Assembly (NCBI RefSeq): GCF_056746865.1
Contig: NZ_CM163382.1
Reading direction: 5' to 3' (one strand)
Length of the DNA: 64,000 nucleotides
Shown: in pieces, positions 1-64,000 of the stretch
Layout of the letters: every line of letters starts with the position of its first letter
How positions within the stretch are numbered: position 1 is the first letter of the stretch
Made by a program: the position numbers and the translations under genes
Notes under the pieces: generated by a model
The model's input: only the letters and a program-made list of their open reading frames with translations
The model's database searches: none
What the model was told of the DNA's origin: nothing

Positions 1-54
1 CGGCAAACTCACCGGCGCAATTAACTTGCAGGATTTCTATCAGGCCGGGATTAT

Positions 55-1569
55 TTAATCCTTCAATCCCAGACGTTTCGCCAGCCGATGCAGGTTGGCG
101 ACGTCAGTTTCCAGCATTCGCGCGCAGGCAGCCCAGTTGTGATGATTTTGTGCCAGTGCCTGGCGAATGGTTTCACGCTGGAACGCTTCTGTCGCTTCAC
201 GAAGATTTTGCTTAACAACGGGCACCGCCGCTGCTTCTGGCGGCGGCAACGTCACATCAGGAAAAGCAAAATGTTGCGCCTCAAGAATCACTTCATCGCC
301 GCTGCGGGTTGCTCTCGCCAGCACTACCGCCCGATGAATAGCATGTTCCAGTTCACGAACGTTCCCTGGAAAATTGTAGTGTTGCAGTAAATTTCGCGCT
401 CCGGCACTTAATACCACGCGGGAGAGCCCCAGCCGCAAACGACACTGCTCGCAGAAATACCCCGCCAGCAGAATGACATCATCGCCCCGCTCACGCAGCG
501 GCGGCACTGAAAGTGGAAACACGCTCAGGCGATGAAACAAATCGGCGCGAAATCGCCCTGCCAGTACCTCTTCCCGTAAGTCACGGTTAGTCGCCGCCAG
601 CACGCGCACATCGACCCGCAAACTGCGGTCATCGCCAACACGCTGAATATCGCCATACTGCAACACTCGCAGCAACTTGGCCTGCAATGCCAACGACAAC
701 TCGCCGATCTCATCGAGAAACAGTGTGCCGTTATCCGCCATTTCAAACTTCCCGCTGCGGTTACTGATAGCGCCAGTAAACGCCCCTTTCACATGCCCGA
801 ACAGTTCACTTTCCGCCACACTTTCCGGCAGTGCGGCACAGTTGAGATAGACCAGCGGATTCACCGCCCGTGGCGAGGCTTCATGAATCGCTTTCGCCAC
901 CAGCTCCTTACCGGTTCCCGTCTCACCGCTGATCAGGACGTTGAGATCGGACGCCGCCACAATCTCAATCTCTTTTTTCAATTGCGTCATGCCTGGCGAC
1001 AAGCCAATCATCTGCGTCTGTTTCACCGCTTCAAACGGCGCGGCATCGCCCGGCAGCATATTCTGGCTTTCCAGTTGCTCAATCAGCAACGCATTGCTTA
1101 ACGCTCCCGCCGCCAGCGCGGCAATCAGGCGTAACTCTTCGTCGCTGAAAACATCGAACTGATCGGGCTGCATCCCGTCGAGCGTCAATGCGCCGATCAG
1201 GTTTTGCCCGGCAAACAATGGCAGACCAACGCAGGCGTGAACCTTCAGACTCTCCTGCCCGGGAATCAAACCGTCATAGGGATCGGGCAATTCGCTGTCT
1301 GCGGGAAAGCGCACCACGTCCCCGGCGCGGGCAATCGCTTCCAGCCGTGGATGCCCTTCCAGCGCAAAGCGTCTACCGAGTACATCCTTTGCCAGCCCGT
1401 CGATGGCAAGCGGAATAAACTGCCGCGAGTCGTAACGCAGCAATGCAGACGCATCGCACTCCAGCACCTGACGCAGCGTGGTGATCAGGCGCTGAAAACG
1501 ATCCTGATGACCAATCCCACGCTGCAATTCGATGGCGATATTCGCCAGCACATCAACGGAAAAACTCAT
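55..1569 (-). CDS. norR: NorR, sigma54-dependent NO-responsive transcriptional activator
   Basis: 504-aa ORF; AAA+ sigma54-activator motifs GETGTGKE and GAFTGA; divergent from norVW; matches E. coli NorR by recall. Confidence 0.95.
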
Positions 1570-1581
1570 CTTTGCCTCACT

Positions 1582-1637
1582 GTCAATTTGACTATAGATA
1601 TTGTCATATCGACCATTTGATTAATAGTCATTTTGAC
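1582..1637. promoter_or_regulatory. three NorR enhancer sites (GT-N7-AC)
   Basis: gtcaatttgac 1582-1592, gtcatatcgac 1603-1613, gtcattttgac 1627-1637 in the norR-norV intergenic region. Confidence 0.7.
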
Positions 1638-1692
1638 TACTCATTAATGAGCATGAATTAATTTACACGTAAAAATCAATCAGATAAAAAAC

Positions 1693-1708
1693 TGGCACGC
1701 AATCTGCA
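1693..1708 (+). promoter_or_regulatory. sigma54 promoter (-24/-12) for norVW
   Basis: TGGCAC-gcaat-CTGCA about 48 bp upstream of the norV ATG. Confidence 0.7.
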
Positions 1709-1755
1709 ATTAGCAAGACATCTTTTTAGAACACGCTGAATAAATTGAGGTTGCT

Positions 1756-3195
1756 ATGTCTATTGTGGTGAAAAATAACATTCATTGGGTTGGTCAACGT
1801 GACTGGGAAGTGCGTGATTTTCACGGCACAGAATATAAAACGCTGCGCGGCAGCAGCTACAACAGCTACCTCATTCGCGAAGAAAAAAACGTACTGATCG
1901 ACACCGTCGACCATAAATTCAGCCGCGAATTTGTGCAGAACCTGCGTAATGAAATCGATCTGGCGGATATCGATTACATCGTGATTAACCATGCAGAAGA
2001 GGACCACGCCGGGGCGCTGACCGAACTGATGGCACAAATTCCCGATACGCCGATCTACTGTACAGCCAACGCTATCGACTCGATAAATGGTCATCACCAT
2101 CATCCGGAGTGGAATTTTAATGTGGTGAAAACTGGCGACACGCTGGGTATCGGCAACGGCAAACAGCTCATTTTTGTCGAAACACCAATGCTGCACTGGC
2201 CGGACAGCATGATGACTTACCTGACAGGCGACGCGGTGCTGTTCAGTAACGATGCTTTCGGTCAGCACTACTGCGACGAGCATCTGTTCAACGATGAAGT
2301 GGATCAGACGGAGCTTTTTGAGCAGTGCCAGCGTTACTACGCCAATATCCTTACGCCGTTCAGCCGCCTGGTAACGCCGAAAATTACCGAGATCCTGGGC
2401 TTTAACTTACCAGTCGATATGATAGCGACCTCTCACGGCGTGGTATGGCGCGATAACCCAACGCAAATTGTCGAGCTGTACCTGAAATGGGCGGCTGATT
2501 ATCAGGAAGACAGAATCACCATTTTCTACGACACCATGTCGAATAACACCCGCATGATGGCTGACGCTATCGCCCAGGGGATTGCGGAAACCGACCCACG
2601 CGTGGCGGTGAAAATTTTCAACGTCGCCCGAAGCGATAAAAACGAAATCCTGACCAATGTCTTCCGCTCAAAAGGCGTGCTGGTCGGCACTTCGACGATG
2701 AATAACGTGATGATGCCGAAAATCGCCGGGCTGGTGGAGGAGATGACCGGATTACGCTTTCGTAACAAACGCGCCAGTGCTTTCGGCTCTCACGGCTGGA
2801 GCGGCGGTGCGGTGGATCGTCTTTCCACGCGCCTGCAGGATGCGGGTTTCGAAATGTCGCTTAGCCTGAAAGCCAAATGGCGACCGGACCAGGACGCTCT
2901 GGAGCTATGTCGTGAACACGGTCGCGAAATCGCCCGTCAGTGGGCGCTCGCGCCGCTGCCGCAGAGCACGGTGAATACGGTGGTTAAAGAAGAAACCTCT
3001 GCCACCACGACGGCTGACCTCGGCCCACGGATGCAGTGCAGCGTCTGCCAGTGGATTTACGATCCGGCAAAAGGCGAGCCAATGCAGGACGTTGCGCCAG
3101 GAACGCCGTGGAGTGAAGTCCCGGATAACTTCCTGTGCCCGGAATGCTCCCTTGGCAAAGACGTCTTTGACGAACTGGCATCGGAGGCAAAATGA
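1756..3195 (+). CDS. norV: anaerobic nitric oxide reductase flavorubredoxin
   Basis: 479-aa ORF; flavodiiron-type N-terminus plus C-terminal rubredoxin CxxC...CPxC (CSVCQWIYD...CPECS). Confidence 0.95.
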
Positions 3196-4325
3196 GCAAC
3201 GGCATTGTGATCATTGGTTCGGGCTTCGCCGCCCGCCAACTGGTGAAAAATATTCGCAAACAGGACGCCTGTATTCCATTAACCCTGATTGCCGCCGACA
3301 GCATGGATGAGTACAACAAACCGGACCTCAGCCATGTTATCAGCCAGAGGCAACGTGCCGATGACCTTACCCGCCAGACGGCGGGTGAATTTGCCGAGCA
3401 GTTTAATCTGCACCTGTTTCCGCACACCTGGATAATGGATATCGATGCCGAAGCCCATGTGGTGAAAAGCCAGAATAATCAGTGGCAATACGACAAGCTG
3501 GTGCTGGCAACTGGTGCCAGTGCCTTTGTCCCGCCAGTGCCTGGGCGTGAGTTAATGCTGACGTTAAATAGTCAGCAAGAGTATCGCGCCTGTGAAACGC
3601 AACTGCGGGATGCCCGACGCGTGTTGATTGTTGGCGGTGGCTTGATTGGTAGCGAACTGGCGATGGATTTTTGTCGTGCAGGCAAAGCGGTCACGCTAAT
3701 CGACAACGCTGCCAGTATTCTGGCGTCGTTAATGCCACCGGAAGTAAGCAGCCGCTTGCAGCATCGGTTGACGGAGATGGGCGTTCATCTGCTGTTGAAA
3801 TCTCAGTTGCAGGGGCTGGAAAAAACGGATTCTGGCATTCTGGCAACGCTGGACCGCCAGCGCAGCATCGAAGTGGATGCGGTAATTGCCGCCACCGGAC
3901 TGCGCCCGGAAACCGCCCTGGCACGACGCGCCGGGCTGACGATTAATCGCGGCGTTTGCGTCGATAGTTATCTGCAAACCAGTAATGCCGATATTTATGC
4001 GCTGGGCGATTGCACGGAAATTAACGGTCAGGTATTGCCGTTCCTCCAGCCGATTCAACTTAGCGCGATGGTGCTGGCAAAAAATCTTCTCGGCAATAAC
4101 ACGCCGCTGAAACTCCCTGCGATGCTGGTGAAAATCAAAACGCCAGAATTACCGCTGCATCTGGCAGGCGAAACCCAGCGTCAGGATTTACGCTGGCAAA
4201 TTAATACCGAACGCCAGGGAATGGTGGCGCGCGGTGTTGATGATGCCGACCAGCTTCGCGCCTTTGTGGTCAGTGAGGATCGGATGAAAGAGGCGTTTGG
4301 ATTGTTGAAAACGTTGCCGGTGTAG
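3192..4325 (+). CDS. norW: NADH:flavorubredoxin oxidoreductase
   Basis: 377-aa ORF overlapping the norV stop; N-terminal FAD/NAD fold GSGFAA, second dinucleotide motif GGGLIGSE. Confidence 0.95.
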
Positions 4326-4337
4326 GCATGGTTTTCT

Positions 4338-4358
4338 CCCTCGCCCAAAGGGCGAGGG
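4338..4358. terminator. hairpin between convergent norW and hypF
   Basis: ccctcgccc-aaa-gggcgaggg perfect 9-bp stem; T-run 4372-4376 is displaced, so strength uncertain. Confidence 0.4.
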
Positions 4359-4402
4359 GACTGTCCGCGCTCTTTTTACGCTTAGTTACGCCACATCCGC
4401 CA

Positions 4403-6643
4403 CTATGCAGCATGCAGGATGCGCGCCGCAGCAATAACCCCCTGCCCCAGAGACAAGCCGCCATCACCCGCCGGTAAACTCTGCGGAAAGAGTAATGTGA
4501 AATCAGCGAGATAATGCGCCAGGCGTGTACGCAGCAATCGGTTATGAGTAACCCCACCGCTAAATACCAGCGTAGTGATACCGCGCATCGTGGCCTGCTC
4601 ACGCATCAACGCGGCAAAACCCTGCGCCAGCGCATCATGAAACGCCCACGCGCGTTGATTAACCGGTGCCTGCCAGTTCAGCCACTGCTGCCAGAAAGTG
4701 ACGAGATCCAGTTGATTGTCCACCTGCGGCATCGTCACCGGATGCGTCACTCCGTCGCATGAGGCTGCGAGCGCCTCCAGAGCACAAGCCGCTTCACCTT
4801 CATAACTTAACGTGGCTGGCGCACAGCCCAGTGCCGCCGCCACAGCATCGAACAAACGTCCACACGATGACGCCAGCGGCGCGTTAATTCCACGCTCAAT
4901 GGCCCGCGCCAGCACGCTCCAGTTTTGCTGTTGCACACTTGCCGTTTCAGGGTAATTCTGCCACTCCGGCACAAAGCGCAGGCACTGCGCCAGCAGGTTA
5001 CGCCACGGCTGCTTTGCAGCCAAATCGCCCCCCGGAAGCGCCACCGCAGGCAAGCCGCCCAGGTGCTCACATTCGCGATAGTTCACCCGCAGGCATTCGC
5101 CGCCCCATAAAGCGCCGTTCTCCCCCATACCGATACCGTCGAGCGTCAACGCAATGACATCACCGCCATCCAGTGGCCAGTGATGTTCTGCCAGACACGC
5201 CGCCGCATGAGCATGATGATGCAGCACCGTTTGTGTCGGCAGATTCATTTCGCGCGCCCACTGGCTGGAGACATAGCCCGGGTGCGCGTCATGCACAACG
5301 TATTGCGGGGTGAAATCGTAGATGTTTTGCATCAGGCGTAACGCTTCGCGCCACTGCATCTGGATGCCATCGTCACTTAAATCGCCCAGATGCTGACTCA
5401 ACACCGCTTGTTCGCCGCGCACCAGGCAGAAGGTGTTTTTCAGATCCGCACCGAGACACAGCACAGGCGGAACATTTTTAAAGCCCGGAGGCAAAGCCAG
5501 CGCATCCGGCACATACCCCCGCGAACGGCGCAGCATTTCGCCGCTTTCGCGCACCACCGAATCATCCATCCGCTGCACGATGTCGCGGTTATGTAGCAAG
5601 AATCCGTCGGCAATGCCCTGCAAATCCGCCAGCGCCTGTTCGTTGCTGATAGCCGGTGGTTTACCGCTCAGGTTGCCGGAGGTCATCACCAGCGGACATT
5701 GCAGTTCCTGTAACAGCAAATGCTGAAGCGGGTTCGCAGGCAACATTACCCCGACTTCGTTAAGGCCAGGGGCGATATCATCACAAAGCTCAGGTACGTA
5801 TTTTTTATCCACCAGCACAATCGGCGCGGCGGGCGTGGTAAGCAACTGGCGCGCAGCGTCTGGTAAACCTTCTGCCACTGGCAACATGACCGCCAGCGGT
5901 TTCGCCGGGCGATGTTTGCGCGCCCGAAGTGTCGCCACCGCGTTACTGTTACACGCATCGCAGGCGAGATGAAATCCGCCAATCCCTTTGATGGCGACAA
6001 TGTTGCCCATTTTTAACTGTGCGATAGCCGCCTGTAATGCCGCCTCTTGTTCTGCATGTTCACCATGACTTACCCATTCAAGATGTGGGCCACACTCCGG
6101 GCAGGCCACCGGCTGGGCGTGGAAGCGACGATCGAGCGGGTCGCGATATTCTTTGTCACAGGCCGGACACAGCGGAAACGCCGCCATCACGGTAAACGGG
6201 CGGTCGTAAGGCATCGCGCGAATAATGGTGAAACGTGGGCCGCAGTGGGTACAGTTGATAAACGGATAACGATAACGCCGCTCGCCCGGGGTATTCATTT
6301 CGGCAAGACAGGCAGGGCAAGTAGCGGCATCGGGAACAATTTGCGTATTCATGGTGCCGCCTGTGCTCTGGCGTATAGTGAACTCGGTGGGCAGTTGTGA
6401 CCAGATAAACGGCTCACGCTCGACGCTATCAATACGCGCCAGCGGCGGGCAGTGCTGATGCAACTGCACAAGAAACGTTTCCGGGTCTTCCAGCAGCCGG
6501 ACTTCCACTCCATCGCCGTCATTACAGACATCGCCGTGAAGATTTAATTGCTGTGCCAGCTGCCAGACAAACGGACGAAAACCGACGCCCTGCACTTTGC
6601 CACGAATACGCAGTTGGACACCGCAAGATGTGTTTTTTGCCAT
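4403..6643 (-). CDS. hypF: [NiFe]-hydrogenase maturation carbamoyltransferase HypF
   Basis: long ORF (open to 6715); start taken at [25 protein letters not shown]; acylphosphatase N-terminus and zinc-finger CxxC pairs. Confidence 0.9.
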
Positions 6644-6795
6644 TGAGTTATTCCCGCCATCATGAATTGCGTAACCCGCCCTGCCGGACACGACAGCGTC
6701 GTATCCGGCAATCACAGGTCGGCGATACCGCCCGCTCCGTATTCTACGAATATTTCCGGGAATTCCTTTGATGCCAGAACAGTTCAGTAAGATTT

Positions 6796-7323
6796 TTAGA
6801 ACATCAGCGCCGTACGGCGACGTTTTTCTGCACTCAGTTGTTCAAGTTTATTACGATCGACACAAATCAGCGCATGGGTCGGGCAAGCCGCCATACACGC
6901 CGGGCCGTCTTCACGATGGTTACAGAGGTCGCATTTATTGGCTTCGGCTTTGTCAGCCCGTACATTCAGCCCCGCGCCGCTGTTGCGAATCACCGGACGT
7001 ACCACCACTTCCATCGCGCCATACGGGCAAGCCACAACGCAGGTTTTGCAACCAATGCAACGTTCCTGCATCACATGAACAAACCCTTTATCACGGCTGA
7101 TAGCACCATTCGGGCAGACGTTAGCGCACGGTGCATCTTCACACTGACGGCAAACTGTCGCCGTGGAAATGTTCACACCTTTAATGACATGGATACGCGG
7201 TAAAAATGTTTCCGGGGTCAGCGATGCACAGTCCTGATTTTCCTGATGAGAAACCACGCACGCCACTTCACAGGTACGGCAACCAATACATTTACTCGCG
7301 TCAGCAATGATGAAACGGTTCAT
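6796..7323 (-). CDS. hydN: 4Fe-4S ferredoxin-type electron transport protein HydN
   Basis: 175 aa from [22 protein letters not shown]; multiple CxxCxxCxxxCP clusters. Confidence 0.9.
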
Positions 7324-7471
7324 CAAATTCTCCAGCAATGACAGTTAATGCGCCGATACATTCACAAATCATGCCAGTTTTTAATACACTGTTATTTAAG
7401 GAAATTAATTTCTGTAATGCAGGAAAAACGATGTCATCGACACTAGTGACGATGACATGTGATGACAATGT

Positions 7472-8482
7472 TTATCGCGAAAGAGCAATGAGGGAGCCGC
7501 GGCGGATCAGTTTTCCGCTGAAGGTTTTCGGCGGTGAGAAATCCCCGCCATCGAGCATAAAAATCAGCCGTCCAATAATTTCCTGAATCATCTCAGTCAC
7601 CGGAATTTTTACGCTGGAGAGCGCCGGAACGGTGTAGGGGGCAATTGCGATATCATCGAATCCGATAACTGACACCTGCTCTGGCACCGCTACGCCGCGC
7701 TCGTGCAACGCTTTCATCGCACCTATCGCCATATCGTCGTTACTGGCAACTAACGCGCTAAATTTAGCCCCACGTTCGAGCAACGTTTCTACCCCTTCGG
7801 CCCCGCTGGCGGGCGTCCATTTACCGATAGCGATAAGTTTTTCATTGAGCGCAATACCATGCTGCGACAGCGCGTCTTTATACCCGGCAAGACGTTCAAT
7901 GCTGGTGGGGGAATCCATCGAGCCGGTAAGGAAAGCAATCTCCTGATGTCCGGCGTTTATCAACTCTGCCACGGCGTTAAAGCTGGTCTGTTTATGATCG
8001 CACCAGACGCTATGGCTGCTATTTTTGCGCAGGCGGCGATTAAGCACCATTATCGGCTGACTGTGTGCGTCAATGATGTCATCAATCTCATCCACGCTTA
8101 AAAAACGCGGGTAAATCATAATGGCGTCGCAGCGCAAATCCAGCAGATACTGAATCGCCTGGCGCTCTTCTTCGGCGCTGTGTTTACCATCTGCCAATAG
8201 CAACTGTCGCCCTTTCTCTTCCGCCATTCGCGCGGCATGAAAGAGTAATTCACTAAAATAAATGCCGTGGTAAAGTGTGTTGGTCACTACCAGCCCCAGC
8301 GTCTGAGTACTCTTCGCCGACAGATTGCGCGCCAGCAAGTTTGGACGGTAACCGCTCTCTTCTACCGCCTGAAACACGCGATCTTTAGTCTCCTGGCTGA
8401 CGTAGCCATTACCTGAAAGCACGCGGGAAACGGTCGCTTTTGAAACCCCGGCGCGCTTCGCCACTTCCAGCATCGTCGTCAT
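7472..8482 (-). CDS. ascG: LacI-family repressor of the asc operon
   Basis: 336 aa from MTTMLEVAKRAGVSKATVSRVLSG (HTH) plus periplasmic-binding-like effector domain; divergent from ascFB. Confidence 0.85.
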   Translation of the reverse strand: MTTMLEVAKRAGVSKATVSRVLSGNGYVSQETKDRVFQAVEESGYRPNLLARNLSAKSTQTLGLVVTNTLYHGIYFSELLFHAARMAEEKGRQLLLADGKHSAEEERQAIQYLLDLRCDAIMIYPRFLSVDEIDDIIDAHSQPIMVLNRRLRKNSSHSVWCDHKQTSFNAVAELINAGHQEIAFLTGSMDSPTSIERLAGYKDALSQHGIALNEKLIAIGKWTPASGAEGVETLLERGAKFSALVASNDDMAIGAMKALHERGVAVPEQVSVIGFDDIAIAPYTVPALSSVKIPVTEMIQEIIGRLIFMLDGGDFSPPKTFSGKLIRRGSLIALSR

Positions 8483-8741
8483 CATTTTCATCCCTTTACA
8501 CGCAATTAACGCAGTGTACTGCACCGTTTGCCGATTGTCCTTGCGCAATCGGCGGGAAAAATATTCAGGTGACCGGTTTCACAAATATAAAAAATGAACA
8601 ATTAACTCTCTTGCTTATTTAGTGACAACTATTCATGATTTTGTGAAACCGGTTTCTTAATTCCGTTTCAGCATCGGCATTTTTCCGTCACGTCGACTGA
8701 TAACAACTACATCTACCCTACTGATAACAGGATAAAATCCG

Positions 8742-11632
<2,891 letters not shown>

Positions 11633-11640
11633 GTAACAGT

Positions 11641-11720
11641 GCCGGATGCGGCGTGAACGCCTTATCCGGCCTACATGTCGCACGAACCAGGTAGGCCCGA
11701 TAAGCGCAGCGCATCGGGCA
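11641..11720. repeat. BIME: two inverted REP elements
   Basis: gccggatgcggcgtgaacgccttatccggcctac (11641-11674) and gtaggcccgataagcgcagcgcatcgggca (11691-11720) downstream of ascB. Confidence 0.6.
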
Positions 11721-11789
11721 ATCTGGCGTTTGCTATCAGTTCTGATTCCCTCATCAAGAACATCCCTGTCCTGATTCCTTACTGAAAAA

Positions 11790-12260
11790 CTACTCTTCTT
11801 CCACCGCTAACTGTGCGAAGCCGCCATTCCCTTCCCAGCCTTCCAGCCGTTGATAAACGGTTTCTACGGCGTCTTTAATCGGCTGGGTCATCGGGTAGTA
11901 AAAGCCGACGATATCCGGCTGGATGCCGAGGAAAATCACTTCGCCAATATCTTCTTTTAACTGGTCGATAAGGTAGTTCAGCGGCATGTTATGGGTAGTC
12001 ATCATAAACATCTCGGCGATGTCATCCGGGTCGATGATGCGGATCTCGCCGGGGTTTAGCCCCATATCCGTGGCGTCGACAATCAGCAGTCGTGTCGGGC
12101 GCAGTTCGCGGATAGCGACAATGTCGTTTTCCGGTGCGCTACCGCCGTCAATCACCACCCAGTTACCTTTCGGCGCGGCGGCGCACTTTTCCGCCAGCAG
12201 CGGGCCTGCGCCATCATCGCCCATCATGCTATTGCCAACACAGAGTAAAACGTCAGTCAC
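11790..12260 (-). CDS. hycI: hydrogenase 3 maturation endopeptidase
   Basis: 156-aa ORF at the distal end of the hyc operon. Confidence 0.9.
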   Translation of the reverse strand: MTDVLLCVGNSMMGDDGAGPLLAEKCAAAPKGNWVVIDGGSAPENDIVAIRELRPTRLLIVDATDMGLNPGEIRIIDPDDIAEMFMMTTHNMPLNYLIDQLKEDIGEVIFLGIQPDIVGFYYPMTQPIKDAVETVYQRLEGWEGNGGFAQLAVEEE

Positions 12261-12663
12261 GCAATCTCCTCACCATCAAATAGATGGCGTTTTCCTGATG
12301 AATATCATGCAGCATACTTAACAGCATTGTACTCCATTCTTTCTGCTGCGAAGTTTGCGTTGCCCGGGCTTTATCGAATGCGTTGGCCAGCATCGGCACA
12401 TGGTTAATGTCGATGACGATCTCACCATATTTCGGCACGCCTTCCATTTTGCGGCGGGCTTCGCTGCCCGCCTCCAGAGTGGCAATCCATGCCAGATATT
12501 CATCCCACGGGCAGGTGAGCGCCGCTTCCAGGCAATCGATAACCCCAAGGTGGTGACCAATCGCCAGGCTGTAATAGACCACCTGCTGCGCCTCGGCGGG
12601 CGTGGCATCGTTCTCATCAATAAATTTACGGCTCAGTTGACTGAACACCACCTTTTCACTCAT
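12253..12663 (-). CDS. hycH: formate hydrogenlyase maturation protein
   Basis: 136-aa ORF overlapping hycI and hycG. Confidence 0.9.
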
Positions 12664-13427
12664 CGGATACGCGCCTCTTCAACAACATGATTCAGATGGC
12701 TGACAATCTCGTTCAGACGCGGATCGTTTTCCGCTTCCAGCCAGCGTGCAACCTGCTCTTCGCCCTGCCCTAACTGTGTCAGGAAGTCATCGGCAATCTG
12801 GCGACCGTAACGGTAACCCGCCAGGCGGCGTGCTTCGCGATCTACTTTCACACGCAGCGGCTGCACCATATCGCCATGCAGGATCTCCGCCGGTTGTTCA
12901 TCCTGCTCACCCGGCCCACGGGCGTGAATTTTCTGCTCCAGCAGGCCGAGCGCCATTGCAAAGCCGTATAGCGTAGCGGCAGGCGTTGGCGGGCAGCCCG
13001 GAATGTAGACATCCACCGGGACGATTTTATCCGTACCGCCCCACACGCAGTAGAGATCGTGGAAAATGCCACCGCTGTTACCGCAGGCACCGTAGGAGAT
13101 ACAGATTTTCGGGTCCGGCGCGGACTGCCACGCACGCAGCGCAGGGGATCGCATTGCACGGGTGACCGCGCCGGTAAACAGTAAAATATCCGCATGACGC
13201 GGTGAAGGAACGACTTTAATGCCGAAGCGTTCTGCATCGAACAGCGGCGACAAAGTGGCGAAAATTTCGATTTCGCAGCCGTTGCAGCCGCCGCAGTCCA
13301 CGCGGTAAACGTAGGCAGAACGTTTGATTTTTTTCAGTAACGACGCCTTCATGCTGGCGATGGATTCATCCACCGTCATCGGGACCGGAATGCCGTTGGC
13401 GTCACGGGGGCCTAATAAATTGCTCAT
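12660..13427 (-). CDS. hycG: hydrogenase 3 small subunit (NuoB-like)
   Basis: 255-aa ORF; conserved Cys ligands ([14 protein letters not shown]). Confidence 0.9.
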
Positions 13428-13969
13428 CAGATGGCCTCTTTCATATGGCGAGTCAGTTCAATACGGTCGGACGGCACCAGGCATTTCTGGCGCTTACATT
13501 CCGGGCAAGTCTCAAAGCTTTCGCGGTGGTTTTCCGCGCGACTGTCACCATTGTGCTTAAGCAGTGCAATGGCGTAGTCGATCTCTTTCTGGACGGCGAA
13601 AGGACGATTACAGATGCGGCAGTTACACAGCGCGAAACGGGACTGTTGCAGGAAGTCTTCTTTCTTCCACACCGCCAGTTCGTACTCTTGCGACAGTTTG
13701 ATCGCCGCCGTCGGGCAGACTTCTTCGCAGCGTCCACAGAAGATGCAGCGTCCAAGATTGAACTCCCAGGCAAGCTCTCCTGTGGCGAGGTCGGTTTCAA
13801 CCGTTAAGGCGTTTGACGGGCAGGCATTGACGCAGGCCGCGCAGCCGATGCACTGCTGCGGGTTCTGCTCTGGCTTACCACGGAAGTTTTTATCAACCGC
13901 AATCGGCTCCAGCGGATAAGACGAGGTCGCCGTGCCGGTTTTGATGACTTTTTTGATAAAGGTAAACAT
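13427..13969 (-). CDS. hycF: formate hydrogenlyase iron-sulfur subunit
   Basis: 180-aa ORF with two CxxCxxCxxxCP motifs. Confidence 0.9.
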
Positions 13970-13978
13970 GGCGATTCC

Positions 13979-15688
13979 TTATTTCAGCGGCGAGTTTTTA
14001 CGCTCAATGCTGTAACGCTCGAGTTCTTTGTACGGCACCACTTTGCTCTTCTTCTTACGTACATCGACCACGGTCATGCGGTCGGTACAGGAGTAGCAAG
14101 GGTCCAGGCTACCGATAATCAGCGGCGCATCGGAAACAGTGTTGCCACGCAGCATGTAGCGCAGGGTCGGCCAGTTCGCGTAGGTCGCGGCACGGCAGCG
14201 CCAGCGGTACAGCTTCTGGTTGTCGCCGGTCATGCTCCAGTGGATATCGTCGCCGCGCGGCGCTTCGGCAAAGCCCAGCGCAAAACGGTGCGGAATATAG
14301 GTAAAGCCTTCCACCATCAGCGGACCGCCCGGCAGGTTATCCAGACCGTAGTCGATCATGTTCAGCGCGGTATAGACTTCGTTGATACGAACTTTCAGAC
14401 GGGAAATAACGTCGCAGCCCTGCTCGCTGTGGACTTCCATTGGCAGCAGGCCATAACCAACAAACGGGTGATCGGCGCGGGTATCGCGAGCGTGTCCGCT
14501 GGCGCGGACCATCGGGCCAACGTTACTGAAGTCGCGGGCAATTTCCGGGTCCAGACGACCAATGCCGACGGTGCGCTGTTCCATGTTCGGTGTGCTCAGC
14601 AGCACATCCACCAGCTCCTGCACTTCACGACGCATCTGTTGTGCCAGCTGGCGGGTCTGGATCATGTCGTCTTTCAGCAGATCGCGACGAATCCCGCCGA
14701 TCAGGTTCAGGCCGTAGGTTTTACGTGCACCGGTAAGGATCTCTGCCATTTTCATGGAGGTTTCACGCACGCGGAAGAACTGCATAAAGCCGGAGTCGAA
14801 GCCGGTAAAGTGACAGGCGAGGCCGAGGTTGAGCAGATGCGAGTGCAGGCGTTCTACCTCCAGCAGAATGGCGCGGATCATCTGCGCACGTTCTGGTACC
14901 TGAATACCCATCGCGTTTTCCACCGACGTGGTGTAGGCGGTGCTGTGAGCAAAGCCGCAGATCCCGCACACACGGTCAGAGAGGAAGGTCACTTCGTTGT
15001 AACCCATGCGGGTTTCCGCCAGTTTTTCCATGCCGCGATGGACATAGAACAGGCGGTAGTCGGCGTCGATAATGTTTTCGCCATCGACGAACAGACGGAA
15101 GTGGCCCGGTTCGTCAGAAGTGACGTGCAGCGGACCAATCGGAACGACGTTGTTTTTCTTGTCGCCCAGTTCGTTGATGAACTCGTAGGTTTCAGCATCG
15201 GTAGTCGGTGCCGGACGTTGACGATAATCCATGCTGTCTTTACGCAGCGGATAAAGTTCATCCGGCCAGTCATCCGGCAGCACCAGACGACGTTCATCCG
15301 GCAGCCCTACCGGAATCAAACCGTACATATCGCGCACTTCACGCTCGCCCCATACCGCCGCCGGAACGCGCGGCGTTACGGACGGATATTCCTGTTTGTT
15401 GGCGTCAACTTCAACGCGCACGGTTATCCAGCATTTGGTGCCCTTCTCCATCGACAGCACGTAATAAACGGCGTAATGACCATTCAGTTTGCGTTCGTCG
15501 TTACCAAACAGCACCGACAGCCAGCCACCCTGCTTGTAATAGAGAAACTCCACTACTTCCGGCAGATAGTTCACCTTTACGGTGACAGTCAGCTGATCTT
15601 TGGTCTGCCAGGCGTGGTCCAGCACGACGCCCGGAAATGCCTCATTCAGCGCGGCGAGATAATGTTGACCTAATTTTTCTTCAGACAT
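13979..15688 (-). CDS. hycE: hydrogenase 3 large subunit
   Basis: 569 aa from MSEEKLGQHY; NuoCD-like; C-terminal DPCYSCTDR Ni-binding motif. Confidence 0.9.
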   Translation of the reverse strand: MSEEKLGQHYLAALNEAFPGVVLDHAWQTKDQLTVTVKVNYLPEVVEFLYYKQGGWLSVLFGNDERKLNGHYAVYYVLSMEKGTKCWITVRVEVDANKQEYPSVTPRVPAAVWGEREVRDMYGLIPVGLPDERRLVLPDDWPDELYPLRKDSMDYRQRPAPTTDAETYEFINELGDKKNNVVPIGPLHVTSDEPGHFRLFVDGENIIDADYRLFYVHRGMEKLAETRMGYNEVTFLSDRVCGICGFAHSTAYTTSVENAMGIQVPERAQMIRAILLEVERLHSHLLNLGLACHFTGFDSGFMQFFRVRETSMKMAEILTGARKTYGLNLIGGIRRDLLKDDMIQTRQLAQQMRREVQELVDVLLSTPNMEQRTVGIGRLDPEIARDFSNVGPMVRASGHARDTRADHPFVGYGLLPMEVHSEQGCDVISRLKVRINEVYTALNMIDYGLDNLPGGPLMVEGFTYIPHRFALGFAEAPRGDDIHWSMTGDNQKLYRWRCRAATYANWPTLRYMLRGNTVSDAPLIIGSLDPCYSCTDRMTVVDVRKKKSKVVPYKELERYSIERKNSPLK

Positions 15689-15705
15689 GCTCAAACTCTC
15701 TTTAA

Positions 15706-16629
15706 TCACGCCGCCAGCAAGGAGACGAACGCTAAAAATGCAAAGCCAAACCCAGCCCAGGTAATGCGCGGAGTAATATCAAGACGCAGACGGGCCATGC
15801 TGTTTTCGAACAGCGCGATAACCAGGACGCCAACCACCAGTTTGACGATGGCAATCACCAGCGCCAGCAGCAACCCACCGACGGTGAAGGTTTCCATTTG
15901 TCCCCACGGAATAAACACCCCGACGAACATCTGCAACACCACCAGCTGTTTCAGGCTGATACCCCATTTCATGACGCCAAAGCCGCTGCCGCTATACTCA
16001 GAGAGCGGACCTTCCTGCAACTCCTGCTCGGCTTCCGCCAGGTCGAACGGCAGTTTGCCCATTTCGATAAAGGTGGCGAATGCACAGGCACAAAGCGCCA
16101 GCACCAGCGGGATGCTCTGGCTCAGCGGCCAGTGATAAACGGTGTCGGTGATGTTGCTGATGTTGGTGGAACCGGCAACCTGCGCCGCAACCCACAGACC
16201 AAGCAGCAGCATCGGTTCGACCAGCACGCCAAGCATCGCTTCACGGCTCGCGCCGATAGCGGTAAACGGGCTACCGGTATCCAGACCAGAAATGGCAAAG
16301 AAGAAACGCGCGATGGCAAAGAGATACAGTAAGGTGATCAAATCGCCCAGCTGCGGCAGCGGAGAACCAACGGTCACCACCGGCAGCGCAGTAGCGATAG
16401 TCAGCATGACGCCCACCATCACATACGGCGTCAGGCGGAACACCCAGCCGGAGGCATCCGGGCCAACGCTCTGGCGGCCCAGCAGTTTGATAATGTCGCG
16501 ATACTCCTGCAACACGCCCGGCCCGCGACGGTTATGCAAGCGGGCGCGCGCCACGCGGGTTATACCGGAGAGCAGCGGCGCAACGGCAAATAACACCAGC
16601 GCCTGAATTAACGGATATAAAACACTCAT
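15706..16629 (-). CDS. hycD: formate hydrogenlyase membrane subunit (NuoH-like)
   Basis: 307-aa hydrophobic ORF. Confidence 0.9.
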   Translation of the reverse strand: MSVLYPLIQALVLFAVAPLLSGITRVARARLHNRRGPGVLQEYRDIIKLLGRQSVGPDASGWVFRLTPYVMVGVMLTIATALPVVTVGSPLPQLGDLITLLYLFAIARFFFAISGLDTGSPFTAIGASREAMLGVLVEPMLLLGLWVAAQVAGSTNISNITDTVYHWPLSQSIPLVLALCACAFATFIEMGKLPFDLAEAEQELQEGPLSEYSGSGFGVMKWGISLKQLVVLQMFVGVFIPWGQMETFTVGGLLLALVIAIVKLVVGVLVIALFENSMARLRLDITPRITWAGFGFAFLAFVSLLAA

Positions 16630-16631
16630 TC

Positions 16632-18458
16632 TCAGGCTCCTCGTGAAACAATAATCACCACCAGTACCGCCAGTTCAACCAGCGCCATCCGGCGGAACAG
16701 CAACGCACTCCCCTCGCACTGCCAGCCCGGTACCAGCGACACCGGATTCAGCCATTTGCGCAGTTTCAGCACCGGCGCAAACGCCTGTTTCACCGGCATG
16801 GCAAAACCGTGAGCAGTAATCACCATTGATTTTTCATGGTCGTAGCCGCACACCCAGGCCGCGCCGCGGGAACGCGACGGCAAACGATCGCCTTTGCAAA
16901 TCGCCATAATGATGAATGGCAGCAGCGGGCAGGCAATCAGCAGCAACGTGATCATTGGTTGAGAAACGGTGGTGTTAGCAGGCTCCAGCGGCAGAGGTAC
17001 AGCAGCAGAGAGCATCGGCAGCAGCCACGGCGCAGCAACACCGCCAATTACGCAGCAAATCGCCAGTGCCACTACGCTTACGCTCATCAGGAGCGGCGCA
17101 CAGGTGGCGTTTTCGGCTTCTTTGGTACGCGGCGCGCCGAGGAACGTGACGCCATAGACTTTCGCCATACACATCACCGCCAGCGCACCGGTAATTGCCA
17201 GACCCACTGCGAGCAGCGGCCCCAGCAGACGGGCAACAAACGCGCCACTATTGCTCAGTTTGAAGAAGGATTGATAGATAACCCATTCCCCGGCAAACCC
17301 GTTCAGCGGCGGCAGCGCCGCCATTGCCATCAGCCCGACTAACATGGCGATGGAGATAACCGGCATTTTCTTGCCAATGCCACCGAGTTTTTCGATATCG
17401 CGATGACCGGTACGGAACCAGACGCTCCCCGCCCCGAGGAACAGTACGCTTTTGAACAGGCTATGGTTAAGCAGATGGTACAGACCACCGACCAGACCAA
17501 GGGCAATCAGCGTCGGTTGTTCGAGCGCGATACCCGTTACGCCAGCGCCCAGCCCCAGCAGGATAATGCCGATATTCTCCAGGGTGTGGTAAGCCAGCAA
17601 ACGTTGGATATTATGTTCCATCAACGCATACAGACCGCCGACAAACGCGGTGATCATACCGAGCACCAGCAGCGCGATCCCCCACCACAGCGGTGCATTA
17701 CCGCCCAGCAGTGACAGGGTTAAAATGCCCAGCAGGCCAATTTTCATGACTACCGTGGAAAACAACGCGGCAGCTGGCGCAGAGGCGTTAGCATGTGCCT
17801 GCGGCACCCAGCCGTGCAGCGGAATAATCCCGGCCAGCAGGCCAAAACCAATCACACCGAGCAGCCAGATATCGGAACCGAGCGGCAGCTGTTGCATACG
17901 CATATCCAGCAGGCGCAGATCCAGCGTGCCGTAACGCTGCCACAGCAGCCAACAGGCAATCGCCAGCAGCAGAGTGCCAAGACGCCCCAGCGCAAACCAC
18001 AGTTTGCCCTCTTTGCTGTTGCTGGTAAGGAACACCGCGCACAGGGCCATGATTTCGGCCATTACCACGAACATGCCGAGGTTGCTGGCAATGACGGCGC
18101 AGACGGCGGCAGCCATCAACATATTGATCTGCAAGCCGTTGCACTTCACCTGCGCGTGGCGATGCCAGTCAATGTTATAGAGGCTGACAAACAGACCGCA
18201 CAGACCGAGCGTAATCAGCCAAATCGCGTTAAGCGGAGAGATTTGCACATCGTAGCTTACCAGCGATAGCGCACCGCTCACGCCAACCGCGCCAGTCAGT
18301 ACAGTGAAGCCCGCGGCTGCCGTATACAGACTACCCACCGCGCCGCCAATTCCGGCTATCCAGCCGCTTAGCGCCTTTTGAAAAGAAAAGAGAAATGCCA
18401 GAACAGCGGCGGCGACAAACCACGCCACGCCGCTATTGATCAGGGAAATTGCGCTCAT
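16632..18458 (-). CDS. hycC: formate hydrogenlyase membrane subunit (NuoL/antiporter-like)
   Basis: 608-aa polytopic ORF. Confidence 0.9.
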   Translation of the reverse strand: MSAISLINSGVAWFVAAAVLAFLFSFQKALSGWIAGIGGAVGSLYTAAAGFTVLTGAVGVSGALSLVSYDVQISPLNAIWLITLGLCGLFVSLYNIDWHRHAQVKCNGLQINMLMAAAVCAVIASNLGMFVVMAEIMALCAVFLTSNSKEGKLWFALGRLGTLLLAIACWLLWQRYGTLDLRLLDMRMQQLPLGSDIWLLGVIGFGLLAGIIPLHGWVPQAHANASAPAAALFSTVVMKIGLLGILTLSLLGGNAPLWWGIALLVLGMITAFVGGLYALMEHNIQRLLAYHTLENIGIILLGLGAGVTGIALEQPTLIALGLVGGLYHLLNHSLFKSVLFLGAGSVWFRTGHRDIEKLGGIGKKMPVISIAMLVGLMAMAALPPLNGFAGEWVIYQSFFKLSNSGAFVARLLGPLLAVGLAITGALAVMCMAKVYGVTFLGAPRTKEAENATCAPLLMSVSVVALAICCVIGGVAAPWLLPMLSAAVPLPLEPANTTVSQPMITLLLIACPLLPFIIMAICKGDRLPSRSRGAAWVCGYDHEKSMVITAHGFAMPVKQAFAPVLKLRKWLNPVSLVPGWQCEGSALLFRRMALVELAVLVVIIVSRGA

Positions 18459-19066
18459 TTAGCCTCTCCACTTTGAGCCTGCTGAAACAAGGTGAGATCG
18501 CCAAAGTCCGTGTTAAAGGTCAGCTCACGCTTACGTTTGCTAACGCGGGCGATATCGGTGTTATCCACCAGATGCAGGGCTTTAGTAGGGCACATCCGCA
18601 CGCAGGCCGGACCTTGTTCATCAAAACTACAAAGGTCACATTTGACGGCGATCGCGCGAATACCTGGCACCCAGTCAAGCAATGTGCTGACACGCGCCGG
18701 AGCAGGCGGTGCCGGTGGCGCTTTCGGGGTATTGGCGTTTGCCGGAATATCCAGCGGACGGCTGCCGGAAAATTCAATTGCGCCAAACGGGCAGGCGATG
18801 CCGCACAGTTTGCAGCTTACGCACAGACTTTCATTCAACTGCACGGCCCCATCAACGCGGGTGATGGCGTTAACCGGGCAGACCACCGCACAAGGCGCAT
18901 CTTCACAGTGGTGACAGAGCTGCGGCGCAGATTCTTTTTCATTGAGCATCACTCGCAGGCGCGGCATTGATTGCAGGCCGTGCTGGCGATGCGTCTCTGA
19001 ACAGGCGGCCTCACAGGTGTGGCAGCCGATACAGAGCGTGGAGTCAGCAATTACAAAACGATTCAC
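18455..19066 (-). CDS. hycB: formate hydrogenlyase 4Fe-4S subunit
   Basis: 203-aa ORF with four ferredoxin Cys clusters (CIGCHTCEAAC). Confidence 0.9.
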   Translation of the reverse strand: MNRFVIADSTLCIGCHTCEAACSETHRQHGLQSMPRLRVMLNEKESAPQLCHHCEDAPCAVVCPVNAITRVDGAVQLNESLCVSCKLCGIACPFGAIEFSGSRPLDIPANANTPKAPPAPPAPARVSTLLDWVPGIRAIAVKCDLCSFDEQGPACVRMCPTKALHLVDNTDIARVSKRKRELTFNTDFGDLTLFQQAQSGEAK

Positions 19067-19190
19067 CAGGCATTCCTCAGGTGATTGTCATTTTTGACGA
19101 AAACATGCCGATGAAATGTCATTTTCGACACTCATCGACACGCCCATCCCCAAACAGGCGTAACGCCTGCAAAACGGGCAAAGCCTCAGC

Positions 19191-19652
19191 TCATGCTGCC
19201 GGGCTTTGTCCCTTTACCAGTTGGCTTAAATTCACCGGCACATTGTTTTCAATGGCGGTGTATAAGCTGTCGTAAACGCCAGCGATTTTTTCGAGATAGT
19301 GTTCCAGAACCTGTTCGCGATCGCGGATGTTGACCTTGCCATCAATCATGCCGTCAATGCTCAGTTGCGCCTGCGCAATCCGCTGTTTGTCTTCGCCATC
19401 TTTTGTTTCGACGTAATACTCGATGGTGTGGCTGTTAAAGCCATCCGCCAGGGTGACGTAAATGCGAAAATGTTCAAAAAGGACGAAACAGAGTTCTTTG
19501 TCCGGCGCGCAGCTCATGGCGTGATGCAGGCGCGCTTTCGATAACGTGATCCCCTGAACCAGCGAATTGCAGTAGATGTGCCACTGGTCCTGTAGGCGAC
19601 GATGCCGCTGTGCGATGTAATCGGCTTTCTCGCTTATTTCCCAAATAGTCAT
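19191..19652 (-). CDS. hycA: formate hydrogenlyase regulatory protein
   Basis: 153-aa ORF, first gene of the hyc operon, divergent from hypA. Confidence 0.9.
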   Translation of the reverse strand: MTIWEISEKADYIAQRHRRLQDQWHIYCNSLVQGITLSKARLHHAMSCAPDKELCFVLFEHFRIYVTLADGFNSHTIEYYVETKDGEDKQRIAQAQLSIDGMIDGKVNIRDREQVLEHYLEKIAGVYDSLYTAIENNVPVNLSQLVKGQSPAA

Positions 19653-19689
19653 TGTCAGGTTACCCGTTTAACAGAGATGCCAGCCTTAA

Positions 19690-19704
19690 GCATTTTCTGT
19701 GCCA
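19690..19704 (-). promoter_or_regulatory. sigma54 promoter for hyc operon
   Basis: minus strand reads TGGCAC-agaaa-ATGC (plus-strand gcattttctgtgcca). Confidence 0.55.
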
Positions 19705-19751
19705 ACTTTTAATTCATTGTTATGAAACAGATTTTTAAGATAAAGATGAAT

Positions 19752-19793
19752 TTCGTCGCCGTGTCGACGTGTCATTTCGACATCATCGACATT
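19752..19793. promoter_or_regulatory. FhlA upstream activating sequence (repeated GTCGACA / TCGACAT half-sites)
   Basis: gtgtcgacgtgtcatttcgacatcatcgacatt between divergent sigma54 promoters. Confidence 0.5.
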
Positions 19794-19817
19794 ATTCACC
19801 GCAGGGATAATCAACAC

Positions 19818-19833
19818 TGGCACAATTATTGCT
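19818..19833 (+). promoter_or_regulatory. sigma54 promoter for hyp operon
   Basis: TGGCAC-aatta-TTGCT about 30 bp upstream of hypA ATG. Confidence 0.6.
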
Positions 19834-19863
19834 TATGGCTGGTAATAGTTAATGGGAGGCGAT

Positions 19864-20214
19864 ATGCACGAAATAACCCTCTGCCAACGGGCACTGGAAT
19901 TGATCGAACAGCAGGCCGCAAAACACGGCGCAAAACGCGTAACTGGGGTCTGGCTCAAAATTGGCGCATTTTCTTGTGTCGAAACCAGCTCTCTTGCCTT
20001 TTGTTTTGATCTGGTTTGCCGCGGCAGCGTGGCGGAAGGTTGTAAACTGCACCTCGAAGAACAAGAGGCCGAATGCTGGTGTGAAACATGCCAACAGTAT
20101 GTGACGCTACTGACCCAGCGCGTCCGCCGCTGTCCACAGTGTCATGGTGACATGCTACAGATTGTGGCAGACGACGGTTTACAGATTCGGCGGATAGAAA
20201 TAGACCAGGAGTGA
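19864..20214 (+). CDS. hypA: hydrogenase nickel incorporation protein HypA
   Basis: 116 aa from MHEITLC; RBS gggagg; zinc motifs CETC...CPQCH. Confidence 0.9.
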   Translation: MHEITLCQRALELIEQQAAKHGAKRVTGVWLKIGAFSCVETSSLAFCFDLVCRGSVAEGCKLHLEEQEAECWCETCQQYVTLLTQRVRRCPQCHGDMLQIVADDGLQIRRIEIDQE

Positions 20215-20217
20215 GCG

Positions 20218-21090
20218 ATGTGTACAACATGCGGTTGCGGTGAAGGCAACCTGTATATCGAGGGTGATGAACATAACCCTCATTCCGCGTTTCGTAGCGC
20301 GCCATTTGCCCCGGCGGCACGCCCGAAGATGAAAATCACCGGCATTAAAACGCCTGAATTTACCCCCAGCCAGACTGAAGAAGGCGACCTGCATTACGGT
20401 CATGGCGAAGCGGGCACTCACGCGCCGGGCATGAGCCAGCGCCGGATGCTGGAAGTTGAAATTGACGTGCTGGACAAAAACAACCGTCTGGCTGAACGCA
20501 ACCGCGCGCGCTTTGCTGCCCGCAAGCAACTGGTGCTCAACCTGGTTTCCAGCCCTGGTTCCGGTAAAACCACCCTGCTGACGGAAACCTTAATGCGCCT
20601 GAAAGACAGCGTTCCGTGCGCGGTTATTGAAGGCGACCAGCAAACCGTGAACGATGCCGCACGCATTCGCGCTACCGGCACACCAGCGATTCAGGTGAAC
20701 ACCGGTAAAGGCTGCCATCTTGACGCACAGATGATTGCCGACGCCGCGCCGCGCCTGCCACTGGACGATAACGGTATTCTGTTTATCGAAAACGTTGGCA
20801 ACCTTGTATGCCCGGCGAGCTTCGATCTCGGTGAAAAACACAAAGTGGCGGTGCTTTCCGTTACCGAAGGTGAAGACAAACCGCTGAAATATCCCCATAT
20901 GTTTGCCGCCGCCTCGCTGATGCTGCTCAACAAAGTTGACCTGCTGCCGTATCTCAACTTTGACGTTGAGAAGTGCATCGCCTGCGCCCGCGAAGTCAAT
21001 CCAGAAATTGAAATCATCCTTATTTCCGCCACCAGCGGCGAAGGGATGGACCAGTGGCTGAACTGGCTGGAGACACAGCGATGTGCATAG
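20218..21090 (+). CDS. hypB: hydrogenase nickel incorporation GTPase HypB
   Basis: 290 aa; N-terminal [10 protein letters not shown] metal site; P-loop SPGSGKTT. Confidence 0.9.
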
Positions 21091-21353
21091 GCGTTCCCGG
21101 CCAGATCCGCACCATTGACGGCAACCAGGCGAAAGTCGACGTCTGCGGCATTCAGCGCGACGTCGATTTAACGTTAGTCGGCAGCTGCGATGAAAACGGT
21201 CAGCCACGCGTGGGCCAGTGGGTACTGGTTCACGTTGGCTTTGCCATGAGCGTAATTAATGAAGCCGAAGCACGCGACACTCTCGACGCCTTACAAAACA
21301 TGTTTGACGTTGAGCCGGATGTCGGTGCGCTGTTGTATGGCGAGGAAAAATAA
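21081..21353 (+). CDS. hypC: hydrogenase maturation factor HypC
   Basis: 90 aa starting MCIGVPGQI; overlaps hypB end. Confidence 0.85.
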
Positions 21354-22474
21354 TGCGTTTTGTTGATGAATATCGCGCGCCGGAACAGGTGATGCAGTTA
21401 ATTGAGCATCTGCGCGAACGTGCTTCACATCTCTCTTACACCGCCGAACGCCCTCTGCGGATTATGGAGGTGTGTGGCGGTCATACCCACGCCATTTTTA
21501 AATTCGGCCTCGACCAGTTGCTGCCGGAAAACGTTGAGTTTATCCACGGTCCCGGTTGCCCGGTGTGCGTACTGCCGATGGGCAGAATCGACACCTGCGT
21601 GGAGATTGCCAGCCATCCGGAAGTCATCTTCTGTACCTTTGGCGACGCCATGCGCGTACCAGGGAAACAGGGTTCGCTGTTACAGGCAAAGGCACGCGGT
21701 GCCGATGTGCGCATCGTTTACTCGCCGATGGATGCGTTGAAACTGGCGCAGGAGAATCCAACCCGCAAAGTGGTGTTCTTCGGCTTAGGTTTTGAAACCA
21801 CCATGCCGACGACGGCCATCACTCTGCAACAGGCGAAAGCGCGTGATGTGCAGAATTTTTACTTCTTCTGCCAGCATATTACGCTTATCCCGACGCTGCG
21901 CAGTTTGCTGGAAGAGCCGGATAACGGTATCGACGCGTTTCTTGCGCCCGGTCACGTTAGTATGGTTATCGGCACTGATGCCTATAATTTTATCGCCAGC
22001 GATTTTCATCGTCCGCTGGTGGTCGCTGGTTTCGAACCCCTTGATCTACTGCAAGGCGTGGTGATGCTGGTGGAGCAGAAAATAGCGGCCCACAGCAAGG
22101 TAGAGAATCAGTATCGTCGGGTGGTGCCGGATGCCGGTAACCTGCTGGCGCAACAGGCGATTGCCGATGTGTTCTGTGTCAACGGCGACAGCGAATGGCG
22201 CGGCTTAGGCGTGATTGAATCTTCTGGTGTACACCTGACGCCGGATTATCAACGATTCGATGCCGAAGCGCATTTCCGCCCGGCACCGCAGCAGGTCTGC
22301 GATGACCCGCGCGCACGTTGTGGCGAAGTATTAACGGGCAAATGTAAGCCGCATCAATGCCCGCTGTTTGGTAACACCTGTAATCCTCAAACCGCGTTTG
22401 GTGCGCTGATGGTTTCCTCCGAAGGAGCGTGCGCCGCGTGGTATCAGTATCGTCAGCAGGAGAGTGAAGCGTGA
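21353..22474 (+). CDS. hypD: hydrogenase maturation factor HypD
   Basis: 373 aa; CGGHTHAI and GPGCPVC motifs; taATG overlap with hypC. Confidence 0.9.
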   Translation: MRFVDEYRAPEQVMQLIEHLRERASHLSYTAERPLRIMEVCGGHTHAIFKFGLDQLLPENVEFIHGPGCPVCVLPMGRIDTCVEIASHPEVIFCTFGDAMRVPGKQGSLLQAKARGADVRIVYSPMDALKLAQENPTRKVVFFGLGFETTMPTTAITLQQAKARDVQNFYFFCQHITLIPTLRSLLEEPDNGIDAFLAPGHVSMVIGTDAYNFIASDFHRPLVVAGFEPLDLLQGVVMLVEQKIAAHSKVENQYRRVVPDAGNLLAQQAIADVFCVNGDSEWRGLGVIESSGVHLTPDYQRFDAEAHFRPAPQQVCDDPRARCGEVLTGKCKPHQCPLFGNTCNPQTAFGALMVSSEGACAAWYQYRQQESEA

Positions 22475-23481
22475 ATAATATCCAACTCGCCCACGGTAGC
22501 GGCGGCCAGGCGATGCAGCAATTAATCAACAGCCTGTTTATGGAAGCCTTTGCCAACCCGTGGCTGGCAGAGCAGGAAGATCAGGCACGTCTTGATCTGG
22601 CGCAGCTGGTAGCGGAAGGCGACCGTCTGGCGTTCTCCACCGACAGTTACGTCATTGACCCGCTGTTCTTTCCTGGCGGTAATATCGGCAAGCTGGCGAT
22701 TTGCGGCACCGCGAATGACGTTGCGGTCAGTGGCGCTATTCCGCGCTATCTCTCCTGTGGCTTTATCCTCGAAGAAGGATTGCCGATGGAGACACTGAAA
22801 GCCGTAGTGACCAGCATGGCAGAAACCGCCCGCGCGGCAGGCATTGCCATCGTCACTGGCGATACTAAAGTGGTGCAGCGCGGCGCGGCAGATAAACTGT
22901 TTATCAACACCGCTGGCATGGGCGCAATTCCGGCGAATATTCACTGGGGCGCACAGACGCTAACCGCAGGCGATGTATTGCTGGTTAGCGGTACACTCGG
23001 CGACCATGGGGCGACTATCCTTAACCTGCGTGAGCAGCTGGGGCTGGATGGCGAACTGGTCAGCGACTGTGCGGTACTAACGCCGCTTATTCAGACGCTG
23101 CGTGACATTCCCGGCGTGAAAGCGCTGCGTGATGCCACCCGTGGTGGTGTAAACGCGGTGGTACATGAGTTCGCGGCAGCCTGCGGTTGTGGTATTGAAA
23201 TTTCAGAAGCGGCACTGCCGGTTAAACCAGCCGTGCGCGGCGTTTGCGAACTGCTGGGACTGGACGCCCTTAACTTTGCCAACGAAGGCAAACTGGTGAT
23301 CGCCGTTGAACGCAACGCGGCAGAGCAAGTGCTGGCAGCGTTACATTCCCATCCACTGGGGAAAGACGCGGCGCTGATTGGTGAAGTGGTGGAACGTAAA
23401 GGTGTTCGTCTTGCCGGTCTGTATGGCGTGAAACGAACCCTCGATTTACCACACGCCGAACCGTTACCGCGTATATGCTAA
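22471..23481 (+). CDS. hypE: hydrogenase maturation carbamoyl dehydratase HypE
   Basis: 336 aa; GTG start overlapping hypD stop; AIR-synthase-like fold. Confidence 0.9.
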   Translation: MNNIQLAHGSGGQAMQQLINSLFMEAFANPWLAEQEDQARLDLAQLVAEGDRLAFSTDSYVIDPLFFPGGNIGKLAICGTANDVAVSGAIPRYLSCGFILEEGLPMETLKAVVTSMAETARAAGIAIVTGDTKVVQRGAADKLFINTAGMGAIPANIHWGAQTLTAGDVLLVSGTLGDHGATILNLREQLGLDGELVSDCAVLTPLIQTLRDIPGVKALRDATRGGVNAVVHEFAAACGCGIEISEAALPVKPAVRGVCELLGLDALNFANEGKLVIAVERNAAEQVLAALHSHPLGKDAALIGEVVERKGVRLAGLYGVKRTLDLPHAEPLPRIC

Positions 23482-23554
23482 TAAAATTCTAAATCTCCTA
23501 TAGTTAGTCAATGACCTTTTGCACCGCTTTGCGGTGCTTTCCTGGAAGAACAAA

Positions 23555-25633
23555 ATGTCATATACACCGATGAGTGATCTCGGACAACAAGGTTTGTTCG
23601 ACATCACTCGGACACTATTGCAGCAGCCCGATCTGGCCTCGCTGTGTGAGGCTCTTTCGCTACTGGTAAAGCGTTCTGCGCTCGCCGACAACGCGGCTAT
23701 TGTGTTGTGGCAAGCGCAGACTCAACGTGCGTCTTATTACGCGTCGCGTGAAAAAGACACCCCCATTAAATATGAAGACGAAACTGTTCTGGCACACGGT
23801 CCGGTACGCAGCATTTTGTCGCGCCCTGATACGCTGCATTGCAGTTACGAAGAATTTTGTGAAACCTGGCCGCAGCTGGCCGCAGGTGGGCTATACCCAA
23901 AATTTGGTCACTATTGCCTGATGCCACTGGCGGCAGAAGGGCATATTTTTGGTGGCTGTGAATTTATTCGTTATGACGATCGCCCCTGGAGCGAAAAAGA
24001 GTTCAATCGTCTGCAAACATTTACGCAGATCGTTTCTGTCGTCACCGAACAAATCCAGAGTCGAGTCGTTAACAATGTTGACTATGAGTTGTTATGCCGG
24101 GAACGCGATAACTTCCGCATCCTGGTCGCCATCACCAACGCGGTGCTTTCCCGCCTGGATATGGACGAACTGGTCAGCGAAGTCGCCAAAGAAATCCATT
24201 ACTATTTCGACATTGACGATATCAGCATTGTCTTACGCAGCCACCGTAAAAACAAACTCAACATCTACTCCACTCACTATCTTGATAAACAACATCCCGC
24301 CCACGAACAGAGCGAAGTCGATGAAGCCGGAACCCTCACCGAACGCGTGTTCAAAAGCAAAGAGATGCTGCTGATTAATCTCCACGAGCGGGACGATTTA
24401 GCCCCCTATGAACGCATGTTGTTCGACACCTGGGGCAACCAGATTCAAACCTTGTGCCTGTTACCGCTGATGTCTGGCGATACCATGCTGGGCGTGCTGA
24501 AACTGGCGCAATGCGAAGAGAAAGTGTTTACCACTACCAATTTGAATTTACTGCGCCAGATTGCCGAACGTGTGGCAATCGCTGTCGATAACGCCCTCGC
24601 CTATCAGGAAATCCATCGTCTGAAAGAACGGCTGGTTGATGAAAACCTCGCCCTGACCGAGCAGCTCAACAATGTTGATAGTGAATTTGGCGAGATTATT
24701 GGCCGCAGCGAAGCCATGTACAGCGTACTTAAACAAGTTGAAATGGTGGCGCAAAGTGACAGTACTGTTCTGATCCTCGGTGAAACTGGTACAGGTAAAG
24801 AGCTGATTGCCCGCGCGATCCATAATCTCAGTGGGCGTAATAATCGCCGCATGGTCAAAATGAACTGCGCGGCGATGCCTGCCGGATTGCTGGAGAGCGA
24901 TCTGTTTGGTCATGAGCGTGGGGCTTTTACCGGTGCCAGCGCCCAGCGTATCGGTCGTTTTGAACTGGCGGATAAAAGCTCCCTGTTCCTCGACGAAGTG
25001 GGCGATATGCCACTGGAGTTACAGCCGAAGTTGCTGCGTGTATTACAGGAACAGGAGTTTGAACGTCTCGGCAGCAACAAAATCATTCAGACGGACGTGC
25101 GTCTAATCGCCGCAACTAACCGCGATCTGAAAAAAATGGTCGCCGACCGAGAGTTCCGTAGCGATCTCTATTACCGCCTGAACGTATTCCCGATCCACCT
25201 GCCGCCACTACGCGAGCGTCCGGAAGATATTCCGCTGCTGGCGAAAGCCTTTACCTTCAAAATTGCCCGTCGTCTGGGGCGTAATATCGACAGCATTCCT
25301 GCCGAGACGCTGCGCACCTTGAGCAACATGGAGTGGCCGGGTAACGTACGCGAACTGGAAAACGTCATTGAGCGCGCAGTATTGCTGACACGCGGCAACG
25401 TGCTGCAGCTGTCATTGCCAGATATTGTTTTACCGGAACCAGAAACGCCGCCTGCCGCAACAGTTGTCGCTCAGGAGGGCGAAGATGAATATCAGTTGAT
25501 TGTTCGCGTGCTGAAAGAAACTAACGGCGTGGTTGCCGGGCCTAAAGGCGCTGCGCAACGTCTGGGGCTGAAACGCACGACCCTGCTGTCACGGATGAAG
25601 CGGCTTGGAATTGATAAATCGGCATTGATTTAA
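23555..25633 (+). CDS. fhlA: formate hydrogenlyase transcriptional activator FhlA
   Basis: 692 aa from MSYTPMSDLG; sigma54-activator AAA+ motifs GETGTGKE and GAFTGA; C-terminal HTH. Confidence 0.9.
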   Translation: MSYTPMSDLGQQGLFDITRTLLQQPDLASLCEALSLLVKRSALADNAAIVLWQAQTQRASYYASREKDTPIKYEDETVLAHGPVRSILSRPDTLHCSYEEFCETWPQLAAGGLYPKFGHYCLMPLAAEGHIFGGCEFIRYDDRPWSEKEFNRLQTFTQIVSVVTEQIQSRVVNNVDYELLCRERDNFRILVAITNAVLSRLDMDELVSEVAKEIHYYFDIDDISIVLRSHRKNKLNIYSTHYLDKQHPAHEQSEVDEAGTLTERVFKSKEMLLINLHERDDLAPYERMLFDTWGNQIQTLCLLPLMSGDTMLGVLKLAQCEEKVFTTTNLNLLRQIAERVAIAVDNALAYQEIHRLKERLVDENLALTEQLNNVDSEFGEIIGRSEAMYSVLKQVEMVAQSDSTVLILGETGTGKELIARAIHNLSGRNNRRMVKMNCAAMPAGLLESDLFGHERGAFTGASAQRIGRFELADKSSLFLDEVGDMPLELQPKLLRVLQEQEFERLGSNKIIQTDVRLIAATNRDLKKMVADREFRSDLYYRLNVFPIHLPPLRERPEDIPLLAKAFTFKIARRLGRNIDSIPAETLRTLSNMEWPGNVRELENVIERAVLLTRGNVLQLSLPDIVLPEPETPPAATVVAQEGEDEYQLIVRVLKETNGVVAGPKGAAQRLGLKRTTLLSRMKRLGIDKSALI

Positions 25634-25677
25634 CAGATGTGGTTATACTCGATCAACATTCAATGAAAGGAGGCAGT

Positions 25678-26106
25678 ATGGCAGTTTCAGCAAGAAATCA
25701 ATTAACCGGAACGGTTAGCGCAGTAGCAATGGGCGCTGTGAATGATGAAGTAGAACTGACGCTGGCAGGTGGTGCAAAACTGGTGGCAATTGTGACTCAC
25801 AGCAGCCAGCAGGCTCTTGGTCTGGCAAAAGGGAAAGAAGCGATTGCCCTGATTAAAGCCCCGTGGGTCACGCTGGCAACGGAAGACTGTGGACTGAAAT
25901 TCTCTGCTCGCAACCAATTTGCTGGCAGCGTGTCGACAATCACCGAAGGCGCAGTGAACGCCACTGTCCATATCAAAACGGATGCGGGTTTTGAAATTGT
26001 GGCAGTGGTAACAAATGAAAGTCAGGATGAAATGAAACTCACCACTGGCTCGCGCGTTATTGCATTGATCAAAGCATCAGCCATCCTGATTGCCACCAAA
26101 GCGTAA
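25678..26106 (+). CDS. molybdate-binding protein with two tandem Mop/TOBE domains
   Basis: 142 aa from MAVSARNQLTGTV with RBS aaaggagg; two ~70-aa repeats (SARNQ...ALIKA). Confidence 0.7.
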   Translation: MAVSARNQLTGTVSAVAMGAVNDEVELTLAGGAKLVAIVTHSSQQALGLAKGKEAIALIKAPWVTLATEDCGLKFSARNQFAGSVSTITEGAVNATVHIKTDAGFEIVAVVTNESQDEMKLTTGSRVIALIKASAILIATKA

Positions 26107-26144
26107 ACGCCTTATTTGCCGGAGAGTATGGCTCTCCGGCAGAT

Positions 26145-26489
26145 TTATTTCTTTGGACGATATTTTTCTGGCAACTCCGGCACCGGACGCTTGTCATCGA
26201 TGAGATGACGCACGGTTAAGATCGGATGACGCCACAGCATTCTCGGCCCGGCCCAACGCATAATCTGTTTCATCTCTTCACGCTTTGCAGGCTGGTAACA
26301 GTGCACCGGACACTGCTTACAGGCTGGTTTCTCTTCGCCGAACACACATTTATCCAGCCGCTTTTGCGCGTAGGCAAACAGCGCGTCGTAATGCTCCGGC
26401 TCCGCTGACGCCTGCGGGCATTTCGCTTGATAAAGATCGATCATTTTTTTAATCGTCAGTTTTTCACGAGAGATACGCTTGCCGGACAT
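26145..26489 (-). CDS. ygbA: YgbA family protein (NsrR-regulon member)
   Basis: 114-aa Cys-rich ORF (CPQASAEPEH...CKQCPVHCY) at the position of E. coli ygbA. Confidence 0.8.
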   Translation of the reverse strand: MSGKRISREKLTIKKMIDLYQAKCPQASAEPEHYDALFAYAQKRLDKCVFGEEKPACKQCPVHCYQPAKREEMKQIMRWAGPRMLWRHPILTVRHLIDDKRPVPELPEKYRPKK

Positions 26490-26506
26490 GCTGCCTCCAT
26501 CTCATT

Positions 26507-26535
26507 AAGATGCATTTATATTACAACTTAATCTT
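26507..26535. promoter_or_regulatory. NsrR-box-like imperfect inverted repeat upstream of ygbA
   Basis: aagatgcatttatattacaacttaatctt about 20 bp upstream of the ygbA start. Confidence 0.4.
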
Positions 26536-26775
26536 AAAGGGCACTATGACTCTAAAGAAGAAGGGTTAGCCAACCGATACAATTTTGCGTACTTGCTTCA
26601 TAAGCATCACGCAAAAGCTGCAAAACAGCATCTTTCCCGGAATCACCATCAAGAACTCGCCGTTCGCTTCTTCCCCTGAAATGATTAACTCCGGTATCAT
26701 GTGCGCCTTATGTGATTACAACGAAAATAAAAACCATCACACCCCATTTAATATCAGGGAACCGGACATAACCCC

Positions 26776-29337
26776 ATGAGTGCAATAGAAAATTTCGATG
26801 CCCATACGCCCATGATGCAGCAGTATCTCAAGCTGAAAGCCCAGCATCCCGAGATCCTGCTGTTTTACCGGATGGGTGATTTTTATGAACTGTTTTATGA
26901 CGACGCAAAACGCGCGTCGCAACTGCTGGATATTTCACTGACCAAACGCGGTGCTTCGGCGGGAGAGCCGATCCCGATGGCGGGGATCCCCTACCATGCG
27001 GTGGAAAACTACCTCGCCAAACTGGTGAATCAGGGCGAGTCCGTTGCCATCTGCGAACAAATTGGCGATCCGGCGACCAGCAAAGGTCCGGTTGAGCGCA
27101 AAGTTGTGCGTATCGTTACGCCGGGCACCATCAGCGATGAAGCCCTGTTACAAGAGCGCCAGGACAATCTGCTGGCGGCTATCTGGCAGGACAGCAAAGG
27201 TTTCGGCTACGCGACGCTGGATATCAGTTCCGGTCGTTTTCGCCTGAGCGAACCGGCTGACCGGGAAACGATGGCGGCAGAACTGCAACGCACTAATCCG
27301 GCGGAACTGCTATATGCAGAAGATTTTGCTGAAATGTCGTTAATTGAAGGTCGTCGCGGTCTGCGCCGTCGTCCGCTGTGGGAGTTTGAAATCGACACCG
27401 CGCGCCAGCAGTTGAATCTGCAATTTGGCACCCGCGATCTGGTCGGTTTTGGCGTCGAGAACGCGCCGCGCGGACTTTGTGCTGCCGGTTGTCTGTTGCA
27501 GTATGCGAAAGATACTCAACGCACGACCCTGCCGCATATTCGTTCTATCACCATGGAACGTGAGCAGGACAGCATCATTATGGATGCCGCGACACGTCGT
27601 AACCTGGAAATTACTCAGAACCTGGCGGGCGGTGCGGAAAACACGCTGGCTTCAGTGCTCGACTGCACTGTAACGCCAATGGGTAGTCGTATGCTGAAAC
27701 GCTGGCTGCATATGCCAGTGCGCGATACCCGCGTGTTGCTTGAGCGCCAGCAAACTATTGGCGCATTGCAGGATTTCACCGCCGAGCTACAGCCGGTGCT
27801 GCGTCAGGTCGGCGACCTGGAACGTATTCTGGCACGTCTGGCTTTACGAACTGCTCGCCCACGCGATCTGGCCCGTATGCGTCACGCTTTCCAGCAACTG
27901 CCGGAGCTGCGTGCGCAGTTAGAAAATGTCGATAGCGCTCCGGTACAGGCGCTGCGTGAGAAGATGGGTGAGTTTGCCGAACTGCGCGATCTGCTGGAGC
28001 GGGCCATTATCGACACACCGCCGGTACTGGTGCGCGACGGTGGTGTTATCGCATCGGGCTATAACGAAGAGCTGGATGAGTGGCGCGCGCTGGCTGACGG
28101 CGCGACCGATTATCTGGAGCGTCTGGAAGTCCGCGAGCGTGAACGTACCGGCCTGGACACGCTGAAAGTCGGATTTAACGCGGTGCATGGTTATTACATT
28201 CAGATCAGCCGTGGACAAAGCCATCTGGCACCGATTAACTACATGCGCCGCCAGACGCTGAAAAACGCCGAACGCTACATTATTCCAGAGCTAAAAGAGT
28301 ACGAAGATAAAGTTCTCACCTCAAAAGGCAAAGCACTGGCACTGGAAAAACAGCTTTATGAAGAGCTGTTCGACCTGCTGTTGCCGCATCTGGAAGCGTT
28401 GCAACAGAGCGCAAGCGCACTGGCAGAACTTGATGTGCTGGTTAACCTGGCGGAGCGGGCCTATACCCTGAACTACACCTGCCCGACCTTCATTGATAAA
28501 CCGGGTATTCGCATCACCGAAGGCCGCCATCCGGTGGTTGAACAGGTACTGAACGAGCCATTTATCGCCAACCCGCTGAACCTGTCGCCGCAGCGTCGCA
28601 TGTTGATCATTACCGGTCCGAATATGGGCGGTAAAAGTACCTATATGCGCCAGACCGCACTGATTGCGCTGATGGCCTACATCGGCAGCTATGTACCGGC
28701 ACAAAAAGTCGAGATTGGACCTATCGATCGCATCTTTACCCGCGTAGGGGCAGCGGATGATCTGGCATCCGGGCGTTCAACCTTTATGGTGGAAATGACC
28801 GAAACCGCCAATATTTTACATAACGCCACCGAGTACAGTCTGGTGCTGATGGATGAGATTGGGCGTGGAACGTCCACTTACGATGGTCTGTCGCTGGCGT
28901 GGGCGTGCGCTGAAAATCTGGCGAATAAGATTAAGGCATTGACGTTGTTTGCTACCCATTATTTCGAGCTGACCCAGTTACCGGAGAAAATGGAAGGCGT
29001 GGCTAACGTGCATCTCGATGCACTGGAGCACGGCGACACCATTGCCTTTATGCACAGCGTGCAGGATGGCGCGGCGAGCAAAAGCTACGGCCTGGCGGTT
29101 GCAGCTCTGGCGGGCGTGCCAAAAGAGGTTATTAAGCGCGCACGGCAAAAACTGCGTGAGCTGGAAAGCATTTCGCCGAACGCCGCCGCTACGCAAGTAG
29201 ATGGTACGCAAATGTCTTTGCTGTCAGTGCCAGAAGAAACGTCGCCTGCGGTCGAAGCACTGGAAAATCTCGACCCGGATTCACTGACTCCGCGTCAGGC
29301 GCTGGAGTGGATTTATCGCTTGAAGAGTCTGGTGTAA
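26776..29337 (+). CDS. mutS: DNA mismatch repair protein MutS
   Basis: 853-aa ORF; Walker [10 protein letters not shown]. Confidence 0.95.
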
Positions 29338-29343
29338 TATTAA

Positions 29344-29370
29344 TGAGCCCCGATTAAACTTCGGGGCTCA
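29344..29370 (+). terminator. stem-loop after mutS
   Basis: tgagccccg-attaaactt-cggggctca perfect 9-bp stem; no clean T-tract. Confidence 0.45.
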
Positions 29371-29441
29371 TATATCTCTTATCCGATAGATAAAAAAGGA
29401 GTAAAATAAACACTATTAAGAACAAAACATTCAAGAAAAAA

Positions 29442-30305
29442 ATGAGAATAACGATTGCATCAATAATTTTAATAATTAGCGCCACTGCAATAGGCGCCGA
29501 AGATACCCCTTCACATTTTGATATTCCCGAGCAAGTATTAAATAATATTACGAAGGAATCACGAAATAAACTGCAGGATATCATTGCCAAGGCTCAACAT
29601 GGCGATAAAGCCTCACAAACGGTGATGGGACTCATATACCTGAATGGTCTATCTGAAAGTCCTTCAGTGAAGGATATAAACAAAGCATTTTATTGGCTCA
29701 ACCTTGCAGCAAAGCAAAATTATGATGAAGCTGAATTTTACTTAGGACAGATTTATCATTACGGATATGATAATACGGGGCCTAACTATCGTATTGCGAT
29801 ATACTGGTATGAGAAAGCGGCAGAAAAAGGGAATGAACAAGCTCAAATAAACTGTGCGAATATTTATCAATTTGGCCCACAGGAATTCCAAAACATTAAC
29901 AAAGCCAAGTATTGGCTTCAGAAAGCAGTACAGAAGGACAATCCTATTGCACATGCAAACTTAGGGATTATCGGAATTCAAGAGAATAAGTATGCTGAAG
30001 CTATCCCTCACTTAAAAATAGCGGCAGAAAAGGGTCAGCGACTCGGCCAATATAATTACGGGACACTTTTTTTTAATGGTCAGGGCGTTCCCAAAGATAT
30101 ACGACAGGCTAAATACTGGTTTGAGAAAGCTGCTACTCAAAACTTACCTATTGCACAAATTACTTTAGGACAAATTTATGCCTGGGGGCTTGATGGAAAT
30201 GGCATAAATAAAGAAGAAGCGTTGCTCTGGTTAAATAAAGCCAAAGCCCAAGGTCAATTTACTGATAAACAGATCAACGCCATTATTTCAAAAAAAATAG
30301 ACTAA
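29442..30305 (+). CDS. secreted Sel1-repeat (TPR-like) protein
   Basis: 287 aa; signal-peptide-like N-terminus MRITIASIILIISATAIGA; at least four repeats of KA.YW..KAA..G...AQ..LG.IY; AT-rich. Confidence 0.75.
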   Translation: MRITIASIILIISATAIGAEDTPSHFDIPEQVLNNITKESRNKLQDIIAKAQHGDKASQTVMGLIYLNGLSESPSVKDINKAFYWLNLAAKQNYDEAEFYLGQIYHYGYDNTGPNYRIAIYWYEKAAEKGNEQAQINCANIYQFGPQEFQNINKAKYWLQKAVQKDNPIAHANLGIIGIQENKYAEAIPHLKIAAEKGQRLGQYNYGTLFFNGQGVPKDIRQAKYWFEKAATQNLPIAQITLGQIYAWGLDGNGINKEEALLWLNKAKAQGQFTDKQINAIISKKID

Positions 30306-30329
30306 CTCCAAACCAAAATGCTCAAATCA

Positions 30330-30986
30330 ATGCCATCTATTCGCTATCACAAAATAGAATCATTTAATTATCGCCATATATGGGCCGTTGGTGATATTCA
30401 TGGCGATTATCAATTATTACAATCCCGCTTACACCAACTCTCTTTTTGCCCCGAAACTGACTTACTTATTTCCGTAGGCGATAATATTGATCGTGGGCCG
30501 GATAGTCTTAACGTGCTACGCCTGTTAAACCAGCCCTGGTTTACATCGGTTAAAGGCAACCACGAGGCAATGGCGCTTGATGCCTTCGCGACTGGCGATG
30601 GCAATATGTGGCTTGCCAGTGGCGGTGACTGGTTCTTTGAGTTAAATGATTCAGAACAAAAAGAAGCAATAGACCTGTTGCTTCGCTTTCATCATCTTCC
30701 GCATATTATAGAAATCACCAACGATATTATAAAATATGTTATCGCACATGCAGATTATCCGGGTGATGAATATCAGTTTGGCAAGGAAGTAGCGGAAAGA
30801 GAGGTACTCTGGCCTGTTGATCGCGTGCAGAAATCACTCAAAGGCGAGTTAAAAGAAATAAACGGTGCCGACTGTTTTATCTTCGGGCATATGATGTTTA
30901 CAAATATCCAGACATTTGCCAATCAGGTTTATATTGATACCGGCTCGCCGGAAAGCGGGCGGTTATCGTTTTATAAAATAAAATGA
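30330..30986 (+). CDS. pphB: serine/threonine protein phosphatase 2
   Basis: 218 aa from MPSIRYHKI; metallophosphatase motifs GDIHG, GDNIDRG, GNHE. Confidence 0.85.
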   Translation: MPSIRYHKIESFNYRHIWAVGDIHGDYQLLQSRLHQLSFCPETDLLISVGDNIDRGPDSLNVLRLLNQPWFTSVKGNHEAMALDAFATGDGNMWLASGGDWFFELNDSEQKEAIDLLLRFHHLPHIIEITNDIIKYVIAHADYPGDEYQFGKEVAEREVLWPVDRVQKSLKGELKEINGADCFIFGHMMFTNIQTFANQVYIDTGSPESGRLSFYKIK

Positions 30987-31027
30987 CAAGACCGGGTAAG
31001 GCAAAGCCTCTACCCGGCACTTTTTTA

Positions 31028-31264
31028 TTAACGCTTATCTGCCACCAGCAGTGGCGGAATGCTCGGCACCATTGGCGCGTCATCAATATCTTTCTGCGTC
31101 ATGCGGAACGCTTCGGGATAATGTTCGCGGCTGGTGCGGCGCAGCGGTTCGGTATCGCGCCAGGTATAGAGGCAATGCTGGCACTGGTAGACCGTCCAGA
31201 CATCTTTTACCGGCGATTTCGCCATCACTTCAATCTGTTCATCGGCACAACGTGGACAAATCAT
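31028..31264 (-). CDS. small zinc-ribbon subunit of UbiD/UbiX-type decarboxylase system
   Basis: 78 aa with CPRC...CQHC; immediately downstream of the UbiD-like gene in the same operon. Confidence 0.55.
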   Translation of the reverse strand: MICPRCADEQIEVMAKSPVKDVWTVYQCQHCLYTWRDTEPLRRTSREHYPEAFRMTQKDIDDAPMVPSIPPLLVADKR

Positions 31265-31274
31265 CTTGTTCTCC

Positions 31275-32702
31275 TTATTTACGTGCGGCCAGCATAGCGG
31301 TCAGTTTTTCAGCCCAGGCTTTGGTTTCCGGTAAATCCACCACCGGCTGGCTGTAGTGACCACGGTTGTCCGGGGCGACAGGCGTGGTGGCGTCGATAAT
31401 CAGCTTGTCGGTGATACCGGCCGGGCTTGAGCCGGGGTCGAGTTCCAGCACGGACATATTCGGCAACTGCACCAAATCCCCTGCCGGGTTCACTTTCGAG
31501 GAGAGCGCCCACATCACCTGCGGCAGGTTGAACGGATCAACGTCTTCATCGACCATAATCACCATCTTCACGTAGCCCAGACCGTGTGGCGTGGTCATCG
31601 CACGCAGGCCCACCGCGCGGGCAAAGCCACCGTAGCGTTTTTTGGTGGAGATAATCGCCAGCAGGCCGTGGGTGTACATGGCGTTCACCGCCTGCACTTC
31701 CGGGAACTCGGCTTTCAGTTGCTGATACAGCGGCACGCAGGTGGCTGGCCCCATCAGGTAGTCGATTTCCGTCCACGGCATCCCGAGATAGAGCGATTCA
31801 AAAATGGGTTTGCTGCGATAAGAGACTTTATCAATGCGCACGACGGTCATATTGCGCCCGCCTGAGTAGTGGCCGGTAAACTCACCGAATGGCCCTTCAA
31901 TCTCGCGTTTGCGGCTTTCGATGACTCCTTCGAGGATCACTTCCGAGCCCCAGGGTACATCAAAACCGGTCAGTGGGGCGGTGGCAATCGGGTACGGACT
32001 TTCGCGCAGCGCGCCCGCCATTTCGTACTCGGACTGATCATATTTCAGCGGCGTGGCCCCCATCAGCGTGATGATCGGATCGTTACCGAGCGTGATCGCA
32101 ATCGGCAGATCTTCACCGCGCTCTTCCGCTTTATGCAGATGCAGGGCAATATCGTGCATCGGCACCGGTTGCAGGCCGAGCTTACGTTTGCCTTTCACTT
32201 CCATACGATAGATACCGACGTTCTGCTTGCCGAAGTTATCCGGGTCGAGCGGATCGCGGGAAACTACGCACGCTTTGTCGAGATAGAAACCGCCATCACC
32301 GTCGTTTAAACGAAACAGTGGCAGAATATCGAACAGGTTAATCTCGTCGCCATCGACGGTGTTCTGCGCCCAGGCTGGATTGGCGCGGCGCTCCGGGGCA
32401 ATGGGGAAGTTATCCCAGCGGCGGATAAACTCATCAATCTGTTTTTTAACCGGGGTGTTTGGCGGCAGGCCGAGGGAAATCGCGTGGTTCTGCCAGGAAC
32501 CGATGGTGTTCATTGCCACGCGGGCATCGATAAAGCCGCGAATATTATCAAACCAAAGCGCGGGCGCGCCGTCGCCGATACGCCCGGTGGCGTTGGCTGC
32601 GGCTGCCAGATCCGGTTCCGCGTTCACCTCTTCGCTGATTTTCAGTAACTGGCCGTGGTCATCAAGCGCCTGTAAAAAGCTGCGTAAATCATCAAATGCC
32701 AT
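31275..32702 (-). CDS. UbiD-family (prFMN-dependent) aromatic acid decarboxylase
   Basis: 475-aa ORF with UbiD-family length and architecture; operon with UbiX-like gene. Confidence 0.8.
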   Translation of the reverse strand: MAFDDLRSFLQALDDHGQLLKISEEVNAEPDLAAAANATGRIGDGAPALWFDNIRGFIDARVAMNTIGSWQNHAISLGLPPNTPVKKQIDEFIRRWDNFPIAPERRANPAWAQNTVDGDEINLFDILPLFRLNDGDGGFYLDKACVVSRDPLDPDNFGKQNVGIYRMEVKGKRKLGLQPVPMHDIALHLHKAEERGEDLPIAITLGNDPIITLMGATPLKYDQSEYEMAGALRESPYPIATAPLTGFDVPWGSEVILEGVIESRKREIEGPFGEFTGHYSGGRNMTVVRIDKVSYRSKPIFESLYLGMPWTEIDYLMGPATCVPLYQQLKAEFPEVQAVNAMYTHGLLAIISTKKRYGGFARAVGLRAMTTPHGLGYVKMVIMVDEDVDPFNLPQVMWALSSKVNPAGDLVQLPNMSVLELDPGSSPAGITDKLIIDATTPVAPDNRGHYSQPVVDLPETKAWAEKLTAMLAARK

Positions 32703-33295
32703 TATTCATTCTCCTGAGAAAAATTCCGGGCCTGCGGCAATCCTTGCCAGCGCCTGGCGTGAGGATGTTCGAGGCCAAATTGATCCAGCACGCGGGCTAC
32801 CACATGGTGGACAATGTCATCTACCGTTTCGGGATGGTTATAAAAGGCAGGCATCGGCGGCACCATCGCCACACCCATGCGCGAAAGTGCGAGCATATTT
32901 TCGAGATGGATTGTGCTAAGCGGCATTTCACGCGGCACCAGCACCAGTTTGCGGCCTTCTTTGAGCACGACGTCCGCCGCGCGCCCTACGAGACCATCGG
33001 CGTAACCAGCGCGGATACCGGCGAGCGTTTTCATACTGCATGGAATAACGATCATGCCGTCGGTACGAAAGGAGCCGGAAGAGATAGTCGCAGCCTGATC
33101 CGCCGGGTTATGGCTGAAGTCTGCGAGGGCGGCAACATCGCGAGCGCTGTAAGGCGTTTCCAGTTCAATGGTGGTTTTCGCCCACTTCGACATCACCAGA
33201 TGAGTCTCGACATTCGGCATCTCCCGCAGCGCTTGCAGTAATGCCACCCCAAGAGGCGCACCGGTAGCCCCTGTCATCCCGACGATCAGTCTCAT
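32702..33295 (-). CDS. UbiX/Pad1-family flavin prenyltransferase
   Basis: 197 aa; N-terminal MRLIVGMTGATGA flavoprotein fold; overlaps UbiD-like start. Confidence 0.8.
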   Translation of the reverse strand: MRLIVGMTGATGAPLGVALLQALREMPNVETHLVMSKWAKTTIELETPYSARDVAALADFSHNPADQAATISSGSFRTDGMIVIPCSMKTLAGIRAGYADGLVGRAADVVLKEGRKLVLVPREMPLSTIHLENMLALSRMGVAMVPPMPAFYNHPETVDDIVHHVVARVLDQFGLEHPHARRWQGLPQARNFSQENE

Positions 33296-33408
33296 TGTTT
33301 ATTCTCTTAATTGTTCGTATACGAACGTTATTATTAAAATACGCCTCTGTTTTCATCGCGGCAAGCACTGAAAAGTAACAACATCTTCTTCGTCACTGAA
33401 AAACCGCT

Positions 33409-33849
33409 ATGATAGCGGCAGATAGTTTGCCCGGAGTTTACATGGCGTTACGAAATAAAGCGTTCCATCAGTTACGACAGCTTTTTCAGCAGCACACGGC
33501 TCGCTGGCAGCACGAGTTACCTGACCTCACCAAACCACAGTACGCGGTGATGCGCGCCATTGCTGATAAGCCTGGTATTGAACAGGTGGCACTGATAGAA
33601 GCAGCAGTCAGCACCAAAGCAACGCTGGCAGAAATGTTGGCAAGAATGGAAAATCGTGGCTTAGTCAGACGTGAACATGACGCCGCTGACAAGCGGCGAC
33701 GCTTTGTCTGGCTGACTGCCGAAGGAGAAAAGGTACTTGCTGCGGCGATACCGATTGGTGACAGTGTGGATGCGGAATTTTTGGGGCGTTTGAGTGGAGA
33801 AGAGCAGGAGCTGTTTATGCAGCTGGTGCGCAAGATGATGAGCAAATAG
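33409..33849 (+). CDS. MarR/SlyA-family transcriptional regulator
   Basis: 146 aa with winged-HTH pattern; divergent from decarboxylase operon. Confidence 0.75.
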   Translation: MIAADSLPGVYMALRNKAFHQLRQLFQQHTARWQHELPDLTKPQYAVMRAIADKPGIEQVALIEAAVSTKATLAEMLARMENRGLVRREHDAADKRRRFVWLTAEGEKVLAAAIPIGDSVDAEFLGRLSGEEQELFMQLVRKMMSK

Positions 33850-33925
33850 GATGCTGATTGCCGGGTAGGACGCTGACGAGTCTTATCCAGGCGACAAAAC
33901 ACACCGACTTCCCAAACAAAAGAAA

Positions 33926-33953
33926 AAGGCCAGCCTCGCTTGAGACTGGCCTT
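33926..33953 (-). terminator. rho-independent terminator of rpoS
   Basis: aaggccag...ctggcctt stem; on the minus strand followed by ttttcttttgtttggg (plus 33910-33925). Confidence 0.55.
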
Positions 33954-33969
33954 TCTGACAGATGCTTAC

Positions 33970-34962
33970 TTACTCGCGGAACAGCGCTTCGATATTCAGC
34001 CCCTGCGTTTGCAGGATTTCGCGCAAACGGCGCAGGCCTTCAACCTGAATCTGGCGAACACGTTCACGGGTGAGGCCAATTTCACGACCTACATCTTCCA
34101 GTGTTGCCGCTTCGTACCCCAGCAAACCGAATCGACGTGCCAGCACTTCACGCTGTTTGGCGTTCAGCTCGAACAGCCATTTGACGATGCTCTGCTTCAT
34201 ATCGTCATCTTGCGTGGTATCTTCCGGACCGTTCTCTTTTTCATCGGCCAGGATGTCCAGCAACGCTTTTTCGGAATCACCACCCAGCGGGGTGTCTACC
34301 GAGGTAATGCGCTCGTTAAGACGAAGCATACGGCTGACGTCATCAACTGGCTTATCCAGTTGCTCTGCGATCTCTTCCGCACTTGGTTCGTGGTCCAGTT
34401 TATGGGACAACTCGCGTGCGGTTCGCAGGTAAACGTTCAGCTCCTTTACGATGTGAATCGGCAAACGAATAGTACGGGTTTGGTTCATAATCGCCCGTTC
34501 GATCGTCTGGCGGATCCACCAGGTTGCGTATGTTGAGAAGCGGAAACCACGTTCCGGGTCAAACTTCTCTACCGCGCGGATCAGCCCCAGGTTGCCCTCT
34601 TCGATCAGGTCCAACAGCGCCAGACCACGATTGCCATAACGGCGGGCAATCTTCACGACCAGACGCAGGTTACTTTCAATCATCCGGCGACGTGAAGCGA
34701 CATCTCCACGCAGTGCGCGACGCGCGAAATAAACTTCTTCTTCGGCCGTTAACAGTGGCGAATAACCAATCTCACCAAGGTAAAGCTGAGTCGCGTCCAA
34801 CACACGCTGTGTGGCCCCTTGCGATAACAGCTCCTCTTCAGCCAAATCGTTATCACTGGGTTCCTCTTCAACTAAGGCTTTCTCGTCAAAAACCTCAACT
34901 CCGTTCTCATCAAATTCCGCGTCTTCATTTAAATCATGAACTTTCAGCGTATTCTGACTCAT
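33970..34962 (-). CDS. rpoS: RNA polymerase sigma factor sigma-S
   Basis: 330-aa full-length ORF with sigma70-family regions 2-4; codon 33 is GAG (Glu). Confidence 0.95.
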
Positions 34963-35024
34963 AAGGTGGCTCCTACCCGTGATCCCTTGACGGAACTAGC
35001 AAGCAAAAGCCTGGTTCCGCCGAA

Positions 35025-36164
35025 TTATCGCTGCGGTAAATAACGCAGCGGGTTTACGGATTTCCCCTTGTAACGAATTTCAAAATGCAAGCGTGTTGAA
35101 CTGGTTCCGGTGCTACCCATGGTTGCTATTTTTTGCCCCGCCTTCACTTCTTGTTGTTCCCGGACCAGCATTGTGTCGTTATGGGCGTAGGCACTCAGGT
35201 AATCATCATTATGTTTGATGATAATCAGATTACCGTAGCCGCGCAGCGCGTTACCGGCATAAACAACGCGGCCATCTGCGGTCGCGATAATTGCCTGTCC
35301 TTTGCTGCCTGCGATATCAATCCCCTTGTTGCCCCCCTCAGAAGCGCCAAAGGTTTCGATCACTTTGCCCTCAGTCGGCCAGCGCCAGGTGGAGATAGGC
35401 GTACTGGTTGATGTACTGCTGACAGTCGGCTCGGTTGTGCTTGCTGTTGGTACCGTTACAGGCGCTGTGACCGTGGTCGCAGTTGGCTTGTTGTTCGGCA
35501 ACATTTTGTTAGCACTCTGTTCACCCGAAGACTCAGAATACGTAATTGTCGGTTGCGACGCAACAGCAACGGTGGAATTTTGTGCAGGCTTGATCACAAC
35601 TCCTTGCTCTGCTGCGTCGGCCTGGGTAATGGCATTTCCGCCAGTGATTGGCGTACCGGAAGCATTACCCACCTGTAAGGTCTGACCGACGTTCAGCGCG
35701 TATGGTGCCTGAATATTGTTGCGCTGAGCAAGGTCACGGAAATCGTTGCCAGTAATCCAGGCGATATAGAAAAGTGTGTCGCCTTTTTTCACGGTATAGG
35801 TACTGCCGCTATAACTGCCTTTCGGAATGTTCCCATACTGACGGTTATAGACGATGCGTCCGTTTTCCATCTGTACCGGCTGCTGAGCTACTGGCTGTAC
35901 TGGCTGGATTTGCGGTTGTTGAGTAGCCTGAATTTGTGGCTGCTGTACCGGCTGAATTTGCGGTTGCTGCGCTGTAGACGTCGTTCCCATTTTCGGCGGT
36001 GGCGTAATCAACATACCAGAATTGGTATTTGCAGGCGCATTGCCATTAACGGAGCTTACCGGTGCCGGTGGATTTGAAGTGTCAGAACAGCCTGCCAGCC
36101 ATAGCGAAACCAGTGACAAAGCCGCAATGCGGCGAACGGTGAATTTTGGGCTTCCCGCGCTCAT
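35025..36164 (-). CDS. nlpD: murein hydrolase activator lipoprotein NlpD
   Basis: 379 aa; lipoprotein signal (LAGCS), LysM, Q/P-rich repeat, C-terminal M23 peptidase-like domain. Confidence 0.9.
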
Positions 36165-36303
36165 TTATCCCCCAGGAAAAATTGGTTAATAACCAGTGAC
36201 ATAATTACCGTGCAAGGCACCATACTGAACACTGGAAAAGATGTTCACGATACGCTGACCTGCGGCAAAATAACCAGGAAAAATCCAGGTATTTCCTCAC
36301 GTT

Positions 36304-37665
<1,362 letters not shown>

Positions 37666-37685
<20 letters not shown>

Positions 37686-38715
37686 AATCACCTGTTGTGT
37701 TGATAAGTTCCCTGACAACGCTGGTTGCAAAACTACCCGCCGGAAGCCAGAAACGGATTTCTACGGTGACGTCATCCCACCAGTTCCAGCTTAATTGTTG
37801 CGGATACAGCAGCATCGCTCTGCGCGCGGCTTCAACTTTTTCGCGCACCAGTAAGGCTTGTAATTCAGTTTCTGCGGCGACAGCTGCTTGTTCGAATGCC
37901 AACGCTTCACGCTGAGTTCCCCATTCGCCACTGCCCGGCAATGCGGCGGTTATCATCAGCTCTTTATCGTTGACGCGACGCTGTAATTCCGCCAGTTCTT
38001 CGGTGGTTGCGACAAACCAGCTACCACGTCCGGCTAATTGTAGCGCATCGCCGTCAACAACTTGATTAACGTCTGCTTTTTTGAGGCGCTCAGCAACAAT
38101 CTGATTAAACAACGCACTGCGGGCTGCCGACAACCAAAAACTCCGTTTATTGCGATCGCGCACCGGAGTATTGGTTTGCGCCCAGCGCAGCGCGCCCTGC
38201 AAGTTGCTACCGCCAATCCCGAAACGTTGGGCACCGAAGTAGTTCGGTACACCTTTTACGCAAATATCGATCAGACGTTGTTCAACGTCATCGCGATTGC
38301 TCACTTCGCGCAGAACCAGGGTAAAGGCGTTACCTTTCAGCGCCCCTAAACGCAGCTTGCGCTTGTGCCGCACATACTCCAGCACCTGGCAGCCTTCCAG
38401 TTGAAAGGCGCTCAGATCGGGCATTTCCTTGCCCGGCACGCGAGCACATAACCACTGTTCCGTTACAGCATGTTTGTCTTTTTGCCCAGCGAAGCTGACT
38501 TCACGGGCATGAATTTTCAGGAATTTCGCCAGTGCATCCGCCACAAAACGGGTATTGCAGCCGTTTTTGAGGATTCTAACCAGAATATGCTCACCTTCAC
38601 CATCAGGCTCAAAGCCCAAATCTTCCACCACCACAAAGTCTTCCGGATTGGCTTTCAGCAACCCGGTGCCTTGCGGTTTACCGTGGAGGTAAGTGAGATT
38701 ATCAAACTCAATCAT
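37666..38715 (-). CDS. truD: tRNA pseudouridine(13) synthase
   Basis: 349-aa ORF between ispF and surE. Confidence 0.9.
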
Positions 38716-39191
38716 TTTGTTGCCTTAATGAGTAGCGCCACCGCTTCACAGGCAATCCCTTCCCCACGTCCGGTAAATCCAAGTTTTTCCGTAGTAGTGG
38801 CTTTCACGTTAACATCATCCATATGGCAGCCGAGATCTTCGGCAATAAACACGCGCATTTGTGGTATGTGCGGCAACATCTTCGGTGCCTGAGCGATGAT
38901 AGTGACATCGACGTTGCCCAGCGTATAACCCTTCGCCTGAATACGACGCCAGGCTTCGCGTAGCAGCTCGCGGCTGTCGGCACCTTTAAATGCCGGATCG
39001 GTATCCGGGAACAGCTTGCCGATATCCCCCAGCGCCGCCGCGCCAAGCAATGCATCGGTCAACGCATGGAGCGCCACGTCGCCATCAGAATGCGCCAGCA
39101 ATCCTTTTTCGTAAGGAATGCGTACGCCACCAATGATAATTGGGCCTTCACCGCCAAAGGCGTGTACGTCAAAACCGTGTCCAATTCGCAT
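38712..39191 (-). CDS. ispF: 2-C-methyl-D-erythritol 2,4-cyclodiphosphate synthase
   Basis: 159 aa; [13 protein letters not shown] start typical of IspF. Confidence 0.9.
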
Positions 39192-39901
39192 TATGTATTC
39201 TCCTGATGGATGGTTCGGGTGAGGTAAAACTCGGCCAGTGCCAAATCTTCCGGGCGCGTGACTTTAATGTTATCCGCGCGGCCTTCGACCAACTGCGGAT
39301 GAAATCCGCAATATTCCAGCGCCGAGGCTTCGTCGGTAATGGTAGCGCCTTCATTTAGAGCGCGCGTCAGGCAGTCATGTAACAGCTCACGAGGGAAAAA
39401 TTGCGGCGTCAGCGCGTGCCATAAGCCGTTGCGATCAACGGTATGAGCAATAGCATTTTTGCCCGGTTCGGCACGTTTCATCGTATCGCGCACTGGTGCG
39501 GCGAGGATCCCCCCCGTGCGGCTGGTTTCGCTCAACGTCAACAATCGCGCGAGGTCATCCTGATGCAGACAAGGACGAGCGGCGTCATGCACCAATACCC
39601 ACTGCGCGTCGCCAGCGGCTTTCAGACCTGCCAGCACCGAATCGGCACGCTCATCACCGCCATCTACAACGGTGATTTGCGGATGATTCGCCAGAGGAAG
39701 TTGTGCAAAACGGCTATCGCCAGGACTTATGGCAATGACGACACGTTTCACCCGGGGATGCGCCAGCAGCGCATGCACCGAGTGTTCAAGAATGGTTTGA
39801 TTACCGATTGAGAGATATTGCTTAGGACATTCCGTTTGCATTCGACGGCCAAATCCGGCCGCCGGAACCACGGCGCAAACATCCAAATGAGTGGTTGCCA
39901 T
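39191..39901 (-). CDS. ispD: 2-C-methyl-D-erythritol 4-phosphate cytidylyltransferase
   Basis: 236 aa; N-terminal [11 protein letters not shown] nucleotidyltransferase motif. Confidence 0.9.
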
Positions 39902-39919
39902 GTTAATTCCCGGGCTGAT

Positions 39920-40231
39920 TTATCGATTGTTTTGCCCCGCAGACTGTGCGCGCTTCGACGCGTCAGGCACCAGACGATAAAAAGTTTCGCCCGGCCTGGT
40001 CATGCTGAGTTCATTACGCGCACGCTCTTCGAGCGCCTCCTGGCCGCCATTGAGATCGTCAATTTCGGCAAAAAGTTGATCGTTTCGCGCTTTAAGTTTC
40101 GCGTTTGTAGCTTGCTGTGCCGCCACATCATCATTGACGCGGGTATAGTCATGTATACCGTTCTTACCGAACCACAGCGAATACTGTAGCCAGACCAGAA
40201 TAGCCAGCAACAGCAGCGTTAGTTTACCCAT
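39920..40231 (-). CDS. ftsB: cell division protein FtsB
   Basis: 103 aa; N-terminal TM helix plus coiled coil. Confidence 0.9.
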
Positions 40232-40424
40232 CCTGCCCCCTGAAAAACGGCATCATCATCCCATGCATCCGAAGACGACTCTACATCCTCTGTTGGGGAT
40301 ACCGCGACAACGCGGGCAAATGTACCACATTTGTCCATTGTTACGTATACCCAGGGCGTGCAGAACATAATCTCATTATTAGTTACGGTTTGAATTATGA
40401 ACAGAGGAGACAAGAAAGTACAAA

Positions 40425-40748
40425 TTAGCCCAGTAGCCACATAAACAGTGCGCCAAACATAATGCCTACTGTCATCAGGGTGAAAACAATACTGTAGCGT
40501 AGCTTTCCGTCCATCAATGAATGCAGCGCAATCCCCACCACTACTGCGACAGGCATCAGTGCCAGAAAGAAAGGCCAGGTGTAGATAAAGAAGAACAGCG
40601 TGTTAGAGCCATAAATCAACATCGGCATCGCCAGCGCAAATAACCAGGAGATAAAACCGACCACGGCACCAGGCAGTGACCATGTGGTTTCTTCATCCTC
40701 AGTAAGGCTGTCGTTATTTGTTAGTGTAATGTTATGGCTATTACGCAT
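40425..40748 (-). CDS. ygbE: small inner-membrane protein YgbE
   Basis: 107-aa hydrophobic ORF between cysC and ftsB. Confidence 0.8.
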   Translation of the reverse strand: MRNSHNITLTNNDSLTEDEETTWSLPGAVVGFISWLFALAMPMLIYGSNTLFFFIYTWPFFLALMPVAVVVGIALHSLMDGKLRYSIVFTLMTVGIMFGALFMWLLG

Positions 40749-40797
40749 ATTTGATCCTGTTACTTTGACGAACCGGGCATGGAAACCCGGTGGTGTC

Positions 40798-41403
40798 TCA
40801 GGATCTGATAATATCGTTCTGTCTCAACAGATCTAATAATTGCTGTACCAAATTTGTTACTAATTGTTCACCATTGAGATGAATTTCTGCCGATTCAGGC
40901 GCTTCGTAAACGGAATCTATTCCCGTAAAGTTGCGCAGTTCACCGGCACGCGCTTTCTTATATAAGCCTTTTGGATCGCGGGCTTCGCAAATCGCCAGCG
41001 GCGTATCGACAAATACTTCGATAAAGCGCCCTTCTCCTACGCGTTCACGAACCATCTGGCGTTCGGCGCGGTGTGGCGAGATGAATGCGGTCAGCACCAC
41101 CAGTCCGGCTTCAACCATCAAATTCGCCACTTCACCGACGCGACGGATATTCTCTTTACGATCGGCATCGCTAAAACCGAGATCGCTGCATAATCCGTGG
41201 CGAACATTGTCGCCATCCAGCAGATACGTACTGACGCCGAGTTTATGTAACGCCTCCTCCAGCGCCCCGGCGACCGTTGATTTACCGGACCCGGAGAGGC
41301 CGGTAAACCACAGCACTACACCACGATGACCGTGGTGTAGCTCGCGTTGTTGTACAGTGACTGGATGGCTATGCCAGACGACGTTTTCGTCATGCAGCGC
41401 CAT
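40798..41403 (-). CDS. cysC: adenylylsulfate kinase
   Basis: 201 aa; P-loop GLSGSGKST. Confidence 0.9.
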
Positions 41404-42830
41404 TATTTATCCCCCAGCAAATCGCGTGCGCCCCAGTGCGGAAAGTGGCGACGAACCAGGGCATTCAATTCCAGTTCAAATGCACTGAATTCAGATGGCG
41501 CAGCAGTTGCCTGGCTAACTGGCTCGTGCACCATACCGGCACCCACGGTCACATTGCTCAGGCGATCGATAAAAATCAGCCCACCGGTAACCGGATTTTG
41601 CTGATAACGATCTAACACCAGTGGCTCGTCAAAAGTGAGATCCACCAGGCCGATGCCGTTCAGCGGCAGGTTTTCAACTTCGCGTTGGGTAAGGTTATTA
41701 ATATCAACCTGATAACGAATACCATCAACACGAGCACGCGTCTTCTTACCGGCAATTTTGATGTCATAACTCTGGCCCGCGGAAAGCGGCTGTTCCGCCA
41801 TCCATACCACATCCACCGACGCGCTCTGCACAGCCGGTAACGCTTCGTCTGCCGCCAGCAGCAGATCGCCACGGCTGATGTCGATCTCATCCGTCAGCAC
41901 TAGGGTGATCGCTTCTCCGGCAAAGGCTTCTTCGCGATCGCCATCAAAAGTCACGATCCGCGCGACGTTTGATTCCACACCAGAGGGCAGCACTTTGACA
42001 CGTTGCCCGACTTCCACTCGACCGGATGCCAGCGTTCCGGCGTAGCCACGAAAATCGAGATTCGGGCGATTAACGTACTGCACCGGGAAGCGCATTGGCT
42101 GGGCATCCACCACTCGCTGGATCTCCACGGTTTCCAGCACTTCGAGCAGTGTCGGACCGCTGTACCACGGCATACTTTCACTTTGCGAAGCCACGTTGTC
42201 GCCTTCCAGTGCAGAGAGCGGCACAAAGCGGATATCCAGATTACCCGGCAGCTGCCCGGCAAACGTCAGATAATCTTCGCGAATACGGGTGAACGTCTCT
42301 TCACTGTAACCCACCAGATCCATTTTGTTGATCGCCACGACCAGATGTTTGATCCCCAACAGTGTGGAGATAAAACTGTGACGACGGGTTTGATCGAGCA
42401 CGCCTTTACGGGCATCGATCAGTAAGATCGCCAGTTCACATGTCGATGCGCCAGTCGCCATATTGCGAGTGTACTGCTCGTGCCCTGGGGTATCGGCGAT
42501 AATAAATTTACGCTTCTCGGTAGAGAAATAACGGTAAGCCACGTCAATGGTGATGCCCTGTTCGCGCTCAGCTTGCAGGCCGTCCACCAGCAGAGCCAGA
42601 TCCAGCTTTTCGCCCTGGGTGCCGTGACGCTTACTGTCGTTATGCAGCGATGAGAGCTGATCTTCGTAGATTTGGCGGGTATCGTGCAGCAGACGACCAA
42701 TCAGGGTACTTTTTCCGTCATCGACGCTACCACAAGTCAGAAAACGCAGCAGGCTTTTATGTTGTTGCGCAATCATCCAGGCTTCGACGCCGCCTTCATT
42801 GGCGATTTGTTGTGCAAGTGCGGTGTTCAT
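41403..42830 (-). CDS. cysN: sulfate adenylyltransferase subunit 1 (GTPase)
   Basis: 475 aa; GTPase motifs GSVDDGKST and DTPGH. Confidence 0.9.
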
Positions 42831-42831
42831 C

Positions 42832-43740
42832 TTAAAAATACCCCTGACGTTTTTTCAACTCCATGGATCCCGCCTGGTCGCGGTCAATCACGCGACCCTG
42901 ACGTTCACTGGTGGTGGAAACCAGCATCTCTTCGATGATTTCCGGCAGTGTTTGTGCATTTGACTCCACCGCACCGGTCAGCGGCCAGCAGCCCAGCGTA
43001 CGGAAACGCACCATCCGTTTTTTAATCACTTCTCCCGGTTGCAGGTCGATACGGTTGTCATCAATCATCATCAACATACCGTCGCGTTCCAGAACCGGTC
43101 GTTCCGCAGCGAGATACAGTGGAACAATGTCAATATTTTCCAGCCAGATGTATTGCCAGATATCCTGCTCGGTCCAGTTAGAGAGCGGGAAGACGCGGAT
43201 GCTTTCGCCTTTGTTAATTTGCCCGTTGTAGTTGTGCCACAGCTCCGGGCGCTGATTTTTCGGATCCCAGCGATGGAAGCGGTCACGGAAAGAGTAGATT
43301 CGCTCTTTAGCGCGGGATTTCTCTTCGTCGCGGCGCGCACCACCGAAGGCGGCATCAAAACCGTATTTGTTCAGCGCCTGTTTCAGGCCTTCAGTTTTCA
43401 TAATATCGGTATGTTTCGCGCTGCCATGAACGAATGGATTAATCCCCATCGCTACGCCTTCCGGGTTTTTATGCACCAGCAGCTCGCAGCCGTAGGCTTT
43501 AGCCGTACGATCGCGGAACTCATACATCTCGCGGAATTTCCAGCCGGTATCGACATGCAGCAACGGGAAAGGCAGCGTACCTGGATAAAACGCCTTGCGC
43601 GCCAGATGCAGCATGACGCTGGAATCTTTACCGATAGAGTAGAGCATCACCGGATTTGAGAATTCTGCCGCCACCTCGCGAATAATGTGGATGCTTTCCG
43701 CCTCCAGTTGCCGCAGGTGAGTAAGTCGTTTTTGATCCAT
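42832..43740 (-). CDS. cysD: sulfate adenylyltransferase subunit 2
   Basis: 302 aa; PAPS-reductase-like fold; first gene of cysDNC. Confidence 0.9.
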
Positions 43741-43991
43741 AACCGTTCCTTTGCAATACCGCTATTTTCTTGCCATCAGATGTTTCGACTATAGGGAGCG
43801 CAGGAGAACGAATGAAATTACCAATTAGAATGAGTAGTTCCTTAACGGAATAACGATTTGGCAAAGCTAATATCAAAAAGTGCTTAAGGCACCGGATTTC
43901 GGGCGTTTAGGAAGATTTGAAATTGTTTTAGCGCATCGGCAGTTTCATACTATGGCGGTAAAAAAATTTGCATGGTATTTAAGGACTCACT

Positions 43992-45029
43992 ATGTTTTCC
44001 GCATTGCGCCACCGTACCGCTGCCCTGGCGCTCGGCGTATGCTTTATTCTCCCCGTACACGCCTCGTCATCTAAACCTGGCGATTTTGCTAATACTCAGG
44101 CACGACATATTGCTACTTTCTTTCCGGGACGCATGACCGGAACTCCAGCAGAAATGTTATCTGCCGATTATATTCGCCAACAGTTTCAGCAAATGGGTTA
44201 TCGCAGTGATATTCGGACATTTAATAGTCGGTATATTTATACCGCCCGCGATAATCGCAAGAGCTGGCATAACGTGACGGGAAGTACGGTGATTGCCGCT
44301 CATGAAGGCAAAGCGCCGCAGCAGATCATCATTATGGCGCATCTGGATACTTACGCCCCGCTGAGCGATGCTGACGCCGATGCCAATCTCGGCGGGCTGA
44401 CGTTACAAGGAATGGATGATAACGCCGCAGGTTTAGGTGTCATGCTGGAATTGGCAGAACGCCTGAAAAATACGCCTACCGAGTATGGTATTCGATTTGT
44501 GGCGACCAGTGGTGAAGAGGAAGGGAAATTAGGTGCTGAGAATTTACTCAAGCGGATGAGTGACACCGAAAAGAAAAATACGCTGCTGGTGATTAATCTC
44601 GATAACTTAATTGTTGGCGATAAATTGTATTTCAACAGCGGCGTAAAAACCCCTGAAGCAGTAAGGAAATTAACGCGCGACAGGGCGCTGGCAATTGCGC
44701 GTAGTCATGGAATTGCCGCAACGACCAATCCGGGTTTGAATAAAAATTATCCGAAGGGTACTGGCTGTTGTAATGACGCCGAAGTTTTCGACAAAGCCGG
44801 TATTGCCGTACTTTCGGTAGAAGCAACAAATTGGAATCTTGGGAATAAGGATGGTTATCAGCAACGCGCAAAAACAGCTGCATTCCCTGCGGGAAATAGC
44901 TGGCATGACGTAAGACTGGATAATCAACAACATATTGATAAGGCACTTCCAGGAAGAATAGAACGTCGCTGCCGTGATGTTATGCGGATAATGCTACCGC
45001 TGGTGAAGGAGCTGGCGAAGGCGTCTTGA
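43992..45029 (+). CDS. iap: alkaline phosphatase isozyme conversion aminopeptidase
   Basis: 345 aa with signal peptide and M28-type peptidase features; classic neighbour of the E. coli CRISPR array. Confidence 0.9.
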   Translation: MFSALRHRTAALALGVCFILPVHASSSKPGDFANTQARHIATFFPGRMTGTPAEMLSADYIRQQFQQMGYRSDIRTFNSRYIYTARDNRKSWHNVTGSTVIAAHEGKAPQQIIIMAHLDTYAPLSDADADANLGGLTLQGMDDNAAGLGVMLELAERLKNTPTEYGIRFVATSGEEEGKLGAENLLKRMSDTEKKNTLLVINLDNLIVGDKLYFNSGVKTPEAVRKLTRDRALAIARSHGIAATTNPGLNKNYPKGTGCCNDAEVFDKAGIAVLSVEATNWNLGNKDGYQQRAKTAAFPAGNSWHDVRLDNQQHIDKALPGRIERRCRDVMRIMLPLVKELAKAS

Positions 45030-45049
45030 TGGGTTTGAAAATAGGAGCT

Positions 45050-46176
45050 GGGAGTTCTACCGCAGGGGCGGGGAACTCCAAGTGATGTCCATCATCGCAT
45101 CCAGTGCGTCCGGTTTATCCCCGCTGACGCGGGGAACACACATGAATGTCGGTTCAGACCGTGTTTTTACCCGGTTTATCCCCGCTGGCGCGGGGAACAC
45201 TGCCTCGGCGGCGGCTCTGCGCAACCGCGAAACGGTTTATCCCCGCTGGCGCGGGGAACACGTTAAACCGTGATGATCAGCAAAAGCTATTTCCGGTTTA
45301 TCTCCGCTGACGCGGGGAACACGTCAATAGGCGGCGTCCCGTAGCCGTCCCCTTCGGTTTATCCCCGCTGGCGCGGGGAACACTTGAAATGGTCCAGCAC
45401 TGCGACCGTCGGCCCCGGTTTATCCCCGCTGGCGCGGGGAACACGCTGGTGGCGCGGGCAAACGGAACAATCCCGCCGGTTTATCCCCGCTGGCGCGGGG
45501 AACACGCTAACCTATAACACGGAAAATCACACGCTAACGGTTTATCCCCGCTGGCGCGGGGAACACGGCCATTCCCCCAAGCAGACGCAGGAAGTTAACG
45601 GTTTATCCCCGCTGGCGCGGGGAACACCTGGATTTCACCTCAGCAAATGCTGGATGTGGCGGTTTATCCCCGCTGGCGCGGGGAACACCACCCCTGATAT
45701 TTTTGCCACCGTGGTTACTCCGGTTTATCCCCGCTGGCGCGGGGAACACAGAAATCAAACTCAGCGTGCAAATGGGGTAGCCGGTTTATCCCCGCTGGCG
45801 CGGGGAACACTTGCGTTATTTCTATCTGGTGAGTCGCGGCACCGGTTTATCCCCGCTGGCGCGGGGAACACGTATTTTTTATCGTCGCATGAGTCGCGGT
45901 AACCGGTTTATCCCCGCTGGCGCGGGGAACACTTCTGCCGCGCCAGCAAACGTATCGGCGGTCACGGTTTATCCCCGCTGGCGCGGGGAACACCCCAGGC
46001 CAAGCATTATATCCTGTGCGTCGTTCGGTTTATCCCCGCTGGCGCGGGGAACACACCAAGAAGCTGACGAATCAGCCCGACACGCACGGTTTATCCCCGC
46101 TGGCGCGGGGAACACCCAGTTTCATATGAGCCGCCGCGCTGGATCATCGGTTTATCCCCGCTGGCGCGGGGAACAC
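45050..46176 (-). CRISPR. type I-E CRISPR array: 18 full 29-bp repeats plus one degenerate terminal repeat, 18 spacers of 32 bp
   Basis: repeat cggtttatccccgctggcgcggggaacac at exact 61-bp period starting 45111 through 46148; variants at 45111 and 45294; degenerate copy 45050-45078; leader on the cas2 side. Confidence 0.97.
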
Positions 46177-46272
46177 ACTAAGCATACATAACTGTTTTTA
46201 AACAAATTTATTCCGCATCAACAATCTACCAACTAAATTAAAACATTTCCTTATTTTTAAAGAACAGATAAC
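46177..46272 (-). promoter_or_regulatory. CRISPR leader
   Basis: AT-rich ~95 bp between last repeat and cas2 stop. Confidence 0.6.
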
Positions 46273-47482
<1,210 letters not shown>

Positions 47483-47486
<4 letters not shown>

Positions 47487-48133
47487 GCCTCTGCTCCGGG
47501 TTTGATCAGCATCAGACCACAGCCGAACGCGCGGCTTTTGCCATACCCCTGGCTCAGACGTTGCAGAAATAACCCGGGATCGGTGACCGTAAGCATCCCC
47601 GTATAATCCACGCTACTGAACTGGATCAGTTGCCGGGAGTTTTCCCGCCACAGTTGCTGTTGTCGGTAGGCATCAACCGAGGTATCCAGCAGTGTAAAAC
47701 CGCTTCTCTCCCCCTGCGCTGCCAGCCAGTCCAGCGCCGCCTGTTGTTGATGCAACCAGACATCACTTCCTTCCGCCTGCCCCCTCACCTGCCGTTTCGC
47801 CTCCATCAGCAGATCGTGGCGCTTGCCCGCTTTACAGATTGTTGGATTCGCCCGCAGGTTGAAACAAAGTTGTTGTCCGGTACGCAGCTCGGGCACAAAT
47901 GACCGGCATTCGATGGTGAACGTTTCACTTTCTGCCGGGCGTTCCTGCGACAGTACAAAAAAGCGAAACGCGCCCTGGAGTTCTTCCCGACGATAAAGAA
48001 ATTGCCTTTCTTTGCCGCCAGGGAAGAGATCCCACAGCCACTGATGCATCACATATTCCCCGCGATCCACCAGATGCAGCAACTGCGCAGGCGAAAGCTG
48101 GCCGGTATGTAAGGTTATTCTTGAGAGGTACAT
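47483..48133 (-). CDS. cas6e: Cas6e (CasE) crRNA endoribonuclease, divergent I-E variant
   Basis: 216 aa from MYLSRITLHTG with RBS GGAGGA; conserved MYLS N-terminus, FNLRANP and C-terminal GKSRAFGCGL. Confidence 0.8.
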
Positions 48134-48837
48134 GGTTCCTCCTTGCTGAGCCACGGCCCCTGATTGACGGTGCGTTCCCCAAACAACCATTGCTGACGAT
48201 TTAAAGGAACATCCCGGCGGCGCAATATTTTGCTCGCGACCAGGCCGTCGTGCTCCCCTTCCCACCAGCATTCATCCTGAAGTTTCGGGAGTGCGATTTT
48301 CAGGTCGTGGAAATGCTCCTGATACTGGTGATATGCGTTACGTAAAACATCAGACGCGTTGCCTTCAAGCAGTAACGGCGCAAGTGGTAATGCCAGCGGA
48401 TGACTTTTTCGCCCCAGATAAAGCGGAAAAACTGGATGGCGTAAACCGCCCTGCAACTGTTCGAGGCTGTAAGGCGCATCGGCTGTTGTTGCCACCGCCA
48501 CCATCCACCAGGCGTCGGTGTAGTAGTCGCGCCGGGAGATAATCGCGCTCAGAAGATCAGGGTCGCTCAACTCTTCGCGACGGCTGAAATAACGCGCTTT
48601 ACGCACCTCTTTTGGCATCTGGATTGTGTGATAATCCCGTGCCCAGCGCGGGTTACGGCTGGCGCAAACCACCAGTGAATAGTGGCGGTTAAACACGTTT
48701 AATCGTTCGGTATCATCACGCCGAATCCCTACCCCGGCAGCCAGCAGCCCCAGCAATGCTGAGCGCGAAGGCAGTTCATGGGTATGACGCACTTCGCCCG
48801 CTCCAAACAAACATTTCTCAACGTCTACTGAAGTCCA
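48115..48837 (-). pseudogene. cas5e: cas5e (casD) lacking its 5-prime end
   Basis: frame reads ...HELPSRSALLGLLAAGVGIRRDD (Cas5 glycine-rich motif) but hits a stop at 48838-48840 with no ATG; upstream is AT-rich island DNA. Confidence 0.65.
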
Positions 48838-48969
48838 TCAAATCCACGAATATCAAGCCTTTCAGCCATTTTCATAGCTTATTAACGTCTACTCACAACT
48901 ACCAGAATCTACACACAGAAGTGTATAGTAATGCGTATAGGACAAAATTTATTTTTTGGAGCTATACAC

Positions 48970-50184
48970 ATGCTGCTTTCAGACCTTGCTATCAGGCGCG
49001 CGAAGCCGAAAGAAAAGGCTTATACACTCAATGACGGTAACGGGCTTTCGTTACTCATTGAGCCGAACGGCTCGAAAGGGTGGCGACTACGTTACAGATT
49101 TGCAGGAAAGCCCAAAATGTTGTCGTTGGGCGTGTACCCTGATGTGTCTCTGTCTGATGCCAGAGCGGCAAGGGATGAGGCTAAAAGGCTTCTTGCTGGT
49201 GGTATAAATCCAAGTGAGGCCAGAAAAGCTCAAAAGCGAGAACAGGCGAGCAAATTTGGCAATACTTTTGAGGGTATCGCTCGCGAATGGTATGAAAAGC
49301 GGATCGACAGGTGGTCATCGTCATACGCCGAGGAAATGATCGAGACGTTTGAAAAAGACGTTTTTCCGTACATTGGCGGCAGGCCGATCGCAGAAATTAA
49401 GCCAATGGAGTTGCTTGCGGTTCTCTCCCGTCTTAATGACCGTGGGGCGACCGAAAAATTGCGTAAGGTTCGCCAGCGATGCGGCGAGGTGTTCCGGTAC
49501 GCAATCATCACCGGACGCGCTGAATATAACCCCGCACCAGATCTGGCAAGCGCATTTGCTCCACACAAAAAAGAGCATTATGCCTATTTGAAGGCCGACG
49601 AACTGCCGGAATTTTTCCGCGTTCTTAATACGTACACCGGAAGCCAGATCGTCAAGCTGGGTATGCGATTATTGATTCTGACAGGGCTCCGGCCAGGGGA
49701 ATTACGACAGGCAGAATGGCAGGAGATCGATTTTGATAATCGTTTGTGGGAAGTGCCTAAAGAACGAATGAAGATGCGCCGTCCTCATTGTGTGCCGCTT
49801 TCAGAACAGGCGATCGCTATTCTGGAACAGTTAAAACACATGACGGGGCAGTATCAGTTTATTTTCCCTGGTCGAATCCAGCACAGTAAGCCGATGAGTG
49901 AAATGGCGATGAACGTGCTTATTCGTCGTATTGGCTATTCTGGGCGCGTTACTGGTCATGGGTTCCGGCACACGATGAGCACGATTTTACATGAGCAGGG
50001 CTATAACACCGCGTGGATAGAAACGCAGCTTGCACACGTTGATAAGAACTCAATTCGTGGCACGTACAATCATGCGCAATATCTGGACGGGCGGCGCGAG
50101 ATGCTCCAGTGGTACGCCGACTATATGGACTCACTGGAACAGGGCGGCAACGTGGTGCATGGCAAGTTCGGAAAATGTGGATGA
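48970..50184 (+). CDS. int: tyrosine recombinase, P4/CP4-57-type integrase
   Basis: 404 aa from MLLSDLAIRRAK; N-terminal arm-binding-like domain; C-terminal catalytic GHGFRHT and RGTYNHAQY. Confidence 0.9.
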   Translation: MLLSDLAIRRAKPKEKAYTLNDGNGLSLLIEPNGSKGWRLRYRFAGKPKMLSLGVYPDVSLSDARAARDEAKRLLAGGINPSEARKAQKREQASKFGNTFEGIAREWYEKRIDRWSSSYAEEMIETFEKDVFPYIGGRPIAEIKPMELLAVLSRLNDRGATEKLRKVRQRCGEVFRYAIITGRAEYNPAPDLASAFAPHKKEHYAYLKADELPEFFRVLNTYTGSQIVKLGMRLLILTGLRPGELRQAEWQEIDFDNRLWEVPKERMKMRRPHCVPLSEQAIAILEQLKHMTGQYQFIFPGRIQHSKPMSEMAMNVLIRRIGYSGRVTGHGFRHTMSTILHEQGYNTAWIETQLAHVDKNSIRGTYNHAQYLDGRREMLQWYADYMDSLEQGGNVVHGKFGKCG

Positions 50185-50312
50185 CTGGTTGAGTATACAG
50201 TAGTAGACTTTGAGCGACGAAAGAAAAAGCTGTGTCTAGGGTCGCTCCCGAAAAACCGTATACCTCGACGGGCTGGCACAGCCACTACAGTAGAGGACGC
50301 TGAGGTGTGCGT

Positions 50313-51110
50313 ATGATTGATATTCATGCCGAATTAAACGAATACAAAAAAGATTTTATTTCTTTACGTGAATTTCTTGAGGTCGTGCTTAAGGTCGCTG
50401 GTGATGATTATGATGTTTCAGATCTCATAACTTGGATACTCAGGAGAATAAGCGGAGAACATATCCGCCTGTACACAGTAAATGAATTTAAGCTGTTGGA
50501 ATCTTTTTGTAACCCGTATCGGGATGAATTTGATTATGATGTTCTTTATAGAAATCTGGATGCGGTTCGGAAACATGGTTGTTTACCTGGTGAGAGGGAT
50601 GAAAATGGTTTTCTGGTGTCCGGTTATTGGGAAGATCCCGAATTTGAGAACATTGGATTTATAAGGGGTGAAATTTTCGCAATTTTTCCCGATGTCCTTG
50701 ACGCGTTAACGAAGCTGGAAGGCGCTAACTCTTCTGAAAATGACGAGGTACAAGGACGCGATATTGAAAAGAAAGAGTTGCGTACAGAGGATGATTTATT
50801 ATCCCAAATCGCAATGCTGGAAAGAGAAAACGCAGAGTTAAGGGCAAGGATAGAGCAGTTAGAGCAAGAGCGCCCGATACACTTATATAAATACTGGGAT
50901 AAAGACCCATTAGCTAAGGCTATTGAGATTAGAAACAGAGAGTGGGCCAATTACGATCCAGAAAATGATTTTGCCACCAGGGGAAATCAAGAAGCGATAA
51001 CTAGGGAGCTTAAGCAGTGGGGGGCAAGTAATGCTCTTGCAACGCTCATAGAGAGGACTGCCTGCCCTATTAACCGAGACAACAGCCAAAAGAACGCAAA
51101 GCCGGATTAA
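50313..51110 (+). CDS. hypothetical protein (island cargo, unknown function)
   Basis: 265 aa from MIDIHAELNEYKK with RBS gagg; acidic, central coiled-coil-like segment (AMLERENAELRARIEQLEQE); no recognisable motifs. Confidence 0.6.
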   Translation: MIDIHAELNEYKKDFISLREFLEVVLKVAGDDYDVSDLITWILRRISGEHIRLYTVNEFKLLESFCNPYRDEFDYDVLYRNLDAVRKHGCLPGERDENGFLVSGYWEDPEFENIGFIRGEIFAIFPDVLDALTKLEGANSSENDEVQGRDIEKKELRTEDDLLSQIAMLERENAELRARIEQLEQERPIHLYKYWDKDPLAKAIEIRNREWANYDPENDFATRGNQEAITRELKQWGASNALATLIERTACPINRDNSQKNAKPD

Positions 51111-51125
51111 CGCACCATACCGCAT

Positions 51126-51270
51126 ACCCTGAGGGTGATTTACTGTTACCCTGAGGGTATTTTTTTATCTTCCCCGTCAATTTTACCATCACCCTTAGGG
51201 TAGATTTCCTCCCGATTACCATCACCCTTAGGGTTAATTTCCTTCCGGTAACCATTAGGCCTGAGGGTAT
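51126..51270. repeat. five copies of palindrome CCCT(G/T)AGGG within ~33-bp tandem repeats
   Basis: ccctgaggg 51127-51135 and 51149-51157; cccttaggg 51192-51200 and 51225-51233; cctgaggg 51260-51267; 33-bp units at 51184 and 51217. Confidence 0.6.
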
Positions 51271-51337
51271 GAAAATATTCGTTATTTCTGTGCCATGATT
51301 ACCTCGTCAAATTGAGTAGACGTTATGAGGTAAATAG

Positions 51338-51535
51338 ATGTCAAATACGCTTATTCGTTTAACAGAAGTTCAGCGTAGAACTGGATATAGCAAGGCATGG
51401 ATTTATCGCCTTATGGGGCAAGGTAAATTTCCTGCATCAGTTAAAATTGGCTCGCGAGCGATTGCTTTCGTTGAAAGTGAAATTGACGAATGGATCAATC
51501 AGCGTATTGCCGAATCACGCGGAACGGCTGCCTGA
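51338..51535 (+). CDS. alpA: AlpA/Vis-family HTH regulator (excisionase-like)
   Basis: 65 aa MSNTLIRLTEVQRRTGYSKAWIYRLMGQGKFPASVKIGSRAIAFVESEIDEWI; classic AlpA pattern. Confidence 0.8.
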   Translation: MSNTLIRLTEVQRRTGYSKAWIYRLMGQGKFPASVKIGSRAIAFVESEIDEWINQRIAESRGTAA

Positions 51536-51610
51536 TTAAATAGCTACGGGTTATTGCCCAAGCTATCCACTAGCAAATAAAAAGTAACTTAATTCGATAG
51601 CGGAGTTTTT

Positions 51611-52435
51611 ATGAAACTGCGAAAAACGCCCGTACAGGGGCAGGGCTTTGTTCGGCCTGAAAACCAGAATCTGCAAAATTTCGGCGAAATTATCCCGGTT
51701 ATTTCCGGCGTTATTGGCGGGCGTGAAGCCGCTGTTGTTAGCGCAAAAGCGTTACACAAAGCGTTGGGCGTGGGAAAAGACTTCTCTACATGGATCACTG
51801 ATCGTATCTCTGAATATGACTTCACCATTGGGTACGATTACTCAGTCCATAAAACAATTTCCCCAAATTTGGGGAAAAGCCCGAATGGCGAGGCTTACAG
51901 CAAGATTAAGCACTCTGGCAGACCCGGTAAAGACTATCTGTTAAGTGTCGGAATGGCGAAAGAACTGGCAATGATCGAACGCACCGAACAGGGCCGCGCC
52001 GTTCGTCAGTACTTCATCAAATGCGAGGAGGAGCTACACAAGGTAGCGCCTGTACGTTCCGCAGCGTTACGCCGGGAACTGAAAGCCCGTATCACCGTAG
52101 CCAGCTACTTTAAGCCAATGTGTGCCGCGCTGGAGGCGTACCGGGCTGAACTGGGTAAAAACACGCTCCAGCACCACTACACCACGGAAGCCAATATGCT
52201 GGCGCGTATCGTGCTGGGTGGCATGAATGCAAAACAGTGGGCGCAGGCGAACGGCATCACAGGCGAACCACGCGACCACATGAGCACGCTGCAGCTTGAG
52301 CACCTTTCTTACCTTGAGCAGAGCAATATCACGCTGATTGAGTTAGGCCAGGACTACCACCAGCGGAAAGCTGAATTAATTCGTCTTTCGCAACGCTGGT
52401 TAGCCCGCCGCATGGAGGTGAGCAGCCATGCGTAA
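51611..52435 (+). CDS. phage antirepressor-like protein (AntA/Rha-type)
   Basis: 274 aa; motif DFSTWITDRISEYDF...DYLLSVGMAKELAMI...RQYFI resembles antirepressor N-terminal domains. Confidence 0.55.
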   Translation: MKLRKTPVQGQGFVRPENQNLQNFGEIIPVISGVIGGREAAVVSAKALHKALGVGKDFSTWITDRISEYDFTIGYDYSVHKTISPNLGKSPNGEAYSKIKHSGRPGKDYLLSVGMAKELAMIERTEQGRAVRQYFIKCEEELHKVAPVRSAALRRELKARITVASYFKPMCAALEAYRAELGKNTLQHHYTTEANMLARIVLGGMNAKQWAQANGITGEPRDHMSTLQLEHLSYLEQSNITLIELGQDYHQRKAELIRLSQRWLARRMEVSSHA

Positions 52436-52985
52436 ACCTGTCTTTTATGCCGGTCGCACTGAAATCTCTGTCATTAAATTCGATGACATTCAGGTGCGCA
52501 TAGTGAGTATCAACGGCGAGCCGTGGTTTGTTGGCGCTGATGTGTGTGCCGCGCTGGAAATCAGCAATGTTACTGATGCCGTTTCAGTTCTGGATAACGA
52601 TGAGGTAATGACCCTAGCTTTAACCGAGGGTCATTCCGGTAAGCGTGGTGGTGCCAGAAGCTGGAATGTTGTCTCTGAATCAGGTTTCTACAAACTGATC
52701 GCCCGCAGCCGTAAAGCTTCCACACCAGGCACATTTGCGCACCGTTTCAGTAACTGGGTATTCCGCGAGGTGATTCCTTCAATCCGCAAAACGGGGGGTT
52801 ATGGTGTTCCGTTTGCCATGCTGAATGATTTCAGTAAACGTCAGGCTGCATATCAACAGGAAGCCAGCAAACGCGGTTACAGGTTACAGCAATGCAAAGA
52901 GGCAAAAGATGCACTGGAACGAGAAGAGCGGGCGCTATGGCGTAAATATCAGCCTGATTTTCTGGAGGGTGAAAGCAATGTGTAA
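52428..52985 (+). CDS. Bro-N domain protein (antirepressor family)
   Basis: 185 aa; VIKFDDIQVRIVSINGEPWFVGADVCAALEISNVTDAVSVLDNDE matches Bro-N signature; overlaps upstream gene. Confidence 0.7.
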   Translation: MRKPVFYAGRTEISVIKFDDIQVRIVSINGEPWFVGADVCAALEISNVTDAVSVLDNDEVMTLALTEGHSGKRGGARSWNVVSESGFYKLIARSRKASTPGTFAHRFSNWVFREVIPSIRKTGGYGVPFAMLNDFSKRQAAYQQEASKRGYRLQQCKEAKDALEREERALWRKYQPDFLEGESNV

Positions 52986-53153
52986 CGATCCGAACGTTAC
53001 AGAAAGAAAAAGCGCCCCGTTGCTGGATAACAGGCAAAACAAAGGCGACCGGGATAGGTCGCCAGTGGGAACAAAGGAAATCAAACGCATCGCCAACAAT
53101 GCCAGATTTGCGGCTGGTGGGCAATGTGATCAGTGTGCTGGCTTGCTGGTGGG

Positions 53154-53351
53154 CTATTCCTGCTCTTTAGCATCGCCATACTGCGATGTTTTCCAGGTAT
53201 GCGATTCCATTTTTGTGCGCCTGTACTCTTTTAAGAACTTCTCAAGGACAAACGCACATGGCGCAAATCTTTCCTGTTCTTGTTCGCTTACCGCATTTTT
53301 GCGTTGTTTTTTCCTGGATGAGGATAATTTCTTTAATGATTTGTCAGTCAT
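53154..53351 (-). CDS. small basic protein, paralog of the adjacent 65-aa ORF
   Basis: 65 aa; shares C-terminal ...AFVLEKF...AKEQE pattern with neighbour; weak RBS. Confidence 0.4.
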   Translation of the reverse strand: MTDKSLKKLSSSRKKQRKNAVSEQEQERFAPCAFVLEKFLKEYRRTKMESHTWKTSQYGDAKEQE

Positions 53352-53408
53352 CGTAGATACCTGTAACCCTGTGCGCCACAGTTCACCGCACCACGGCGCT
53401 GGTGATGG

Positions 53409-53606
53409 TTACTCCTGCTCTTTGGCCTTCCGGCGCTGTTCATATTTTAATTTGCGTCCACAGGCATCTAAGACCCATGCGGAAAAATTAGCACTAGGAT
53501 TAGTTAATTTTTCTTGTTCAACACTGGCATCAATCCCATCTATAAGCTCGTGCGGGAATCGAATATTTTTCTTTGCTGATTTGTTGTTTGTGTTTCCGCT
53601 AGACAT
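53409..53606 (-). CDS. small ribbon-helix-helix-like DNA-binding protein
   Basis: 65 aa; RBS gaggtg; KKNIRFPHELIDGIDASV resembles Arc/CopG beta-strand plus helix. Confidence 0.5.
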   Translation of the reverse strand: MSSGNTNNKSAKKNIRFPHELIDGIDASVEQEKLTNPSANFSAWVLDACGRKLKYEQRRKAKEQE

Positions 53607-53635
53607 TGGTACACCTCACTTAAATGGATTTGATG

Positions 53636-53711
53636 GGCGCACACAATACAGCAAAAAAAGTGAGAAGTTAAGTATTGACATGTGCGCACACATGATTTTA
53701 ATCTGTGCGCA
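53636..53711. promoter_or_regulatory. divergent promoter/operator region with three GTGCGCA(C) palindromes
   Basis: ggcgcac 53636-53642, gtgcgcac 53682-53689, gtgcgca 53705-53711; TTGACA 53675-53680 with TTTAAT 53697-53702. Confidence 0.45.
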
Positions 53712-53810
53712 AGTTTGGGTTGCATTGCTCAAATTAAGCAACGCCCCGCAGTGCTCGCAACACATGCAGGGCGTCTAACCACCAACGATAGAAAGCGTAT
53801 CGAGGTAGCT

Positions 53811-54014
53811 ATGTTAAATCATACCACACACCCGCAAGGGCGGGACTCGCACAACCTGAATAAATACATCTGGCGTTTTATCGCCCTGAGCACCGCACAA
53901 CCACGCGTAATACACATCGAGGCCGCCAGCGAACAGGAAGCCCGTCAGCAATCCCCGGCTGGCTGCGTGATGGTATTTACTGCCCGCATCCGTCAGGGGG
54001 AATACTATGCGTGA
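53811..54014 (+). CDS. small hypothetical protein (possibly Icd-like)
   Basis: 67 aa from MLNHTTHPQG with RBS gagg; YIWRFIALSTAQPRVIHIEAASEQEARQQ; assignment by weak recall. Confidence 0.4.
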   Translation: MLNHTTHPQGRDSHNLNKYIWRFIALSTAQPRVIHIEAASEQEARQQSPAGCVMVFTARIRQGEYYA

Positions 54015-54264
54015 TGAACGATTTATTCTTCTGGAGCAAAAATTCAGTGAAGCGCCAAAAAATGAAATTGATGCTCTTTTGCATATCGCGAATATGCTAA
54101 AAGTAGCAACGTTCCTTATAGTTTCGAATCTGGAGCATGAAACGGCGTTAGATATACTGAACAGTGCTGTCGATTATTCTGAATATATTGCCGAGGATAA
54201 ATACAGGCAATTACCAGATTTGTTAGCCCATAAATATAAAGAAGAACCTCACACCGGGAAATAA
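54007..54264 (+). CDS. hypothetical protein
   Basis: 85-aa ORF overlapping neighbours on both sides (translational coupling). Confidence 0.5.
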   Translation: MRDERFILLEQKFSEAPKNEIDALLHIANMLKVATFLIVSNLEHETALDILNSAVDYSEYIAEDKYRQLPDLLAHKYKEEPHTGK

Positions 54265-54266
54265 AC

Positions 54267-54569
54267 ATGAAGAAGATTAAATTTACTGGCTTAAATGCCA
54301 GCGGACAGACTCACCCGAAAATCAGGATCGGGGATATTTTCCGGGATAAATATGGTGACAGCGTGGTTATTAATTCCGTGTATGAACGGCACATTACATA
54401 CCGCCGCGCAGGGTACGACTATGACTGTGTGATGCCCGTTCATCAGTTCCGGCGTGATTTTTCACTGGTATGTGCAGCACCACGCAGTAAGCCCACCAGT
54501 AAAGAGAAAGCACGGGCAAATATTCAGGTAATAAAGAACATGATTAACGCATTCAGGGGCAAGAAATGA
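54267..54569 (+). CDS. hypothetical protein
   Basis: 100-aa ORF; stop overlaps start of the 708-aa gene. Confidence 0.5.
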   Translation: MKKIKFTGLNASGQTHPKIRIGDIFRDKYGDSVVINSVYERHITYRRAGYDYDCVMPVHQFRRDFSLVCAAPRSKPTSKEKARANIQVIKNMINAFRGKK

Positions 54570-56692
54570 AACGCGCACCGAATTTAAAGCACCAGCCGAA
54601 AGACAAAATGACGGAGGTGATTATCTTTGCGGGTAGTGATGCCTGGGCACATGCGAAAGAGTGGAGCGAATGGGCCGGAAAGCATATTGCGGCAGATGAT
54701 ACACATCCAGTTATTCTTGGACCGGAACAACTGGCGAGTCTGGCAGACACGCAAATCATCGACAAAGGGCGCTATTACGTGCGCGTTTATCGTGCTGGTG
54801 AAATATCAGAGCAGCACCTTACACAGATAGCGACACTGCTTGCAGTGGCGGGTGTGAAGGAGGCGCGTTGCTACCGCAGCTTTGTTGATCAGCAGCCGGA
54901 GGACTGGACACCGCGCATGGCTGGACTGAAGGATGATGCGGAACGCGGTAACAGTCTGGTGATCAACCTTCCGGCGAAGACAAATTTCACCGGAAATTAT
55001 GATGACGAATTAAAGCCTCGTGTTGAAAGTCGCGTCGATGGTGTTTTCTGGGTAACGCCCAAAGTGGACAAGCAGTCAGGCGAAATTATCCGGCCTGAGA
55101 CGTGGTTATGTTCTCCGCTTGAACTACTGGGAACAGGAACAATCGGCAAAGAGCATTACCGCGTGATGCGCTGGAAAAAACCAGCAAACCATGAGGTCAT
55201 TACAATGGCGGTCCCGTGCGGAGGCATTGGTGACCGTGACGGCTGGCGGTTGCTGAAAGACCACGGCCTTAACGTGACGACCAACGGCAAATACAGGGCT
55301 ATCTTGGCTGACTGGATGCAGTTAAGCGGAAACCATGAGGAATGGCAGTTAAGCACAACAACGGGGTGGCATTTTGGTGCGTACATCATGCCGGATGGTT
55401 CGATCATCGGTGAATCAGAGAAACCCATCCTGTTTACCGGAAAAACTGCCGCTGTTAATGGCTATTCCGTGGCGGGAACAGCGGAGGGCTGGCGCGATAC
55501 CGTGGCACGGCTGGCTGGTGGTAATCCGTCCATGATGCTGGGTGTGGCGGTATCGCTATCTGCACCATTAATCGGGCTGGTGGGTGCTGACGGCTTCGGG
55601 GTTCATCTTTTTGAGCAATCATCAGCAGGTAAAACCACCACACAGAACATTGCATCAAGTTTATGGGGAGAGCCGGACGCGCAACGGCTGACCTGGTACG
55701 GAACGGCGTTAGGTATCGCCAACGAGGCCGAAGCACATAATGACGGGCTGTTACCCCTGGATGAAATAGGCCAGGCCGGAAACGCACGGGAGGTGTCCAC
55801 GTCAGCCTATACGCTGTTTAACGGTTCCGGGAAATTACAGGGGGCGAAGGACGGCGGCAACAGGGAGATAAAACACTGGCGTACGGTGGCAATCAGCACC
55901 GGAGAAATGGACGTTGAAACATTCCTCAAAACGGAAGGGATAAAAATTAAAGCGGGACAGCTTGTCCGTCTGCTTAACGTACCGATGGAAAAGGCCTCGC
56001 AGTTTCACGAATACAGCACCGGAAAGGCGCACGCAGACGCGTTAAAAGATGCCTGGACAGAAAATCACGGGGCGGCAGGTCGTGAGTGGGTTAAATGGCT
56101 GGCAGGCCACCAGCAGGAGGCAAAGGACGCGGTAAGGGCATGTCGCGAGCGGTGGCGCAACCTGATACCGGAGAGCTACGGCGAGCAGGTTCACCGTGTG
56201 GGGGAAAGATTCGCCGTACTGGAGGCCGCGCTTGTGCTTTCCGGTCATGTTACAGGCTGGGATGTTCAGGCGTGCCGTGATGCAGTTCAGCATAACTTTA
56301 ATGCCTGGGTGAAGGAATTCGGCACGGGCAACAGGGAATTTAAACAGATGGTTGAACAGGCTGAGGCGTTTTTGTCGTCGTTCGGGTTCAGTCGATACCT
56401 TCCCTATCCAAACAGCGACGAGCGTGATTTACCGATTAAAGACCTTGCCGGATACAGAAAGGGGAGTATCAGAAACGAAGATGACGAGTTCCGTTTTTAC
56501 ACGTTCCCGCATGTGTTTGAGGGTGAGATAGCACAGGGATTTAATCCGTCTCACTTTGCCCGCGCGTTGAGTGCAGCCGGAATGCTGGAAGCGGGAGGCG
56601 ACCGCCGTTACAAGAAAAAGGCGCTCGGCAGGATTGGCGGGAAGCAACATATTTTTTACGTGCTGATGTTCCAGCCTGAAGCAGAAGATTAA
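54566..56692 (+). CDS. putative replication initiator (primase/helicase-like P-loop protein)
   Basis: 708 aa; Walker-A-like FEQSSAGKTT; directly upstream of iteron cluster and SSB gene. Confidence 0.65.
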   Translation: MKRAPNLKHQPKDKMTEVIIFAGSDAWAHAKEWSEWAGKHIAADDTHPVILGPEQLASLADTQIIDKGRYYVRVYRAGEISEQHLTQIATLLAVAGVKEARCYRSFVDQQPEDWTPRMAGLKDDAERGNSLVINLPAKTNFTGNYDDELKPRVESRVDGVFWVTPKVDKQSGEIIRPETWLCSPLELLGTGTIGKEHYRVMRWKKPANHEVITMAVPCGGIGDRDGWRLLKDHGLNVTTNGKYRAILADWMQLSGNHEEWQLSTTTGWHFGAYIMPDGSIIGESEKPILFTGKTAAVNGYSVAGTAEGWRDTVARLAGGNPSMMLGVAVSLSAPLIGLVGADGFGVHLFEQSSAGKTTTQNIASSLWGEPDAQRLTWYGTALGIANEAEAHNDGLLPLDEIGQAGNAREVSTSAYTLFNGSGKLQGAKDGGNREIKHWRTVAISTGEMDVETFLKTEGIKIKAGQLVRLLNVPMEKASQFHEYSTGKAHADALKDAWTENHGAAGREWVKWLAGHQQEAKDAVRACRERWRNLIPESYGEQVHRVGERFAVLEAALVLSGHVTGWDVQACRDAVQHNFNAWVKEFGTGNREFKQMVEQAEAFLSSFGFSRYLPYPNSDERDLPIKDLAGYRKGSIRNEDDEFRFYTFPHVFEGEIAQGFNPSHFARALSAAGMLEAGGDRRYKKKALGRIGGKQHIFYVLMFQPEAED

Positions 56693-56715
56693 CTTCCCTG
56701 TGTGAGGTAAAAAGT

Positions 56716-56840
56716 TGCGGGTTATGCGGGTTATCCTGTGCATAAGTTAATTAACTGAATGATTAAAAAGGAAATTAATAACCCGCACGTAACCCGCAAA
56801 ACGGCAGTTATAACCCGCAAATGTGCGATTGTAACCCGCA
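56716..56840. repeat. iteron cluster TAACCCGCA (putative island origin of replication)
   Basis: direct copies at 56779, 56790, 56811, 56832 (spacing 11/21/21 bp) plus inverted tandem gcgggttat at 56717-56734. Confidence 0.65.
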
Positions 56841-56902
56841 AAATTTCACTGTAAGAGTGTAAACAAGCGTAACTATCACGTTAAAACCGGAGAACAAACA
56901 GC

Positions 56903-57328
56903 ATGACGGCGCAAATATCAGCTTACGGGCGGCTGGTGGCTGACCCGCAGTTAAAGACCACCAGCAAGGGCACACAAATGGCGATGGCGAGTATGGCGGT
57001 CCCCCTTCCATGCAATCAGACAGATGACGGAACGGCGACGATGTGGTTATCCGTCCTGGCGTTTGGCAGACAGGCTGACGCACTGGCAAAACACCACAAA
57101 GGCGAACTGGTGAGCGTGGCCGGTAACATGCAGGTGAGCTGGTGGACGGGCCAGAACGGCGAAACGAGGCAGGGATGGCAGGTTATCGCAGACAGCGTAA
57201 TCAGTGCGCGAACGGCGCGACCGGGCGGCAAAAAAGGCCAGCAGGGGCAGGCTACTGATGCACTGAACAGGGCAAAGCAACAGACAGGCCAGCACGATGA
57301 TCCGTACGGGGACGGGATACCGTTTTAA
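56903..57328 (+). CDS. ssb: single-stranded DNA-binding protein (SSB-like)
   Basis: 141 aa; OB-fold-like N-terminus, Gly/Gln-rich linker, C-terminal acidic tail DDPYGDGIPF. Confidence 0.7.
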   Translation: MTAQISAYGRLVADPQLKTTSKGTQMAMASMAVPLPCNQTDDGTATMWLSVLAFGRQADALAKHHKGELVSVAGNMQVSWWTGQNGETRQGWQVIADSVISARTARPGGKKGQQGQATDALNRAKQQTGQHDDPYGDGIPF

Positions 57329-57411
57329 TTCACAACAGCGAACAGAGTAATTACCCAGTGCGCCGTAAAGCCCCGTCCTTCAGGTCGGGGATATAAGGCG
57401 CGGTTTTCCAC

Positions 57412-57828
57412 CTAACTAGGTGTTTGCTGTTGTTCAATGTATTGGCGGATGATGGATATTGGCGCACCTCCGCAGCTACTGGCAAAATAGCTGGGACTCC
57501 ATAAAACGCCTTTGTAGTAATACCTGACTGCAATATCTGGTCGATCTCGTCGCAATAATCTACTCGATACGCCCTTGAGACTGTTCACCAGGGTGGATAT
57601 CGCCAATTTGGGAGGATAGTTAATTAGCAGGTGAACGTGATCTCGTTCTCCATCCATTTCAACCAGTTCAGCTTCAAAATCAGCACATACACTTGAAAAG
57701 TAAGTGCGTAGTTTTTCTATTGCGTCATGGTCAAAAATCTGGCGTCGGTACTTGGTAACAAAGACCAGGTGAACGTGCATCAGGAAGACACAGTGCCTTC
57801 CACGTCGGATATCGGTTTCTTTTTTCAT
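57412..57828 (-). CDS. tnpA: IS200/IS605 Y1 (HUH) transposase TnpA
   Basis: 138 aa from MKKETDIRRG; HUH motif HVHLL and catalytic Tyr region VLWSPSYFASSCGG. Confidence 0.85.
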   Translation of the reverse strand: MKKETDIRRGRHCVFLMHVHLVFVTKYRRQIFDHDAIEKLRTYFSSVCADFEAELVEMDGERDHVHLLINYPPKLAISTLVNSLKGVSSRLLRRDRPDIAVRYYYKGVLWSPSYFASSCGGAPISIIRQYIEQQQTPS

Positions 57829-57850
57829 AGGCCAAAGTATAATTTGGCAT

Positions 57851-59059
57851 ATGAAACGACTACAAGCTTTCAAATTCCAGTTAAGACCAAATGGAAAACA
57901 GGAGCGTGAAATGAGGCGCTTCGCGGGCGCATGTCGTTTCGTTTTCAATCGTGCTCTGGCGCTTCAGAATGAGAATCATGAGGCCGGGAACAAATATATT
58001 TCTTATGCAAAGATGACTTCCTGGCTGGTTGAATGGAAAAATGCTACTGAAACGCAATGGCTTAAAGATTCTCCCTCACAGCCATTGCAGCAGTCACTGA
58101 AAGACCTTGAGCGAGCCTACAAAAATTTCTTTCAGAAGCGTGCCGCTTTTCCCCGATTCAAAAAGCGGGGACAGCATGATGCATTCCGCTATCCGCAGGG
58201 TGTTAAGCTCGATCAGGAAAACAGCCGTATTTTTCTGCCGAAACTGGGCTGGATGCGCTACCGGAACAGCCGTCAGGTCACGGGTGTTGTGAAAAATGTC
58301 ACTGTCAGCCAGTCCTGCGGTAAGTGGTACATCAGTATTCAGACAGAAAGTGAAGTATCAACTCCGGTTCACCCTTCAGCATTAATGGTCGGGCTGGATG
58401 CTGGCGTGGCTAAACTCGCCACGCTGTCAGATGGCACGGTCTTTGAGCCTGTAAACAGTTTTCATAAAAACCAGAAGAAGCTGGCGAGACTTCAGCGCCA
58501 GTTAAGCCGCAAGGTTAAATTCAGCAACAACTGGCAGAAGCAGAAACGCAAAATACAGCGACTGCATTCCCGTATCGCAAATATCCGCAGGGACTACCTT
58601 CACAAAGTCACAACGACCATCAGCAAAAACCACGCAATGATAGTCATTGAGGATTTGAAGGTCAGCAACATGTCAAAGTCAGCCTCGGGTACGGTCAGCC
58701 AGCCGGGGCGCAATGTCCGGGCAAAATCAGGTTTAAACCGTTCGATACTGGATCAGGGCTGGTATGAAATGCGCCGTCAGCTTGAGTACAAGCAGCTCTG
58801 GTGTGGCGGTCAGGTGCTTGCTGTTCCGCCAGCGTACACAAGCCAGCGTTGCGCGTGCTGTGGTCATACAGCGAAAGAAAATCGCCTGTCACAAAGTCAA
58901 TTCAGATGCCAGGTATGTGGATATACAGCGAACGCCGATGTAAACGGCGCTCGTAACATTTTAGCGGCGGGGCACGCCGTTCTTGCCTGTGGAGGGATGG
59001 TGCAGTCAGGCCGCCCGTTGAAGCAGGAACCCACCGAAATGATTCAGGCGACAGCCTGA
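57851..59059 (+). CDS. tnpB: TnpB (OrfB) RuvC-like RNA-guided nuclease
   Basis: 402 aa; N-terminus [17 protein letters not shown]; RuvC region [15 protein letters not shown]; zinc finger [12 protein letters not shown]...CQVCG; [10 protein letters not shown]. Confidence 0.85.
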
Positions 59060-59118
59060 ACGTAGCAGGAATCCACGTCCTTCAGGGCGTGGAGGATGTC
59101 AAATATCAATGCGACGAC
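58900..59118 (+). ncRNA. predicted TnpB omega-RNA (tnpB 3-prime end, right-end hairpin, flanking guide)
   Basis: inferred from IS200/IS605 architecture only; right-end hairpin 59073-59092; guide would be about 16 nt from 59103. Confidence 0.3.
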
Positions 59119-59258
59119 TGGAATGTTCCAGGAAGGCACAGAGGCCACCGAAGCAACCGGATAATTTAGAAGACCTGAAACGGTCGCTTAAACGCACTGA
59201 AAAAGAAATGGGGATAGATGGGATCGGGAAATCAGTATGGCGTAACTACCAGAAGTAA
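59109..59258 (+). CDS. possible small basic protein (49 aa)
   Basis: ATG at 59109 just right of the inferred IS end; MRRLECSRKAQRPPKQPDNLEDLKR...; followed by strong terminator; no clear RBS. Confidence 0.25.
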   Translation: MRRLECSRKAQRPPKQPDNLEDLKRSLKRTEKEMGIDGIGKSVWRNYQK

Positions 59259-59264
59259 GCACAG

Positions 59265-59289
59265 AGCCGGAGCAATCCGGCTTTTTTTT
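59265..59289 (+). terminator. rho-independent terminator
   Basis: agccgga-gcaa-tccggct stem followed by T8. Confidence 0.7.
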
Positions 59290-59389
59290 GGCTGAAATCA
59301 ATCAATCTGTTTTTGTGATAGAAATATATTTATCTACCACTTTTTTCGATCAATAATGTGCATAATTTAGTCATTAAGAGGAAATTGCT

Positions 59390-59596
59390 GTGAATTGTAT
59401 TAACGACCTGAACACAGGCGATGTCAGAGGTGGTTCCGTTCATCTGGATGCACAGACCGTGATGCGCCTTAAGCAGTACAGAATCGACCATGTGAACAAT
59501 CACCCTGATCAGCCATTACCAGGCGTGGCGCAGATTGTCAGACATGCCGTAAACGCCTGGCTTAATCAGAATGGTTTTGCATCGGGGGGTGAGTAA
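59390..59596 (+). CDS. small hypothetical protein, first gene of cargo operon
   Basis: 68 aa; GTG start with RBS aagagg 8 nt upstream; AT-rich promoter-like region upstream. Confidence 0.45.
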   Translation: MNCINDLNTGDVRGGSVHLDAQTVMRLKQYRIDHVNNHPDQPLPGVAQIVRHAVNAWLNQNGFASGGE

Positions 59597-59692
59597 TGAA
59601 TCGCTGGTACAGCATCAAAGCAGAGGGACGCCAATGTTATCTAACTCAGGTTTTATGAATTCTGACTCCCGATTCAAAATAGGAGGTTACTA

Positions 59693-62224
59693 ATGCCAGT
59701 CGTACCAACAGTATCCGGACGTCAGGTTGAGAGCCGTGGAGTTCAGTCAGCAGGCTTGCAGACGTTTTCTCAGCCAGGTATTGGTGATGCTTTTGTTCGG
59801 GCAGGGGCAGAGGCAATTGATGTTTTTGGTCAGGCAAAACAGCGTGCCAATATTGCCTTGATTCAGGAGGCATCCCTTAAACTCAGTCAGATAGGCAGTG
59901 ATCTGCTGAATAATCCTGAAACAGGATTGCTTAACCTGAAAGGGAAAAATGCTATTGGAAAAGGCCATGAGTATACACAGCAGTTTGATGCTCAGATCGA
60001 ACAACTGGCTATGTCGCTGCCGGATGAACAGGCTCGTAATGCTTTCATGCAGCAGGCGCAGCAGCAGCGTATTCAGTTCGCTACGCAGGCCGGGAGGTAC
60101 GAGATAGGGCAAATAAATGCCTACGAAGAAGGCCAGTTTCAGGCGACACTGCTGAATAATGGTAAAAATGCCTCAGCATTATATGGCGACAACGCAGCAT
60201 ACATATTGGCTAATACGCAAACTTTCCAGCAAATTGAGGATTACGGTATTGCGCATGGCTGGAGCGACGAGCAAATCCAGGCCAAGAAAATCGAGTTTAA
60301 AGAAGCAACAGCAAAAGCAACTGCTCAAAATGCTATTGGAGCAAACTATCTTCAGGTAAGACAGCAAAATGGCGAGTTAAGCGATACTGCTGCTGGATCT
60401 CGCCGTGCTGTAGCAGATAGTGGCTCTTCCGATCGTACCCGCGGTATACGCAACAATAACCCCGGCAATCTTGAATACAGCAAAACTAATCCGTGGATTG
60501 GGCAGACTGGTGATGATGGTCGCTTTGCCAAATTCGAAACCCCTGAACACGGTATTCGCGCGCTTGGTCGCAATTTGCTGTCGTATCAGCGTCAGGGTTA
60601 TGACACCATCAGCGAAATAATTAATCGCTGGGCACCGGCCAGTGATGATAATAAAACTGATGCTTATATACGGGCAGTATGTGCTCAGCTCGGTGTAACT
60701 CCTGACCAGCCGCTTGACGCATCAAATCCTGACACACTGAAATCTCTGTGCAAAGCAATTATTCATCATGAGCAAGGCAGTCAGCCGTACAGTGATCAGC
60801 AATTGGCCGCTGGCGTTAGTGCCGCACTGGGGCTTTCTCAGCTACCGACAAAAAATAAACGTTATACCGGTGTAGCCTGGTTCGATGCTTTAAGTGAATC
60901 AGATCAGGCCAGCGTGTTGCGACAGACGGATGCATTAGCCAGACAGCAGCAGGCTGAATATAGAACGATGCTCGAAAGCCGGGTTCGCGATGCAACGGCT
61001 GCGTATATGCGTGGCGTTGAATTTCCTAACCCGCCTGGTGAGGGTGAGTTCATTGCTGCTTATGGTGTCAGAGAAGGAAACCTGCGATATACCGAGTTCA
61101 GAAATTTGCAGATCGCCGGACAGTATATAGGCTCTTTCCGCAACATGCCGACAAGCAGCATTACCGCATATGTTGAGCAATTACGCCCGGATACTGGTGA
61201 GACAGGGGAGGGGTATGCGTCTCGTGCGGAGTTATTCGACCGGGTATCGGCGGCAGCCACGAAGGTAATAACCCAGAGGCAGAATAATCCGTTTAGTGCA
61301 GCGGTGGAAATCGGAGCCTATAAGCCGATCACCAGCAACAACCCTGACGACATCACTGCCGAGGTGGCTAACCGTTTCTCGTCGCAGGAAAGCTTACGCG
61401 CGTTGGGAATTAATGCCCCACTCCTCAACAGTGAAGAGGCGGCTGCGCTGGCACAGCAGGTGCGCGGCACTCAGAACGTTGACCAGACAATTAAACTGTT
61501 GCAGAGCATGGGGGAGAAGCTGCCTGCGCCAGCAATACGGCAGGTGGCATCTGTAATTGCTCCGAACAGTGCGGCAACAGCCTATTCTGCGCTGCTGCTG
61601 GGCACGCCGGATAACCAGTACGACAACACCAGGCCGACGATCCCATATAGTCAGTTCATCGGGTATAAGCCGACGATGAACAAGTACGACGTTGCAAAGG
61701 TTATTCTTTCCGGCGACCAACTACTGAATCCGACGAAGGCCATGAAGAATGCGGGCATAACTCCGGTACAGTTGCCGAGCGAAGATAAGATGAAAGACGC
61801 TTTCGACGAACAGGTAGGTAATGCATTTGCCCGTAACCCGCAGTTACGCCAGATCAGTTATAGCCTTTTCAAAGCCGCTTACGCAGGAATAGCTTATCAA
61901 TCTGGTGATGCCTCTACGGTAAGAACCAGTATGCCTGATACAGACATTGTAGCTGATGCCGTGAAGTATGCTACTGGCGGTATATACAATGGTTTTAATG
62001 GCGGCGACGTTGTAATGCCTTTTGGCATGGATAAATCTACTTTCAAAGATCGCTATACCACATCTGCGAAACAAGCACTGAAAGATGCCGGACTTAACGT
62101 AAATGCAGTGTCAAATTTCACGCCAGTTAATATCGGCAATAACCGGTATCGGCTTGTAAATGGTAGCGGACGCTGGGCAACAGATCCCAGAACCAATAAA
62201 GCTATTGTCGTGAGGGTTGAATAA
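59693..62224 (+). CDS. large hypothetical protein (843 aa), Q/A-rich
   Basis: strong RBS aggagg; conserved-looking central block IRNNNPGNLEYSKTNPWIGQ...FAKFETPEHGIRALGRNLLSYQRQGYDTISEIINRWAP; no P-loop; function unknown. Confidence 0.7.
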   Translation: MPVVPTVSGRQVESRGVQSAGLQTFSQPGIGDAFVRAGAEAIDVFGQAKQRANIALIQEASLKLSQIGSDLLNNPETGLLNLKGKNAIGKGHEYTQQFDAQIEQLAMSLPDEQARNAFMQQAQQQRIQFATQAGRYEIGQINAYEEGQFQATLLNNGKNASALYGDNAAYILANTQTFQQIEDYGIAHGWSDEQIQAKKIEFKEATAKATAQNAIGANYLQVRQQNGELSDTAAGSRRAVADSGSSDRTRGIRNNNPGNLEYSKTNPWIGQTGDDGRFAKFETPEHGIRALGRNLLSYQRQGYDTISEIINRWAPASDDNKTDAYIRAVCAQLGVTPDQPLDASNPDTLKSLCKAIIHHEQGSQPYSDQQLAAGVSAALGLSQLPTKNKRYTGVAWFDALSESDQASVLRQTDALARQQQAEYRTMLESRVRDATAAYMRGVEFPNPPGEGEFIAAYGVREGNLRYTEFRNLQIAGQYIGSFRNMPTSSITAYVEQLRPDTGETGEGYASRAELFDRVSAAATKVITQRQNNPFSAAVEIGAYKPITSNNPDDITAEVANRFSSQESLRALGINAPLLNSEEAAALAQQVRGTQNVDQTIKLLQSMGEKLPAPAIRQVASVIAPNSAATAYSALLLGTPDNQYDNTRPTIPYSQFIGYKPTMNKYDVAKVILSGDQLLNPTKAMKNAGITPVQLPSEDKMKDAFDEQVGNAFARNPQLRQISYSLFKAAYAGIAYQSGDASTVRTSMPDTDIVADAVKYATGGIYNGFNGGDVVMPFGMDKSTFKDRYTTSAKQALKDAGLNVNAVSNFTPVNIGNNRYRLVNGSGRWATDPRTNKAIVVRVE

Positions 62225-64000
62225 TGTCTGATGTTTTTTCTTTGGCTCCAGAAGGTCAGGCATGGATTGACGACAAAACAGTTGCCAACCCAGCAAGGCC
62301 AGAAGACTACGATCCGACTCCCTTCCAGGGTTCAGGTACTGCACTTTTGAGCGGCGTGGCGGAGGGGGCTCTCGGTCTCGCGCAGTCTGCCGTCGGATTC
62401 AGCAAGCGTCTGATTAGCGATCCGGCATTTACCGCAGACGTGGCACCGACAGTTAATATTTTTCGGGAGATGTTCCCTGATGCTGACAAAACACTGAATG
62501 ATACATACGACACGATCGGAAAACAGTTACAGGATGCCCGCAGCTATGTGAAGCCTGATGCAGGCAGCCAGGGAATGGCGGCTGAGGTATTAAATGAGCT
62601 TGGTAAATTTGTTCCTGCAATCGGAACAACTATGTTTGGTGGTCCGCTCATCGGCGCTGCTACAGCCTTCAGTTCTACGTATGAGCAGTCCTATCAGGAT
62701 TTTAAAGGGAAGGGAGTAGACGAGGCTACAGCGCGTAACCTGGCAACGCAGCAGAGCCTTTTCAATGCTGTGGGTATGGCCTTACCCGCTGCCGTCGGCA
62801 CCACACTGGCAACGCGCATTGCCTCAGGTGTGGCAATCAACACCGGATTCGGTGGACTGAACCGTTACTCAGTAGGCGCAACACTGGAGGAAAAAGGCTA
62901 CACGGAGATGGCAAAACAGTATCGGGTATTTGACGGTCAGGCGATGTTAGTCGATGCCGTTTTAGGCGGGGTCTTTGGTGGCGTTCATCACCTGACTACC
63001 CATAATAACCATGATGGTACAGAGTCGAACATTTCTGCAGAAGAAATAAAATCAACTTTTGGTGAACATTATCAGCAATCTCCTGATGGTAACATTGAGT
63101 CAATGGTTCGTGATTTATCTGATTCAGGAGTAATAGAACTTATTAATGAACCAGCAATAAAAAATAGTGATGGAGAAATACTTCTGAATAAAGGTCATGT
63201 GACAGTAGCTTCCGGAAAAGAACCAATAATAAGAATAAATATTAATGGATTAAAAGACCATGAAGAACTGTTAGAAACCCTTCATCACGAGGCGCTTCAT
63301 CTTGAGCAGCGCCATTACCCTGACTGGAAGGCCAGAAAGCTAGCTAATGCTGTACTTAAATCTGCAAACAAGCATTCTGACTATCCTGAATTTGCATATG
63401 GGATGTCACAATATTATGAATATAAGAAAAGGGGTGAGTACCCTGAAACATATCCTGAGTGGTTGTACGCTGAAGAAGTTGCCGCACATGCAGTAAATCC
63501 ATCTCTAAAGACAAGCGTTTCATCATGGGAAAAAATTATTTCAGGTTTTAAAGCCTATATATTCAGATACAGTGGTATTCAGGTTGGAACCGTTACACCT
63601 GAGCAGTTACGGTTACTCGTAAGTATGCGTCTTCGCAATATGAAACTGGAAGCCGCAGTAGAAAAAGTTTTTGGTATCCGGGCGAGGGAAAGAATAAAAC
63701 CAAGCGATATTGATGCAGCCCACATTTTGAATGAGGGGCTTCATTACGATATTGAATCGTCACCAGTGCTTCATACCAGCAATGAGAGCATCAACAGCCA
63801 TGTTGACGCCATGGATGAAGCATACAGGCAACTTAATGATGGTCAGCCTGTAAATGTTGGGGGGATGGCGCGAGGGCTTGATGGTCCATTGCGATCAGAT
63901 ATATCTGATACTTACCAAGAGCAATACCATGAAATACAAAAGGTTTTTGAAGAAAATGGTGTCAGATACGAAACATCATCAGAGCCAATTAGTGAATCGC
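62224..64000 (+). CDS. large hypothetical protein (partial, at least 592 aa), HExxH motif
   Basis: taATG overlap with previous gene; frame open to window end by manual translation; Gly-zipper hydrophobic segments; LHHEALHLE. Confidence 0.65.
   Translation, partial: MSDVFSLAPEGQAWIDDKTVANPARPEDYDPTPFQGSGTALLSGVAEGALGLAQSAVGFSKRLISDPAFTADVAPTVNIFREMFPDADKTLNDTYDTIGKQLQDARSYVKPDAGSQGMAAEVLNELGKFVPAIGTTMFGGPLIGAATAFSSTYEQSYQDFKGKGVDEATARNLATQQSLFNAVGMALPAAVGTTLATRIASGVAINTGFGGLNRYSVGATLEEKGYTEMAKQYRVFDGQAMLVDAVLGGVFGGVHHLTTHNNHDGTESNISAEEIKSTFGEHYQQSPDGNIESMVRDLSDSGVIELINEPAIKNSDGEILLNKGHVTVASGKEPIIRININGLKDHEELLETLHHEALHLEQRHYPDWKARKLANAVLKSANKHSDYPEFAYGMSQYYEYKKRGEYPETYPEWLYAEEVAAHAVNPSLKTSVSSWEKIISGFKAYIFRYSGIQVGTVTPEQLRLLVSMRLRNMKLEAAVEKVFGIRARERIKPSDIDAAHILNEGLHYDIESSPVLHTSNESINSHVDAMDEAYRQLNDGQPVNVGGMARGLDGPLRSDISDTYQEQYHEIQKVFEENGVRYETSSEPISES

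Follow-up and report, generated by a model that had tools for sequence, protein, structure and literature searches.

A glyU-type satellite-like island joined to a truncated cas5e at its attachment core in an Escherichia coli type I-E CRISPR-cas locus

The window, that is, the whole stretch of 64,000 nucleotides analyzed here, contains the E. coli cysDN-iap-CRISPR1-cas2-cas1-cas6e-cas5e locus, followed by an island that runs off its end (Table 1). The locus is syntenic with that of strain 118UI, and the DNA of both is 100% identical from position 44000 to 48798, where the identity ends exactly. Strain 118UI is free of the island and harbors a complete operon from cas3 to cas2, in which only cas1 is a pseudogene. 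Such a comparison with a strain lacking the island had been suggested in a first-pass annotation of the window, and it revealed the full operon with the break in identity at 48798. The system belongs to type I-E, as seen from the 29-nt repeats and 32-nt spacers adjoining cas2-cas1-cas6e and from the iap-cysD neighborhood. The entire CRISPR1 array is 100% identical to that of the island-free strain 118UI.

Table 1. Features of the CRISPR-cas locus and the adjoining island (positions of the 64,000-nt window)
Feature	Position	Strand	Remarks
CRISPR1 array	45050..46176	+	19 repeats of 29 nt, 18 spacers of 32 nt
Degenerate CRISPR1 repeat	45050–45078		counted among the 19
CRISPR1 leader	46177–46272		adjoins cas2
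cas2e	46273..46566	−	intact, 97 aa; tblastn 100% identity over residues 1–97
cas1e pseudogene	46563..47486	−	Y200*: TAA at 46887–46889 versus TAT (Tyr) in ETEC1747
cas6e	47483..48133	−	intact, 216 aa; TIGR01907 profile positions 1–207 of 208, 8.2e-87
cas5e 3′ fragment	48115..48798	−	codons 22–248 and stop codon; 21 N-terminal codons missing
Crossover core CTTCGCC	48792..48798	+	7 bp; common to cas5e codons 21–23, island attP, and 3′ end of tRNA-Gly glyU
CTTCGCCCGCTCCA	48792..48805	+	tRNA-Gly 3′ end (acceptor stem and CCA), carried at the integrase-proximal end of the island
Island body	48799..64000	+	runs off the window; 99.5–99.9% identical to the 19.2-kb glyU island of SCU-105
Island left arm (attP P′ arm)	48799..48969	+	between core and int
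Tyrosine integrase	48970..50184	+	404 aa, transcribed away from cas5e; phrog_1 at 5.9e-78
AlpA-like helix-turn-helix protein	51338..51535	+	65 aa; phrog_2790 and phrog_66 "excisionase and transcriptional regulator"; Pfam Phage_AlpA on orthologue
Further island genes			267-aa protein, AntA and BRO-N antirepressor-like proteins, Icd-like protein, DUF4222
DUF927 primase-helicase	54566–56692		island body
SSB	56903–57328		island body
IS200/IS605-family insertion	57355..59102		inside the island; gap in the alignment to SCU-105
tnpA of the insertion	57412–57870	−	
tnpB of the insertion	57851–59059	+	
843-aa phrog_992 protein	59693–62224		followed by the next large ORF

The cas6e gene is intact, as had been stated in the first-pass annotation; its product gave a full-length TIGR01907 match and was 100% identical to Cas6e of 118UI in tblastn. 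The adaptation module is incomplete, since codon 200 of cas1 is TAA. An "internal stop" is annotated also in the 100% identical cas1 of 118UI, and the nonsense codon occurs in island-free strains too; cas1 was evidently already a pseudogene (Y200*) before the island arrived. Neither this codon nor the glyU-specific, off-target nature of the element described below appears in the first-pass annotation. Of the complete Cascade and Cas3 set, the window holds only cas6e and Cas5e residues 22 to 248. Searches with the 118UI proteins (tblastn, E ≤ 1e-3) detected no cas7, cse2, cse1, or cas3 in the 64-kb window, which agrees with the earlier reading. These genes would be absent because the window stops approximately 4.7 kb before the predicted far end of the island.

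The cas5e gene is truncated at its 5′ end, as had also been recognized before. The 118UI protein matched at 48798–48118 with 100% identity over residues 22 to 248 alone, and only positions 20 to 228 of the 230 positions of the TIGR01868 profile (casD_Cas5e) were matched, positions 1 to 19 being absent. The lost 21 codons encode MSQYLIFQLHGPMASWGVDAP. This block is the best-conserved part of the family and aligns with residues 1–21 of E. coli K-12 CasD (chain 4qyz_J). Beyond the break, another 13 codons, derived from the island, follow in frame before a TGA (48838–48840). The earlier reading needed correction in these details; the truncation itself stands. The further statement that the frame has no start codon holds for ATG; an in-frame TTG (48808–48810) and GTG (48790–48792) are present. 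Public annotations start the truncated Cas5e at those codons, giving a 231-aa protein (PGAP, ETEC1747) and a 225-aa protein. The spurious codons TTG-TTT-GGA-GCG, which serve annotators as a Cas5e start, stem from the left arm of the island. Pipelines label the truncated gene as a normal "Cas5/CasD" of 225, 230, or 231 amino acids, and CRISPR-typing surveys could score cas5e as intact. A promoter scan of both strands from 48100 to 49100 returned none, a result of little weight because this simple scan also missed any integrase promoter; scanning the junction for promoters and terminators gave no hit either and was likewise uninformative. The 231-aa TTG-start chimera had no match in the protein collection. 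The contigs shown for the 225-aa GTG-start protein carry intact operons with point lesions and, in one case, an insertion-sequence-like insertion, and do not have the junction described here. In strain L005, an insertion-sequence-like terminal sequence lies 6 bp from the cas5e site.

The homology to the glyU island starts at 48792. The overlap of cas5e homology and island homology, determined by junction alignment and reconstruction of the att sites, is exactly CTTCGCC. The break in cas5e coincides to the base with the attachment core of the island, which, judged from the sequences, is not a chance pattern. At this core, the island carries a copy of the 3′ end of its target: CTTCGCCCGCTCCA equals the terminal 14 nt of the tRNA-Gly annotated in SCU-105 and points to glyU as the usual target. 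In the window, no tRNA gene was found and the target is cas5e instead of the canonical attB in glyU; the site is therefore a secondary or off-target site. Outside the 7-bp core, the cas5e site matches the glyU site at 15 of 40 flanking positions, against a background of 9.7 ± 3.4 taken from only 15 sites. One of these 15 scored as well as the cas5e site, a sample too small for a conclusion, and the flanks may at best weakly resemble the glyU site beyond the core. CTTCGCC occurs 17 times in the 64-kb window, from which an estimated number of about 1,300 sites per genome can be extrapolated.

The gene next to cas5e is, as proposed earlier, a divergently oriented integrase gene. The integrase matched PRK09692 at 2.7e-98, below the curated cut-off, and the Pfam domains Arm-DNA-bind_3, Phage_int_M, and Phage_integrase are recorded for the identical protein in other genomes. 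The island thus encodes, at its end beside the att junction, a tyrosine integrase whose N-terminal domain is of the arm-binding type. It shares at most 49% identity with the integrases among the best-ranked records listed from a deposited phage collection. The 65-aa AlpA-like protein is a candidate excisionase or regulator. Together with int and the AlpA-like gene, the genes for the DUF927 primase and SSB may represent a satellite gene set; the island also has large phrog_992 "head protein"/transglycosylase-like ORFs. Hallmark genes of P4 were not identified among the ORFs scanned, and PADLOC matched no known defense system in the island cargo. The IS200/IS605-family insertion (profile matches NF033573 at 3.7e-43 and NF040570 at 7.9e-117) takes the place of approximately 1 kb of the ProQ region. 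The exact 843-aa cargo protein was found in only four contigs, none of them with the IS605 insertion or the cas5e junction.

In SCU-105, the island is located at actS-glyU, and in other genomes the identical 404-aa integrase has actS-glyU as its neighbor at each of the 10 places shown. The left arm was found in 78 of 5,426 complete E. coli genomes, at 79 places, of which 61 were examined (18 records lie beyond those listed). All 60 listed places are tRNA-Gly-type att sites, with an annotated tRNA-Gly at 59 of them and a 22-nt tRNA-Gly fragment beside the remaining one. The 61st place, within a listed genome, is at cas5e. Strain 08-00022 was considered as a carrier of another secondary site and rejected, its copy being part of a tandem array that adjoins a 22-nt tRNA-Gly fragment. 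Judged by its length of about 20 kb, the island should end near position 68,700, approximately 4.7 kb beyond the end of the window.

Both junctions of a simple insertion are found in strain ETEC1747. On the integrase side, cas5e (22–248) meets the island; on the other side, the island meets cas5e (1–21), followed by cas7e-casB-casA. This strain has the same island at glyU as well, so that two inverted copies lie approximately 140 kb apart, and the copy in cas5e has lost int. A chimeric ORF was predicted beforehand by joining codons 1 to 21 of 118UI cas5e to the right end of the SCU-105 island. The predicted reciprocal chimera exists as an exact match of 154 amino acids, located directly after cas3-cse1-cse2-cas7 in three contigs. 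The reciprocal junction (attR) with the same core is present in ETEC1747, L029, L030, and L031; that of the genome studied here would lie outside the window. All relatives with either type of junction keep cas3-cse1-cse2-cas7.

The flanks reaching the core represent three cas alleles (118UI, ETEC1747, and L030 types) that are 93–96% identical to one another, and the 118UI-type and ETEC1747-type flanks match island-free genomes at 99.9–100%. The islands at cas5e differ as well, with a DUF927 or a RepA replication module. The same cas5e nucleotide has evidently been used in at least three cas-allele backgrounds by two island variants, and the same junction occurs in independent complete and draft assemblies from different laboratories. 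With a frequency of 1 in 5,426 complete genomes, integration into cas5e is a rare but recurrent off-target event and not a new kind of system. A different arrangement was found in GCA_046604685.1, which has 118UI-type cas alleles with the same cas1 stop. Here, cas3-cas7-cas5e(1–21) is joined to the right end of the island and the integrase side of the island to an intact tRNA-Gly at glyU, while cas5e(22–248) continues directly, with no island in between, into the native 3′ end of glyU and the yqeG flank. This arrangement is an inversion of approximately 140 kb between glyU and cas5e rather than a plain insertion.

Taken together, it is quite probable that a satellite-like island of approximately 20 kb recombined, via its integrase, with a secondary attachment site in cas5e, and that the remainder of the operon is located at its far end. 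The glyU-targeting island with its tyrosine integrase, AlpA-like regulator, and DUF927 primase-helicase would have recombined at codons 21 to 23 of cas5e, where the secondary site and attP have only the 7-bp overlap CTTCGCC in common. The exchange would be conservative and would leave cas5e unrestored. The integrase side would keep cas5e-cas6e-cas1-cas2 and the array, whereas codons 1 to 21 of cas5e and cas7, cse2, cse1, and cas3 would come to lie on the other side of the island, most likely directly at its far end. For a simple insertion, the far junction predicted from the relatives would read TTGTTCC-CTTCGCC-GGGGGCATCGACGCC at approximately 68,700, followed by the start of cas5e and by cas7. 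With both junctions in cis, excision by Int and the AlpA-like protein would rebuild an intact cas5e. The first-pass annotation had left two options, integration of a mobile element into cas5e, which would place the remaining operon genes past the far island end, or a deletion of the effector genes; the att-core junction, the tRNA-Gly fragment, and the reciprocal junctions in relatives speak for the former, and the latter gained no support.

Several other explanations have to be weighed against simple insertion. The junction could have been made by the integrase in a genome that is otherwise rearranged, so that the far end abuts the native downstream flank of glyU and the rest of the operon lies approximately 140 kb away. 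This could result from an inversion between the att site in glyU and the site in cas5e, the cores of which are inverted relative to each other, or from homologous recombination between two inverted island copies. The far end would then read CTTCGCC-(C)GCTCCAATTTATC, followed by the glyU downstream flank. GCA_046604685.1, of the same cas lineage and with the same cas1 stop, shows the inverted arrangement, and the two inverted copies in ETEC1747 are a substrate for inversion. Nevertheless, we consider a rearrangement rather unlikely: the junction in the window, cas5e(22–248) and the integrase side, is the direct product of an ordinary attP × attB integration, the inverted relative lacks this type of junction, ETEC1747, as the sole fully resolved genome that has it, shows a simple insertion, and at least one extra step would be needed. 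It is very improbable that cas7, cse2, cse1, cas3, and the 5′ end of cas5e were deleted and the island marks the edge of the deletion. None of these genes is in the window and a later loss beyond it is possible, but a break exactly at the att core with a tRNA-Gly fragment is a signature of site-specific recombination and not of a deletion endpoint, the relatives with either junction retain all four genes, and the window ends short of the expected island end. Illegitimate (microhomology) recombination or an assembly artefact unrelated to the integrase is hardly credible. The shared sequence of only 7 bp and the weakly similar flanks would fit such an origin; however, the breakpoint equals the core at which crossover takes place in glyU, the two reciprocal junctions are both known, and the junction recurs in assemblies obtained independently in different laboratories.

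Another explanation accepts the integration itself and asks whether cas5e is a selected alternative target, either for anti-defense upon arrival or as a reversible "regulated gene integrity" switch that restores cas5e; this seems improbable to us. At least two island variants have entered at the same nucleotide, in at least three cas backgrounds, despite the estimated 1,300 copies of the core, and cas5e is the sole non-tRNA site among the 61 placements examined in complete genomes. A domain is disrupted without restoration in multiple independent events, which are the criteria applied to candidates for regulated gene integrity (PMC7192596). The int gene is intact, and upon excision the cores would yield an exactly restored cas5e. 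Against selection stands the rarity of the event (1 of 5,426 complete genomes). Moreover, no spacer of the array targets the island: none of the CRISPR1 spacers matched it with up to seven mismatches allowed, which speaks against an escape from self-targeting. In addition, the system was decaying, as seen from the cas1 pseudogene that predates the island and from an array identical to that of island-free relatives. The type I-E system of E. coli is silenced by H-NS, so that there was little to disable. Finally, the cas5e copy in ETEC1747 has no int and cannot excise by itself. There is a slim chance that satellite islands of the glyU type use cas5e as a genuine alternative att site once glyU is taken, as in ETEC1747, with integration turning I-E interference off and precise excision turning it on. 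If true, a phage satellite would carry an integrase-based, reversible anti-CRISPR or "regulated gene integrity" device.

As a consequence of the insertion, Cas5e would be left without its conserved N-terminal strand, and cas5e-cas2 would be severed from the operon promoter upstream of cse1; both together would therefore abolish interference. The truncated Cas5e has presumably lost its function, and cas6e expression may be lost as well. Adaptation would already have been dead in the lineage because of cas1 Y200*. The earlier description of the array as functionally orphaned is plausible. Because cas1 was already dead in the lineage and type I-E of E. coli is normally silenced, the biological impact is probably small. 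The apparent loss of a CRISPR interference module thus turns into an operon split by off-target integration, which illustrates why it pays to look beyond the edge of a window. A specific and reusable secondary att site (CTTCGCC, cas5e codons 21–23) is documented for a common family of E. coli glyU islands, and such integration events can seed a chromosomal inversion of approximately 140 kb.

A description of the cas5e integration site was not found in a limited literature search. The SopE-phi prophage of Salmonella Typhi is located away from its usual target, the tmRNA gene, yet has a tmRNA fragment in attL (Mageeney et al., 2020, PMC7192596). Likewise, the island described here has 14 nt from the 3′ end of its canonical target, tRNA-Gly, with it at a non-canonical place, the target gene is disrupted and unrestored, and the integrase is identical to copies at the canonical site. 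In contrast to SopE-phi, integration has recurred at one and the same off-target nucleotide in several host backgrounds, and it interrupts a CRISPR effector gene. The regulated gene integrity systems of comK, sigK, and mlrA also combine an intact integrase with an interrupted coding gene that precise excision would restore, and independent events at one site. Domain-disrupting insertion without restoration in multiple independent events, by which candidates for such systems are recognized (PMC7192596), was found for cas5e; here, however, the island primarily targets a tRNA gene, insertions into cas5e are very infrequent, and excision is a possibility at the sequence level.

Insertion sequences that transpose into cas genes inactivate CRISPR-Cas (Nat Commun 2023, PMC10359306). 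The split of cas5e is similar in that an E. coli type I-E gene is broken up by mobile DNA with a probable loss of interference, but it results from conservative site-specific recombination by a tyrosine integrase at a defined core instead of transposition. The element is a 20-kb island, and the event is precisely reversible in principle. In Streptococcus pyogenes, prophages integrate into CRISPR repeats (Varble et al., 2021, as cited in PMC10359306). In this case as well, an integrase-bearing element is reported to attach inside the CRISPR-cas locus and immunity to be lost, whereas the repeat serves there as the regular attB in an adaptive strategy. In contrast, the island has glyU as its regular attB and cas5e as a rare secondary site. 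The element also resembles the glyU-associated integrative and satellite-like islands of E. coli (int, alpA, primase; PICI-like or of the P4 integrase family), with which it shares the integrase, AlpA-like, antirepressor-like, Icd-like, DUF927, and SSB genes; being 99.5–99.9% identical to copies at glyU, it differs from them in its location.

The window covers the E. coli cysC-cysN-cysD-iap-CRISPR1-cas neighbourhood. The first-pass annotation had proposed a comparison with relatives lacking the island, and E. coli 118UI provides it: positions 44000-48798 are 100% identical to this strain, every spacer included, and the identity stops at 48798. Strain 118UI carries a complete cas3-casA-casB-cas7e-cas5e-cas6e-cas1-cas2 operon with the same internal stop in cas1. 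From 48792 onward, the sequence matches, at 99.5-99.9% identity, a 19.2-kb island of E. coli SCU-105 and many other strains, located there directly after the tRNA-Gly adjoining actS (glyU). The exception is the IS200/IS605 element, which is found in place of approximately 1 kb (ProQ/FinO region) of the SCU-105 copy. The cas-side and island-side homologies overlap by exactly CTTCGCC, and 48792-48805 (CTTCGCCCGCTCCA) are the final 14 nt of tRNA-Gly; no tRNA gene was found in the window. The junction is the product of conservative recombination at this attachment (att) core.

Features of the CRISPR-cas locus and the adjoining island (window coordinates)
Feature	Position	Strand	Remarks
CRISPR1 array	45050-46176		19 repeats of 29 nt, 18 spacers
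cas2	46273-46566		intact
cas1	46563-47486	minus	TAA at codon 200 (46887-46889)
cas6e	47483-48133		intact
Tyrosine integrase	48970-50184		404 aa, intact, transcribed away from cas5e
Tandem direct repeats	51183-51248		two of 33 nt, 88% identical, just upstream of the alpA-like gene
AlpA-like protein	51338-51535		candidate excisionase
IS200/IS605 element	57355-59102		inside the island
tnpA	57412-57870	minus	within the IS200/IS605 element
tnpB	57851-59059	plus	RNA-guided-nuclease-type, within the IS200/IS605 element

When the eight Cas proteins of 118UI were searched against the window (tblastn), Cas2, Cas1, Cas6e and residues 22-248 of Cas5e matched at 100% identity, and Cas7, Cse2, Cse1 and Cas3 gave no match. 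The intact cas6e, the missing effector genes and the divergent integrase beside cas5e were thus as first described. The 5' truncation of cas5e also held, with 21 codons lost. The casD_Cas5e profile TIGR01868 matches only at positions 20-228 of 230, and an alignment to E. coli K-12 CasD from solved Cascade structures (4qyz_J) places the missing peptide MSQYLIFQLHGPMASWGVDAP at residues 1-21 of that protein. The supposed lack of a start codon needs correction: the frame extends through 13 island-derived codons to a TGA (48838-48840), with in-frame alternative starts at TTG 48808-48810 and GTG 48790-48792, and "Cas5/CasD" proteins of 231 aa (TTG) and 225 aa (GTG) are called in public annotations. 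The gene is disrupted without restoration because the island supplies only the codons TTG-TTT-GGA-GCG. The product of 48115-48810, WP_247179630.1 and WP_411367988.1 are truncated or chimeric, yet they are named "type I-E CRISPR-associated protein Cas5/CasD" and not marked as pseudogenes, so gene-presence surveys would overlook the disruption. Other lesions in the first ~20 cas5e codons occur in other strains (L004-L013), namely Trp16 TGG to TAG in L004 and L007, 1-nt frameshifts in several Logan contigs and, in L005 (GCA_046487035.1), a terminal sequence resembling that of an insertion sequence (...GGGGATCTCTCAG), 6 bp away from the att core.

The usual target of the island was evident from its left arm, found at 79 places in 78 complete E. 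coli genomes. Among the matches listed, 60 of 60 places are tRNA-Gly-type att sites (59 annotated tRNA-Gly, one within a tandem array, next to a tRNA-Gly fragment of 22 nt), plus one in cas5e, likewise in a listed genome; 18 records lie outside those listed. The identical integrase protein adjoins actS-glyU in 10 of 10 other genomes among the matches listed. These placements mark the element as a glyU-specific island that sits here at an off-target site. Its cargo showed no match to a known defence system. Very large ORFs of 843, 686 and 918 aa, followed by one of 104 aa, occupy 59693-64000 of this satellite-like island and continue in the SCU-105 locus (L003 18138-25799); the 843-aa product has matches (4e-289) to phrog_992 "head protein" and to transglycosylase/endolysin-like families, and none has a PADLOC or NCBIfam match. 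The tandem repeats may serve the island as a regulatory or iteron-like element. In SCU-105, the tRNA 3' fragment at the canonical glyU attR (L003 27145-27165) is one C short (CTTCGCCGCTCCA vs CTTCGCCCGCTCCA), while the L035 flank (GCA_046604685.1) keeps the full sequence.

Two explanations had been offered for the missing effector genes: their deletion, or a mobile element in cas5e with the rest of the operon beyond it. Of 5,426 complete genomes, ETEC1747 alone carries this junction, and it displays both ends. At one, the island is joined to cas5e(22-248), the codons downstream of the break; at the other, it leads through CTTCGCC into cas5e codons 1-21, then cas7e-casB-casA. A reciprocal junction was also predicted from 118UI cas5e codons 1-21 and the right island end of SCU-105. 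An exact match to the 154-aa chimeric ORF so formed is present in public assemblies; three contigs have it directly downstream of cas3-cse1-cse2-cas7. Because ETEC1747 shows both ends and the predicted chimera lies beside these genes, the effector genes appear to have been split off, not deleted. They are absent from the window because it stops (at the equivalent of L003 position 22445) ~4.7 kb before the expected island end (L003 27155).

Insertion at the att core was thus borne out; the position of the remaining operon is a matter of probability. In GCA_046604685.1, which has 118UI-type cas alleles and the same cas1 stop, the right island end is joined to cas5e(1-21)-cas7-...-cas3 and the integrase side adjoins an intact tRNA-Gly, while cas5e(22-248) is joined directly, without intervening island DNA, to the native 3' end of the tRNA-Gly and the yqeG flank. 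This fusion is annotated as a 230-aa protein, whose reading frame implies an ATT start codon. Because glyU and cas5e carry their cores in opposite orientations on the chromosome, the arrangement is a ~140-kb inversion between the two sites, one recombination step from either a simple cas5e insertion or a canonical glyU insertion. Since this relative of the same cas lineage is rearranged, cas7 cannot be placed directly after the island from the window alone. We consider a rearranged state unlikely for the window's genome; a simple insertion with cas7 directly past the island is probable.

The window junction joins a 100% 118UI-type flank to a 100% SCU-105-type island arm, with no ETEC-type SNPs on either side. 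ETEC1747 and three further loci (L014, L016, L017) have another cas allele (96% identical to that of the window) and another island variant, with a RepA-type helicase in place of DUF927 and a 94% identical int region; up to the very edge of the core, this cas allele shares 99.9% identity with island-free genomes. Locus L030 has a third allele, 93-95% identical to the other two. The cas5e site and the normal target share only the 7-bp crossover core, and similarity beyond it is weak. CTTCGCC occurs 17 times in the window, which extrapolates to ~1,300 copies per genome, so chance among core matches does not account for the reuse of the cas5e site. At the sequence level, excision would rebuild GACGCA-CTTCGCC-GGGGGC exactly from the two cores. 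ETEC1747 carries the same island at glyU with an intact integrase, consistent with resort to a secondary site once the primary one is taken. Its cas5e copy is inverted relative to the glyU copy, ~140 kb apart, and lacks int, the next gene and alpA.

Codon 200 of cas1 is TAT (Tyr) in ETEC1747 and TAA in the window. Because this Y200* is also present in the island-free, 100%-identical 118UI, the loss of adaptation preceded the island's arrival. The CRISPR1 array is frozen, its spacers being identical to those of 118UI; none targets the island (spacer vs island comparison). Without the first strand of its fold, Cas5e would be non-functional. The genes cas5e-cas6e-cas1-cas2 would be parted by ~20 kb or more from the promoter upstream of cse1, beside an integrase reading away from them. 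Given both effects, interference would be lost and crRNA processing doubtful.

Mageeney et al. (PMC7192596) described site-specific integrases acting off target, and the event resembles those cases. The cas5e insertions are multiple, independent and domain-disrupting, the formal criterion for regulated-gene-integrity candidates (PMC7192596). A recurrent off-target site is nevertheless favoured over regulated gene integrity, because the event is rare (one in 5,426 genomes), the host system is decayed and the primary target is a tRNA gene. Functionally, the event is similar to the inactivation of cas genes by insertion sequences (PMC10359306) and, as far as the citation in that paper conveys, to prophage integration into CRISPR repeats (Varble 2021).

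Follow-up and report, generated by a model that had tools for sequence, protein, structure and literature searches.

A GTCTAC-type box flanking int and alpA as the probable AlpA site of a P4-like satellite island

Short repeats that surround an integrase gene raise the question of which protein reads them. In the 64,000-nucleotide stretch of DNA analysed here (the window), AACGTCTACT occurs on the plus strand at 48820-48829 and 48884-48893, and as its reverse complement on the minus strand at 51315-51324. A longer 13-mer, TAACGTCTACTCA, covers the second copy (48883-48895, +) and recurs inverted at 51313-51325, 13 nt 5′ of the alpA start codon (51338). A sequence-only reading of this DNA had described both the direct pair and the inverted 13-mer before alpA; the matches are exact and the coordinates hold. 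Chance would supply 0.04 copies of AACGTCTACT in the window, and three copies were reached in 0 of 100 shuffles of it. The bare hexamer GTCTAC is at background across the window (13 seen against 12.9 expected), and 4 of the 13 fall within the 2.5-kb int-alpA module. A fourth copy that the sequence-only reading had lacked is partial and inverted (GTAGAC, 50203-50208) and lies directly 3′ of the int stop codon. That reading had left two options, integrase arm or core sites and AlpA operators; as set out below, the comparative evidence favours the AlpA operators and speaks against the integrase sites.

The repeats sit in a P4-like/PICI satellite whose usual site is the tRNA-Gly gene glyU and which here lies inside cas5e. 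Its genes in the window are int, alpA, antA, BRO-N, an Icd-like gene, a DUF927 primase gene and ssb. The element is small, its int, alpA and primase genes are co-oriented, and its integration is site-specific, with flanking att repeats; in the portion of it that falls within the window we recognised neither capsid nor terS genes. Because the island passes the window end at 64000, SCU-105 and ETEC1747 supplied the attR sequences; in SCU-105 the island measures 19.2 kb and has the attL/attR repeat TTCCCTTCGCC(C)GCTCCAA. The int gene (48970..50184, +) encodes a 404-aa P4-family tyrosine integrase according to the RefSeq annotation of an identical gene. The protein is 39% identical to P4 Int and scores 329 bits (E 2.7e-98) against NCBIfam NF007246, below the curated cut-off of 434. 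Between int and alpA lies a variable ORF (50313..51110, +; 265 aa, coiled-coil) with no NCBIfam match; other islands have DUF6387 or other ORFs in this interval. The NCBIfam search also left the alpA product and the neighbouring ORFs without a name.

Similarity to intact cas5e stops at 48798 and similarity to a glyU-borne island begins at 48792. The segment shared by cas5e and the glyU 3′ end, CTTCGCC (48792..48798, +), is the crossover or overlap segment, that is, the attL core and true junction. Because cas5e identity ends at 48798, the first AACGTCTACT copy is 22 nt inside the island; it is 15 nt beyond the tRNA-derived CCA end. Thus the sequence-only reading gave the right position for this copy, but the cas5e/island junction at which it placed the copy lies further upstream. 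By alignment with the glyU-int region of SCU-105, the attP-derived part of attL is CTTCGCCCGCTCCA (48792..48805, +), the last 14 nt of tRNA-Gly; a tRNA scan of the window found no tRNA, just these final 14 nt of glyU being there. The junction sequence is GACGCACTTCGCCCGCTCCAAAC, and ETEC1747 carries the reciprocal junction with the identical 7 bp. A simple cas5e-glyU deletion was considered and rejected, as the orientation does not fit and both reciprocal junctions occur in ETEC1747. The satellite integrase is apparently able to use a pseudo-attB within cas5e, seemingly more than once. Since this pseudo-attB is inside cas5e, integration itself would inactivate the type I-E CRISPR-Cas operon of the host. 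A satellite inserted in a cas gene is the more unusual by-product of the motif analysis.

We compared the locus with a dereplicated set of 57 related islands, drawn from many genera of Enterobacterales. In the 200 bp 5′ of int, GTCTAC has a density of 7.8/kb against a background of 0.26/kb, an enrichment that, like those given below for alpA, is reckoned over the 57 loci without regard to shared ancestry. Upstream of int, 88 of 89 copies are on one strand, and the motif has two fixed positions. The first position, -150/-140 from the int ATG, has 46 occurrences over the 57 loci, on the plus strand only, and corresponds in the window to cluster I (48813..48848, +), a predicted AlpA (RDF) site in which AACGTCTACT (48820-48829), as nucleating repeat, precedes GTCCAT (48833) and ATCCAC (48842). 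The second, at -90, is occupied in 33 of 57 loci and corresponds to cluster II (48877..48912, +), likewise a predicted AlpA (RDF) site, with AACGTCTACT (48884-48893), AACTAC (48897) and ATCTAC (48907). Both clusters point the same way and are separated by about 64 bp, in the interval from the att core to int. Each attL cluster comprises three to four GTCTAC-type repeats phased 10 bp apart, so that in the window the repeats fall at helical-turn spacing at 48823, 48833 and 48842 and again at 48887, 48897 and 48907; the family consensus has information peaks every 10 bp. For cluster II this consensus reads ACGTCTACTnnnnTCTAyTGAAATCTACA, and by analogy its last repeat in relatives would overlap the -35 element (TTGAAA) of a P4-type int promoter. 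Promoter positions are placed here by analogy with P4, and a consensus scan of 48700-51700 found no sigma-70-like promoter. Between clusters I and II there is an element resembling WATCAA.

The order of elements, from the core (48792-48798) through the boxes (48820 and 48884) to a pair of arm sites (48921-48940), is identical in the 57 loci and in P4. The sequence-only reading had pointed to the other island end and to related elements as the places to compare. Related elements hold the motif at the same positions by the dozen, far above background; at the other end it is absent: in SCU-105 and ETEC1747 neither GTCTAC nor GTAGAC lies within 300 bp of attR. On these two attR arms, then, the box is confined to one side of the island. 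Operators of RDFs are typically direct repeats one helical turn apart (PMC7498355). A motif that is kept on one arm in relatives shows the pattern predicted for an excisionase (RDF) site and not for an Int arm site.

The box also recurs downstream of int and before alpA. Within 60 bp of the int stop codon, two to three inverted GTAGAC repeats, 10 bp apart and constant in orientation, occur in 33 of 57 loci. The window island has a reduced version, cluster III (50194..50212, -), with the single repeat at 50203-50208, and it lies upstream of the int-alpA RNA. This RNA (Rfam RF02996; 50229..50296, +) scores 46.9 bits where the gathering score is 35.8, and forms the conserved leader of the variable ORF that separates int from alpA. 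Neither the window island nor its close relatives have a U-tract in it, and therefore there is no obvious terminator here. ACGTCYAY is found in the 130 bp upstream of alpA at 26 of the 57 loci, where chance predicts 0.49. When leaders are grouped, 18 of 30 unrelated classes carry the box, in either orientation, against about 0.6 expected; about 40% of leader classes have no alpA-proximal box or one with a single-base difference. Box IV of the window (51306..51325, -), in the alpA leader/promoter and predicted to serve AlpA autoregulation, comprises the inverted TAACGTCTACTCA (51313-51325) and a phased TTTGAC. It lies in the loop of an inverted repeat, TACCTCGT...ATGAGGTA (51300..51332, +), whose 3′ arm spans the alpA Shine-Dalgarno sequence. 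Of the 57 loci, 42 have this sequence paired where 19.6 would be expected; for the int-leader control the figures are 17 and 15.4. We rejected recognition of the leader copy at the RNA level as the main reading because the orientation of the box flips between leader classes.

The predicted binder is encoded by the island itself. alpA (51338..51535, +) specifies a small, 65-aa winged-helix protein of the AlpA/Vis family of excisionases (Pfam PF05930, E 2.8e-19), which is 37% identical to P4 Vis and matches the AlpA-family protein in PDB entry 8c3t. Its recognition helix, TGYSKAWIYRL, is almost invariant across the island set. An R-to-K change in this helix loosely accompanies GTCCAC or GTCTAG boxes, with exceptions; window-type AlpA proteins are too uniform for fine residue-to-base covariation, and the signal is suggestive at most. 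Box type goes together with AlpA type. Certain Xenorhabdus islands have an Int that is 71-75% identical to P4 Int (80-88% in the N-terminal domain) and the P4 arm motif GGGGCAT. These same islands combine a window-type AlpA (70-82% identical) with GTCTAC boxes, whereas P4 itself, with Vis, has GTCCR boxes at equivalent places. The window island differs from the Xenorhabdus islands in Int and arm motif and shares with them the AlpA type and the box. EcCICFT073 has yet another repeat, TTGTTYC, directly repeated in attL, and five inverted copies of GAACAAC right after the int stop codon. In other words, across the window island, the Xenorhabdus islands, P4 and EcCICFT073 the box tracks AlpA and not Int, and GTCTAC is unchanged over Int clades that are 36-81% identical to the window Int.

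Taken together, these patterns suggest that AACGTCTACT is probably the best-conserved unit of the DNA site of the island AlpA, serving in excision and in the regulation of int and alpA. The identity of the binder, the bending of the DNA and the sign of regulation we infer from co-occurrence and analogy. AlpA would bind clusters I and II cooperatively and thereby bend the int-proximal arm, and the bent arm would allow Int to assemble an excisive complex. Cluster II extends as far as the int promoter region, and therefore the same binding of AlpA would modulate int transcription. Through the inverted boxes at 50203 and 51313-51325, AlpA may control the transcription unit to which alpA belongs.

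The arrangement also lends itself to a bolder proposal, in which one protein operates a compact switch. The boxes bracket int, direct on its 5′ side and inverted on its 3′ side, and adjoin the int-alpA RNA and the alpA Shine-Dalgarno hairpin. An AlpA filament or loop across int could couple excision to the shut-off or activation of int. Positive feedback could then take the form of read-through into the alpA operon, possibly by Q-like antitermination as for the Pseudomonas AlpA, and the hairpin could gate alpA translation until a helper-phage signal arrives. Taken jointly with the use of a pseudo-attB in cas5e by the satellite, we regard this combination of loop or filament, feedback and hairpin gate as doubtful.

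A narrower role for AlpA, which concerns boxes III and IV only and is compatible with an RDF role at attL, would make these two boxes Q-like loading sites. On this view AlpA, rather than working as a classical activator or repressor, would attach to a site inside a promoter and join RNA polymerase there, with read-through of downstream structures such as the int-alpA RNA and the alpA hairpin as the result. There is a precedent in the P. aeruginosa AlpA antiterminator (PMC7969949), a PICI AlpA "activates" its own operon (PMC6092414), and the boxes directly precede a conserved structured RNA and a hairpin, in a region where the scan returned no consensus sigma-70 promoter. Against this, the Pseudomonas element GGGACGN5GGTA is unrelated in sequence, and the int-alpA RNA of the window island and its close relatives offers no U-tract to read through. 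We consider such loading sites fairly unlikely.

A conserved host factor, for instance a nucleoid protein or a response regulator with direct repeats as its target, might instead bind the repeats and be exploited for intasome architecture. Across many genera the island proteins differ and the box does not, P4-type att arms contain an IHF site (PMC7286903), and the clusters have the WATCAA-like element between them. We rejected the idea that the motif itself is an IHF site, as GTCTAC does not fit WATCAANNNNTTR. To our knowledge, GTCTAC matches neither the IHF nor the Fis consensus. What makes a host factor unlikely is that P4, CP4-57 and EcCICFT073, in the same host, carry other repeats at equal positions that match their differing AlpA/Vis proteins, and that extra box copies are placed around alpA itself.

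That the integrase binds the motif copies as arm-type sites is, in our estimate, very unlikely. These copies do lie as direct repeats in the att arm beside int, and the protein bound to PICI att-arm repeats was left open in earlier work (PMC10111431). Another motif, however, occupies the positions of the arm repeats annotated in P4, and we conclude from sequence comparison that the real integrase arm sites are this doubled motif and not AACGTCTACT. In the window it reads GTGTATAG-N4-GCGTATAG (48921..48940, +), and a third, inverted copy, CTATACAC (48962..48969, -), abuts the int start codon. The inverted copy at the int start is found in all Int clades and is annotated in P4 at 3915-3926. Unlike AACGTCTACT, which is missing there, the doubled GTGTATAG is present at attR, about 80 bp before the core in SCU-105 and ETEC1747, and hence on both island arms. 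The doubled motif takes the form GTGTATAG, GGGGGTA, GGGGCAT or GACGGTAT according to Int clade, changing with the Int N-terminal domain like the annotated "attP arm sequence repeats" of P4, whereas GTCTAC is constant across Int clades. GTCTAC is, moreover, replaced in P4, although the P4 arm motif is that of the GTCTAC-bearing Xenorhabdus islands. In helper-embedded PICIs (HE-PICIs), the Williams laboratory described doubled motifs on either side of the attP centre, about 80 bp before it and about 132 bp after it (PMC10111431). The spacing in the window island is the same (about -77 and about +135), so that the HE-PICI motif corresponds to the GTGTATAG arm sites and not to AACGTCTACT. The doubled att motif was said to be absent outside HE-PICIs (PMC10111431); in contrast to that statement, we find clade-specific doubled motifs in all Int clades.

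It is barely credible that the similarity is a passive remnant of duplication or recombination, or that the 13-mers are the ends of a mobile int cassette, with no sequence-specific function: the complete 13-mer identity between 48883 and 51313 is indeed limited to this island lineage, but the motif core is fixed while flanks, tRNA target, Int clade, ORF and alpA leader class differ, and the leader box is kept though its orientation flips between classes.

AlpA is the master switch of Gram-negative PICIs and P4-like satellites, which are very common. We found no definition of the AlpA DNA site of the main enterobacterial family in the searchable literature. Thus the kind of element is ordinary, and the box sequence has apparently not been spelled out before for the AlpA of this satellite family. 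Setting a predicted AlpA box apart from the Int arm sites provides direct targets for mutagenesis and footprinting. It could also assist the annotation of att arms and the prediction of which AlpA cross-excises which island, and provide a handle on the switching of satellites by helper phages. The cas5e insertion suggests, in addition, that a CRISPR-Cas operon can be disabled when a satellite integrase inserts its element at a secondary site.

Among known systems, P4 is the closest in geometry. Its att region likewise runs from a core through two boxes separated by about 64 bp to doubled arm repeats, with a further arm repeat, inverted, at the int start; like the window island, P4 also has inverted boxes upstream of its regulator gene. 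The differences are the box sequence, GTCTAC in the window island and GTCCR in P4, and the box cluster after the int stop codon, beside the int-alpA RNA, which P4 lacks. P4 Vis reportedly protects two boxes between core and int, a result credited to Cali et al. in 2004. Vis is both the excisionase and a regulator of the int and late promoters (PMC7286903, PMC2603039); it binds attP in EMSA and footprinting experiments, bends DNA and represses Pint (PMC2603039, PMC7498355, PMC7286903). The dual-purpose RDFs 186 Apl, P2 Cox and lambda Xis similarly combine cooperative binding and DNA bending with promoter action (PMC7498355). Their operators are likewise helical-turn direct repeats on one att arm, although the proteins are unrelated or distant to AlpA and the operator sequences differ. 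In 186 and P2 a second set of sites is located at the lysis-lysogeny switch and not around an int-alpA module.

The Gram-negative PICI EcCICFT073 has the gene order of the window island (int, alpA, Icd-like, primase) and a similar repeat logic, direct in attL and inverted after int. Experiments showed that its AlpA turns on its own promoter and triggers Int-dependent excision (PMC6092414), with Pint activity unchanged (PMC6092414); regulation of int via cluster II in the window island is therefore uncertain. EcCICFT073 differs in that its AlpA is divergent (36% identity) and its repeat is TTGTTYC, and in that it is not tRNA-borne and has its own repeats also near the right end. More distant in mechanism is the P. 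aeruginosa AlpA, an antiterminator that requires a binding element between -35 and -10 (PMC7969949). The two proteins share a Pfam family, and the Pseudomonas one exerts positive regulation via a short DNA element. That element, the ABE, GGGACGN5GGTA, lies in the promoter spacer ahead of a terminator and serves antitermination, with no att function; the boxes of the window island do not match it in sequence, and structured RNAs lacking a U-tract lie downstream of them.

Three copies of the 10-mer AACGTCTACT occur in the window where 0.04 are expected, a number reached in 0 of 100 shuffles, so chance is ruled out. Two are direct and exact on the plus strand (48820-48829 and 48884-48893), as the sequence-only reading had claimed, and the third is inverted (51315-51324). 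The 13-mer TAACGTCTACTCA at 48883-48895 does recur inverted at 51313-51325, with the start of alpA (51338-51535; Pfam PF05930, E 2.8e-19) 13 nt further on. Over the window as a whole, the hexamer GTCTAC by itself shows no enrichment (13 copies, four of them inside the 2.5-kb int-alpA module); one of these four, GTAGAC at 50203-50208, had been overlooked.

We gathered 10 E. coli islands and 79 loci from other Enterobacterales (AlpA alignment); dereplication gave 57 loci for which the regions upstream of int and of alpA were both available. They vary in tRNA target and in integrase (Int is 36-81% identical to the window Int, a P4-family integrase encoded at 48970-50184). Despite these differences, the arm from tRNA end to int has a single layout. 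Cluster I, (A)ACGTCTACT-AAGTCyAC, lies about 12-17 nt past the tRNA end; cluster II, ACGTCTACTnnnnTCTAyTGAAATCTACA, lies about 64 bp beyond it; a doubled clade-specific motif follows, and an inverted copy of that motif comes last, at the int start codon. GTCTAC density is 7.8 per kb in the 200 bp upstream of int versus 0.26 per kb in the rest of these loci, with 88 of the 89 upstream copies on the plus strand and positions of -150/-140 and -90 relative to the int ATG. In anchored alignments each cluster comprises three to four repeats with a period of 10 bp, in agreement with the architecture of recombination directionality factor (RDF) sites, direct repeats one helical turn apart (PMC7498355).

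The GTCTAC box stays the same from one Int clade to the next. Islands of Xenorhabdus and Yersinia with an Int 71-75% identical to that of P4 (80-88% in the N-terminal domain) have P4's arm motif, yet carry window-type AlpA and GTCTAC boxes. P4 itself encodes the AlpA homologue Vis; there, GTCCR repeats occupy the corresponding two positions, and inverted copies lie upstream of vis. EcCICFT073, with a divergent AlpA that activates its own promoter and induces Int-dependent excision (PMC6092414), has a different repeat, which is direct in attL (TTGTTYC) and inverted directly after the int stop (five copies of GAACAAC). Because the box differs among these three AlpA/Vis types but not by Int clade, it tracks AlpA/Vis type rather than Int. 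Given this, and the extra copies around alpA, the AlpA-operator option of the sequence-only reading is favoured: the GTCTAC repeats are probably AlpA boxes.

Inverted GTAGAC, in two to three repeats 10 bp apart, follows the int stop within 60 bp in 33 of 57 loci, immediately upstream of the Rfam int-alpA RNA; a single repeat, at 50203, is left in the window. The window RNA (RF02996; 50229-50296, plus strand, 46.9 bits) lies between int and a variable coiled-coil ORF (ORF265, 50313-51110), and in relatives it is followed by a conserved Shine-Dalgarno (SD) sequence of the variable ORF. The 130 bp preceding alpA contain ACGTCYAY in 26 of 57 loci (0.49 expected). By unrelated leader class the tally is 18 of 30 (about 0.6 expected), with the motif in either orientation, which argues for DNA-level recognition. 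An inverted repeat holds the leader box in its loop, and the alpA SD sequence falls within its 3' arm. Stems vary by leader class (CTCGTAA/TTACGAG, CTCCTGTAG/CTACAGGAG, CCTGTT/AACAGG); that of the window is TACCTCGT/ATGAGGTA (51300-51332). Of the 57 loci, 42 have a paired SD, versus 19.6 in shuffles, compared with 17 versus 15.4 for the control int leader; the window hairpin alone is no more stable than its shuffles. The hairpin might gate translation of the master regulator. Five copies of the palindrome ACCCTnAGGGT (51126-51269: at 51126, 51148, 51191, 51224 and, degenerate, 51259) are located in the interval from the ORF265 stop to alpA, and other islands have different repeats in the same interval (GGTGGGyAC-type, ACTTCCAc-type). 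Such repeats look like modular operators; the variable upstream ORF product or a helper-phage factor might be the binder.

For the alpA-side copies only, there is a modest chance that they are loading sites for Q-like antitermination, as in Pseudomonas AlpA (PMC7969949). This is compatible with AlpA boxes, and the likelihoods given here do not sum to one. That a host factor binds the boxes is unlikely. Very unlikely is the other option first offered, that they are integrase sites. The box is confined to one arm, being absent from the attR arm in the two island variants examined; it is thus missing from the far island end, but in related elements it stands at fixed places, well above background. 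A separate doubled motif, GTGTATAG/GCGTATAG (48921-48940, inverted copy 48962-48969), fits arm sites: it is present at attR too, about 80 bp before the core, in two island variants, and varies with Int clade (GTGTATAG, GGGGGTA, GGGGCAT, GACGGTAT). Arm repeats are annotated at equivalent positions of attP in the P4 GenBank record, and the window motif corresponds in position to the doubled motif at -81 and +132 relative to the attP centre in helper-embedded PICIs (PMC10111431). These are predicted Int arm-type sites. That the conserved, phased repeats are a functionless remnant is barely credible.

If AlpA binds the GTCTAC boxes, its cooperative attachment to attL clusters I and II would put a bend in the DNA that separates the core from the arm sites and so promote the excisive intasome. 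The parallel is P4 Vis, which bends the attP DNA it binds and also represses Pint (PMC2603039, PMC7498355, PMC7286903). Cluster II ends, in relatives, with a repeat that shares bases with TTGAAA; a -10-like hexamer within the doubled arm motif lies 17-18 bp from this element. Transcription of int could thus respond to both AlpA and Int. No consensus promoter was detectable in the int-alpA region (scan of 48700-51700), and AlpA of EcCICFT073 leaves Pint activity unaltered (PMC6092414). Through the copies that follow int and precede alpA, AlpA would regulate its own expression, whether positively or negatively.

The first motif copy had been placed at the cas5e/island junction. Identity to intact cas5e stops at 48798 and that to the glyU island starts at 48792, so the true junction is the 7-bp overlap CTTCGCC (48792-48798), and both plus-strand copies lie within the island, on its attL arm, at distances of 15 and 79 nt past the tRNA-derived CCA end. 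The cas5e remnant spans 48115-48810, and the cas5e side GGGTATGACGCACTTCGCC and the glyU T-arm GGGTTCGATTCCCTTCGCC are alike at 14 of 19 positions. In ETEC1747, another island variant, with int and alpA deleted, occupies exactly the same cas5e position, with both reciprocal junctions about the same 7 bp (locus L095, 6215-6287 and 16376-17071). Together with the overlap, these junctions indicate that the island entered a pseudo-attB within cas5e through site-specific recombination. The presence of different variants there in two strains suggests that this site is used recurrently; among 5426 complete E. coli genomes, only one has the junction. The attR of SCU-105 (L002, 19337-19355) has a tRNA fragment with a 1-nt deletion directly after CTTCGCC, which agrees with the 'damage starting at a specific acceptor-stem site' of PICI attR fragments (PMC10111431) and helps to locate the crossover. 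A satellite integrated in cas5e in two strains is the less ordinary by-product of this analysis.

The host is Escherichia coli, with a type I-E CRISPR array (45050-46176) and cas2, cas1, cas6e and cas5e on the minus strand; the insertion splits the Cascade operon. The cas1e gene is itself split in two ORFs (46563-46802 and 46887-47486), and in strain 118UI the same allele carries an internal stop and a pseudogene annotation, so the CRISPR-Cas locus was already decaying before, or apart from, the insertion. From 48792 onward the window is 99.5-100% identical to a 19.2-kb island at tRNA-Gly glyU in SCU-105 and about 35 other complete genomes. Its other products include AntA and BRO-N proteins, an Icd-like protein, a DUF927 primase and SSB. 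Iterons TGCGGGTTAT/TAACCCGCA lie 3' of the primase gene (56707-56850) and near the island right end in SCU-105 (L002, 18690-18850); the primase probably binds them, as it does the ori/crr-type repeats of P4. An IS200/IS605-type element (57355-59102; tnpA 57412-57948, minus; tnpB 57851-59059, plus) stands in place of 983 bp of the SCU-105 island that hold a ProQ/FinO-family gene, a hypothetical gene and the perC 5' end. The late part, from 59693-62224 onward, has big ORFs (843 aa in the window; 2-2.8-kb hypothetical genes in SCU-105), among which no capsid or terminase genes were recognised; they may serve as cargo, in defence or as virion parts.

In the searchable literature we found neither the GTCTAC box itself and its separation from Int arm sites, nor the extra cluster beside the int-alpA RNA and the SD hairpin. 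The island gene order is that of Gram-negative PICIs and P4-like satellites (PMC6092414, PMC10111431), and RDF boxes in an att arm, bound by a protein that is also a regulator, are of a known kind, exemplified by P4 Vis, 186 Apl and P2 Cox.

What the first reader, a model, noticed from the sequence alone, without database searches (positions are those of the whole stretch)
50313..51110. Uncharacterised 265-aa gene between integrase and alpA (candidate cargo)
The ORF has a good RBS but no motifs I can assign; it is acidic with a central heptad-like segment. The slot next to the integrase in P4-like and PICI-like elements is a known place for variable cargo, including anti-phage genes.
Basis: inference. 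Interest (0 to 1): 0.5.

Follow-up and report, generated by a model that had tools for sequence, protein, structure and literature searches.

The report
Modular regulator gene upstream of alpA
The gene is real and belongs to an undescribed protein family that always sits just upstream of the alpA switch gene of phage-satellite islands, next to its own array of DNA palindromes, so it is probably the island's own switch regulator and not an anti-phage cargo gene.

Summary

Comparative genomics argues against "cargo". In 23 relatives' loci examined across Enterobacterales, Pasteurellaceae and Moraxellaceae-like metagenome contigs, 22 show an alpA-family gene directly downstream. The 23rd contig ends just after the gene. 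The spacer carries a helically phased array of the 11-bp palindrome ACCCTNAGGGT: 13 sites per kb there against 0.005 per kb elsewhere.

The repeat type follows the C-terminal domain of the slot protein. It does not follow AlpA's helix-turn-helix or the N-terminal domain. The N-terminal domain is swapped as a cassette on an otherwise 97.5 % identical backbone.

Best reading (confidence about 0.5): a coiled-coil dimer whose conserved C-domain binds the palindromes and gates the alpA promoter, with the variable N-domain as the input, possibly a helper-phage cue. DNA binding, the sign of regulation and phage sensing are all inferred.

The closest positional analogue is iolg/icg of Vibrio PICMI satellites, which is required for excision.

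The parts
50302..50305 (+). Shine-Dalgarno GAGG of the slot gene
   Evidence: Read directly; 7 nt before the ATG at 50313.
50313..51110 (+). Slot gene 'X', 265 aa (= WP_001580987-type protein). An undescribed family.
50313..50732 (+). N-terminal domain (aa 1-140). Acidic and variable, exchanged as a cassette. aa 1-65 have the secondary-structure order helix-strand-helix-helix-strand-strand, and aa 109-140 form a beta-alpha-alpha unit carrying the 'YGFRRxEL'-type motif.
   Evidence: AF2 model with pLDDT about 90-96; variability; cassette swap; fusion to another C-domain in P0079/P0084.
50733..50786 (+). Acidic disordered linker (aa 141-158)
   Evidence: pLDDT below 60; net charge -2.
50787..50870 (+). 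Coiled-coil helix (aa 159-186), presumed dimerisation element
   Evidence: Single long helix; weak coiled-coil and zipper Pfam hits. Dimerisation is inferred.
50871..51080 (+). Conserved C-terminal four-helix domain (aa 187-256; signature ..DPLxLAIxIRNxEW..Y...AxAIExVACPIxR). Proposed DNA-binding domain.
   Evidence: Alignments; AF2 pLDDT 87; co-variation with the downstream repeats.
51126..51136 (.). Palindrome 1, ACCCTGAGGGT
51148..51158 (.). Palindrome 2, ACCCTGAGGGT
51191..51201 (.). Palindrome 3, ACCCTTAGGGT
51224..51234 (.). Palindrome 4, ACCCTTAGGGT
51251..51268 (.). Promoter-proximal degenerate site, ACCATTAGGCCTGAGGGT. It contains GGCCTGAGGGT at 51258-51268 and sits at a conserved position, 68-69 nt before the alpA ATG.
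51291..51299 (+). Extended -10-like element TGcCATGAT of the presumed alpA promoter
   Evidence: TG, A2 and T6 are conserved in 12 of the 13 aligned loci. No canonical -35/-10 pair was found. Promoter function and the transcription start are inferred.
51301..51331 (+). Leader hairpin: ACCTCGT (51301-07) pairs with ATGAGGT (51325-31) and buries the alpA SD GAGG (51327-30).
   Evidence: RNAalifold consensus over 13 loci: 7 pairs, only one-sided changes. Function is inferred.
51338..51535 (+). alpA (65 aa, Phage_AlpA/HTH_17 type), the gene immediately downstream in 22 of 23 relatives' loci examined
48970..50184 (+). Tyrosine integrase (P4-type, Arm-DNA-bind_3 / Phage_int_M / Phage_integrase)
48792..48805 (+). 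Left end of the island: the 3' end of tRNA-Gly (TTCGCCCGCTCCA) fused to truncated cas5e through the 7-bp microhomology CTTCGCC

Best explanation
The gene encodes the island's own gatekeeper of the alpA switch. The protein has three modules: a swappable acidic N-terminal domain, a coiled-coil helix that probably makes it a dimer, and a conserved 70-residue four-helix C-terminal domain. I propose that the C-domain recognises the 11-bp palindrome ACCCTNAGGGT. Four perfect copies and one degenerate copy of this palindrome fill the 227-bp spacer between the gene's stop codon and alpA, spaced in multiples of about 11 bp. The last copy is centred near -43 of an extended -10-type promoter. Oligomers bound on one face of the DNA would set the activity of the alpA promoter. 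In Gram-negative PICI-type satellites alpA is the master switch for excision and replication. The variable N-domain would be the input, most plausibly binding a helper-phage protein. Shown here: the gene, the family, the synteny with alpA, the array, the co-variation of repeat type with C-domain type, and the N-domain cassette exchange. Inferred: DNA binding, dimerisation and phage sensing. The sign of regulation is also inferred. I lean slightly to a licensing or activating role, because the PICMI slot gene is needed for excision and the promoter has no -35 element, but a Stl-like repressor is nearly as likely.
For: (1) Synteny. Twenty-three relatives' loci were examined in Yersinia, Salmonella, Kluyvera, Raoultella, Pantoea, Cedecea, Xenorhabdus, Aggregatibacter, another Pasteurellaceae genome, E. 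coli and metagenomes. In 22 the family member is followed directly by an alpA-family ORF. The remaining contig (L036) ends about 110 nt after the gene. An integrase lies upstream in most but not all loci.
(2) The array. ACCCTNAGGGT with at most one mismatch occurs 42 times in 3.2 kb of spacer DNA from 15 loci, against once in the other 190 kb of those loci. In the window all 4 matches in 64 kb lie in 51126-51234.
(3) Phasing. Spacings cluster at 22, 33, 43-44 and 55 bp (resultant length R = 0.67 at a period of 10.8-11 bp, n = 40). The proximal site sits at a fixed distance from the alpA ATG.
(4) Natural swap experiments.
- Islands whose AlpA has the same HTH (RTGYSKAWIYRL) but lack this C-domain have no such sites: L026 (DUF6387), L028 (empty slot) and L040 (same N-domain family, other C-domain; there CACTTCCAA repeats). 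L041 (third slot family, diverged AlpA HTH RTGYGRAWIYKL) also has none and carries ACCGCAATTGCGGT x2.
- L006 and L034 have a quite different AlpA but this C-domain, and they keep ACCGTGAGGGT/ACCCTCACGGT.
- Diverged C-domains in Pasteurellaceae and a metagenome contig have ACTATNATAGT in the same 5-N-5 layout.
(5) Modularity. L037 and L038 are 97.5 % identical from the coiled coil through alpA but show no similarity over the N-domain. The same N-domain family is fused to another C-domain. Several genera encode the N part as a separate ORF.
(6) Structure. A confident AF2 model shows two globular domains joined by a coiled coil.
(7) Literature. alpA is the phage-induced master activator of GN-PICIs and its inducer is unknown (PMC6092414). 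In PICMI115 the gene in this slot is required for excision (PMC10803314).
Confidence: 0.5

Rival explanations
1. Recombination accessory factor. The protein works with Int and AlpA (acting as excisionase) in the excision or integration complex, as proposed for IOLG/ICG of Vibrio PICMI satellites, and does not control transcription.
For: It occupies the same slot between int and alpA. In PICMI115, int, iolg and alpA are all needed for excision, and the authors propose a three-protein excision complex (PMC10803314). The gene is co-oriented with int and only 128 nt downstream of it.
Against: Linkage is to alpA, not to int: Pasteurellaceae and metagenome loci have the gene and alpA but no adjacent integrase. 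The palindromes lie 2.3 kb from the island end and not in an att arm, and none occurs elsewhere in the window. The array is identical between L037 and L038 although their integrases are only 81 % identical. Homology to any IOLG family could not be tested, and the gene does not overlap int.
Confidence: 0.17
2. AlpA-binding adaptor or anti-activator. The conserved C-domain binds AlpA or another conserved protein and not DNA. The palindromes are bound by AlpA or a host factor. The N-domain recruits or senses a second partner.
For: alpA lies directly downstream in 22 of 23 loci examined. The protein is acidic and the C-domain neutral, which fits a protein-protein module better than a DNA binder. 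A protein antagonist is known for the unrelated Pseudomonas regulator that is also named AlpA: YgfB (abstract of PMC9998450).
Against: Islands with the same AlpA HTH but no class-A gene lack the palindromes, and loci with a different AlpA class but a class-A gene keep them. If AlpA bound these sites, its targets should follow AlpA.
Confidence: 0.15
3. Accessory cargo, for example a single-gene anti-phage or anti-defence protein. It would have a variable target-recognition N-domain and be unrelated to island regulation.
For: The slot is occupied by unrelated genes in related islands and by 13 families in PICMIs. The N-domain is hypervariable and exchanged, as in conflict genes. The protein is very acidic, as are some DNA-mimic anti-restriction proteins (general knowledge).
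Against: PADLOC gives no hit. There is no enzymatic or effector domain, and no homologue in 50,697 phage or 72,556 plasmid records. The conserved part is tied to a cis array and to alpA over a wide taxonomic range. The island carries a separate distal block of large unknown genes in the usual accessory position.
Confidence: 0.1

Closest known systems
iolg / icg genes of Vibrio PICMI satellites (Nat Commun 2024, PMC10803314)
   Same: A gene of unknown function sits between int and alpA and is co-oriented with them. It belongs to many unrelated families across related satellites. In PICMI115 it is required, with int and alpA, for helper-induced excision, and it appears constitutively expressed while alpA is phage-induced.
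   Different: Most iolg genes overlap int by 1-13 nt. Here there is a 128-nt gap, and the tight link is to alpA and a palindrome array. Sequence relatedness could not be tested because no PICMI sequences were held. No Vibrio member of this family was seen. No cognate repeat array is described for PICMIs.
Stl/Rpr master repressors of Gram-positive PICIs (SaPIs)
   Same: Both lie next to int in a phage satellite and have a modular build: a conserved DNA-binding part and a variable part. In Stl the variable part binds a specific helper-phage protein and so couples the satellite to its helper. That is the same logic as the model proposed here.
   Different: Stl has a recognised N-terminal HTH and is transcribed divergently from the operon it represses. 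Here the conserved domain is C-terminal, has no recognisable HTH profile, and the gene is co-directional with its presumed target. Gram-negative PICIs are reported to lack a known repressor and to use the activator AlpA (PMC6092414). Whether this protein represses or activates is unknown.
AlpA / Vis / TorI small winged-helix regulators and excisionases
   Same: Same functional module, the 'integration zone' of GN-PICIs (PMC10111431). AlpA auto-activates its own promoter, so both proteins would act on the same control region.
   Different: No sequence relation. AlpA is a 65-aa monomeric wHTH; this protein is 265 aa with a coiled coil. The palindromes do not follow the AlpA type.
bZIP transcription factors (label given by PGAP to some alleles)
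   Same: Both have a leucine-zipper-like coiled coil, and the presumed targets are short compact palindromes.
   Different: The segment N-terminal to the zipper is acidic, not basic. The Pfam bZIP_2 hit is insignificant (i-E 0.054). The conserved domain lies C-terminal to the zipper.

Membership tests
Known anti-phage defence systems (PADLOC-DB 2.0) | Significant match to a profile of a known or candidate defence protein | tested here: not met
   0 families at E <= 1.
bZIP transcription factor (PGAP label on alleles in L011/L012) | Basic DNA-contacting region immediately N-terminal to the leucine zipper, and a significant bZIP profile match | tested here: not met
   bZIP_2 i-Evalue 0.054, covering only the zipper at 154-186. 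The preceding linker 141-158 has net charge -2 and is disordered.
PICMI iolg/icg (gene between int and alpA) | Located between int and alpA, same orientation | tested here: met
   true in most related loci.
PICMI iolg/icg (gene between int and alpA) | Overlaps int by 1-13 nt (iolg) or is contiguous with int (icg) | tested here: not met
   int stops at 50184 and the gene starts at 50313, a 128-nt gap.
PICMI iolg/icg (gene between int and alpA) | Required for helper-induced excision | not testable with these tools
   Needs a deletion mutant and a helper phage.
PICMI iolg/icg (gene between int and alpA) | Sequence homology to one of the 13 described families | not tested
No Vibrionaceae homologue appeared.
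Stl-type satellite master repressor | Recognisable HTH DNA-binding domain | tested here: inconclusive
Stl-type satellite master repressor | Adjacent to int and divergently transcribed from the repressed operon, with operators in the divergent region | tested here: not met
   The gene is co-directional with int and alpA, and the repeats lie downstream of the gene.
Stl-type satellite master repressor | Variable domain that binds a helper-phage protein, which relieves repression | not testable with these tools
   Variability and cassette exchange of the N-domain are shown. Partner binding is not.
Gram-negative PICI (island level; four-zone organisation of PMC10111431) | Unidirectional int + alpA integration zone, Bro-N/AntA dynamic zone, primase replication zone, accessory late zone | tested here: met
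   RefSeq annotation of the 99.5 % identical island in L001: int, X, alpA, antA/antB, BRO-N, Icd-like, DUF4222, DUF927 primase, SSB, ProQ/FinO, PerC, then three large ORFs. Packaging or capsid-redirecting genes were not found, and helper dependence is untested.

The most novel reading that the evidence does not exclude
This family is the missing link between helper-phage infection and alpA activation in Gram-negative PICI-type satellites. It would be a phage-sensing transcription factor with a previously unrecognised DNA-binding fold, the 'IRNxEW...ACPIxR' four-helix domain. Its swappable N-domain determines which helper phage induces the island, making it a Gram-negative counterpart of SaPI Stl, built differently and possibly acting positively.
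Probability: 0.25. Interest if true: 0.75.

Novelty: new variant of a known kind. Interest (0 to 1): 0.55.

Why it matters
Two papers state as an open question how a helper phage switches on alpA, the master switch of Gram-negative phage satellites (PMC6092414; PMC10803314). A conserved, modular protein with its own operator array directly in front of the alpA promoter is a concrete candidate for that link, and standard assays can test it. Its exchangeable N-domain would offer a handle on helper specificity. It would also add a new family, and perhaps a new DNA-binding domain, to the regulators of mobile islands. The gene occurs in about 2.7 % of complete E. coli genomes, including the O104:H4 outbreak strain. 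For defence-island mining, the practical lesson is that the slot next to the integrase in these islands holds regulatory modules. It should not be scored as cargo by position alone.

Tried and rejected
- Profile searches of the protein and of a 35-sequence C-domain alignment gave only weak coiled-coil matches (Pfam, NCBIfam, PHROGs, PADLOC).
- PDB sequence searches with the protein, the C-domain profile and the alternative C-domain profile found nothing below E = 0.1. A 0.2 hit to R.Ecl18kI was dismissed as chance.
- tblastn against phage and plasmid collections gave no match.
- K-12 YfjH, the gene between intA and alpA in CP4-57, is not related: it lies on the opposite strand and BLASTP gives E = 0.24.
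- hhalign of the class-A against the class-B C-domain showed no relation (probability 0.3 %).
- My first idea was that the variable 'TRGNQ / TIPSQ' segment of the C-domain co-varies with the half-site sequence. It held for 10 loci but was rejected after 9 more: TTPSA, TIPSQ and SKSPKQ variants also have ACCCTNAGGGT.
- The idea that the palindromes are integrase arm sites was rejected on position and on int divergence.
- The idea that they are intrinsic terminators was rejected. The stems are 5 bp, a T-run follows only one copy, and this is not conserved in other loci.
- Pseudomonas AlpA and its binding element turned out to be a different, Q-like protein and are not informative.
- The search for related loci with the broad alignment failed for lack of a conserved stretch and was repeated with a narrower one.

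Full report
**1. The observation**

The ORF exists as described. The ORF listing gives a + strand frame 50307-51110. The ATG at 50313 has GAGG 7 nt upstream and is the start RefSeq uses for the identical 798-nt gene. The product has 265 residues, net charge -21 and pI 4.67. It lies between a P4-type tyrosine integrase (to 50184) and a 65-aa AlpA-family gene (51338-51535).

A gene at least 95 % identical is present once per genome in 141 of 5426 complete E. coli genomes, always chromosomal. Six more genomes carry 60-90 % variants. It is annotated 'hypothetical', 'coiled-coil domain-containing' or, for some alleles, 'bZIP transcription factor'. It is therefore a real, maintained gene.

**2. The surrounding element**

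In other strains the 99.5 % identical island sits at tRNA-Gly next to actS. Its gene order is int, X, alpA, antA/antB, BRO-N, (YlcI/YnfO on the other strand), Icd-like, DUF4222, DUF927 primase, SSB, ProQ/FinO, PerC, then three large unknown ORFs. This matches the four-zone plan described for Gram-negative PICIs: an integration zone with Int and AlpA, a Bro-N dynamic zone, a replication zone and a late or accessory zone (PMC10111431). Helper dependence is untested and no packaging genes were seen. I therefore call it a PICI-type island.

**3. What the protein looks like**

Nothing characterised is related to it.
- Pfam, NCBIfam, PHROGs and PADLOC give only sub-threshold coiled-coil hits or none.
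- PDB sequence searches give nothing.
- No copy occurs in 50,697 phage or 72,556 plasmid records.

Homologues form a small family in Enterobacterales, Pasteurellaceae, Acinetobacter, Psychrobacter, Moraxella and Oligella. There are 43 clusters at 90 % identity and 65 representatives at 50 % identity. Only the last ~100 residues are conserved: a heptad segment followed by the signature ERPILLxKYRxDDPLxLAIxIRNxEWxxYD...AxAIExVACPIxR.

AlphaFold2 with a 56-sequence alignment gives a confident model (pLDDT 88.5) with four parts:
- An N-terminal alpha/beta domain at residues 1-140. Residues 1-65 have the order helix-strand-helix-helix-strand-strand.
- A disordered acidic linker at 141-158.
- One long helix at 159-186.
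- A four-helix C-domain at 199-250, confirmed when modelled alone at pLDDT 87.

**4. Context in relatives**

I examined 23 loci carrying relatives, from Yersinia, Salmonella, Kluyvera, Raoultella, Pantoea, Cedecea, Xenorhabdus, Aggregatibacter, another Pasteurellaceae genome (six copies), E. coli variants and metagenome contigs. In 22 of them the family member is directly followed by an AlpA-family ORF. The remaining contig (L036) ends about 110 nt after the gene, so nothing can be said there.

An integrase is upstream in most loci, but not in the Pasteurellaceae and one metagenome lineage. In several genera the N-terminal ~106 residues are a separate ORF. The stable partner is therefore alpA, not int.

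**5. The palindrome array**

The 227-bp spacer between X and alpA contains four perfect copies of ACCCTNAGGGT, at 51126, 51148, 51191 and 51224. A degenerate copy lies within ACCATTAGGCCTGAGGGT (51251-51268). These four are the only matches with at most one mismatch in the 64-kb window.

Across 15 loci with this C-domain there are 42 sites in 3.2 kb of spacer, against 1 in the remaining 190 kb. Three further regularities appear:
- The first site follows the stop codon by 5-18 nt in most loci.
- Neighbouring sites are 22, 33, 43-44 or 55 bp apart (resultant length R = 0.67 at a period of 10.8-11 bp, n = 40).
- The proximal site ends 68-69 nt before the alpA ATG in the loci where the scan picked it up (window, L003, L013, L029, L030).

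Downstream of it, 12 of the 13 aligned loci share a TGnNANNAT extended -10-like element (window 51291-51299). All 13 share a 7-bp stem (51301-07 with 51325-31) that buries the alpA Shine-Dalgarno. No canonical -35/-10 pair is present. If transcription starts about 7 nt after the -10 element, the proximal site is centred near -43. These last points are inferences.

**6. Which protein goes with the palindromes**

Natural variation gives a partial answer.

(a) Islands whose AlpA has the same helix-turn-helix (LIRLxEVQRRTGYSKAWIYRL) but a different slot content have no ACCCTNAGGGT at all:
- L026: DUF6387 protein.
- L028: empty slot, with GCTGACAAAGCG repeats instead.
- L040: a protein with the same N-domain family as X but another C-domain, with CACTTCCAA repeats.

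L041 holds a third coiled-coil family with two ACCGCAATTGCGGT palindromes and also has none, but its AlpA HTH is diverged (RTGYGRAWIYKL).

(b) L006 and L034 have a clearly different AlpA class but the X-type C-domain, and they keep ACCGTGAGGGT/ACCCTCACGGT.

(c) Diverged C-domains in Pasteurellaceae and a low-GC metagenome contig have ACTATNATAGT in the same 5-N-5 layout.

So the repeat type follows the C-terminal domain of the slot protein. It does not follow AlpA and it does not follow the N-domain.

(d) L037 and L038 are 97.5 % identical from the coiled coil through the array and alpA. They show no detectable similarity over the N-domain, and their integrases are 81 % identical. The N-domain is therefore exchanged as a cassette on a fixed C-domain/array/alpA unit.

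**7. Mechanism proposed**

The simplest model has three elements:
- The C-domain is a sequence-specific DNA-binding domain.
- The coiled coil pairs two of them on each compact palindrome.
- Several dimers occupy one face of the DNA upstream of the alpA promoter and set its activity.

The exchangeable N-domain would be the input. In a phage satellite the obvious cue is a helper-phage protein. This is the logic of SaPI Stl, and it would answer the question left open for Gram-negative PICIs and PICMIs, namely what turns on alpA (PMC6092414; PMC10803314).

The sign is not determinable from sequence. Three points favour a positive or licensing role:
- A promoter without a -35 element.
- A proximal site near -43.
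- The requirement of the PICMI slot gene for excision.

Two points favour a repressor: the multi-site cooperative array and the Stl precedent.

The leader hairpin may keep read-through transcripts from int-X from being translated for alpA. That is speculation.

**8. Weak points**

- DNA binding is not demonstrated.
- The protein is very acidic and the C-domain only neutral.
- No DNA-binding profile or significant fold match exists.
- The two alternative C-domain classes are represented by one locus each.
- Gene, array and alpA are physically linked, so hitch-hiking cannot be excluded.
- I could not find specificity-determining residues. An early co-variation idea failed when more loci were added.

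**9. Rivals**

- An excision cofactor in the sense proposed for PICMI IOLG. This is compatible with part of the data, but the link is to alpA and not to int, and the sites are not in an att arm.
- An AlpA-binding adaptor, with AlpA as the DNA binder. This is disfavoured by section 6, points (a) and (b).
- True cargo or defence. This is disfavoured by the absence of PADLOC hits, the lack of any effector domain and the cis-array linkage. The only support is the variability of the slot and of the N-domain.

**10. Comparison and novelty**

The closest known items are PICMI iolg/icg (same slot, unknown function, needed for excision) and SaPI Stl (same logic, different build and orientation). The PGAP label 'bZIP transcription factor' fails its defining feature, since there is no basic region.

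The family, its C-domain and its operator array are not described in Pfam, NCBIfam, PHROGs or the searchable literature. I rate it a new variant of a known kind: a satellite regulatory module. It is moderately interesting because it makes the alpA-induction question experimentally approachable.

**11. Side observations**

- In the window the island's left end is fused to a truncated cas5e through a 7-bp microhomology, CTTCGCC, that is also the 3' end of tRNA-Gly. The same junction exists in a complete genome, ETEC1747.
- An IS200/IS605 element at 57355-59102 replaces about 980 bp that include the ProQ/FinO gene.
- The three distal large ORFs have no PADLOC or NCBIfam hit.

Noticed in passing
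window 48115-48810 (cas5e, - strand) and 48792-48805: The island is not next to tRNA-Gly here. Its left end is joined to a 5'-truncated type I-E cas5e gene. Native cas5e matches up to 48798 and the island/tRNA-Gly 3' end matches from 48792, so the junction is a 7-bp microhomology, CTTCGCC, about the size of a tyrosine-recombinase overlap region. No tRNA lies in the window, and cas7, cse2, cse1 and cas3 are absent from this side. The same junction occurs in the complete genome of ETEC1747 (NZ_CP122722.1), so it is not an assembly artefact. It suggests Int-mediated recombination, either integration or inversion, at a pseudo-att site that inactivates the CRISPR-Cas operon.
   Followed up: partly
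window 59693-62224 and onward to 64000 (L001 23617-30798): An operon of three large ORFs (843 aa, 686 aa, >863 aa) lies at the distal end of the island. It has no PADLOC and no NCBIfam hit and is annotated hypothetical. This is the usual accessory position and a better candidate for novel cargo or defence than the gene under study.
   Followed up: partly
window 57355-59102: An IS200/IS605-family element (tnpA 57412-57948 on the - strand, tnpB 57851-59059 on the + strand) is inserted after ssb. Compared with the 99.5 % identical island in strain SCU-105, it replaces about 980 bp holding the ProQ/FinO-family gene, a 138-aa ORF and part of the perC pseudogene.
   Followed up: yes
window 51291-51331: The alpA leader has a conserved extended -10-like TGnNANNAT and a conserved 7-bp stem (ACCTCGT/ATGAGGT) that sequesters the alpA Shine-Dalgarno. 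The stem is present in all 13 aligned loci, including ones with other slot genes, and the -10-like element in 12 of them. Only one-sided base changes were seen, so there is no covariation proof. The stem may block translation of alpA from read-through int-X transcripts.
   Followed up: partly
L026 2937-3818, L027 3029-3880, L040 4001-4774, L041 2089-2844: Related E. coli and enterobacterial islands carry other uncharacterised genes in the same slot: DUF6387 proteins; a protein with X's N-domain fused to a different C-domain, followed by CACTTCCAA repeats; and a third coiled-coil protein followed by two ACCGCAATTGCGGT palindromes. None has a Pfam hit with known function.
   Followed up: partly
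L013-L015, L003, L038 (upstream of the match): In Kluyvera, Raoultella, Pantoea, Yersinia and one E. coli strain, the family member is split into two adjacent ORFs (about 106 aa N part and 147-153 aa C part). The recurrence suggests a genuine two-protein version and not random frameshifts.
   Followed up: no
L019-L024 (Pasteurellaceae bacterium Macca, LVZB01): One genome holds six copies of the same family member plus alpA unit on different contigs, some truncated, next to terminase-like genes and not an integrase. This points to a multi-copy element of a different build.
   Followed up: no
window 45057-46200: The many short ORFs translating to '...FIPAGAGNT...' are the repeats of the type I-E CRISPR array between iap and cas2 read in frame. 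They are not genes.
   Followed up: no

What the first reader, a model, noticed from the sequence alone, without database searches (positions are those of the whole stretch)
51126..51270. Five CCCT(G/T)AGGG palindromes in ~33-bp tandem repeats upstream of alpA
The 227-bp gap between the cargo gene and alpA holds five copies of a 9-bp palindrome, two of them inside near-identical 33-bp direct repeats (51184-51216, 51217-51249). This looks like a multi-site operator controlling alpA or the island switch.
Basis: seen in the sequence. Interest (0 to 1): 0.55.

Follow-up and report, generated by a model that had tools for sequence, protein, structure and literature searches.

The report
Phased operator array gating satellite alpA
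The repeated palindromes are a real, conserved set of protein-binding sites in front of the master switch gene (alpA) of a phage-parasitic island. They most likely belong to the uncharacterised gene just upstream, which was mislabelled as cargo, so this gives a testable candidate for how such islands in E. coli are kept silent and woken up.

Summary
There are four perfect ACCCT(G/T)AGGGT palindromes and one degenerate promoter-proximal site in the 227-bp gap upstream of alpA. Two of the palindromes lie in 33-bp tandem units.

The array is not chance. The same motif recurs 2-6 times in the same gap in homologous islands of E. coli, Salmonella, Citrobacter and Yersinia. Sites sit at fixed distances from the alpA start and are spaced by whole helical turns (about 22, 33, 43 and 55 bp).

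The "cargo" gene (here called X) is a conserved core gene that always sits int–X–alpA. It has a variable N-terminal part, a leucine-zipper-like helix and a conserved 70-residue C-terminal three-helix domain. It has no Pfam, PHROG or NCBIfam family.

The motif changes with the subtype of that C-terminal domain. It does not change with AlpA, the integrase, AntA or the YlcI/YnfO proteins.

Best reading: the palindromes are operators for dimeric X and gate a conserved extended −10 alpA promoter. I think X is most likely a repressor relieved by the helper phage, but an activator role is not excluded. No binding was tested.

The proposed binders (AlpA, RHH-like proteins) are not.

I rate this a new variant of a known kind, interest about 0.6.

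The parts
48970..50184 (+). Tyrosine integrase of the island (P4/PICI type)
   Evidence: ORF. Annotated as integrase in the identical island of strain SCU-105 (L001). Pfam Arm-DNA-bind_3, Phage_int_M and Phage_integrase on homologues.
50229..50296 (+). Rfam RF02996 'int-alpA RNA' motif, forming the 5' leader of gene X
   Evidence: 46.9 bits against a gathering score of 35.8. The same motif lies just upstream of X in 15 of 20 diverse loci.
50313..51110 (+). It has an N-terminal α/β part (aa 1-138), a disordered linker, a long leucine-zipper-like helix (aa 159-186) and a conserved three-helix C-terminal domain (aa ~188-256).
   Evidence: Always syntenic as int–X–alpA. Alignment. AF2 models. No Pfam, PHROG or NCBIfam hit.
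51126..51136 (.). Operator O1, ACCCTGAGGGT, centre about −175 from the predicted start
51148..51158 (.). Operator O2, ACCCTGAGGGT, centre about −153, followed by a T7 run
51183..51248 (+). Two 33-bp tandem units (51183-51215 and 51216-51248). Each holds a triple half-site, ACCAT-C-ACCCT-T-AGGGT. Copy number is 1-4 in other E. coli strains.
51191..51201 (.). Operator O3, ACCCTTAGGGT, centre about −110
51224..51234 (.). Operator O4, ACCCTTAGGGT, centre about −77. This position (−108/−109 from the ATG) is conserved across loci.
51250..51269 (.). Promoter-proximal composite operator O5, AACCATTAGG·CCTGAGGGTA. The right 11-mer is centred at 51263, about −43. In other islands this is a perfect 18-20-bp palindrome, TACCCTnAGG·CCTnAGGGTA.
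51291..51299 (+). Predicted extended −10 promoter of alpA, TGcCATGAT, with no recognisable −35. The predicted start is G at 51306.
   Evidence: TG, the A at hexamer position 2 and the T at position 6 are invariant or nearly so in 20 diverged leaders. The consensus scan found no −35/−10 pair. The start site is inferred, not measured.
51302..51330 (+). Leader inverted repeat, CCTCGTCA (51302-51309) and TTATGAGG (51323-51330). The 3' arm holds the alpA Shine-Dalgarno sequence GAGG (51327-51330).
51338..51535 (+). alpA (65 aa, Phage_AlpA/excisionase family), first gene of the rightward island operon
   Evidence: PHROG 2790/66 hits, Pfam PF05930 on homologues, RefSeq annotation

Best explanation
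The palindromes are an operator array for the product of the gene immediately upstream (X, 50313-51110).

X would dimerise through its leucine-zipper-like helix. Its conserved C-terminal three-helix domain would read ACCCT half-sites. Dimers bound at five sites on one face of the helix would act together.

The promoter-proximal composite site (about −56 to −37) abuts the position of the missing −35 of a conserved extended −10 alpA promoter. I propose that bound X keeps this promoter shut in the resting island. A helper-phage signal, sensed through the variable N-terminal part of X, would release it. AlpA, the known activator of excision and replication in Gram-negative phage-inducible islands, would then be made.

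Shown by the data: the sites are real, conserved, phased and fixed in position; they pair with the subtype of X's C-terminal domain and with no other island protein; and a −10 element is conserved.

Inferred: that X binds DNA, the transcription start, the sign of regulation (repression), and the phage trigger.
For: - Enrichment: 4 sites against 0.49 expected in the window. Perfect 11-bp palindromes occur at 9.5 per kb in the X–alpA gaps of 54 distinct loci against 1.1 per kb elsewhere, and almost all are this one motif. Only 1 site with at most one mismatch occurs in 330 kb outside the gaps.
- Conservation despite diverged flanks, in E. coli, Salmonella, Citrobacter and Yersinia islands.
- Fixed registers at −75, −108/9, −151, −174 and −206 from the alpA ATG. 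Spacings cluster at 21-24, 31-34, 42-44 and 54-56 bp (Rayleigh p about 1e-14 at period 10.8).
- The 33-bp unit (three helical turns) varies from 1 to 4 copies without breaking the phase.
- Pairing with X's C-terminal domain. 31 gaps with the TR(G/A)NQ-type domain average 3.5 ACCCTnAGGGT sites. 11 NAPKA-type gaps have none and carry CTATCA-type palindromes instead. 5 TAPT-type gaps have none and carry AATGGTGG-type half-sites.
- The TAPT-type loci L090 and L091 still share the −10, the leader and the AlpA type of the main group.
- The N-terminal part of X is exchanged (35-63% identity) while the C-terminal domain and the sites stay the same.
- Pairs of perfect sites in 2.9 million viral contigs: 35 of 47 stretches lie next to an X C-terminal domain. 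One more is the continuation of such a contig. The remaining 11 show no X domain and, where inspected, are unrelated high-GC or giant-virus repeats.
- Background: AlpA is the helper-induced activator of such islands, and its overexpression is toxic (PMC6092414, PMC11773190).
Against: - X and the sites are adjacent, so they would be inherited together even without any interaction. The pairing is therefore suggestive and not decisive.
- One locus (L010) has a changed TKPKS loop but keeps the ACCCT motif, so no specificity residues can be named.
- All sites lie upstream of the −35 position and the proximal one is centred near −43. That geometry is typical of class II activators, so the sign could be activation.
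- The promoter and start site are predictions. The tool's σ70 scan found nothing.
- Characterised islands of this kind (EcCIMP1) work without X or palindromes.
Confidence: 0.45

Rival explanations
1. Same cassette, opposite sign. X is a phage-responsive activator. Dimers on the phased sites recruit RNA polymerase to a weak alpA promoter that lacks a −35, once the N-terminal part senses the helper.
For: The proximal site is centred at about −43 and abuts the −35 position. No site overlaps −10 or +1. In characterised islands PalpA is off by default and switched on by the helper and by AlpA (PMC6092414, PMC11773190).
Against: Extended −10 promoters usually work without an activator, and the TG and −10 key bases are strictly conserved. 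A resting island needs something to hold alpA off. A swappable sensor part fused to a constant DNA-binding part resembles satellite repressors such as Stl.
Confidence: 0.22
2. The palindromes are AlpA's own autoregulatory or excision sites.
For: AlpA activates its own promoter in EcCICFT073 and EcCIMP1 (PMC6092414, PMC11773190). AlpA is an Xis/MerR-like DNA binder.
Against: Islands L006, L007 and L087 encode an AlpA that is 62/65 identical to the window's and identical across residues 5-64. Their gaps contain no ACCCTnAGGGT. L090 and L091 share the leader and promoter but carry a different repeat motif. Conversely, diverged AlpA alleles (L011, L012, L016) keep the motif. Palindromes suit dimers, whereas Xis-type proteins usually bind direct repeats (background knowledge).
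Confidence: 0.1
3. The sites are bound by a helper-phage or host regulator and not by X, for example a phage activator that induces alpA. X would be an unrelated neighbour.
For: Helper phages induce alpA transcription in related islands by an unknown factor (PMC6092414). The adjacency of X and the sites could be mere linkage.
Against: The motif differs between islands living in the same species (ACCCT type against AATGGTGG type in E. coli), so a single host factor is unlikely. There is no match of the gap or of X in 50,697 phage genomes. The viral-contig stretches with site pairs that lack X showed nothing coliphage-like where inspected.
Confidence: 0.1
4. The palindromes are RNA or DNA structures without a dedicated protein, such as intrinsic terminators of X. 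Alternatively they are recombination or replication sites (integrase arm sites, iterons).
For: O2 is followed by T7 and scores as a weak terminator. The 33-bp units are tandem direct repeats.
Against: The stem has only 5 pairs. The T run is not conserved in other loci. Helical phasing and fixed distance to alpA are not terminator properties. The sites are 2.3 kb from the att core at 48793-48805. They are 3.3 kb upstream of the primase gene, and the motif is absent from the rest of the island.
Confidence: 0.05

Closest known systems
Stl master repressor and its operators in Staphylococcus aureus pathogenicity islands (SaPIs)
   Same: Both are satellite-encoded regulators with a constant DNA-binding part and a highly variable part. 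Both have several binding sites in the intergenic region in front of the excision and replication genes. Helper-phage dependence is shown for SaPIs and only proposed here.
   Different: There is no sequence or detectable fold relationship. Domain order is reversed, with the variable part N-terminal here. The regulator is co-directional with its target instead of divergent. The target is the activator gene alpA. The sign and the inducer are unknown.
PalpA control in characterised Gram-negative phage-inducible islands (EcCICFT073, EcCIMP1)
   Same: Same island type: int, alpA, AntA/Bro genes, DUF927 primase and a PerC-like gene. In both, alpA is the first gene of the rightward operon and acts as the master activator.
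   Different: EcCIMP1 has no X gene and no ACCCT palindromes in its 427-bp int–alpA gap. No operator or repressor has been described for these islands in the papers I could search.
Cooperative multi-operator arrays of temperate phage repressors (λ CI at OR/OL, 186 CI, P22 c2)
   Same: Both have dimer-sized palindromes repeated on one helical face next to a promoter, with auxiliary distal sites.
   Different: The half-site (ACCCT, 1-bp spacer) and the protein family differ. All sites lie upstream of the −35 position. Many sites carry a third, directly repeated half-site.
Rfam RF02996 int-alpA RNA motif
   Same: It occupies the same int–alpA interval and co-occurs with X in 15 of 20 loci.
   Different: It lies at 50229-50296, upstream of X, and not in the palindrome region. 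No Rfam family matches 51111-51337.
AlpA/IntA of cryptic prophage CP4-57 and Vis of satellite P4
   Same: The small AlpA-family protein lies next to an integrase.
   Different: The window AlpA is 33% identical to K-12 AlpA. The CP4-57 neighbour yfjH is divergent in orientation and unrelated to X.

Membership tests
Operator array of a linked transcription regulator | The motif is over-represented and confined to one regulatory gap | tested here: met
   4 against 0.49 expected. 9.5 against 1.1 palindromes per kb. 1 stray site in 330 kb.
Operator array of a linked transcription regulator | The array is conserved in homologous elements while the flanks diverge | tested here: met
Operator array of a linked transcription regulator | Sites show helical phasing and a fixed position relative to the promoter or gene start | tested here: met
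   Spacings are about 2, 3, 4 and 5 turns. Registers are at −75, −108, −151, −174 and −206. A conserved extended −10 lies 21 bp downstream of the last site.
Operator array of a linked transcription regulator | The motif changes together with the regulator's DNA-binding domain | tested here: met
   Four C-terminal-domain subtypes go with four motif types. Caveat: physical linkage, and one exception-like locus, L010.
Operator array of a linked transcription regulator | The protein binds the sites directly and affects transcription | not testable with these tools
   This needs EMSA or footprinting and reporter assays.
AlpA autoregulatory or excisionase sites | The sites follow the AlpA allele | tested here: not met
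   An AlpA identical over residues 5-64 occurs with a gap free of the motif. Diverged AlpA alleles occur with the motif.
Operators of the YlcI/YnfO (RHH-like) proteins at 53.1-53.6 kb | The sites follow the protein | tested here: not met
   The protein is 89% identical between the motif-less L007 and the motif-bearing L002. It is 35-40% identical among motif-bearing islands. No such gene lies within 3 kb in L008.
Intrinsic terminator | A stable GC-rich stem-loop followed by a U tract, conserved across loci | tested here: not met
   The stems have 5 pairs. Only O2 has a T7 run, and the T run is not conserved.
Integrase arm-type sites / attP | Sites lie within a few hundred bp of the att core | tested here: not met
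   The core is at 48793-48805. The palindromes lie 2.3 kb away.
Replication-origin iterons | Direct repeats next to, or downstream of, the replication gene | tested here: not met
   The primase gene is at 54566-56692. The motif is absent from the rest of the window at up to 2 mismatches, apart from two isolated chance-level hits far away.
SaPI Stl-type master repressor | Homology to Stl or to CI-like HTH repressors | tested here: not met
   No Pfam, PHROG, NCBIfam or PDB sequence hit. Fold hits are weak and generic.
SaPI Stl-type master repressor | Derepression by direct binding of a helper-phage protein | not testable with these tools
   This needs genetics or biochemistry.
Gram-negative phage-inducible chromosomal island (PICI) | int, alpA and a primase-replicase in one orientation at a tRNA-type att site, without phage structural genes in the core | tested here: met
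   Annotation of the identical island L001. ORFs. Helper-dependent mobilisation was not tested.
Any Rfam RNA family covering the palindromes | A covariance-model match in 51111-51337 | tested here: not met
   There is no match at E of 0.1 or better. The only nearby hit is RF02996 at 50229-50296.

The most novel reading that the evidence does not exclude
X founds an undescribed family of satellite master regulators. A new three-helix DNA-binding domain reads phased ACCCT operators. It is fused, or in many islands split, to exchangeable sensor modules, some ending in a copy of the SSB C-terminal tail. It is preceded by the orphan 'int-alpA' RNA motif. Under this reading X would be the missing repressor or sensor that couples a large class of AlpA-type Gram-negative phage satellites to their helper phages.
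Probability: 0.35. Interest if true: 0.78.

Novelty: new variant of a known kind. Interest (0 to 1): 0.6.

Why it matters
In Gram-negative phage-inducible islands, alpA is known to be the helper-induced master switch. What holds it off, and what the helper acts on, has remained open: the 2018 description states that a global repressor is unclear and the inducer unidentified (PMC6092414).

This locus offers a concrete cis element and a concrete candidate protein for a widespread subset of these islands. That subset includes 147-161 of 5,426 complete E. coli genomes, plus Salmonella, Citrobacter, Yersinia and, judging by sequence similarity alone, probably Pasteurellaceae relatives.

The predictions are simple to test with EMSA, ΔX, operator mutants and domain swaps.

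It also gives a likely role to an orphan protein family and a genomic context to an orphan Rfam motif. It corrects the annotation of a "cargo" gene that might otherwise be scored as a defence or accessory gene.

Tried and rejected
- AlpA as binder: rejected on allele comparison.
- YlcI/YnfO RHH-like proteins as binder: rejected.
- Terminator, att arm sites and iterons: rejected on position and conservation.
- Helper-phage mimicry: no match of X or the gap in 50,697 phage genomes. A paired-site scan of viral contigs returned mostly X-linked loci.
- A genome-contig scan with the C-terminal-domain profile found nothing.
- A guess at the EcCICFT073 coordinates in CFT073 landed on a lambdoid prophage and was dropped, so I could not check whether EcCICFT073 has X.
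- CP4-57 yfjH was checked as a possible X analogue and is unrelated.
- The Pseudomonas AlpA antiterminator and its GGGACG element are a different, larger protein and an unrelated site.
- An alternative σ70 promoter (−35 TAACCA, −10 GAAAAT) that would put the composite site in the spacer was considered. It is not conserved across loci, unlike the TGn-nAnnAT element.
- My first register for the leader hairpin was 2 columns off. The slid control showed the correct one.

Full report
**1. What is in the sequence**

The window is E. coli DNA. The finding lies in a phage-satellite-type island with this gene order:
- integrase (48970-50184)
- a 265-codon gene, here called X (50313-51110)
- a 227-bp gap
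- alpA (51338-51535)
- antA/antB-like and BRO-N genes
- two small minus-strand YlcI/YnfO-like genes
- an Icd-like gene, DUF4222 and a DUF927 primase (54566-56692)
- ssb, ProQ/FinO and PerC-like genes

The gap holds four perfect ACCCT(G/T)AGGGT palindromes. Their 9-mer cores are at 51127, 51149, 51192 and 51225. Shuffles expect 0.49 copies in 64 kb, and none of 100 reached four.

A fifth, degenerate copy lies at 51258-51268 (GGCCTGAGGGT). Two 33-bp tandem units (51183-51215 and 51216-51248, 88% identical) each carry one palindrome.

**2. The array is conserved, positioned and phased**

The 551-bp region occurs in 161 of 5,426 complete E. coli genomes. The 33-bp unit is present in 1, 2, 3 or 4 copies in different strains. 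It is a copy-number polymorphism of exactly three helical turns.

In a diverged relative (L005) the flanks have changed but three ACCCTnAGGGT sites remain.

I collected more distant homologues of X from two sources: genomes of Salmonella, Citrobacter and Yersinia, and 65 IMG/VR contigs. Every X–alpA gap carries several palindromes.

Over 54 distinct gaps:
- Perfect 11-bp palindromes occur at 9.5 per kb against 1.1 per kb in the rest of the same loci, and nearly all are this one motif.
- Only one site with at most one mismatch is found in 330 kb outside the gaps.
- Sites occupy fixed registers relative to the alpA start codon: −75, −108/−109, −151, −174 and −206.
- Centre-to-centre spacings fall into four classes, 21-24, 31-34, 42-44 and 54-56 bp, with a few outliers at 26 and 29 bp (Rayleigh p about 1e-14 at a 10.8-bp period).

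In the window the spacings are 22, 43, 33 and 34 bp.

Many sites carry a third, directly repeated half-site (ACCCTnACCCTnAGGGT). In the window this appears as ACCAT-C-ACCCT-T-AGGGT inside each 33-bp unit.

The promoter-proximal element is a composite. In several islands it is a perfect 18-20-bp palindrome, TACCCTnAGG·CCTnAGGGTA. In the window it reads AACCATTAGG·CCTGAGGGTA (51250-51269).

**3. The promoter**

The simple σ70 scan finds nothing. Twenty diverged leaders do share TGn-nAnnAT: the TG, the A at hexamer position 2 and the T at position 6 are invariant or nearly so.

That is the signature of an extended −10 promoter. In the window it is TGcCATGAT, 51291-51299. The inferred start is the invariant G at 51306.

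On that numbering the proximal 11-mer is centred near −43. The composite site spans about −56 to −37. The other sites are centred near −77, −110, −153 and −175. These positions are inferences and no start site was measured.

**4. Who binds?**

*AlpA.* The AlpA of islands L006 and L007 differs from the window's at 3 of 65 residues. All three lie at the extreme ends. Yet their gap has no ACCCT palindrome at all. Conversely, clearly different AlpA alleles (L011, L012, L016) keep the motif.

*Integrase and AntA.* Neither follows the motif.

They are only 35-40% identical among motif-bearing islands.

*X.* What does follow the motif is the C-terminal domain of X.

X is not cargo. It is always found as int–X–alpA. 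It has three parts:
- a variable N-terminal part
- a long leucine-zipper-like helix
- a conserved domain of about 70 residues with three helices, consensus ERPI.L..Y.DDPLYLAIEIRNREWANYDP.NDRATRGNQ.AI..EL...G.....A..IE.VACPI.R

Grouping gaps by domain subtype gives the following:

| C-terminal domain subtype | Distinct gaps | Mean ACCCTnAGGGT sites | Motif found instead |
|---|---|---|---|
| TR(G/A)NQ | 31 | 3.5 | none; this is the main type |
| T(I/V)PSQ | 8 | 2.0 | also ACCCTnATAGT hybrids |
| NAPKA (Pasteurellaceae-like by sequence; taxonomy not checked) | 11 | 0 | CTATCATAG-type palindromes |
| TAPT(E/K) | 5 | 0 | AAT(G/A)GTGG half-sites in both orientations |

Two TAPT-type loci (L090, L091) retain the same −10, leader and AlpA type as the main group. 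The repeat motif therefore changes with the X domain and not with the promoter or AlpA.

Within the main group, the N-terminal part of X is swapped (35-63% identity) while the C-terminal domain and the operators stay constant.

*Host or phage factors.* A single host factor is unlikely because both motif types occur in E. coli. A phage factor is not supported:
- X and the gap have no match in 50,697 phage genomes.
- Of 47 viral-contig stretches with two perfect sites 9-35 bp apart, 35 lie next to an X C-terminal domain.
- One further stretch is the continuation of such a contig.
- The remaining 11 show no X domain and, where inspected, are high-GC or giant-virus repeats.

**5. What X is**

- No Pfam, PHROG, NCBIfam or PDB sequence relative was found beyond coiled-coil noise.
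- The C-terminal-domain profile finds only 201 cluster representatives among 1.84 billion. The domain is almost always at the C-terminus.
- None of the 124 members scanned has a known DNA-binding domain elsewhere.
- This is compatible with DNA binding but does not prove it.
- Foldseek against AFDB50 returns only 'uncharacterized protein'.

**6. Mechanism proposed**

Dimeric X binds the phased ACCCT operators and controls the extended −10 alpA promoter.

I favour repression relieved by a helper-phage signal acting on the exchangeable N-terminal part, for these reasons:
- Extended −10 promoters normally need no activator.
- A resting island must keep alpA off, since AlpA overproduction triggers uncontrolled replication and toxicity in EcCICFT073 (PMC6092414).
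- X lies outside the AlpA-driven operon, next to int.
- A constant DNA-binding part fused to a variable part is how the staphylococcal Stl repressors are built.

The main counter-argument is geometry. All sites are upstream of the −35 position and the proximal one sits near −43, as for class II activators. So an activator role is a serious rival.

My confidence is about 0.65-0.7 that X is the binder, and about 0.45 for the whole repressor statement.

**7. Relation to known systems**

The island is of the Gram-negative phage-inducible type. For that type, AlpA autoactivation and helper induction are published, but no operator or repressor is (PMC6092414, PMC11773190, PMC10111431; searches).

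The characterised island EcCIMP1 has neither X nor the palindromes. The X cassette is therefore a variant regulatory design used by a subset of these islands. I could not locate EcCICFT073 to check it.

No Rfam family covers the palindromes.

**8. Seen in passing**

- The Rfam orphan motif 'int-alpA RNA' (RF02996) lies at 50229-50296, 16 nt upstream of X. It accompanies X in 15 of 20 loci.
- In many relatives X is split into two genes, and the N-terminal one ends in ...PPMDFDDDIPF. From background knowledge, this is the C-terminal tail sequence of E. coli SSB.
- The alpA leader has an inverted repeat whose 3' arm holds the Shine-Dalgarno sequence.
  - A read-through transcript from X would sequester that sequence (consensus −14.7 kcal/mol, z −4; the window copy is weaker at −9.5, z 0.1).
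  - A transcript starting at 51306 would not.
  - This would shield alpA from upstream transcription, in the manner of IS10 fold-back inhibition. There are no compensatory changes, so this remains a hypothesis.
- The island's left junction (att core TTCGCCCGCTCCA, 48793-48805) lies inside cas5e instead of the usual tRNA-Gly. It interrupts a type I-E CRISPR-Cas operon. Only one of 5,426 genomes shows a comparable junction.

Noticed in passing
window 50229-50296 (+): The Rfam RF02996 'int-alpA RNA' motif (46.9 bits) lies 16 nt upstream of the X start codon. The same motif precedes X, or its split N-terminal gene, in 15 of 20 diverse loci. It is absent from L006, L090, L017, L050 and the X-less EcCIMP1. 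This suggests that this orphan RNA is the leader of X.
   Followed up: partly
L040 1926-2246, L042 1919-2248, L044 1279-1728, L046 1926-2246, L054 1796-2248, L058 1593-1943: In many related islands X is split into two adjacent genes. The N-terminal one ends in ...PPMDFDDDIPF, identical to the C-terminal protein-interaction tail of E. coli SSB (background knowledge). This points to mimicry of SSB-partner binding.
   Followed up: no
window 51302-51309 and 51323-51330: A conserved inverted repeat lies in the alpA leader (CCTCGTCA / TTATGAGG), and its 3' arm contains the Shine-Dalgarno sequence GAGG. Transcripts reading through from X could sequester the ribosome-binding site. Transcripts starting at the predicted start (51306) would lack the 5' arm. 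At the correct register 96% of cells pair, with G·U changes but no double compensations.
   Followed up: partly
window 48115-48810 (−) and 48793-48805: The island's left att core (TTCGCCCGCTCCA, identical to the 3' end of tRNA-Gly in strain SCU-105) lies inside cas5e. This removes about the first 18 codons of cas5e and splits a type I-E CRISPR-Cas operon. Only 1 of 5,426 complete E. coli genomes shows a comparable cas5e–integrase junction. The right end of the island is beyond the window.
   Followed up: partly
window 51183-51248; L003, L002, L004: The 33-bp operator unit varies in copy number among E. coli strains: 1 in O104:H4, 2 here, 3 in U90 and 4 in ISHS7. It always changes by whole 33-bp steps, that is three helical turns.
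   Followed up: yes
window 57412-59059: An IS200/IS605-type pair, tnpA-like (57412-57948, −) and tnpB-like (57851-59059, +), is inserted in the island downstream of ssb. Weak sub-threshold Rfam hits (HgcC, RAGATH-18) lie at 58986-59115, at the 3' end of the tnpB-like gene.
   Followed up: no
L002 and L026 (equivalent to window 51296): The 3-copy operator variant carries a T-to-G change in the predicted −10 hexamer (CATGAT to CAGGAT).
   Followed up: no
L005, L013, L015, L016, L040, L044, L056, L067, L084: Related islands carry C4 antisense RNA and isrK (P1/P7-type immunity RNAs) downstream of the AntA/Bro genes. No such hit was found in the window's island at E of 0.1 or better.
   Followed up: no

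Follow-up and report, generated by a model that had tools for sequence, protein, structure and literature searches.

What genes of the antirepressor type do in a phage satellite is a question raised by two consecutive genes in a 64,000-nt stretch of contig NZ_CM163382.1 (RefSeq assembly GCF_056746865.1), here called the window. A sequence-only reading had described them as overlapping genes for an AntA/Rha-like and a Bro-N protein, and had placed them in an island of satellite or PICI-like lifestyle that carries antirepressors but no virion genes. The window is a piece of E. coli chromosome. We analysed the two genes, the island around them and the related islands of other strains.

An overlapping gene pair encodes AntA and Bro-N proteins

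The two genes have the following coordinates.

51611-52435, + strand: antA (gene 1), 274 aa, ATG start; open reading frame with a Pfam AntA match
52428-52985, + strand: bro-N (gene 2), 185 aa, ATG start; open reading frame with a Pfam Bro-N match

The description as two overlapping genes, one of AntA type and one of Bro-N type, was thus borne out. In the Pfam search, which had been named as the check, the product of antA matched AntA (PF08346) with residues 43-125 (E 7e-21, 75 bits, curated cut-off 27) and the product of bro-N matched Bro-N (PF02498) with residues 22-117 (E 5e-18, 65.9 bits, curated cut-off 25.6). Both matches spanned the full profile (positions 1-68 and 1-96, respectively), and they were the only Pfam matches at E<0.01; ANT/KilAC or P22_AR_N/P22_AR_C was found in neither protein, and no Pfam model covered the C-terminal part of the AntA protein (about aa 150-274). 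The term 'AntA/Rha-like' was correct for AntA, but the window protein has no match to the Rha domain, and the Rha part applies only indirectly, through same-slot relatives in which a Rha N-domain is joined to the same C-terminal domain as that of the window AntA. PHROGs assigned both proteins to 'anti-repressor' families (E 2e-36 for the AntA protein and 5e-55 for the Bro-N protein). The two proteins are not similar to each other, and paralogy was rejected.

Both coding sequences are annotated by RefSeq in near-identical islands of other strains. Comparison with orthologues of approximately 70% identity gave a dN/dS of ~0.3 for antA as well as for bro-N. Both genes are under purifying selection, and the pair of open reading frames is far beyond chance.

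The genes overlap by 8 nt. The junction reads GGAGGTGAGCAGCCATGCGTAA, with a GGAGG ribosome-binding site 7 nt 5' of the bro-N ATG and the antA TAA just past this ATG. The bro-N gene has its own strong Shine-Dalgarno sequence, located inside the 3'-end of antA, and this arrangement suggests that translation of the two genes is coupled. Upstream, antA is separated by 75 nt from alpA, which lies on the same strand, and neither a promoter-like site nor a + strand terminator-like site was found in the gap. The short gap, the shared strand, the lack of a terminator and the apparent translational coupling make it likely that antA-bro-N belongs to an AlpA-controlled early operon; judged by gene spacing only, co-transcription with alpA is most likely. 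A scan for CTGT-N8-ACAG detected no LexA box upstream of alpA or antA. Allowing one mismatch, the window contains 20 such sites, in line with the 17 expected by chance, and LexA control of the pair was rejected.

The pair forms the Bro zone of a PICI-like island

The PICIs of Gram-negative bacteria are made up of four zones: integration, Bro, replication and late (PMC10111431). The island in the window contains the following features besides the gene pair.

48792-48805, + strand: attL, left island junction; last 14 nt of tRNA-Gly (CTTCGCCCGCTCCA) fused to truncated cas5e
48931-50184, + strand: tyrosine integrase (Arm-DNA-bind_3, Phage_int_M, Phage_integrase), transcribed into the island
50229-50296, + strand: int-alpA RNA motif (Rfam RF02996, 46.9 bits, gathering score 35.8)
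50307-51110, + strand: hypothetical 267-aa coiled-coil protein between int and alpA
51126-51234: four ACCCTnAGGGT palindromes upstream of alpA, candidate operators
51338-51535, + strand: alpA, AlpA-family regulator (Phage_AlpA, E 2e-19)
53154-53351, - strand: 65-aa hypothetical gene, convergent with antA-bro-N
53409-53606, - strand: 65-aa YlcI/YnfO (DUF3950) protein, candidate small repressor of the island switch
53633-53645: further copy similar to the CATGTGCGCACACATG palindrome, read directly from the sequence
53675-53703, + strand: promoter-like TTGACA with the perfect palindrome CATGTGCGCACACATG behind it, a candidate operator for the icd-primase operon, which runs rightward
53811-54014, + strand: Icd-like protein (NCBIfam NF033153)
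54007-54264, + strand: 85-aa hypothetical protein
54267-54569, + strand: DUF4222 protein
54566-56692, + strand: DUF927 primase/helicase-type replication protein (phrog_1139, E 4e-174)
56715-56843: TAACCCGCAA(AA) iterons, present four to five times and in both orientations, probable origin
56903-57328, + strand: single-strand DNA-binding protein (SSB)
57355-59102: IS200/IS605-family element with tnpA (57412-57948, - strand) and tnpB (57851-59059, + strand)
59390-59596, + strand: 68-aa hypothetical protein, first of the late zone
59693-62224, + strand: epsilon15 gp15 homologue, 843 aa, 79% identical at the aa level from end to end; contains a lytic-transglycosylase region
62224-64000, + strand: epsilon15 gp16 homologue, continuing beyond the window end

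The island was compared with the PICI definition of Fillol-Salom 2018 and with the four-zone model of PMC10111431. At one end there is an integrase transcribed inward, followed by alpA, with the RF02996 RNA motif between them. The Bro zone (51611-52985) lies between the integration and replication zones. The island has its own DUF927 primase with adjacent iterons that may function as origin; TAACCCGCAA iterons accompany DUF927-type primases in other islands too. Read in order, int, alpA, AntA plus Bro-N, primase with iterons and SSB, and captured phage genes follow one another, and zone by zone this gene order supports the assignment of the island to the PICIs. The layout is the same as in the Gram-negative and helper-embedded PICIs whose Bro zones have been described, including a late zone of captured helper genes (PMC10111431). 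Some of those Bro zones contain C4/isrK-type immunity RNAs, whereas Rfam (E<=0.1) detected none in the Bro zone of the window. P4-like sid, psu and delta genes were found neither among the open reading frames of the window nor in the annotated complete copy of the island. The IS200/IS605 element replaces 983 bp. In intact copies this segment holds genes for a ProQ/FinO-like and a hypothetical protein, and a PerC-like gene begins in it.

The best described relative is EcCIMP1, a 19,963-bp PICI of E. coli MP1 (Pick, Stadel and Raivio 2025, PMC11773190). It is excised only when the podophage Kapi1 is present, and it is transduced by this phage. Its alpA gene is helper-induced and required; in characterised PICIs of Gram-negative bacteria AlpA is the master activator, and the helper signal runs via alpA. 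The EcCIMP1 late genes resemble DNA-transfer proteins of the helper, the element contributes in an unexplained way to immunity against its helper, and the gene called 'antirepressor' is strongly conserved among EcCIMP1-like elements (all PMC11773190). The window AntA is 74% identical to the EcCIMP1 'antirepressor' (taken from the MP1 genome) over aa 20-269. This orthology to an experimentally validated element, together with the four-zone order, supports the satellite interpretation, which was correct in its main lines and agrees with what has already been published.

The two islands share int, alpA, the AntA-family gene, the DUF4222 and Icd-like genes, the DUF927-type primase and a PerC-like gene, as well as a late zone of podovirus internal/ejection-protein genes and a size of ~19-20 kb. 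Few genes of the family are as conserved as antA. EcCIMP1 differs in that it occupies a tRNA-Thr site, and its antA is preceded by a 143-aa gene and followed by an Ash gene; it contains a second alpA and lacks Bro-N. Its late genes are P22/Kapi1-like (DUF2824, 'DNA ejection protein', 906-aa transglycosylase) and not of the epsilon15 gp15-17 kind.

The late zone contains virion genes of an epsilon15-like phage

The statement that the island has no virion genes was not upheld. The late-zone block is colinear with the internal-virion genes gp15, gp16 and gp17 of epsilon15, and the homologues are 74-89% identical. In intact copies of the island elsewhere the gp16 homologue is followed by a gp17 homologue (89%), in the gene order of the phage. 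The ends of the gp16 homologue are 83% and 72% identical to epsilon15 and the middle (nt 63055-63660) is replaced; the replaced segment carries a HEALH motif. Judged by the composition of the late zone, the likely helper is a podophage of epsilon15-like (Uetakevirus) type. Epsilon15-type portal and capsid genes were present in 546 of the 5426 E. coli genomes. At least two of 15 island-bearing genomes (UID2309220007 and ETEC1749) also have such genes, a count that is a lower bound and no test of enrichment.

The island is integrated in cas5e

In the window the island sits not at glyU but in cas5e of a type I-E CRISPR-Cas operon. The tRNA-Gly end reads TTCCCTTCGCC followed by CGCTCCA, intact cas5e reads GCACTTCGCC followed by GGGGG, and the window reads GCACTTCGCC followed by CGCTCCAAACAAAC. 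The attL crossover core CTTCGCC is common to the tRNA-Gly end and cas5e. Strain fS10a has the same island at tRNA-Gly (glyU), where it extends over ~19.1 kb from the tRNA-Gly to a TTCCCTTCGCC repeat, and the three internal-virion genes are the only virion genes. ETEC1747 carries a related island, both junctions of which are visible in the same cas5e site. This indicates integrase-type insertion at a secondary site through the shared 7-bp core, and excludes an inversion or deletion between glyU and cas5e. A tRNA integration site within the window was also ruled out: ARAGORN finds no tRNA in it, and the junction is the secondary site in cas5e.

The insertion separates cas3-casA-casB-cas7e from cas6e-cas1-cas2, and cas1e in the window has an internal stop. 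When spacers of the adjacent CRISPR array were compared with the island, EcCIMP1 and epsilon15, only matches of chance length were obtained.

The slot after alpA has a variable content

One to three genes of the AntA/Rha/Bro-N network occupy the slot after alpA in essentially all of the islands examined. AntA plus Bro-N, the combination of the window, was found in about 20 of 5426 complete E. coli genomes. Strain F11 has Rha, AntA and Bro-N, cq9 and ETEC1747 have AntA alone, and EcCIMP1 and H10407 have the 143-aa gene and AntA. Among 59 related loci, no more than 1-2 had Bro-N as the second gene. The Bro-N protein has orthologues with 68-73% identity, in which conservation extends from end to end and takes in the last ~65 residues. 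Their genes directly follow alpA in PICIs that encode capsids and lie within prophage terminase genes, and they also follow alpA in Klebsiella PICIs without AntA.

Relatives of antA occur in 807 of the 5426 complete E. coli genomes. Among 703 phage records matching the AntA protein only one spans at least 80% of its length, which marks the full-length architecture as typical of satellites and not of phages. This sole near-full-length homologue belongs to an unrelated Edwardsiella phage, and derivation of antA from an epsilon15-like phage was rejected.

The family of the AntA C-terminal domain was defined by an exhaustive HMMER search, an earlier search having returned mostly fragments, and comprises 281 representative clusters. 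Of 100 full-length members, 36 have an AntA domain at the N-terminus, 35 a Rha domain, 19 a KilA-N domain and 2 a Bro-N domain. Across 59 IMG/VR loci the subtype of the C-domain goes with the island backbone (alpA, icd, DUF4222, ProQ, PerC) and the N-domains vary. The window AntA is itself a chimera, with an N-domain of EcCIMP1 type (86%) and a C-domain of the glyU lineage (96%), and the 5' leader of antA is common to Rha-type genes. The late zones that accompany the C-domain family are of at least three kinds (epsilon15-type, P22/Kapi1-type and DUF2213-type). This co-occurrence with several different late zones indicates that at least the C-domain of AntA is not helper-specific. The type of the AntA N-domain could not be linked to the late-zone cassette either: the 59 IMG/VR loci gave no consistent pattern, and the pairing of the A1 type with podovirus cassettes in these loci is confounded by lineage. 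The ACCCTnAGGGT palindromes go with the int-alpA module, independently of the type of AntA N-domain and of Bro-N, and were discarded as a candidate site of either protein.

Such extreme modularity, to which the chimeric window AntA, the leader shared with Rha-type genes and the rarity of Bro-N as second gene all testify, might also be expected of selfish Bro-network cassettes that shuffle for their own mobility, akin to homing-endonuclease-associated modules, with little benefit to the island; a link of the network to nuclease-related domains has been described (PMC10111431). However, no nuclease domain was detectable in the AntA or the Bro-N protein, and neither the purifying selection on both genes nor the near-universal occupancy of the slot suits passengers of this kind, so that this explanation appears most improbable.

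The antirepressor label

N-terminal Bro-N or AntA domains at 45-50% identity are shared with classical antirepressors (P22 Ant, P1/P7 Ant, N15 gp30-type and Stx-phage Ant). The N-domain of the Bro-N protein is 50% identical to N15 gp30, which is annotated as 'anti-repressor Ant', Stx-phage genes named 'antirepressor' are ~45% identical to the AntA N-domain, and the PHROG families of both proteins bear the label 'anti-repressor Ant'. If the label described the function, one or both proteins would inactivate, by direct contact, the CI-type repressor of a helper prophage or the repressor of the island itself, and the helper would be induced or the replication operon of the island released, as with P22 Ant or P4 epsilon. 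The latter, a true antirepressor from outside the Bro network, is a precedent for a satellite derepressing its helper. One to three stacked genes in the slot (AntA plus Bro-N, or Rha plus AntA plus Bro-N in F11) would fit a repertoire directed against several repressors, and the adjoining YlcI/YnfO protein with the palindromic operators could be the target repressor system.

The annotations, however, are names transferred through N-domain homology only. The C-terminal parts of the window proteins differ from those of the classical antirepressors, and the pair lacks the ANT/KilAC and P22_AR domains. Neither Arc/Mnt-type nor LexA-type control is seen, and the absence of a LexA box or other SOS control distinguishes the pair from Tum, AntC and the Gifsy antirepressors. 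The genes lie in a satellite, downstream of alpA, which in EcCIMP1 is turned on after helper induction (PMC11773190). Moreover, the AntA C-domain is kept across differing late zones and presumably different helpers, whereas CI repressors are highly diverse, and the nearest structural neighbours of the models, described below, are DNA binders. Antirepression by contact is therefore considered unlikely. A DNA-binding fold would in itself be compatible with it, since some bona fide antirepressors (P22 Ant, N15 gp30-type) carry Bro-N-like domains. In the present proteins 'antirepressor' is probably a family name only, and the predicted structures suggest that the label is misleading.

A function in anti-phage defence or superinfection exclusion, in which the proteins would act against incoming phages, the helper among them, for instance by binding and silencing injected DNA, was considered because the AntA C-domain matches the PADLOC candidate family PDC-S22 (E 4.6e-9). 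The contribution of EcCIMP1 to immunity and, as cited in PMC10111431, the repression of a helper gene by the Bro-network protein CapR of PLE would agree with such a role. PDC families, however, are candidates identified from genomic association, a criterion that would pick out any core gene of a satellite as well; the Bro-N protein has no PADLOC match, and the fixed position after alpA, within a regulatory zone instead of a cargo hotspot, speaks for a core role in regulation. A defence function seems improbable.

Predicted structures resemble DNA-binding proteins

Searches by sequence returned no significant solved structure for either protein. The AntA protein is predicted to have a disordered leader (aa 1-20) and then the winged-helix-like AntA domain (aa ~30-125); a helix of 55 residues (126-180) leads to a C-domain (187-273) folded as a helical bundle. 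When the full-length model was searched against the PDB by three methods, the only significant neighbours were chains of DdrC from Deinococcus radiodurans (PDB 7qvb, 7udi, 8u0g). The TM-scores were low (0.36-0.43), identity was 15-18% and sequence similarity was marginal (E 0.2); a profile-profile search with a padded 39-aa fragment, a very short query, gave no match. The order of parts appears to be the same in the AntA model and in DdrC, namely an N-terminal beta-hairpin and Dachshund/Ski-type wHTH, a long linker helix and a C-terminal helical bundle, and the two proteins have a weak motif, NR.VLG...RD.LT..QL, in common. Unlike antA, the DdrC gene is chromosomal and damage-induced, and DdrC has been described as without homologues outside Deinococcus. 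It is a dimeric DNA-binding protein, a lesion binder without sequence specificity and not a transcription factor, which anneals strands, compacts DNA and circularises linear DNA (PMC9303277).

For the Bro-N protein the model was of moderate confidence (pLDDT 71) and weakly resembled Ski/Dachshund and APSES DNA-binding folds (E 0.01-0.07). Its C-terminus forms a conserved helical hairpin (aa ~129-174).

If the resemblance extended to function, AntA might act at ends or nicks of the satellite DNA, binding there and thereby protecting, annealing, circularising or compacting this DNA, and would not be a gene regulator; linear satellite DNA would be handled after injection or during replication and packaging. 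The activities of DdrC and its place as sole significant neighbour of the AntA model would fit such a role, and a headful-packaged satellite would have to recircularise upon entry. We nevertheless consider a DdrC-like role very improbable: besides the marginal sequence similarity and the low TM-scores, exchangeable N-domains of sequence-specific type (AntA, Rha, KilA-N) suit regulators better, and expression from a helper-dependent alpA operon would come too late for incoming DNA.

A proposed role as DNA-binding regulators

The interpretation that we favour, with some reservation, is that antA and bro-N make up the Bro zone of an EcCIMP1-like PICI and encode DNA-binding regulators of the AlpA operon and not repressor-sequestering proteins. 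In each protein the N-terminal domain (AntA or Bro-N) would be winged-helix-like and bind DNA, and the C-terminal part, which is helical, would probably mediate dimerisation; DNA binding, dimerisation and the targets of both proteins are inferred. The helper phage would induce alpA, AlpA would drive antA and bro-N, and the two proteins would then act on DNA of the island or of the helper. A candidate site is the palindromic operator of the icd-primase operon; alternatively, promoters of the helper may be bound, as by PLE CapR. CapR and Eta are likewise satellite-encoded members of the Bro network, and satellite proteins of this kind act on helper or satellite gene expression. PMC10111431 assigns no function to individual AntA or Bro-N proteins.

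The annotation places the window island in a described satellite family and corrects the assumptions about virion genes and antirepressors. It concerns the conserved AntA-type gene of EcCIMP1-like PICIs, whose family is present in about 15% of complete E. coli genomes. The surroundings are of interest too, with a satellite that has captured ejection/core proteins of an epsilon15-like podophage and whose integration into cas5e via a 7-bp secondary att site splits a type I-E CRISPR-Cas operon. The domain-swap pattern and the DdrC-like model suggest the hypothesis that AntA is a dimeric DNA binder with an exchangeable specificity domain.

A more far-reaching proposal, which at present is rather doubtful, is that DNA-binding modules directed at the helper are exchanged as an array in the slot after alpA. 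The C-domain would serve as a DdrC-like core that dimerises and grips DNA, and the N-domains and stacked genes such as Bro-N would set which promoters of the helper phage or of the island are bound. If this were true, the conserved C-domain of the AntA/Rha/KilA-N proteins would couple to the island backbone, the make-up of the Bro zone would help to determine the helper range, and the repair factor DdrC, supposedly restricted to Deinococcus, would be a domesticated member of a phage and satellite network.

Integration in the CRISPR-Cas operon

The island interrupts cas5e (window 48115-48810), with the junction at 48792-48805, and thereby parts the Cascade/cas3 genes of this type I-E CRISPR-Cas operon from cas6e-cas1-cas2. 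The usual site of the island is the tRNA-Gly gene glyU, which was not the site used here; the secondary att site in cas5e has only the 7-bp core CTTCGCC in common with it. A related island in ETEC1747 occupies the identical cas5e site, with both junctions seen. Two neighbouring features describe the state of the CRISPR-Cas locus:

46563-47486, minus strand, cas1e with an in-frame stop at codon 199
45111-46176, adjacent CRISPR array, 18 repeats

Because of this stop codon, which is also annotated in strain 118UI (100% identical), the adaptation module was already inactive. None of the spacers of the adjacent array matched the island, the related satellite EcCIMP1 or phage epsilon15.

Candidate regulatory elements, probable origin and IS element

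The following elements were found within the island:

50229-50296, int-alpA RNA motif (Rfam RF02996), 46.9 bits, exceeding the gathering score
51126-51234, candidate operators, four ACCCTnAGGGT palindromes upstream of alpA
53633-53703, candidate operators, perfect palindrome CATGTGCGCACACATG and a second similar copy
56715-56843, iterons TAACCCGCAA, four to five copies between the primase and SSB genes
57355-59102, IS200/IS605-family element with Y1 transposase gene tnpA and tnpB

The RNA motif lies right behind the integrase stop codon, and the ACCCTnAGGGT palindromes were restricted to islands carrying the same int-alpA module. In the second set of candidate operators, a TTGACA promoter-like site directed toward the icd-primase operon has CATGTGCGCACACATG in its spacer, and the similar copy of this palindrome lies 47 nt upstream. 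Islands containing the TAACCCGCAA iterons all shared the ~707-aa DUF927 primase, and the replication origin probably lies at these iterons. The tnpB product has OrfB_IS605 and Cas12f1-like TNB domains. Comparison with intact copies showed that 983 bp of the island, with genes for a ProQ/FinO-like and a hypothetical protein as well as the 5' portion of a PerC-like gene, were lost in exchange for this element.

Exchange of modules and captured ejection genes

In L021 (IMG/VR UViG 2541047875_000009) the antA-bro pair, the primase and the late genes of epsilon15 type recur at 98-99% nucleotide identity, whereas the integrase and ylcI region are different. Since these genes stand behind a different integrase and ylcI region there, the Bro, replication and late modules are evidently exchanged among integration modules.

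The late zone is colinear with the internal-virion (ejection) genes of epsilon15:

59693-64000, continuing past the window end, gp15, gp16 and gp17 homologues
L005 2239-9586, the same late zone in strain fS10a

Amino acid identity to epsilon15 was 79% for gp15, 74-83% for gp16 and 89% for gp17, and the block makes up about 7.3 kb of the ~19 kb island. The middle of the gp16 homologue (aa 278-479, window 63055-63660) is replaced by a segment without similarity to epsilon15 gp16, for which no Pfam match was found. This segment contains the HExxH-type motif HEALH (63286-63300) and may be an insert resembling a metalloprotease; the protein carrying it is injected along with the DNA. In EcCIMP1, which is mobilised by podophage Kapi1, P22/Kapi1-type equivalents are found in place of the epsilon15-type gp15-gp17 genes. 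This difference suggests that the ejection proteins of such satellites are matched to their helper.
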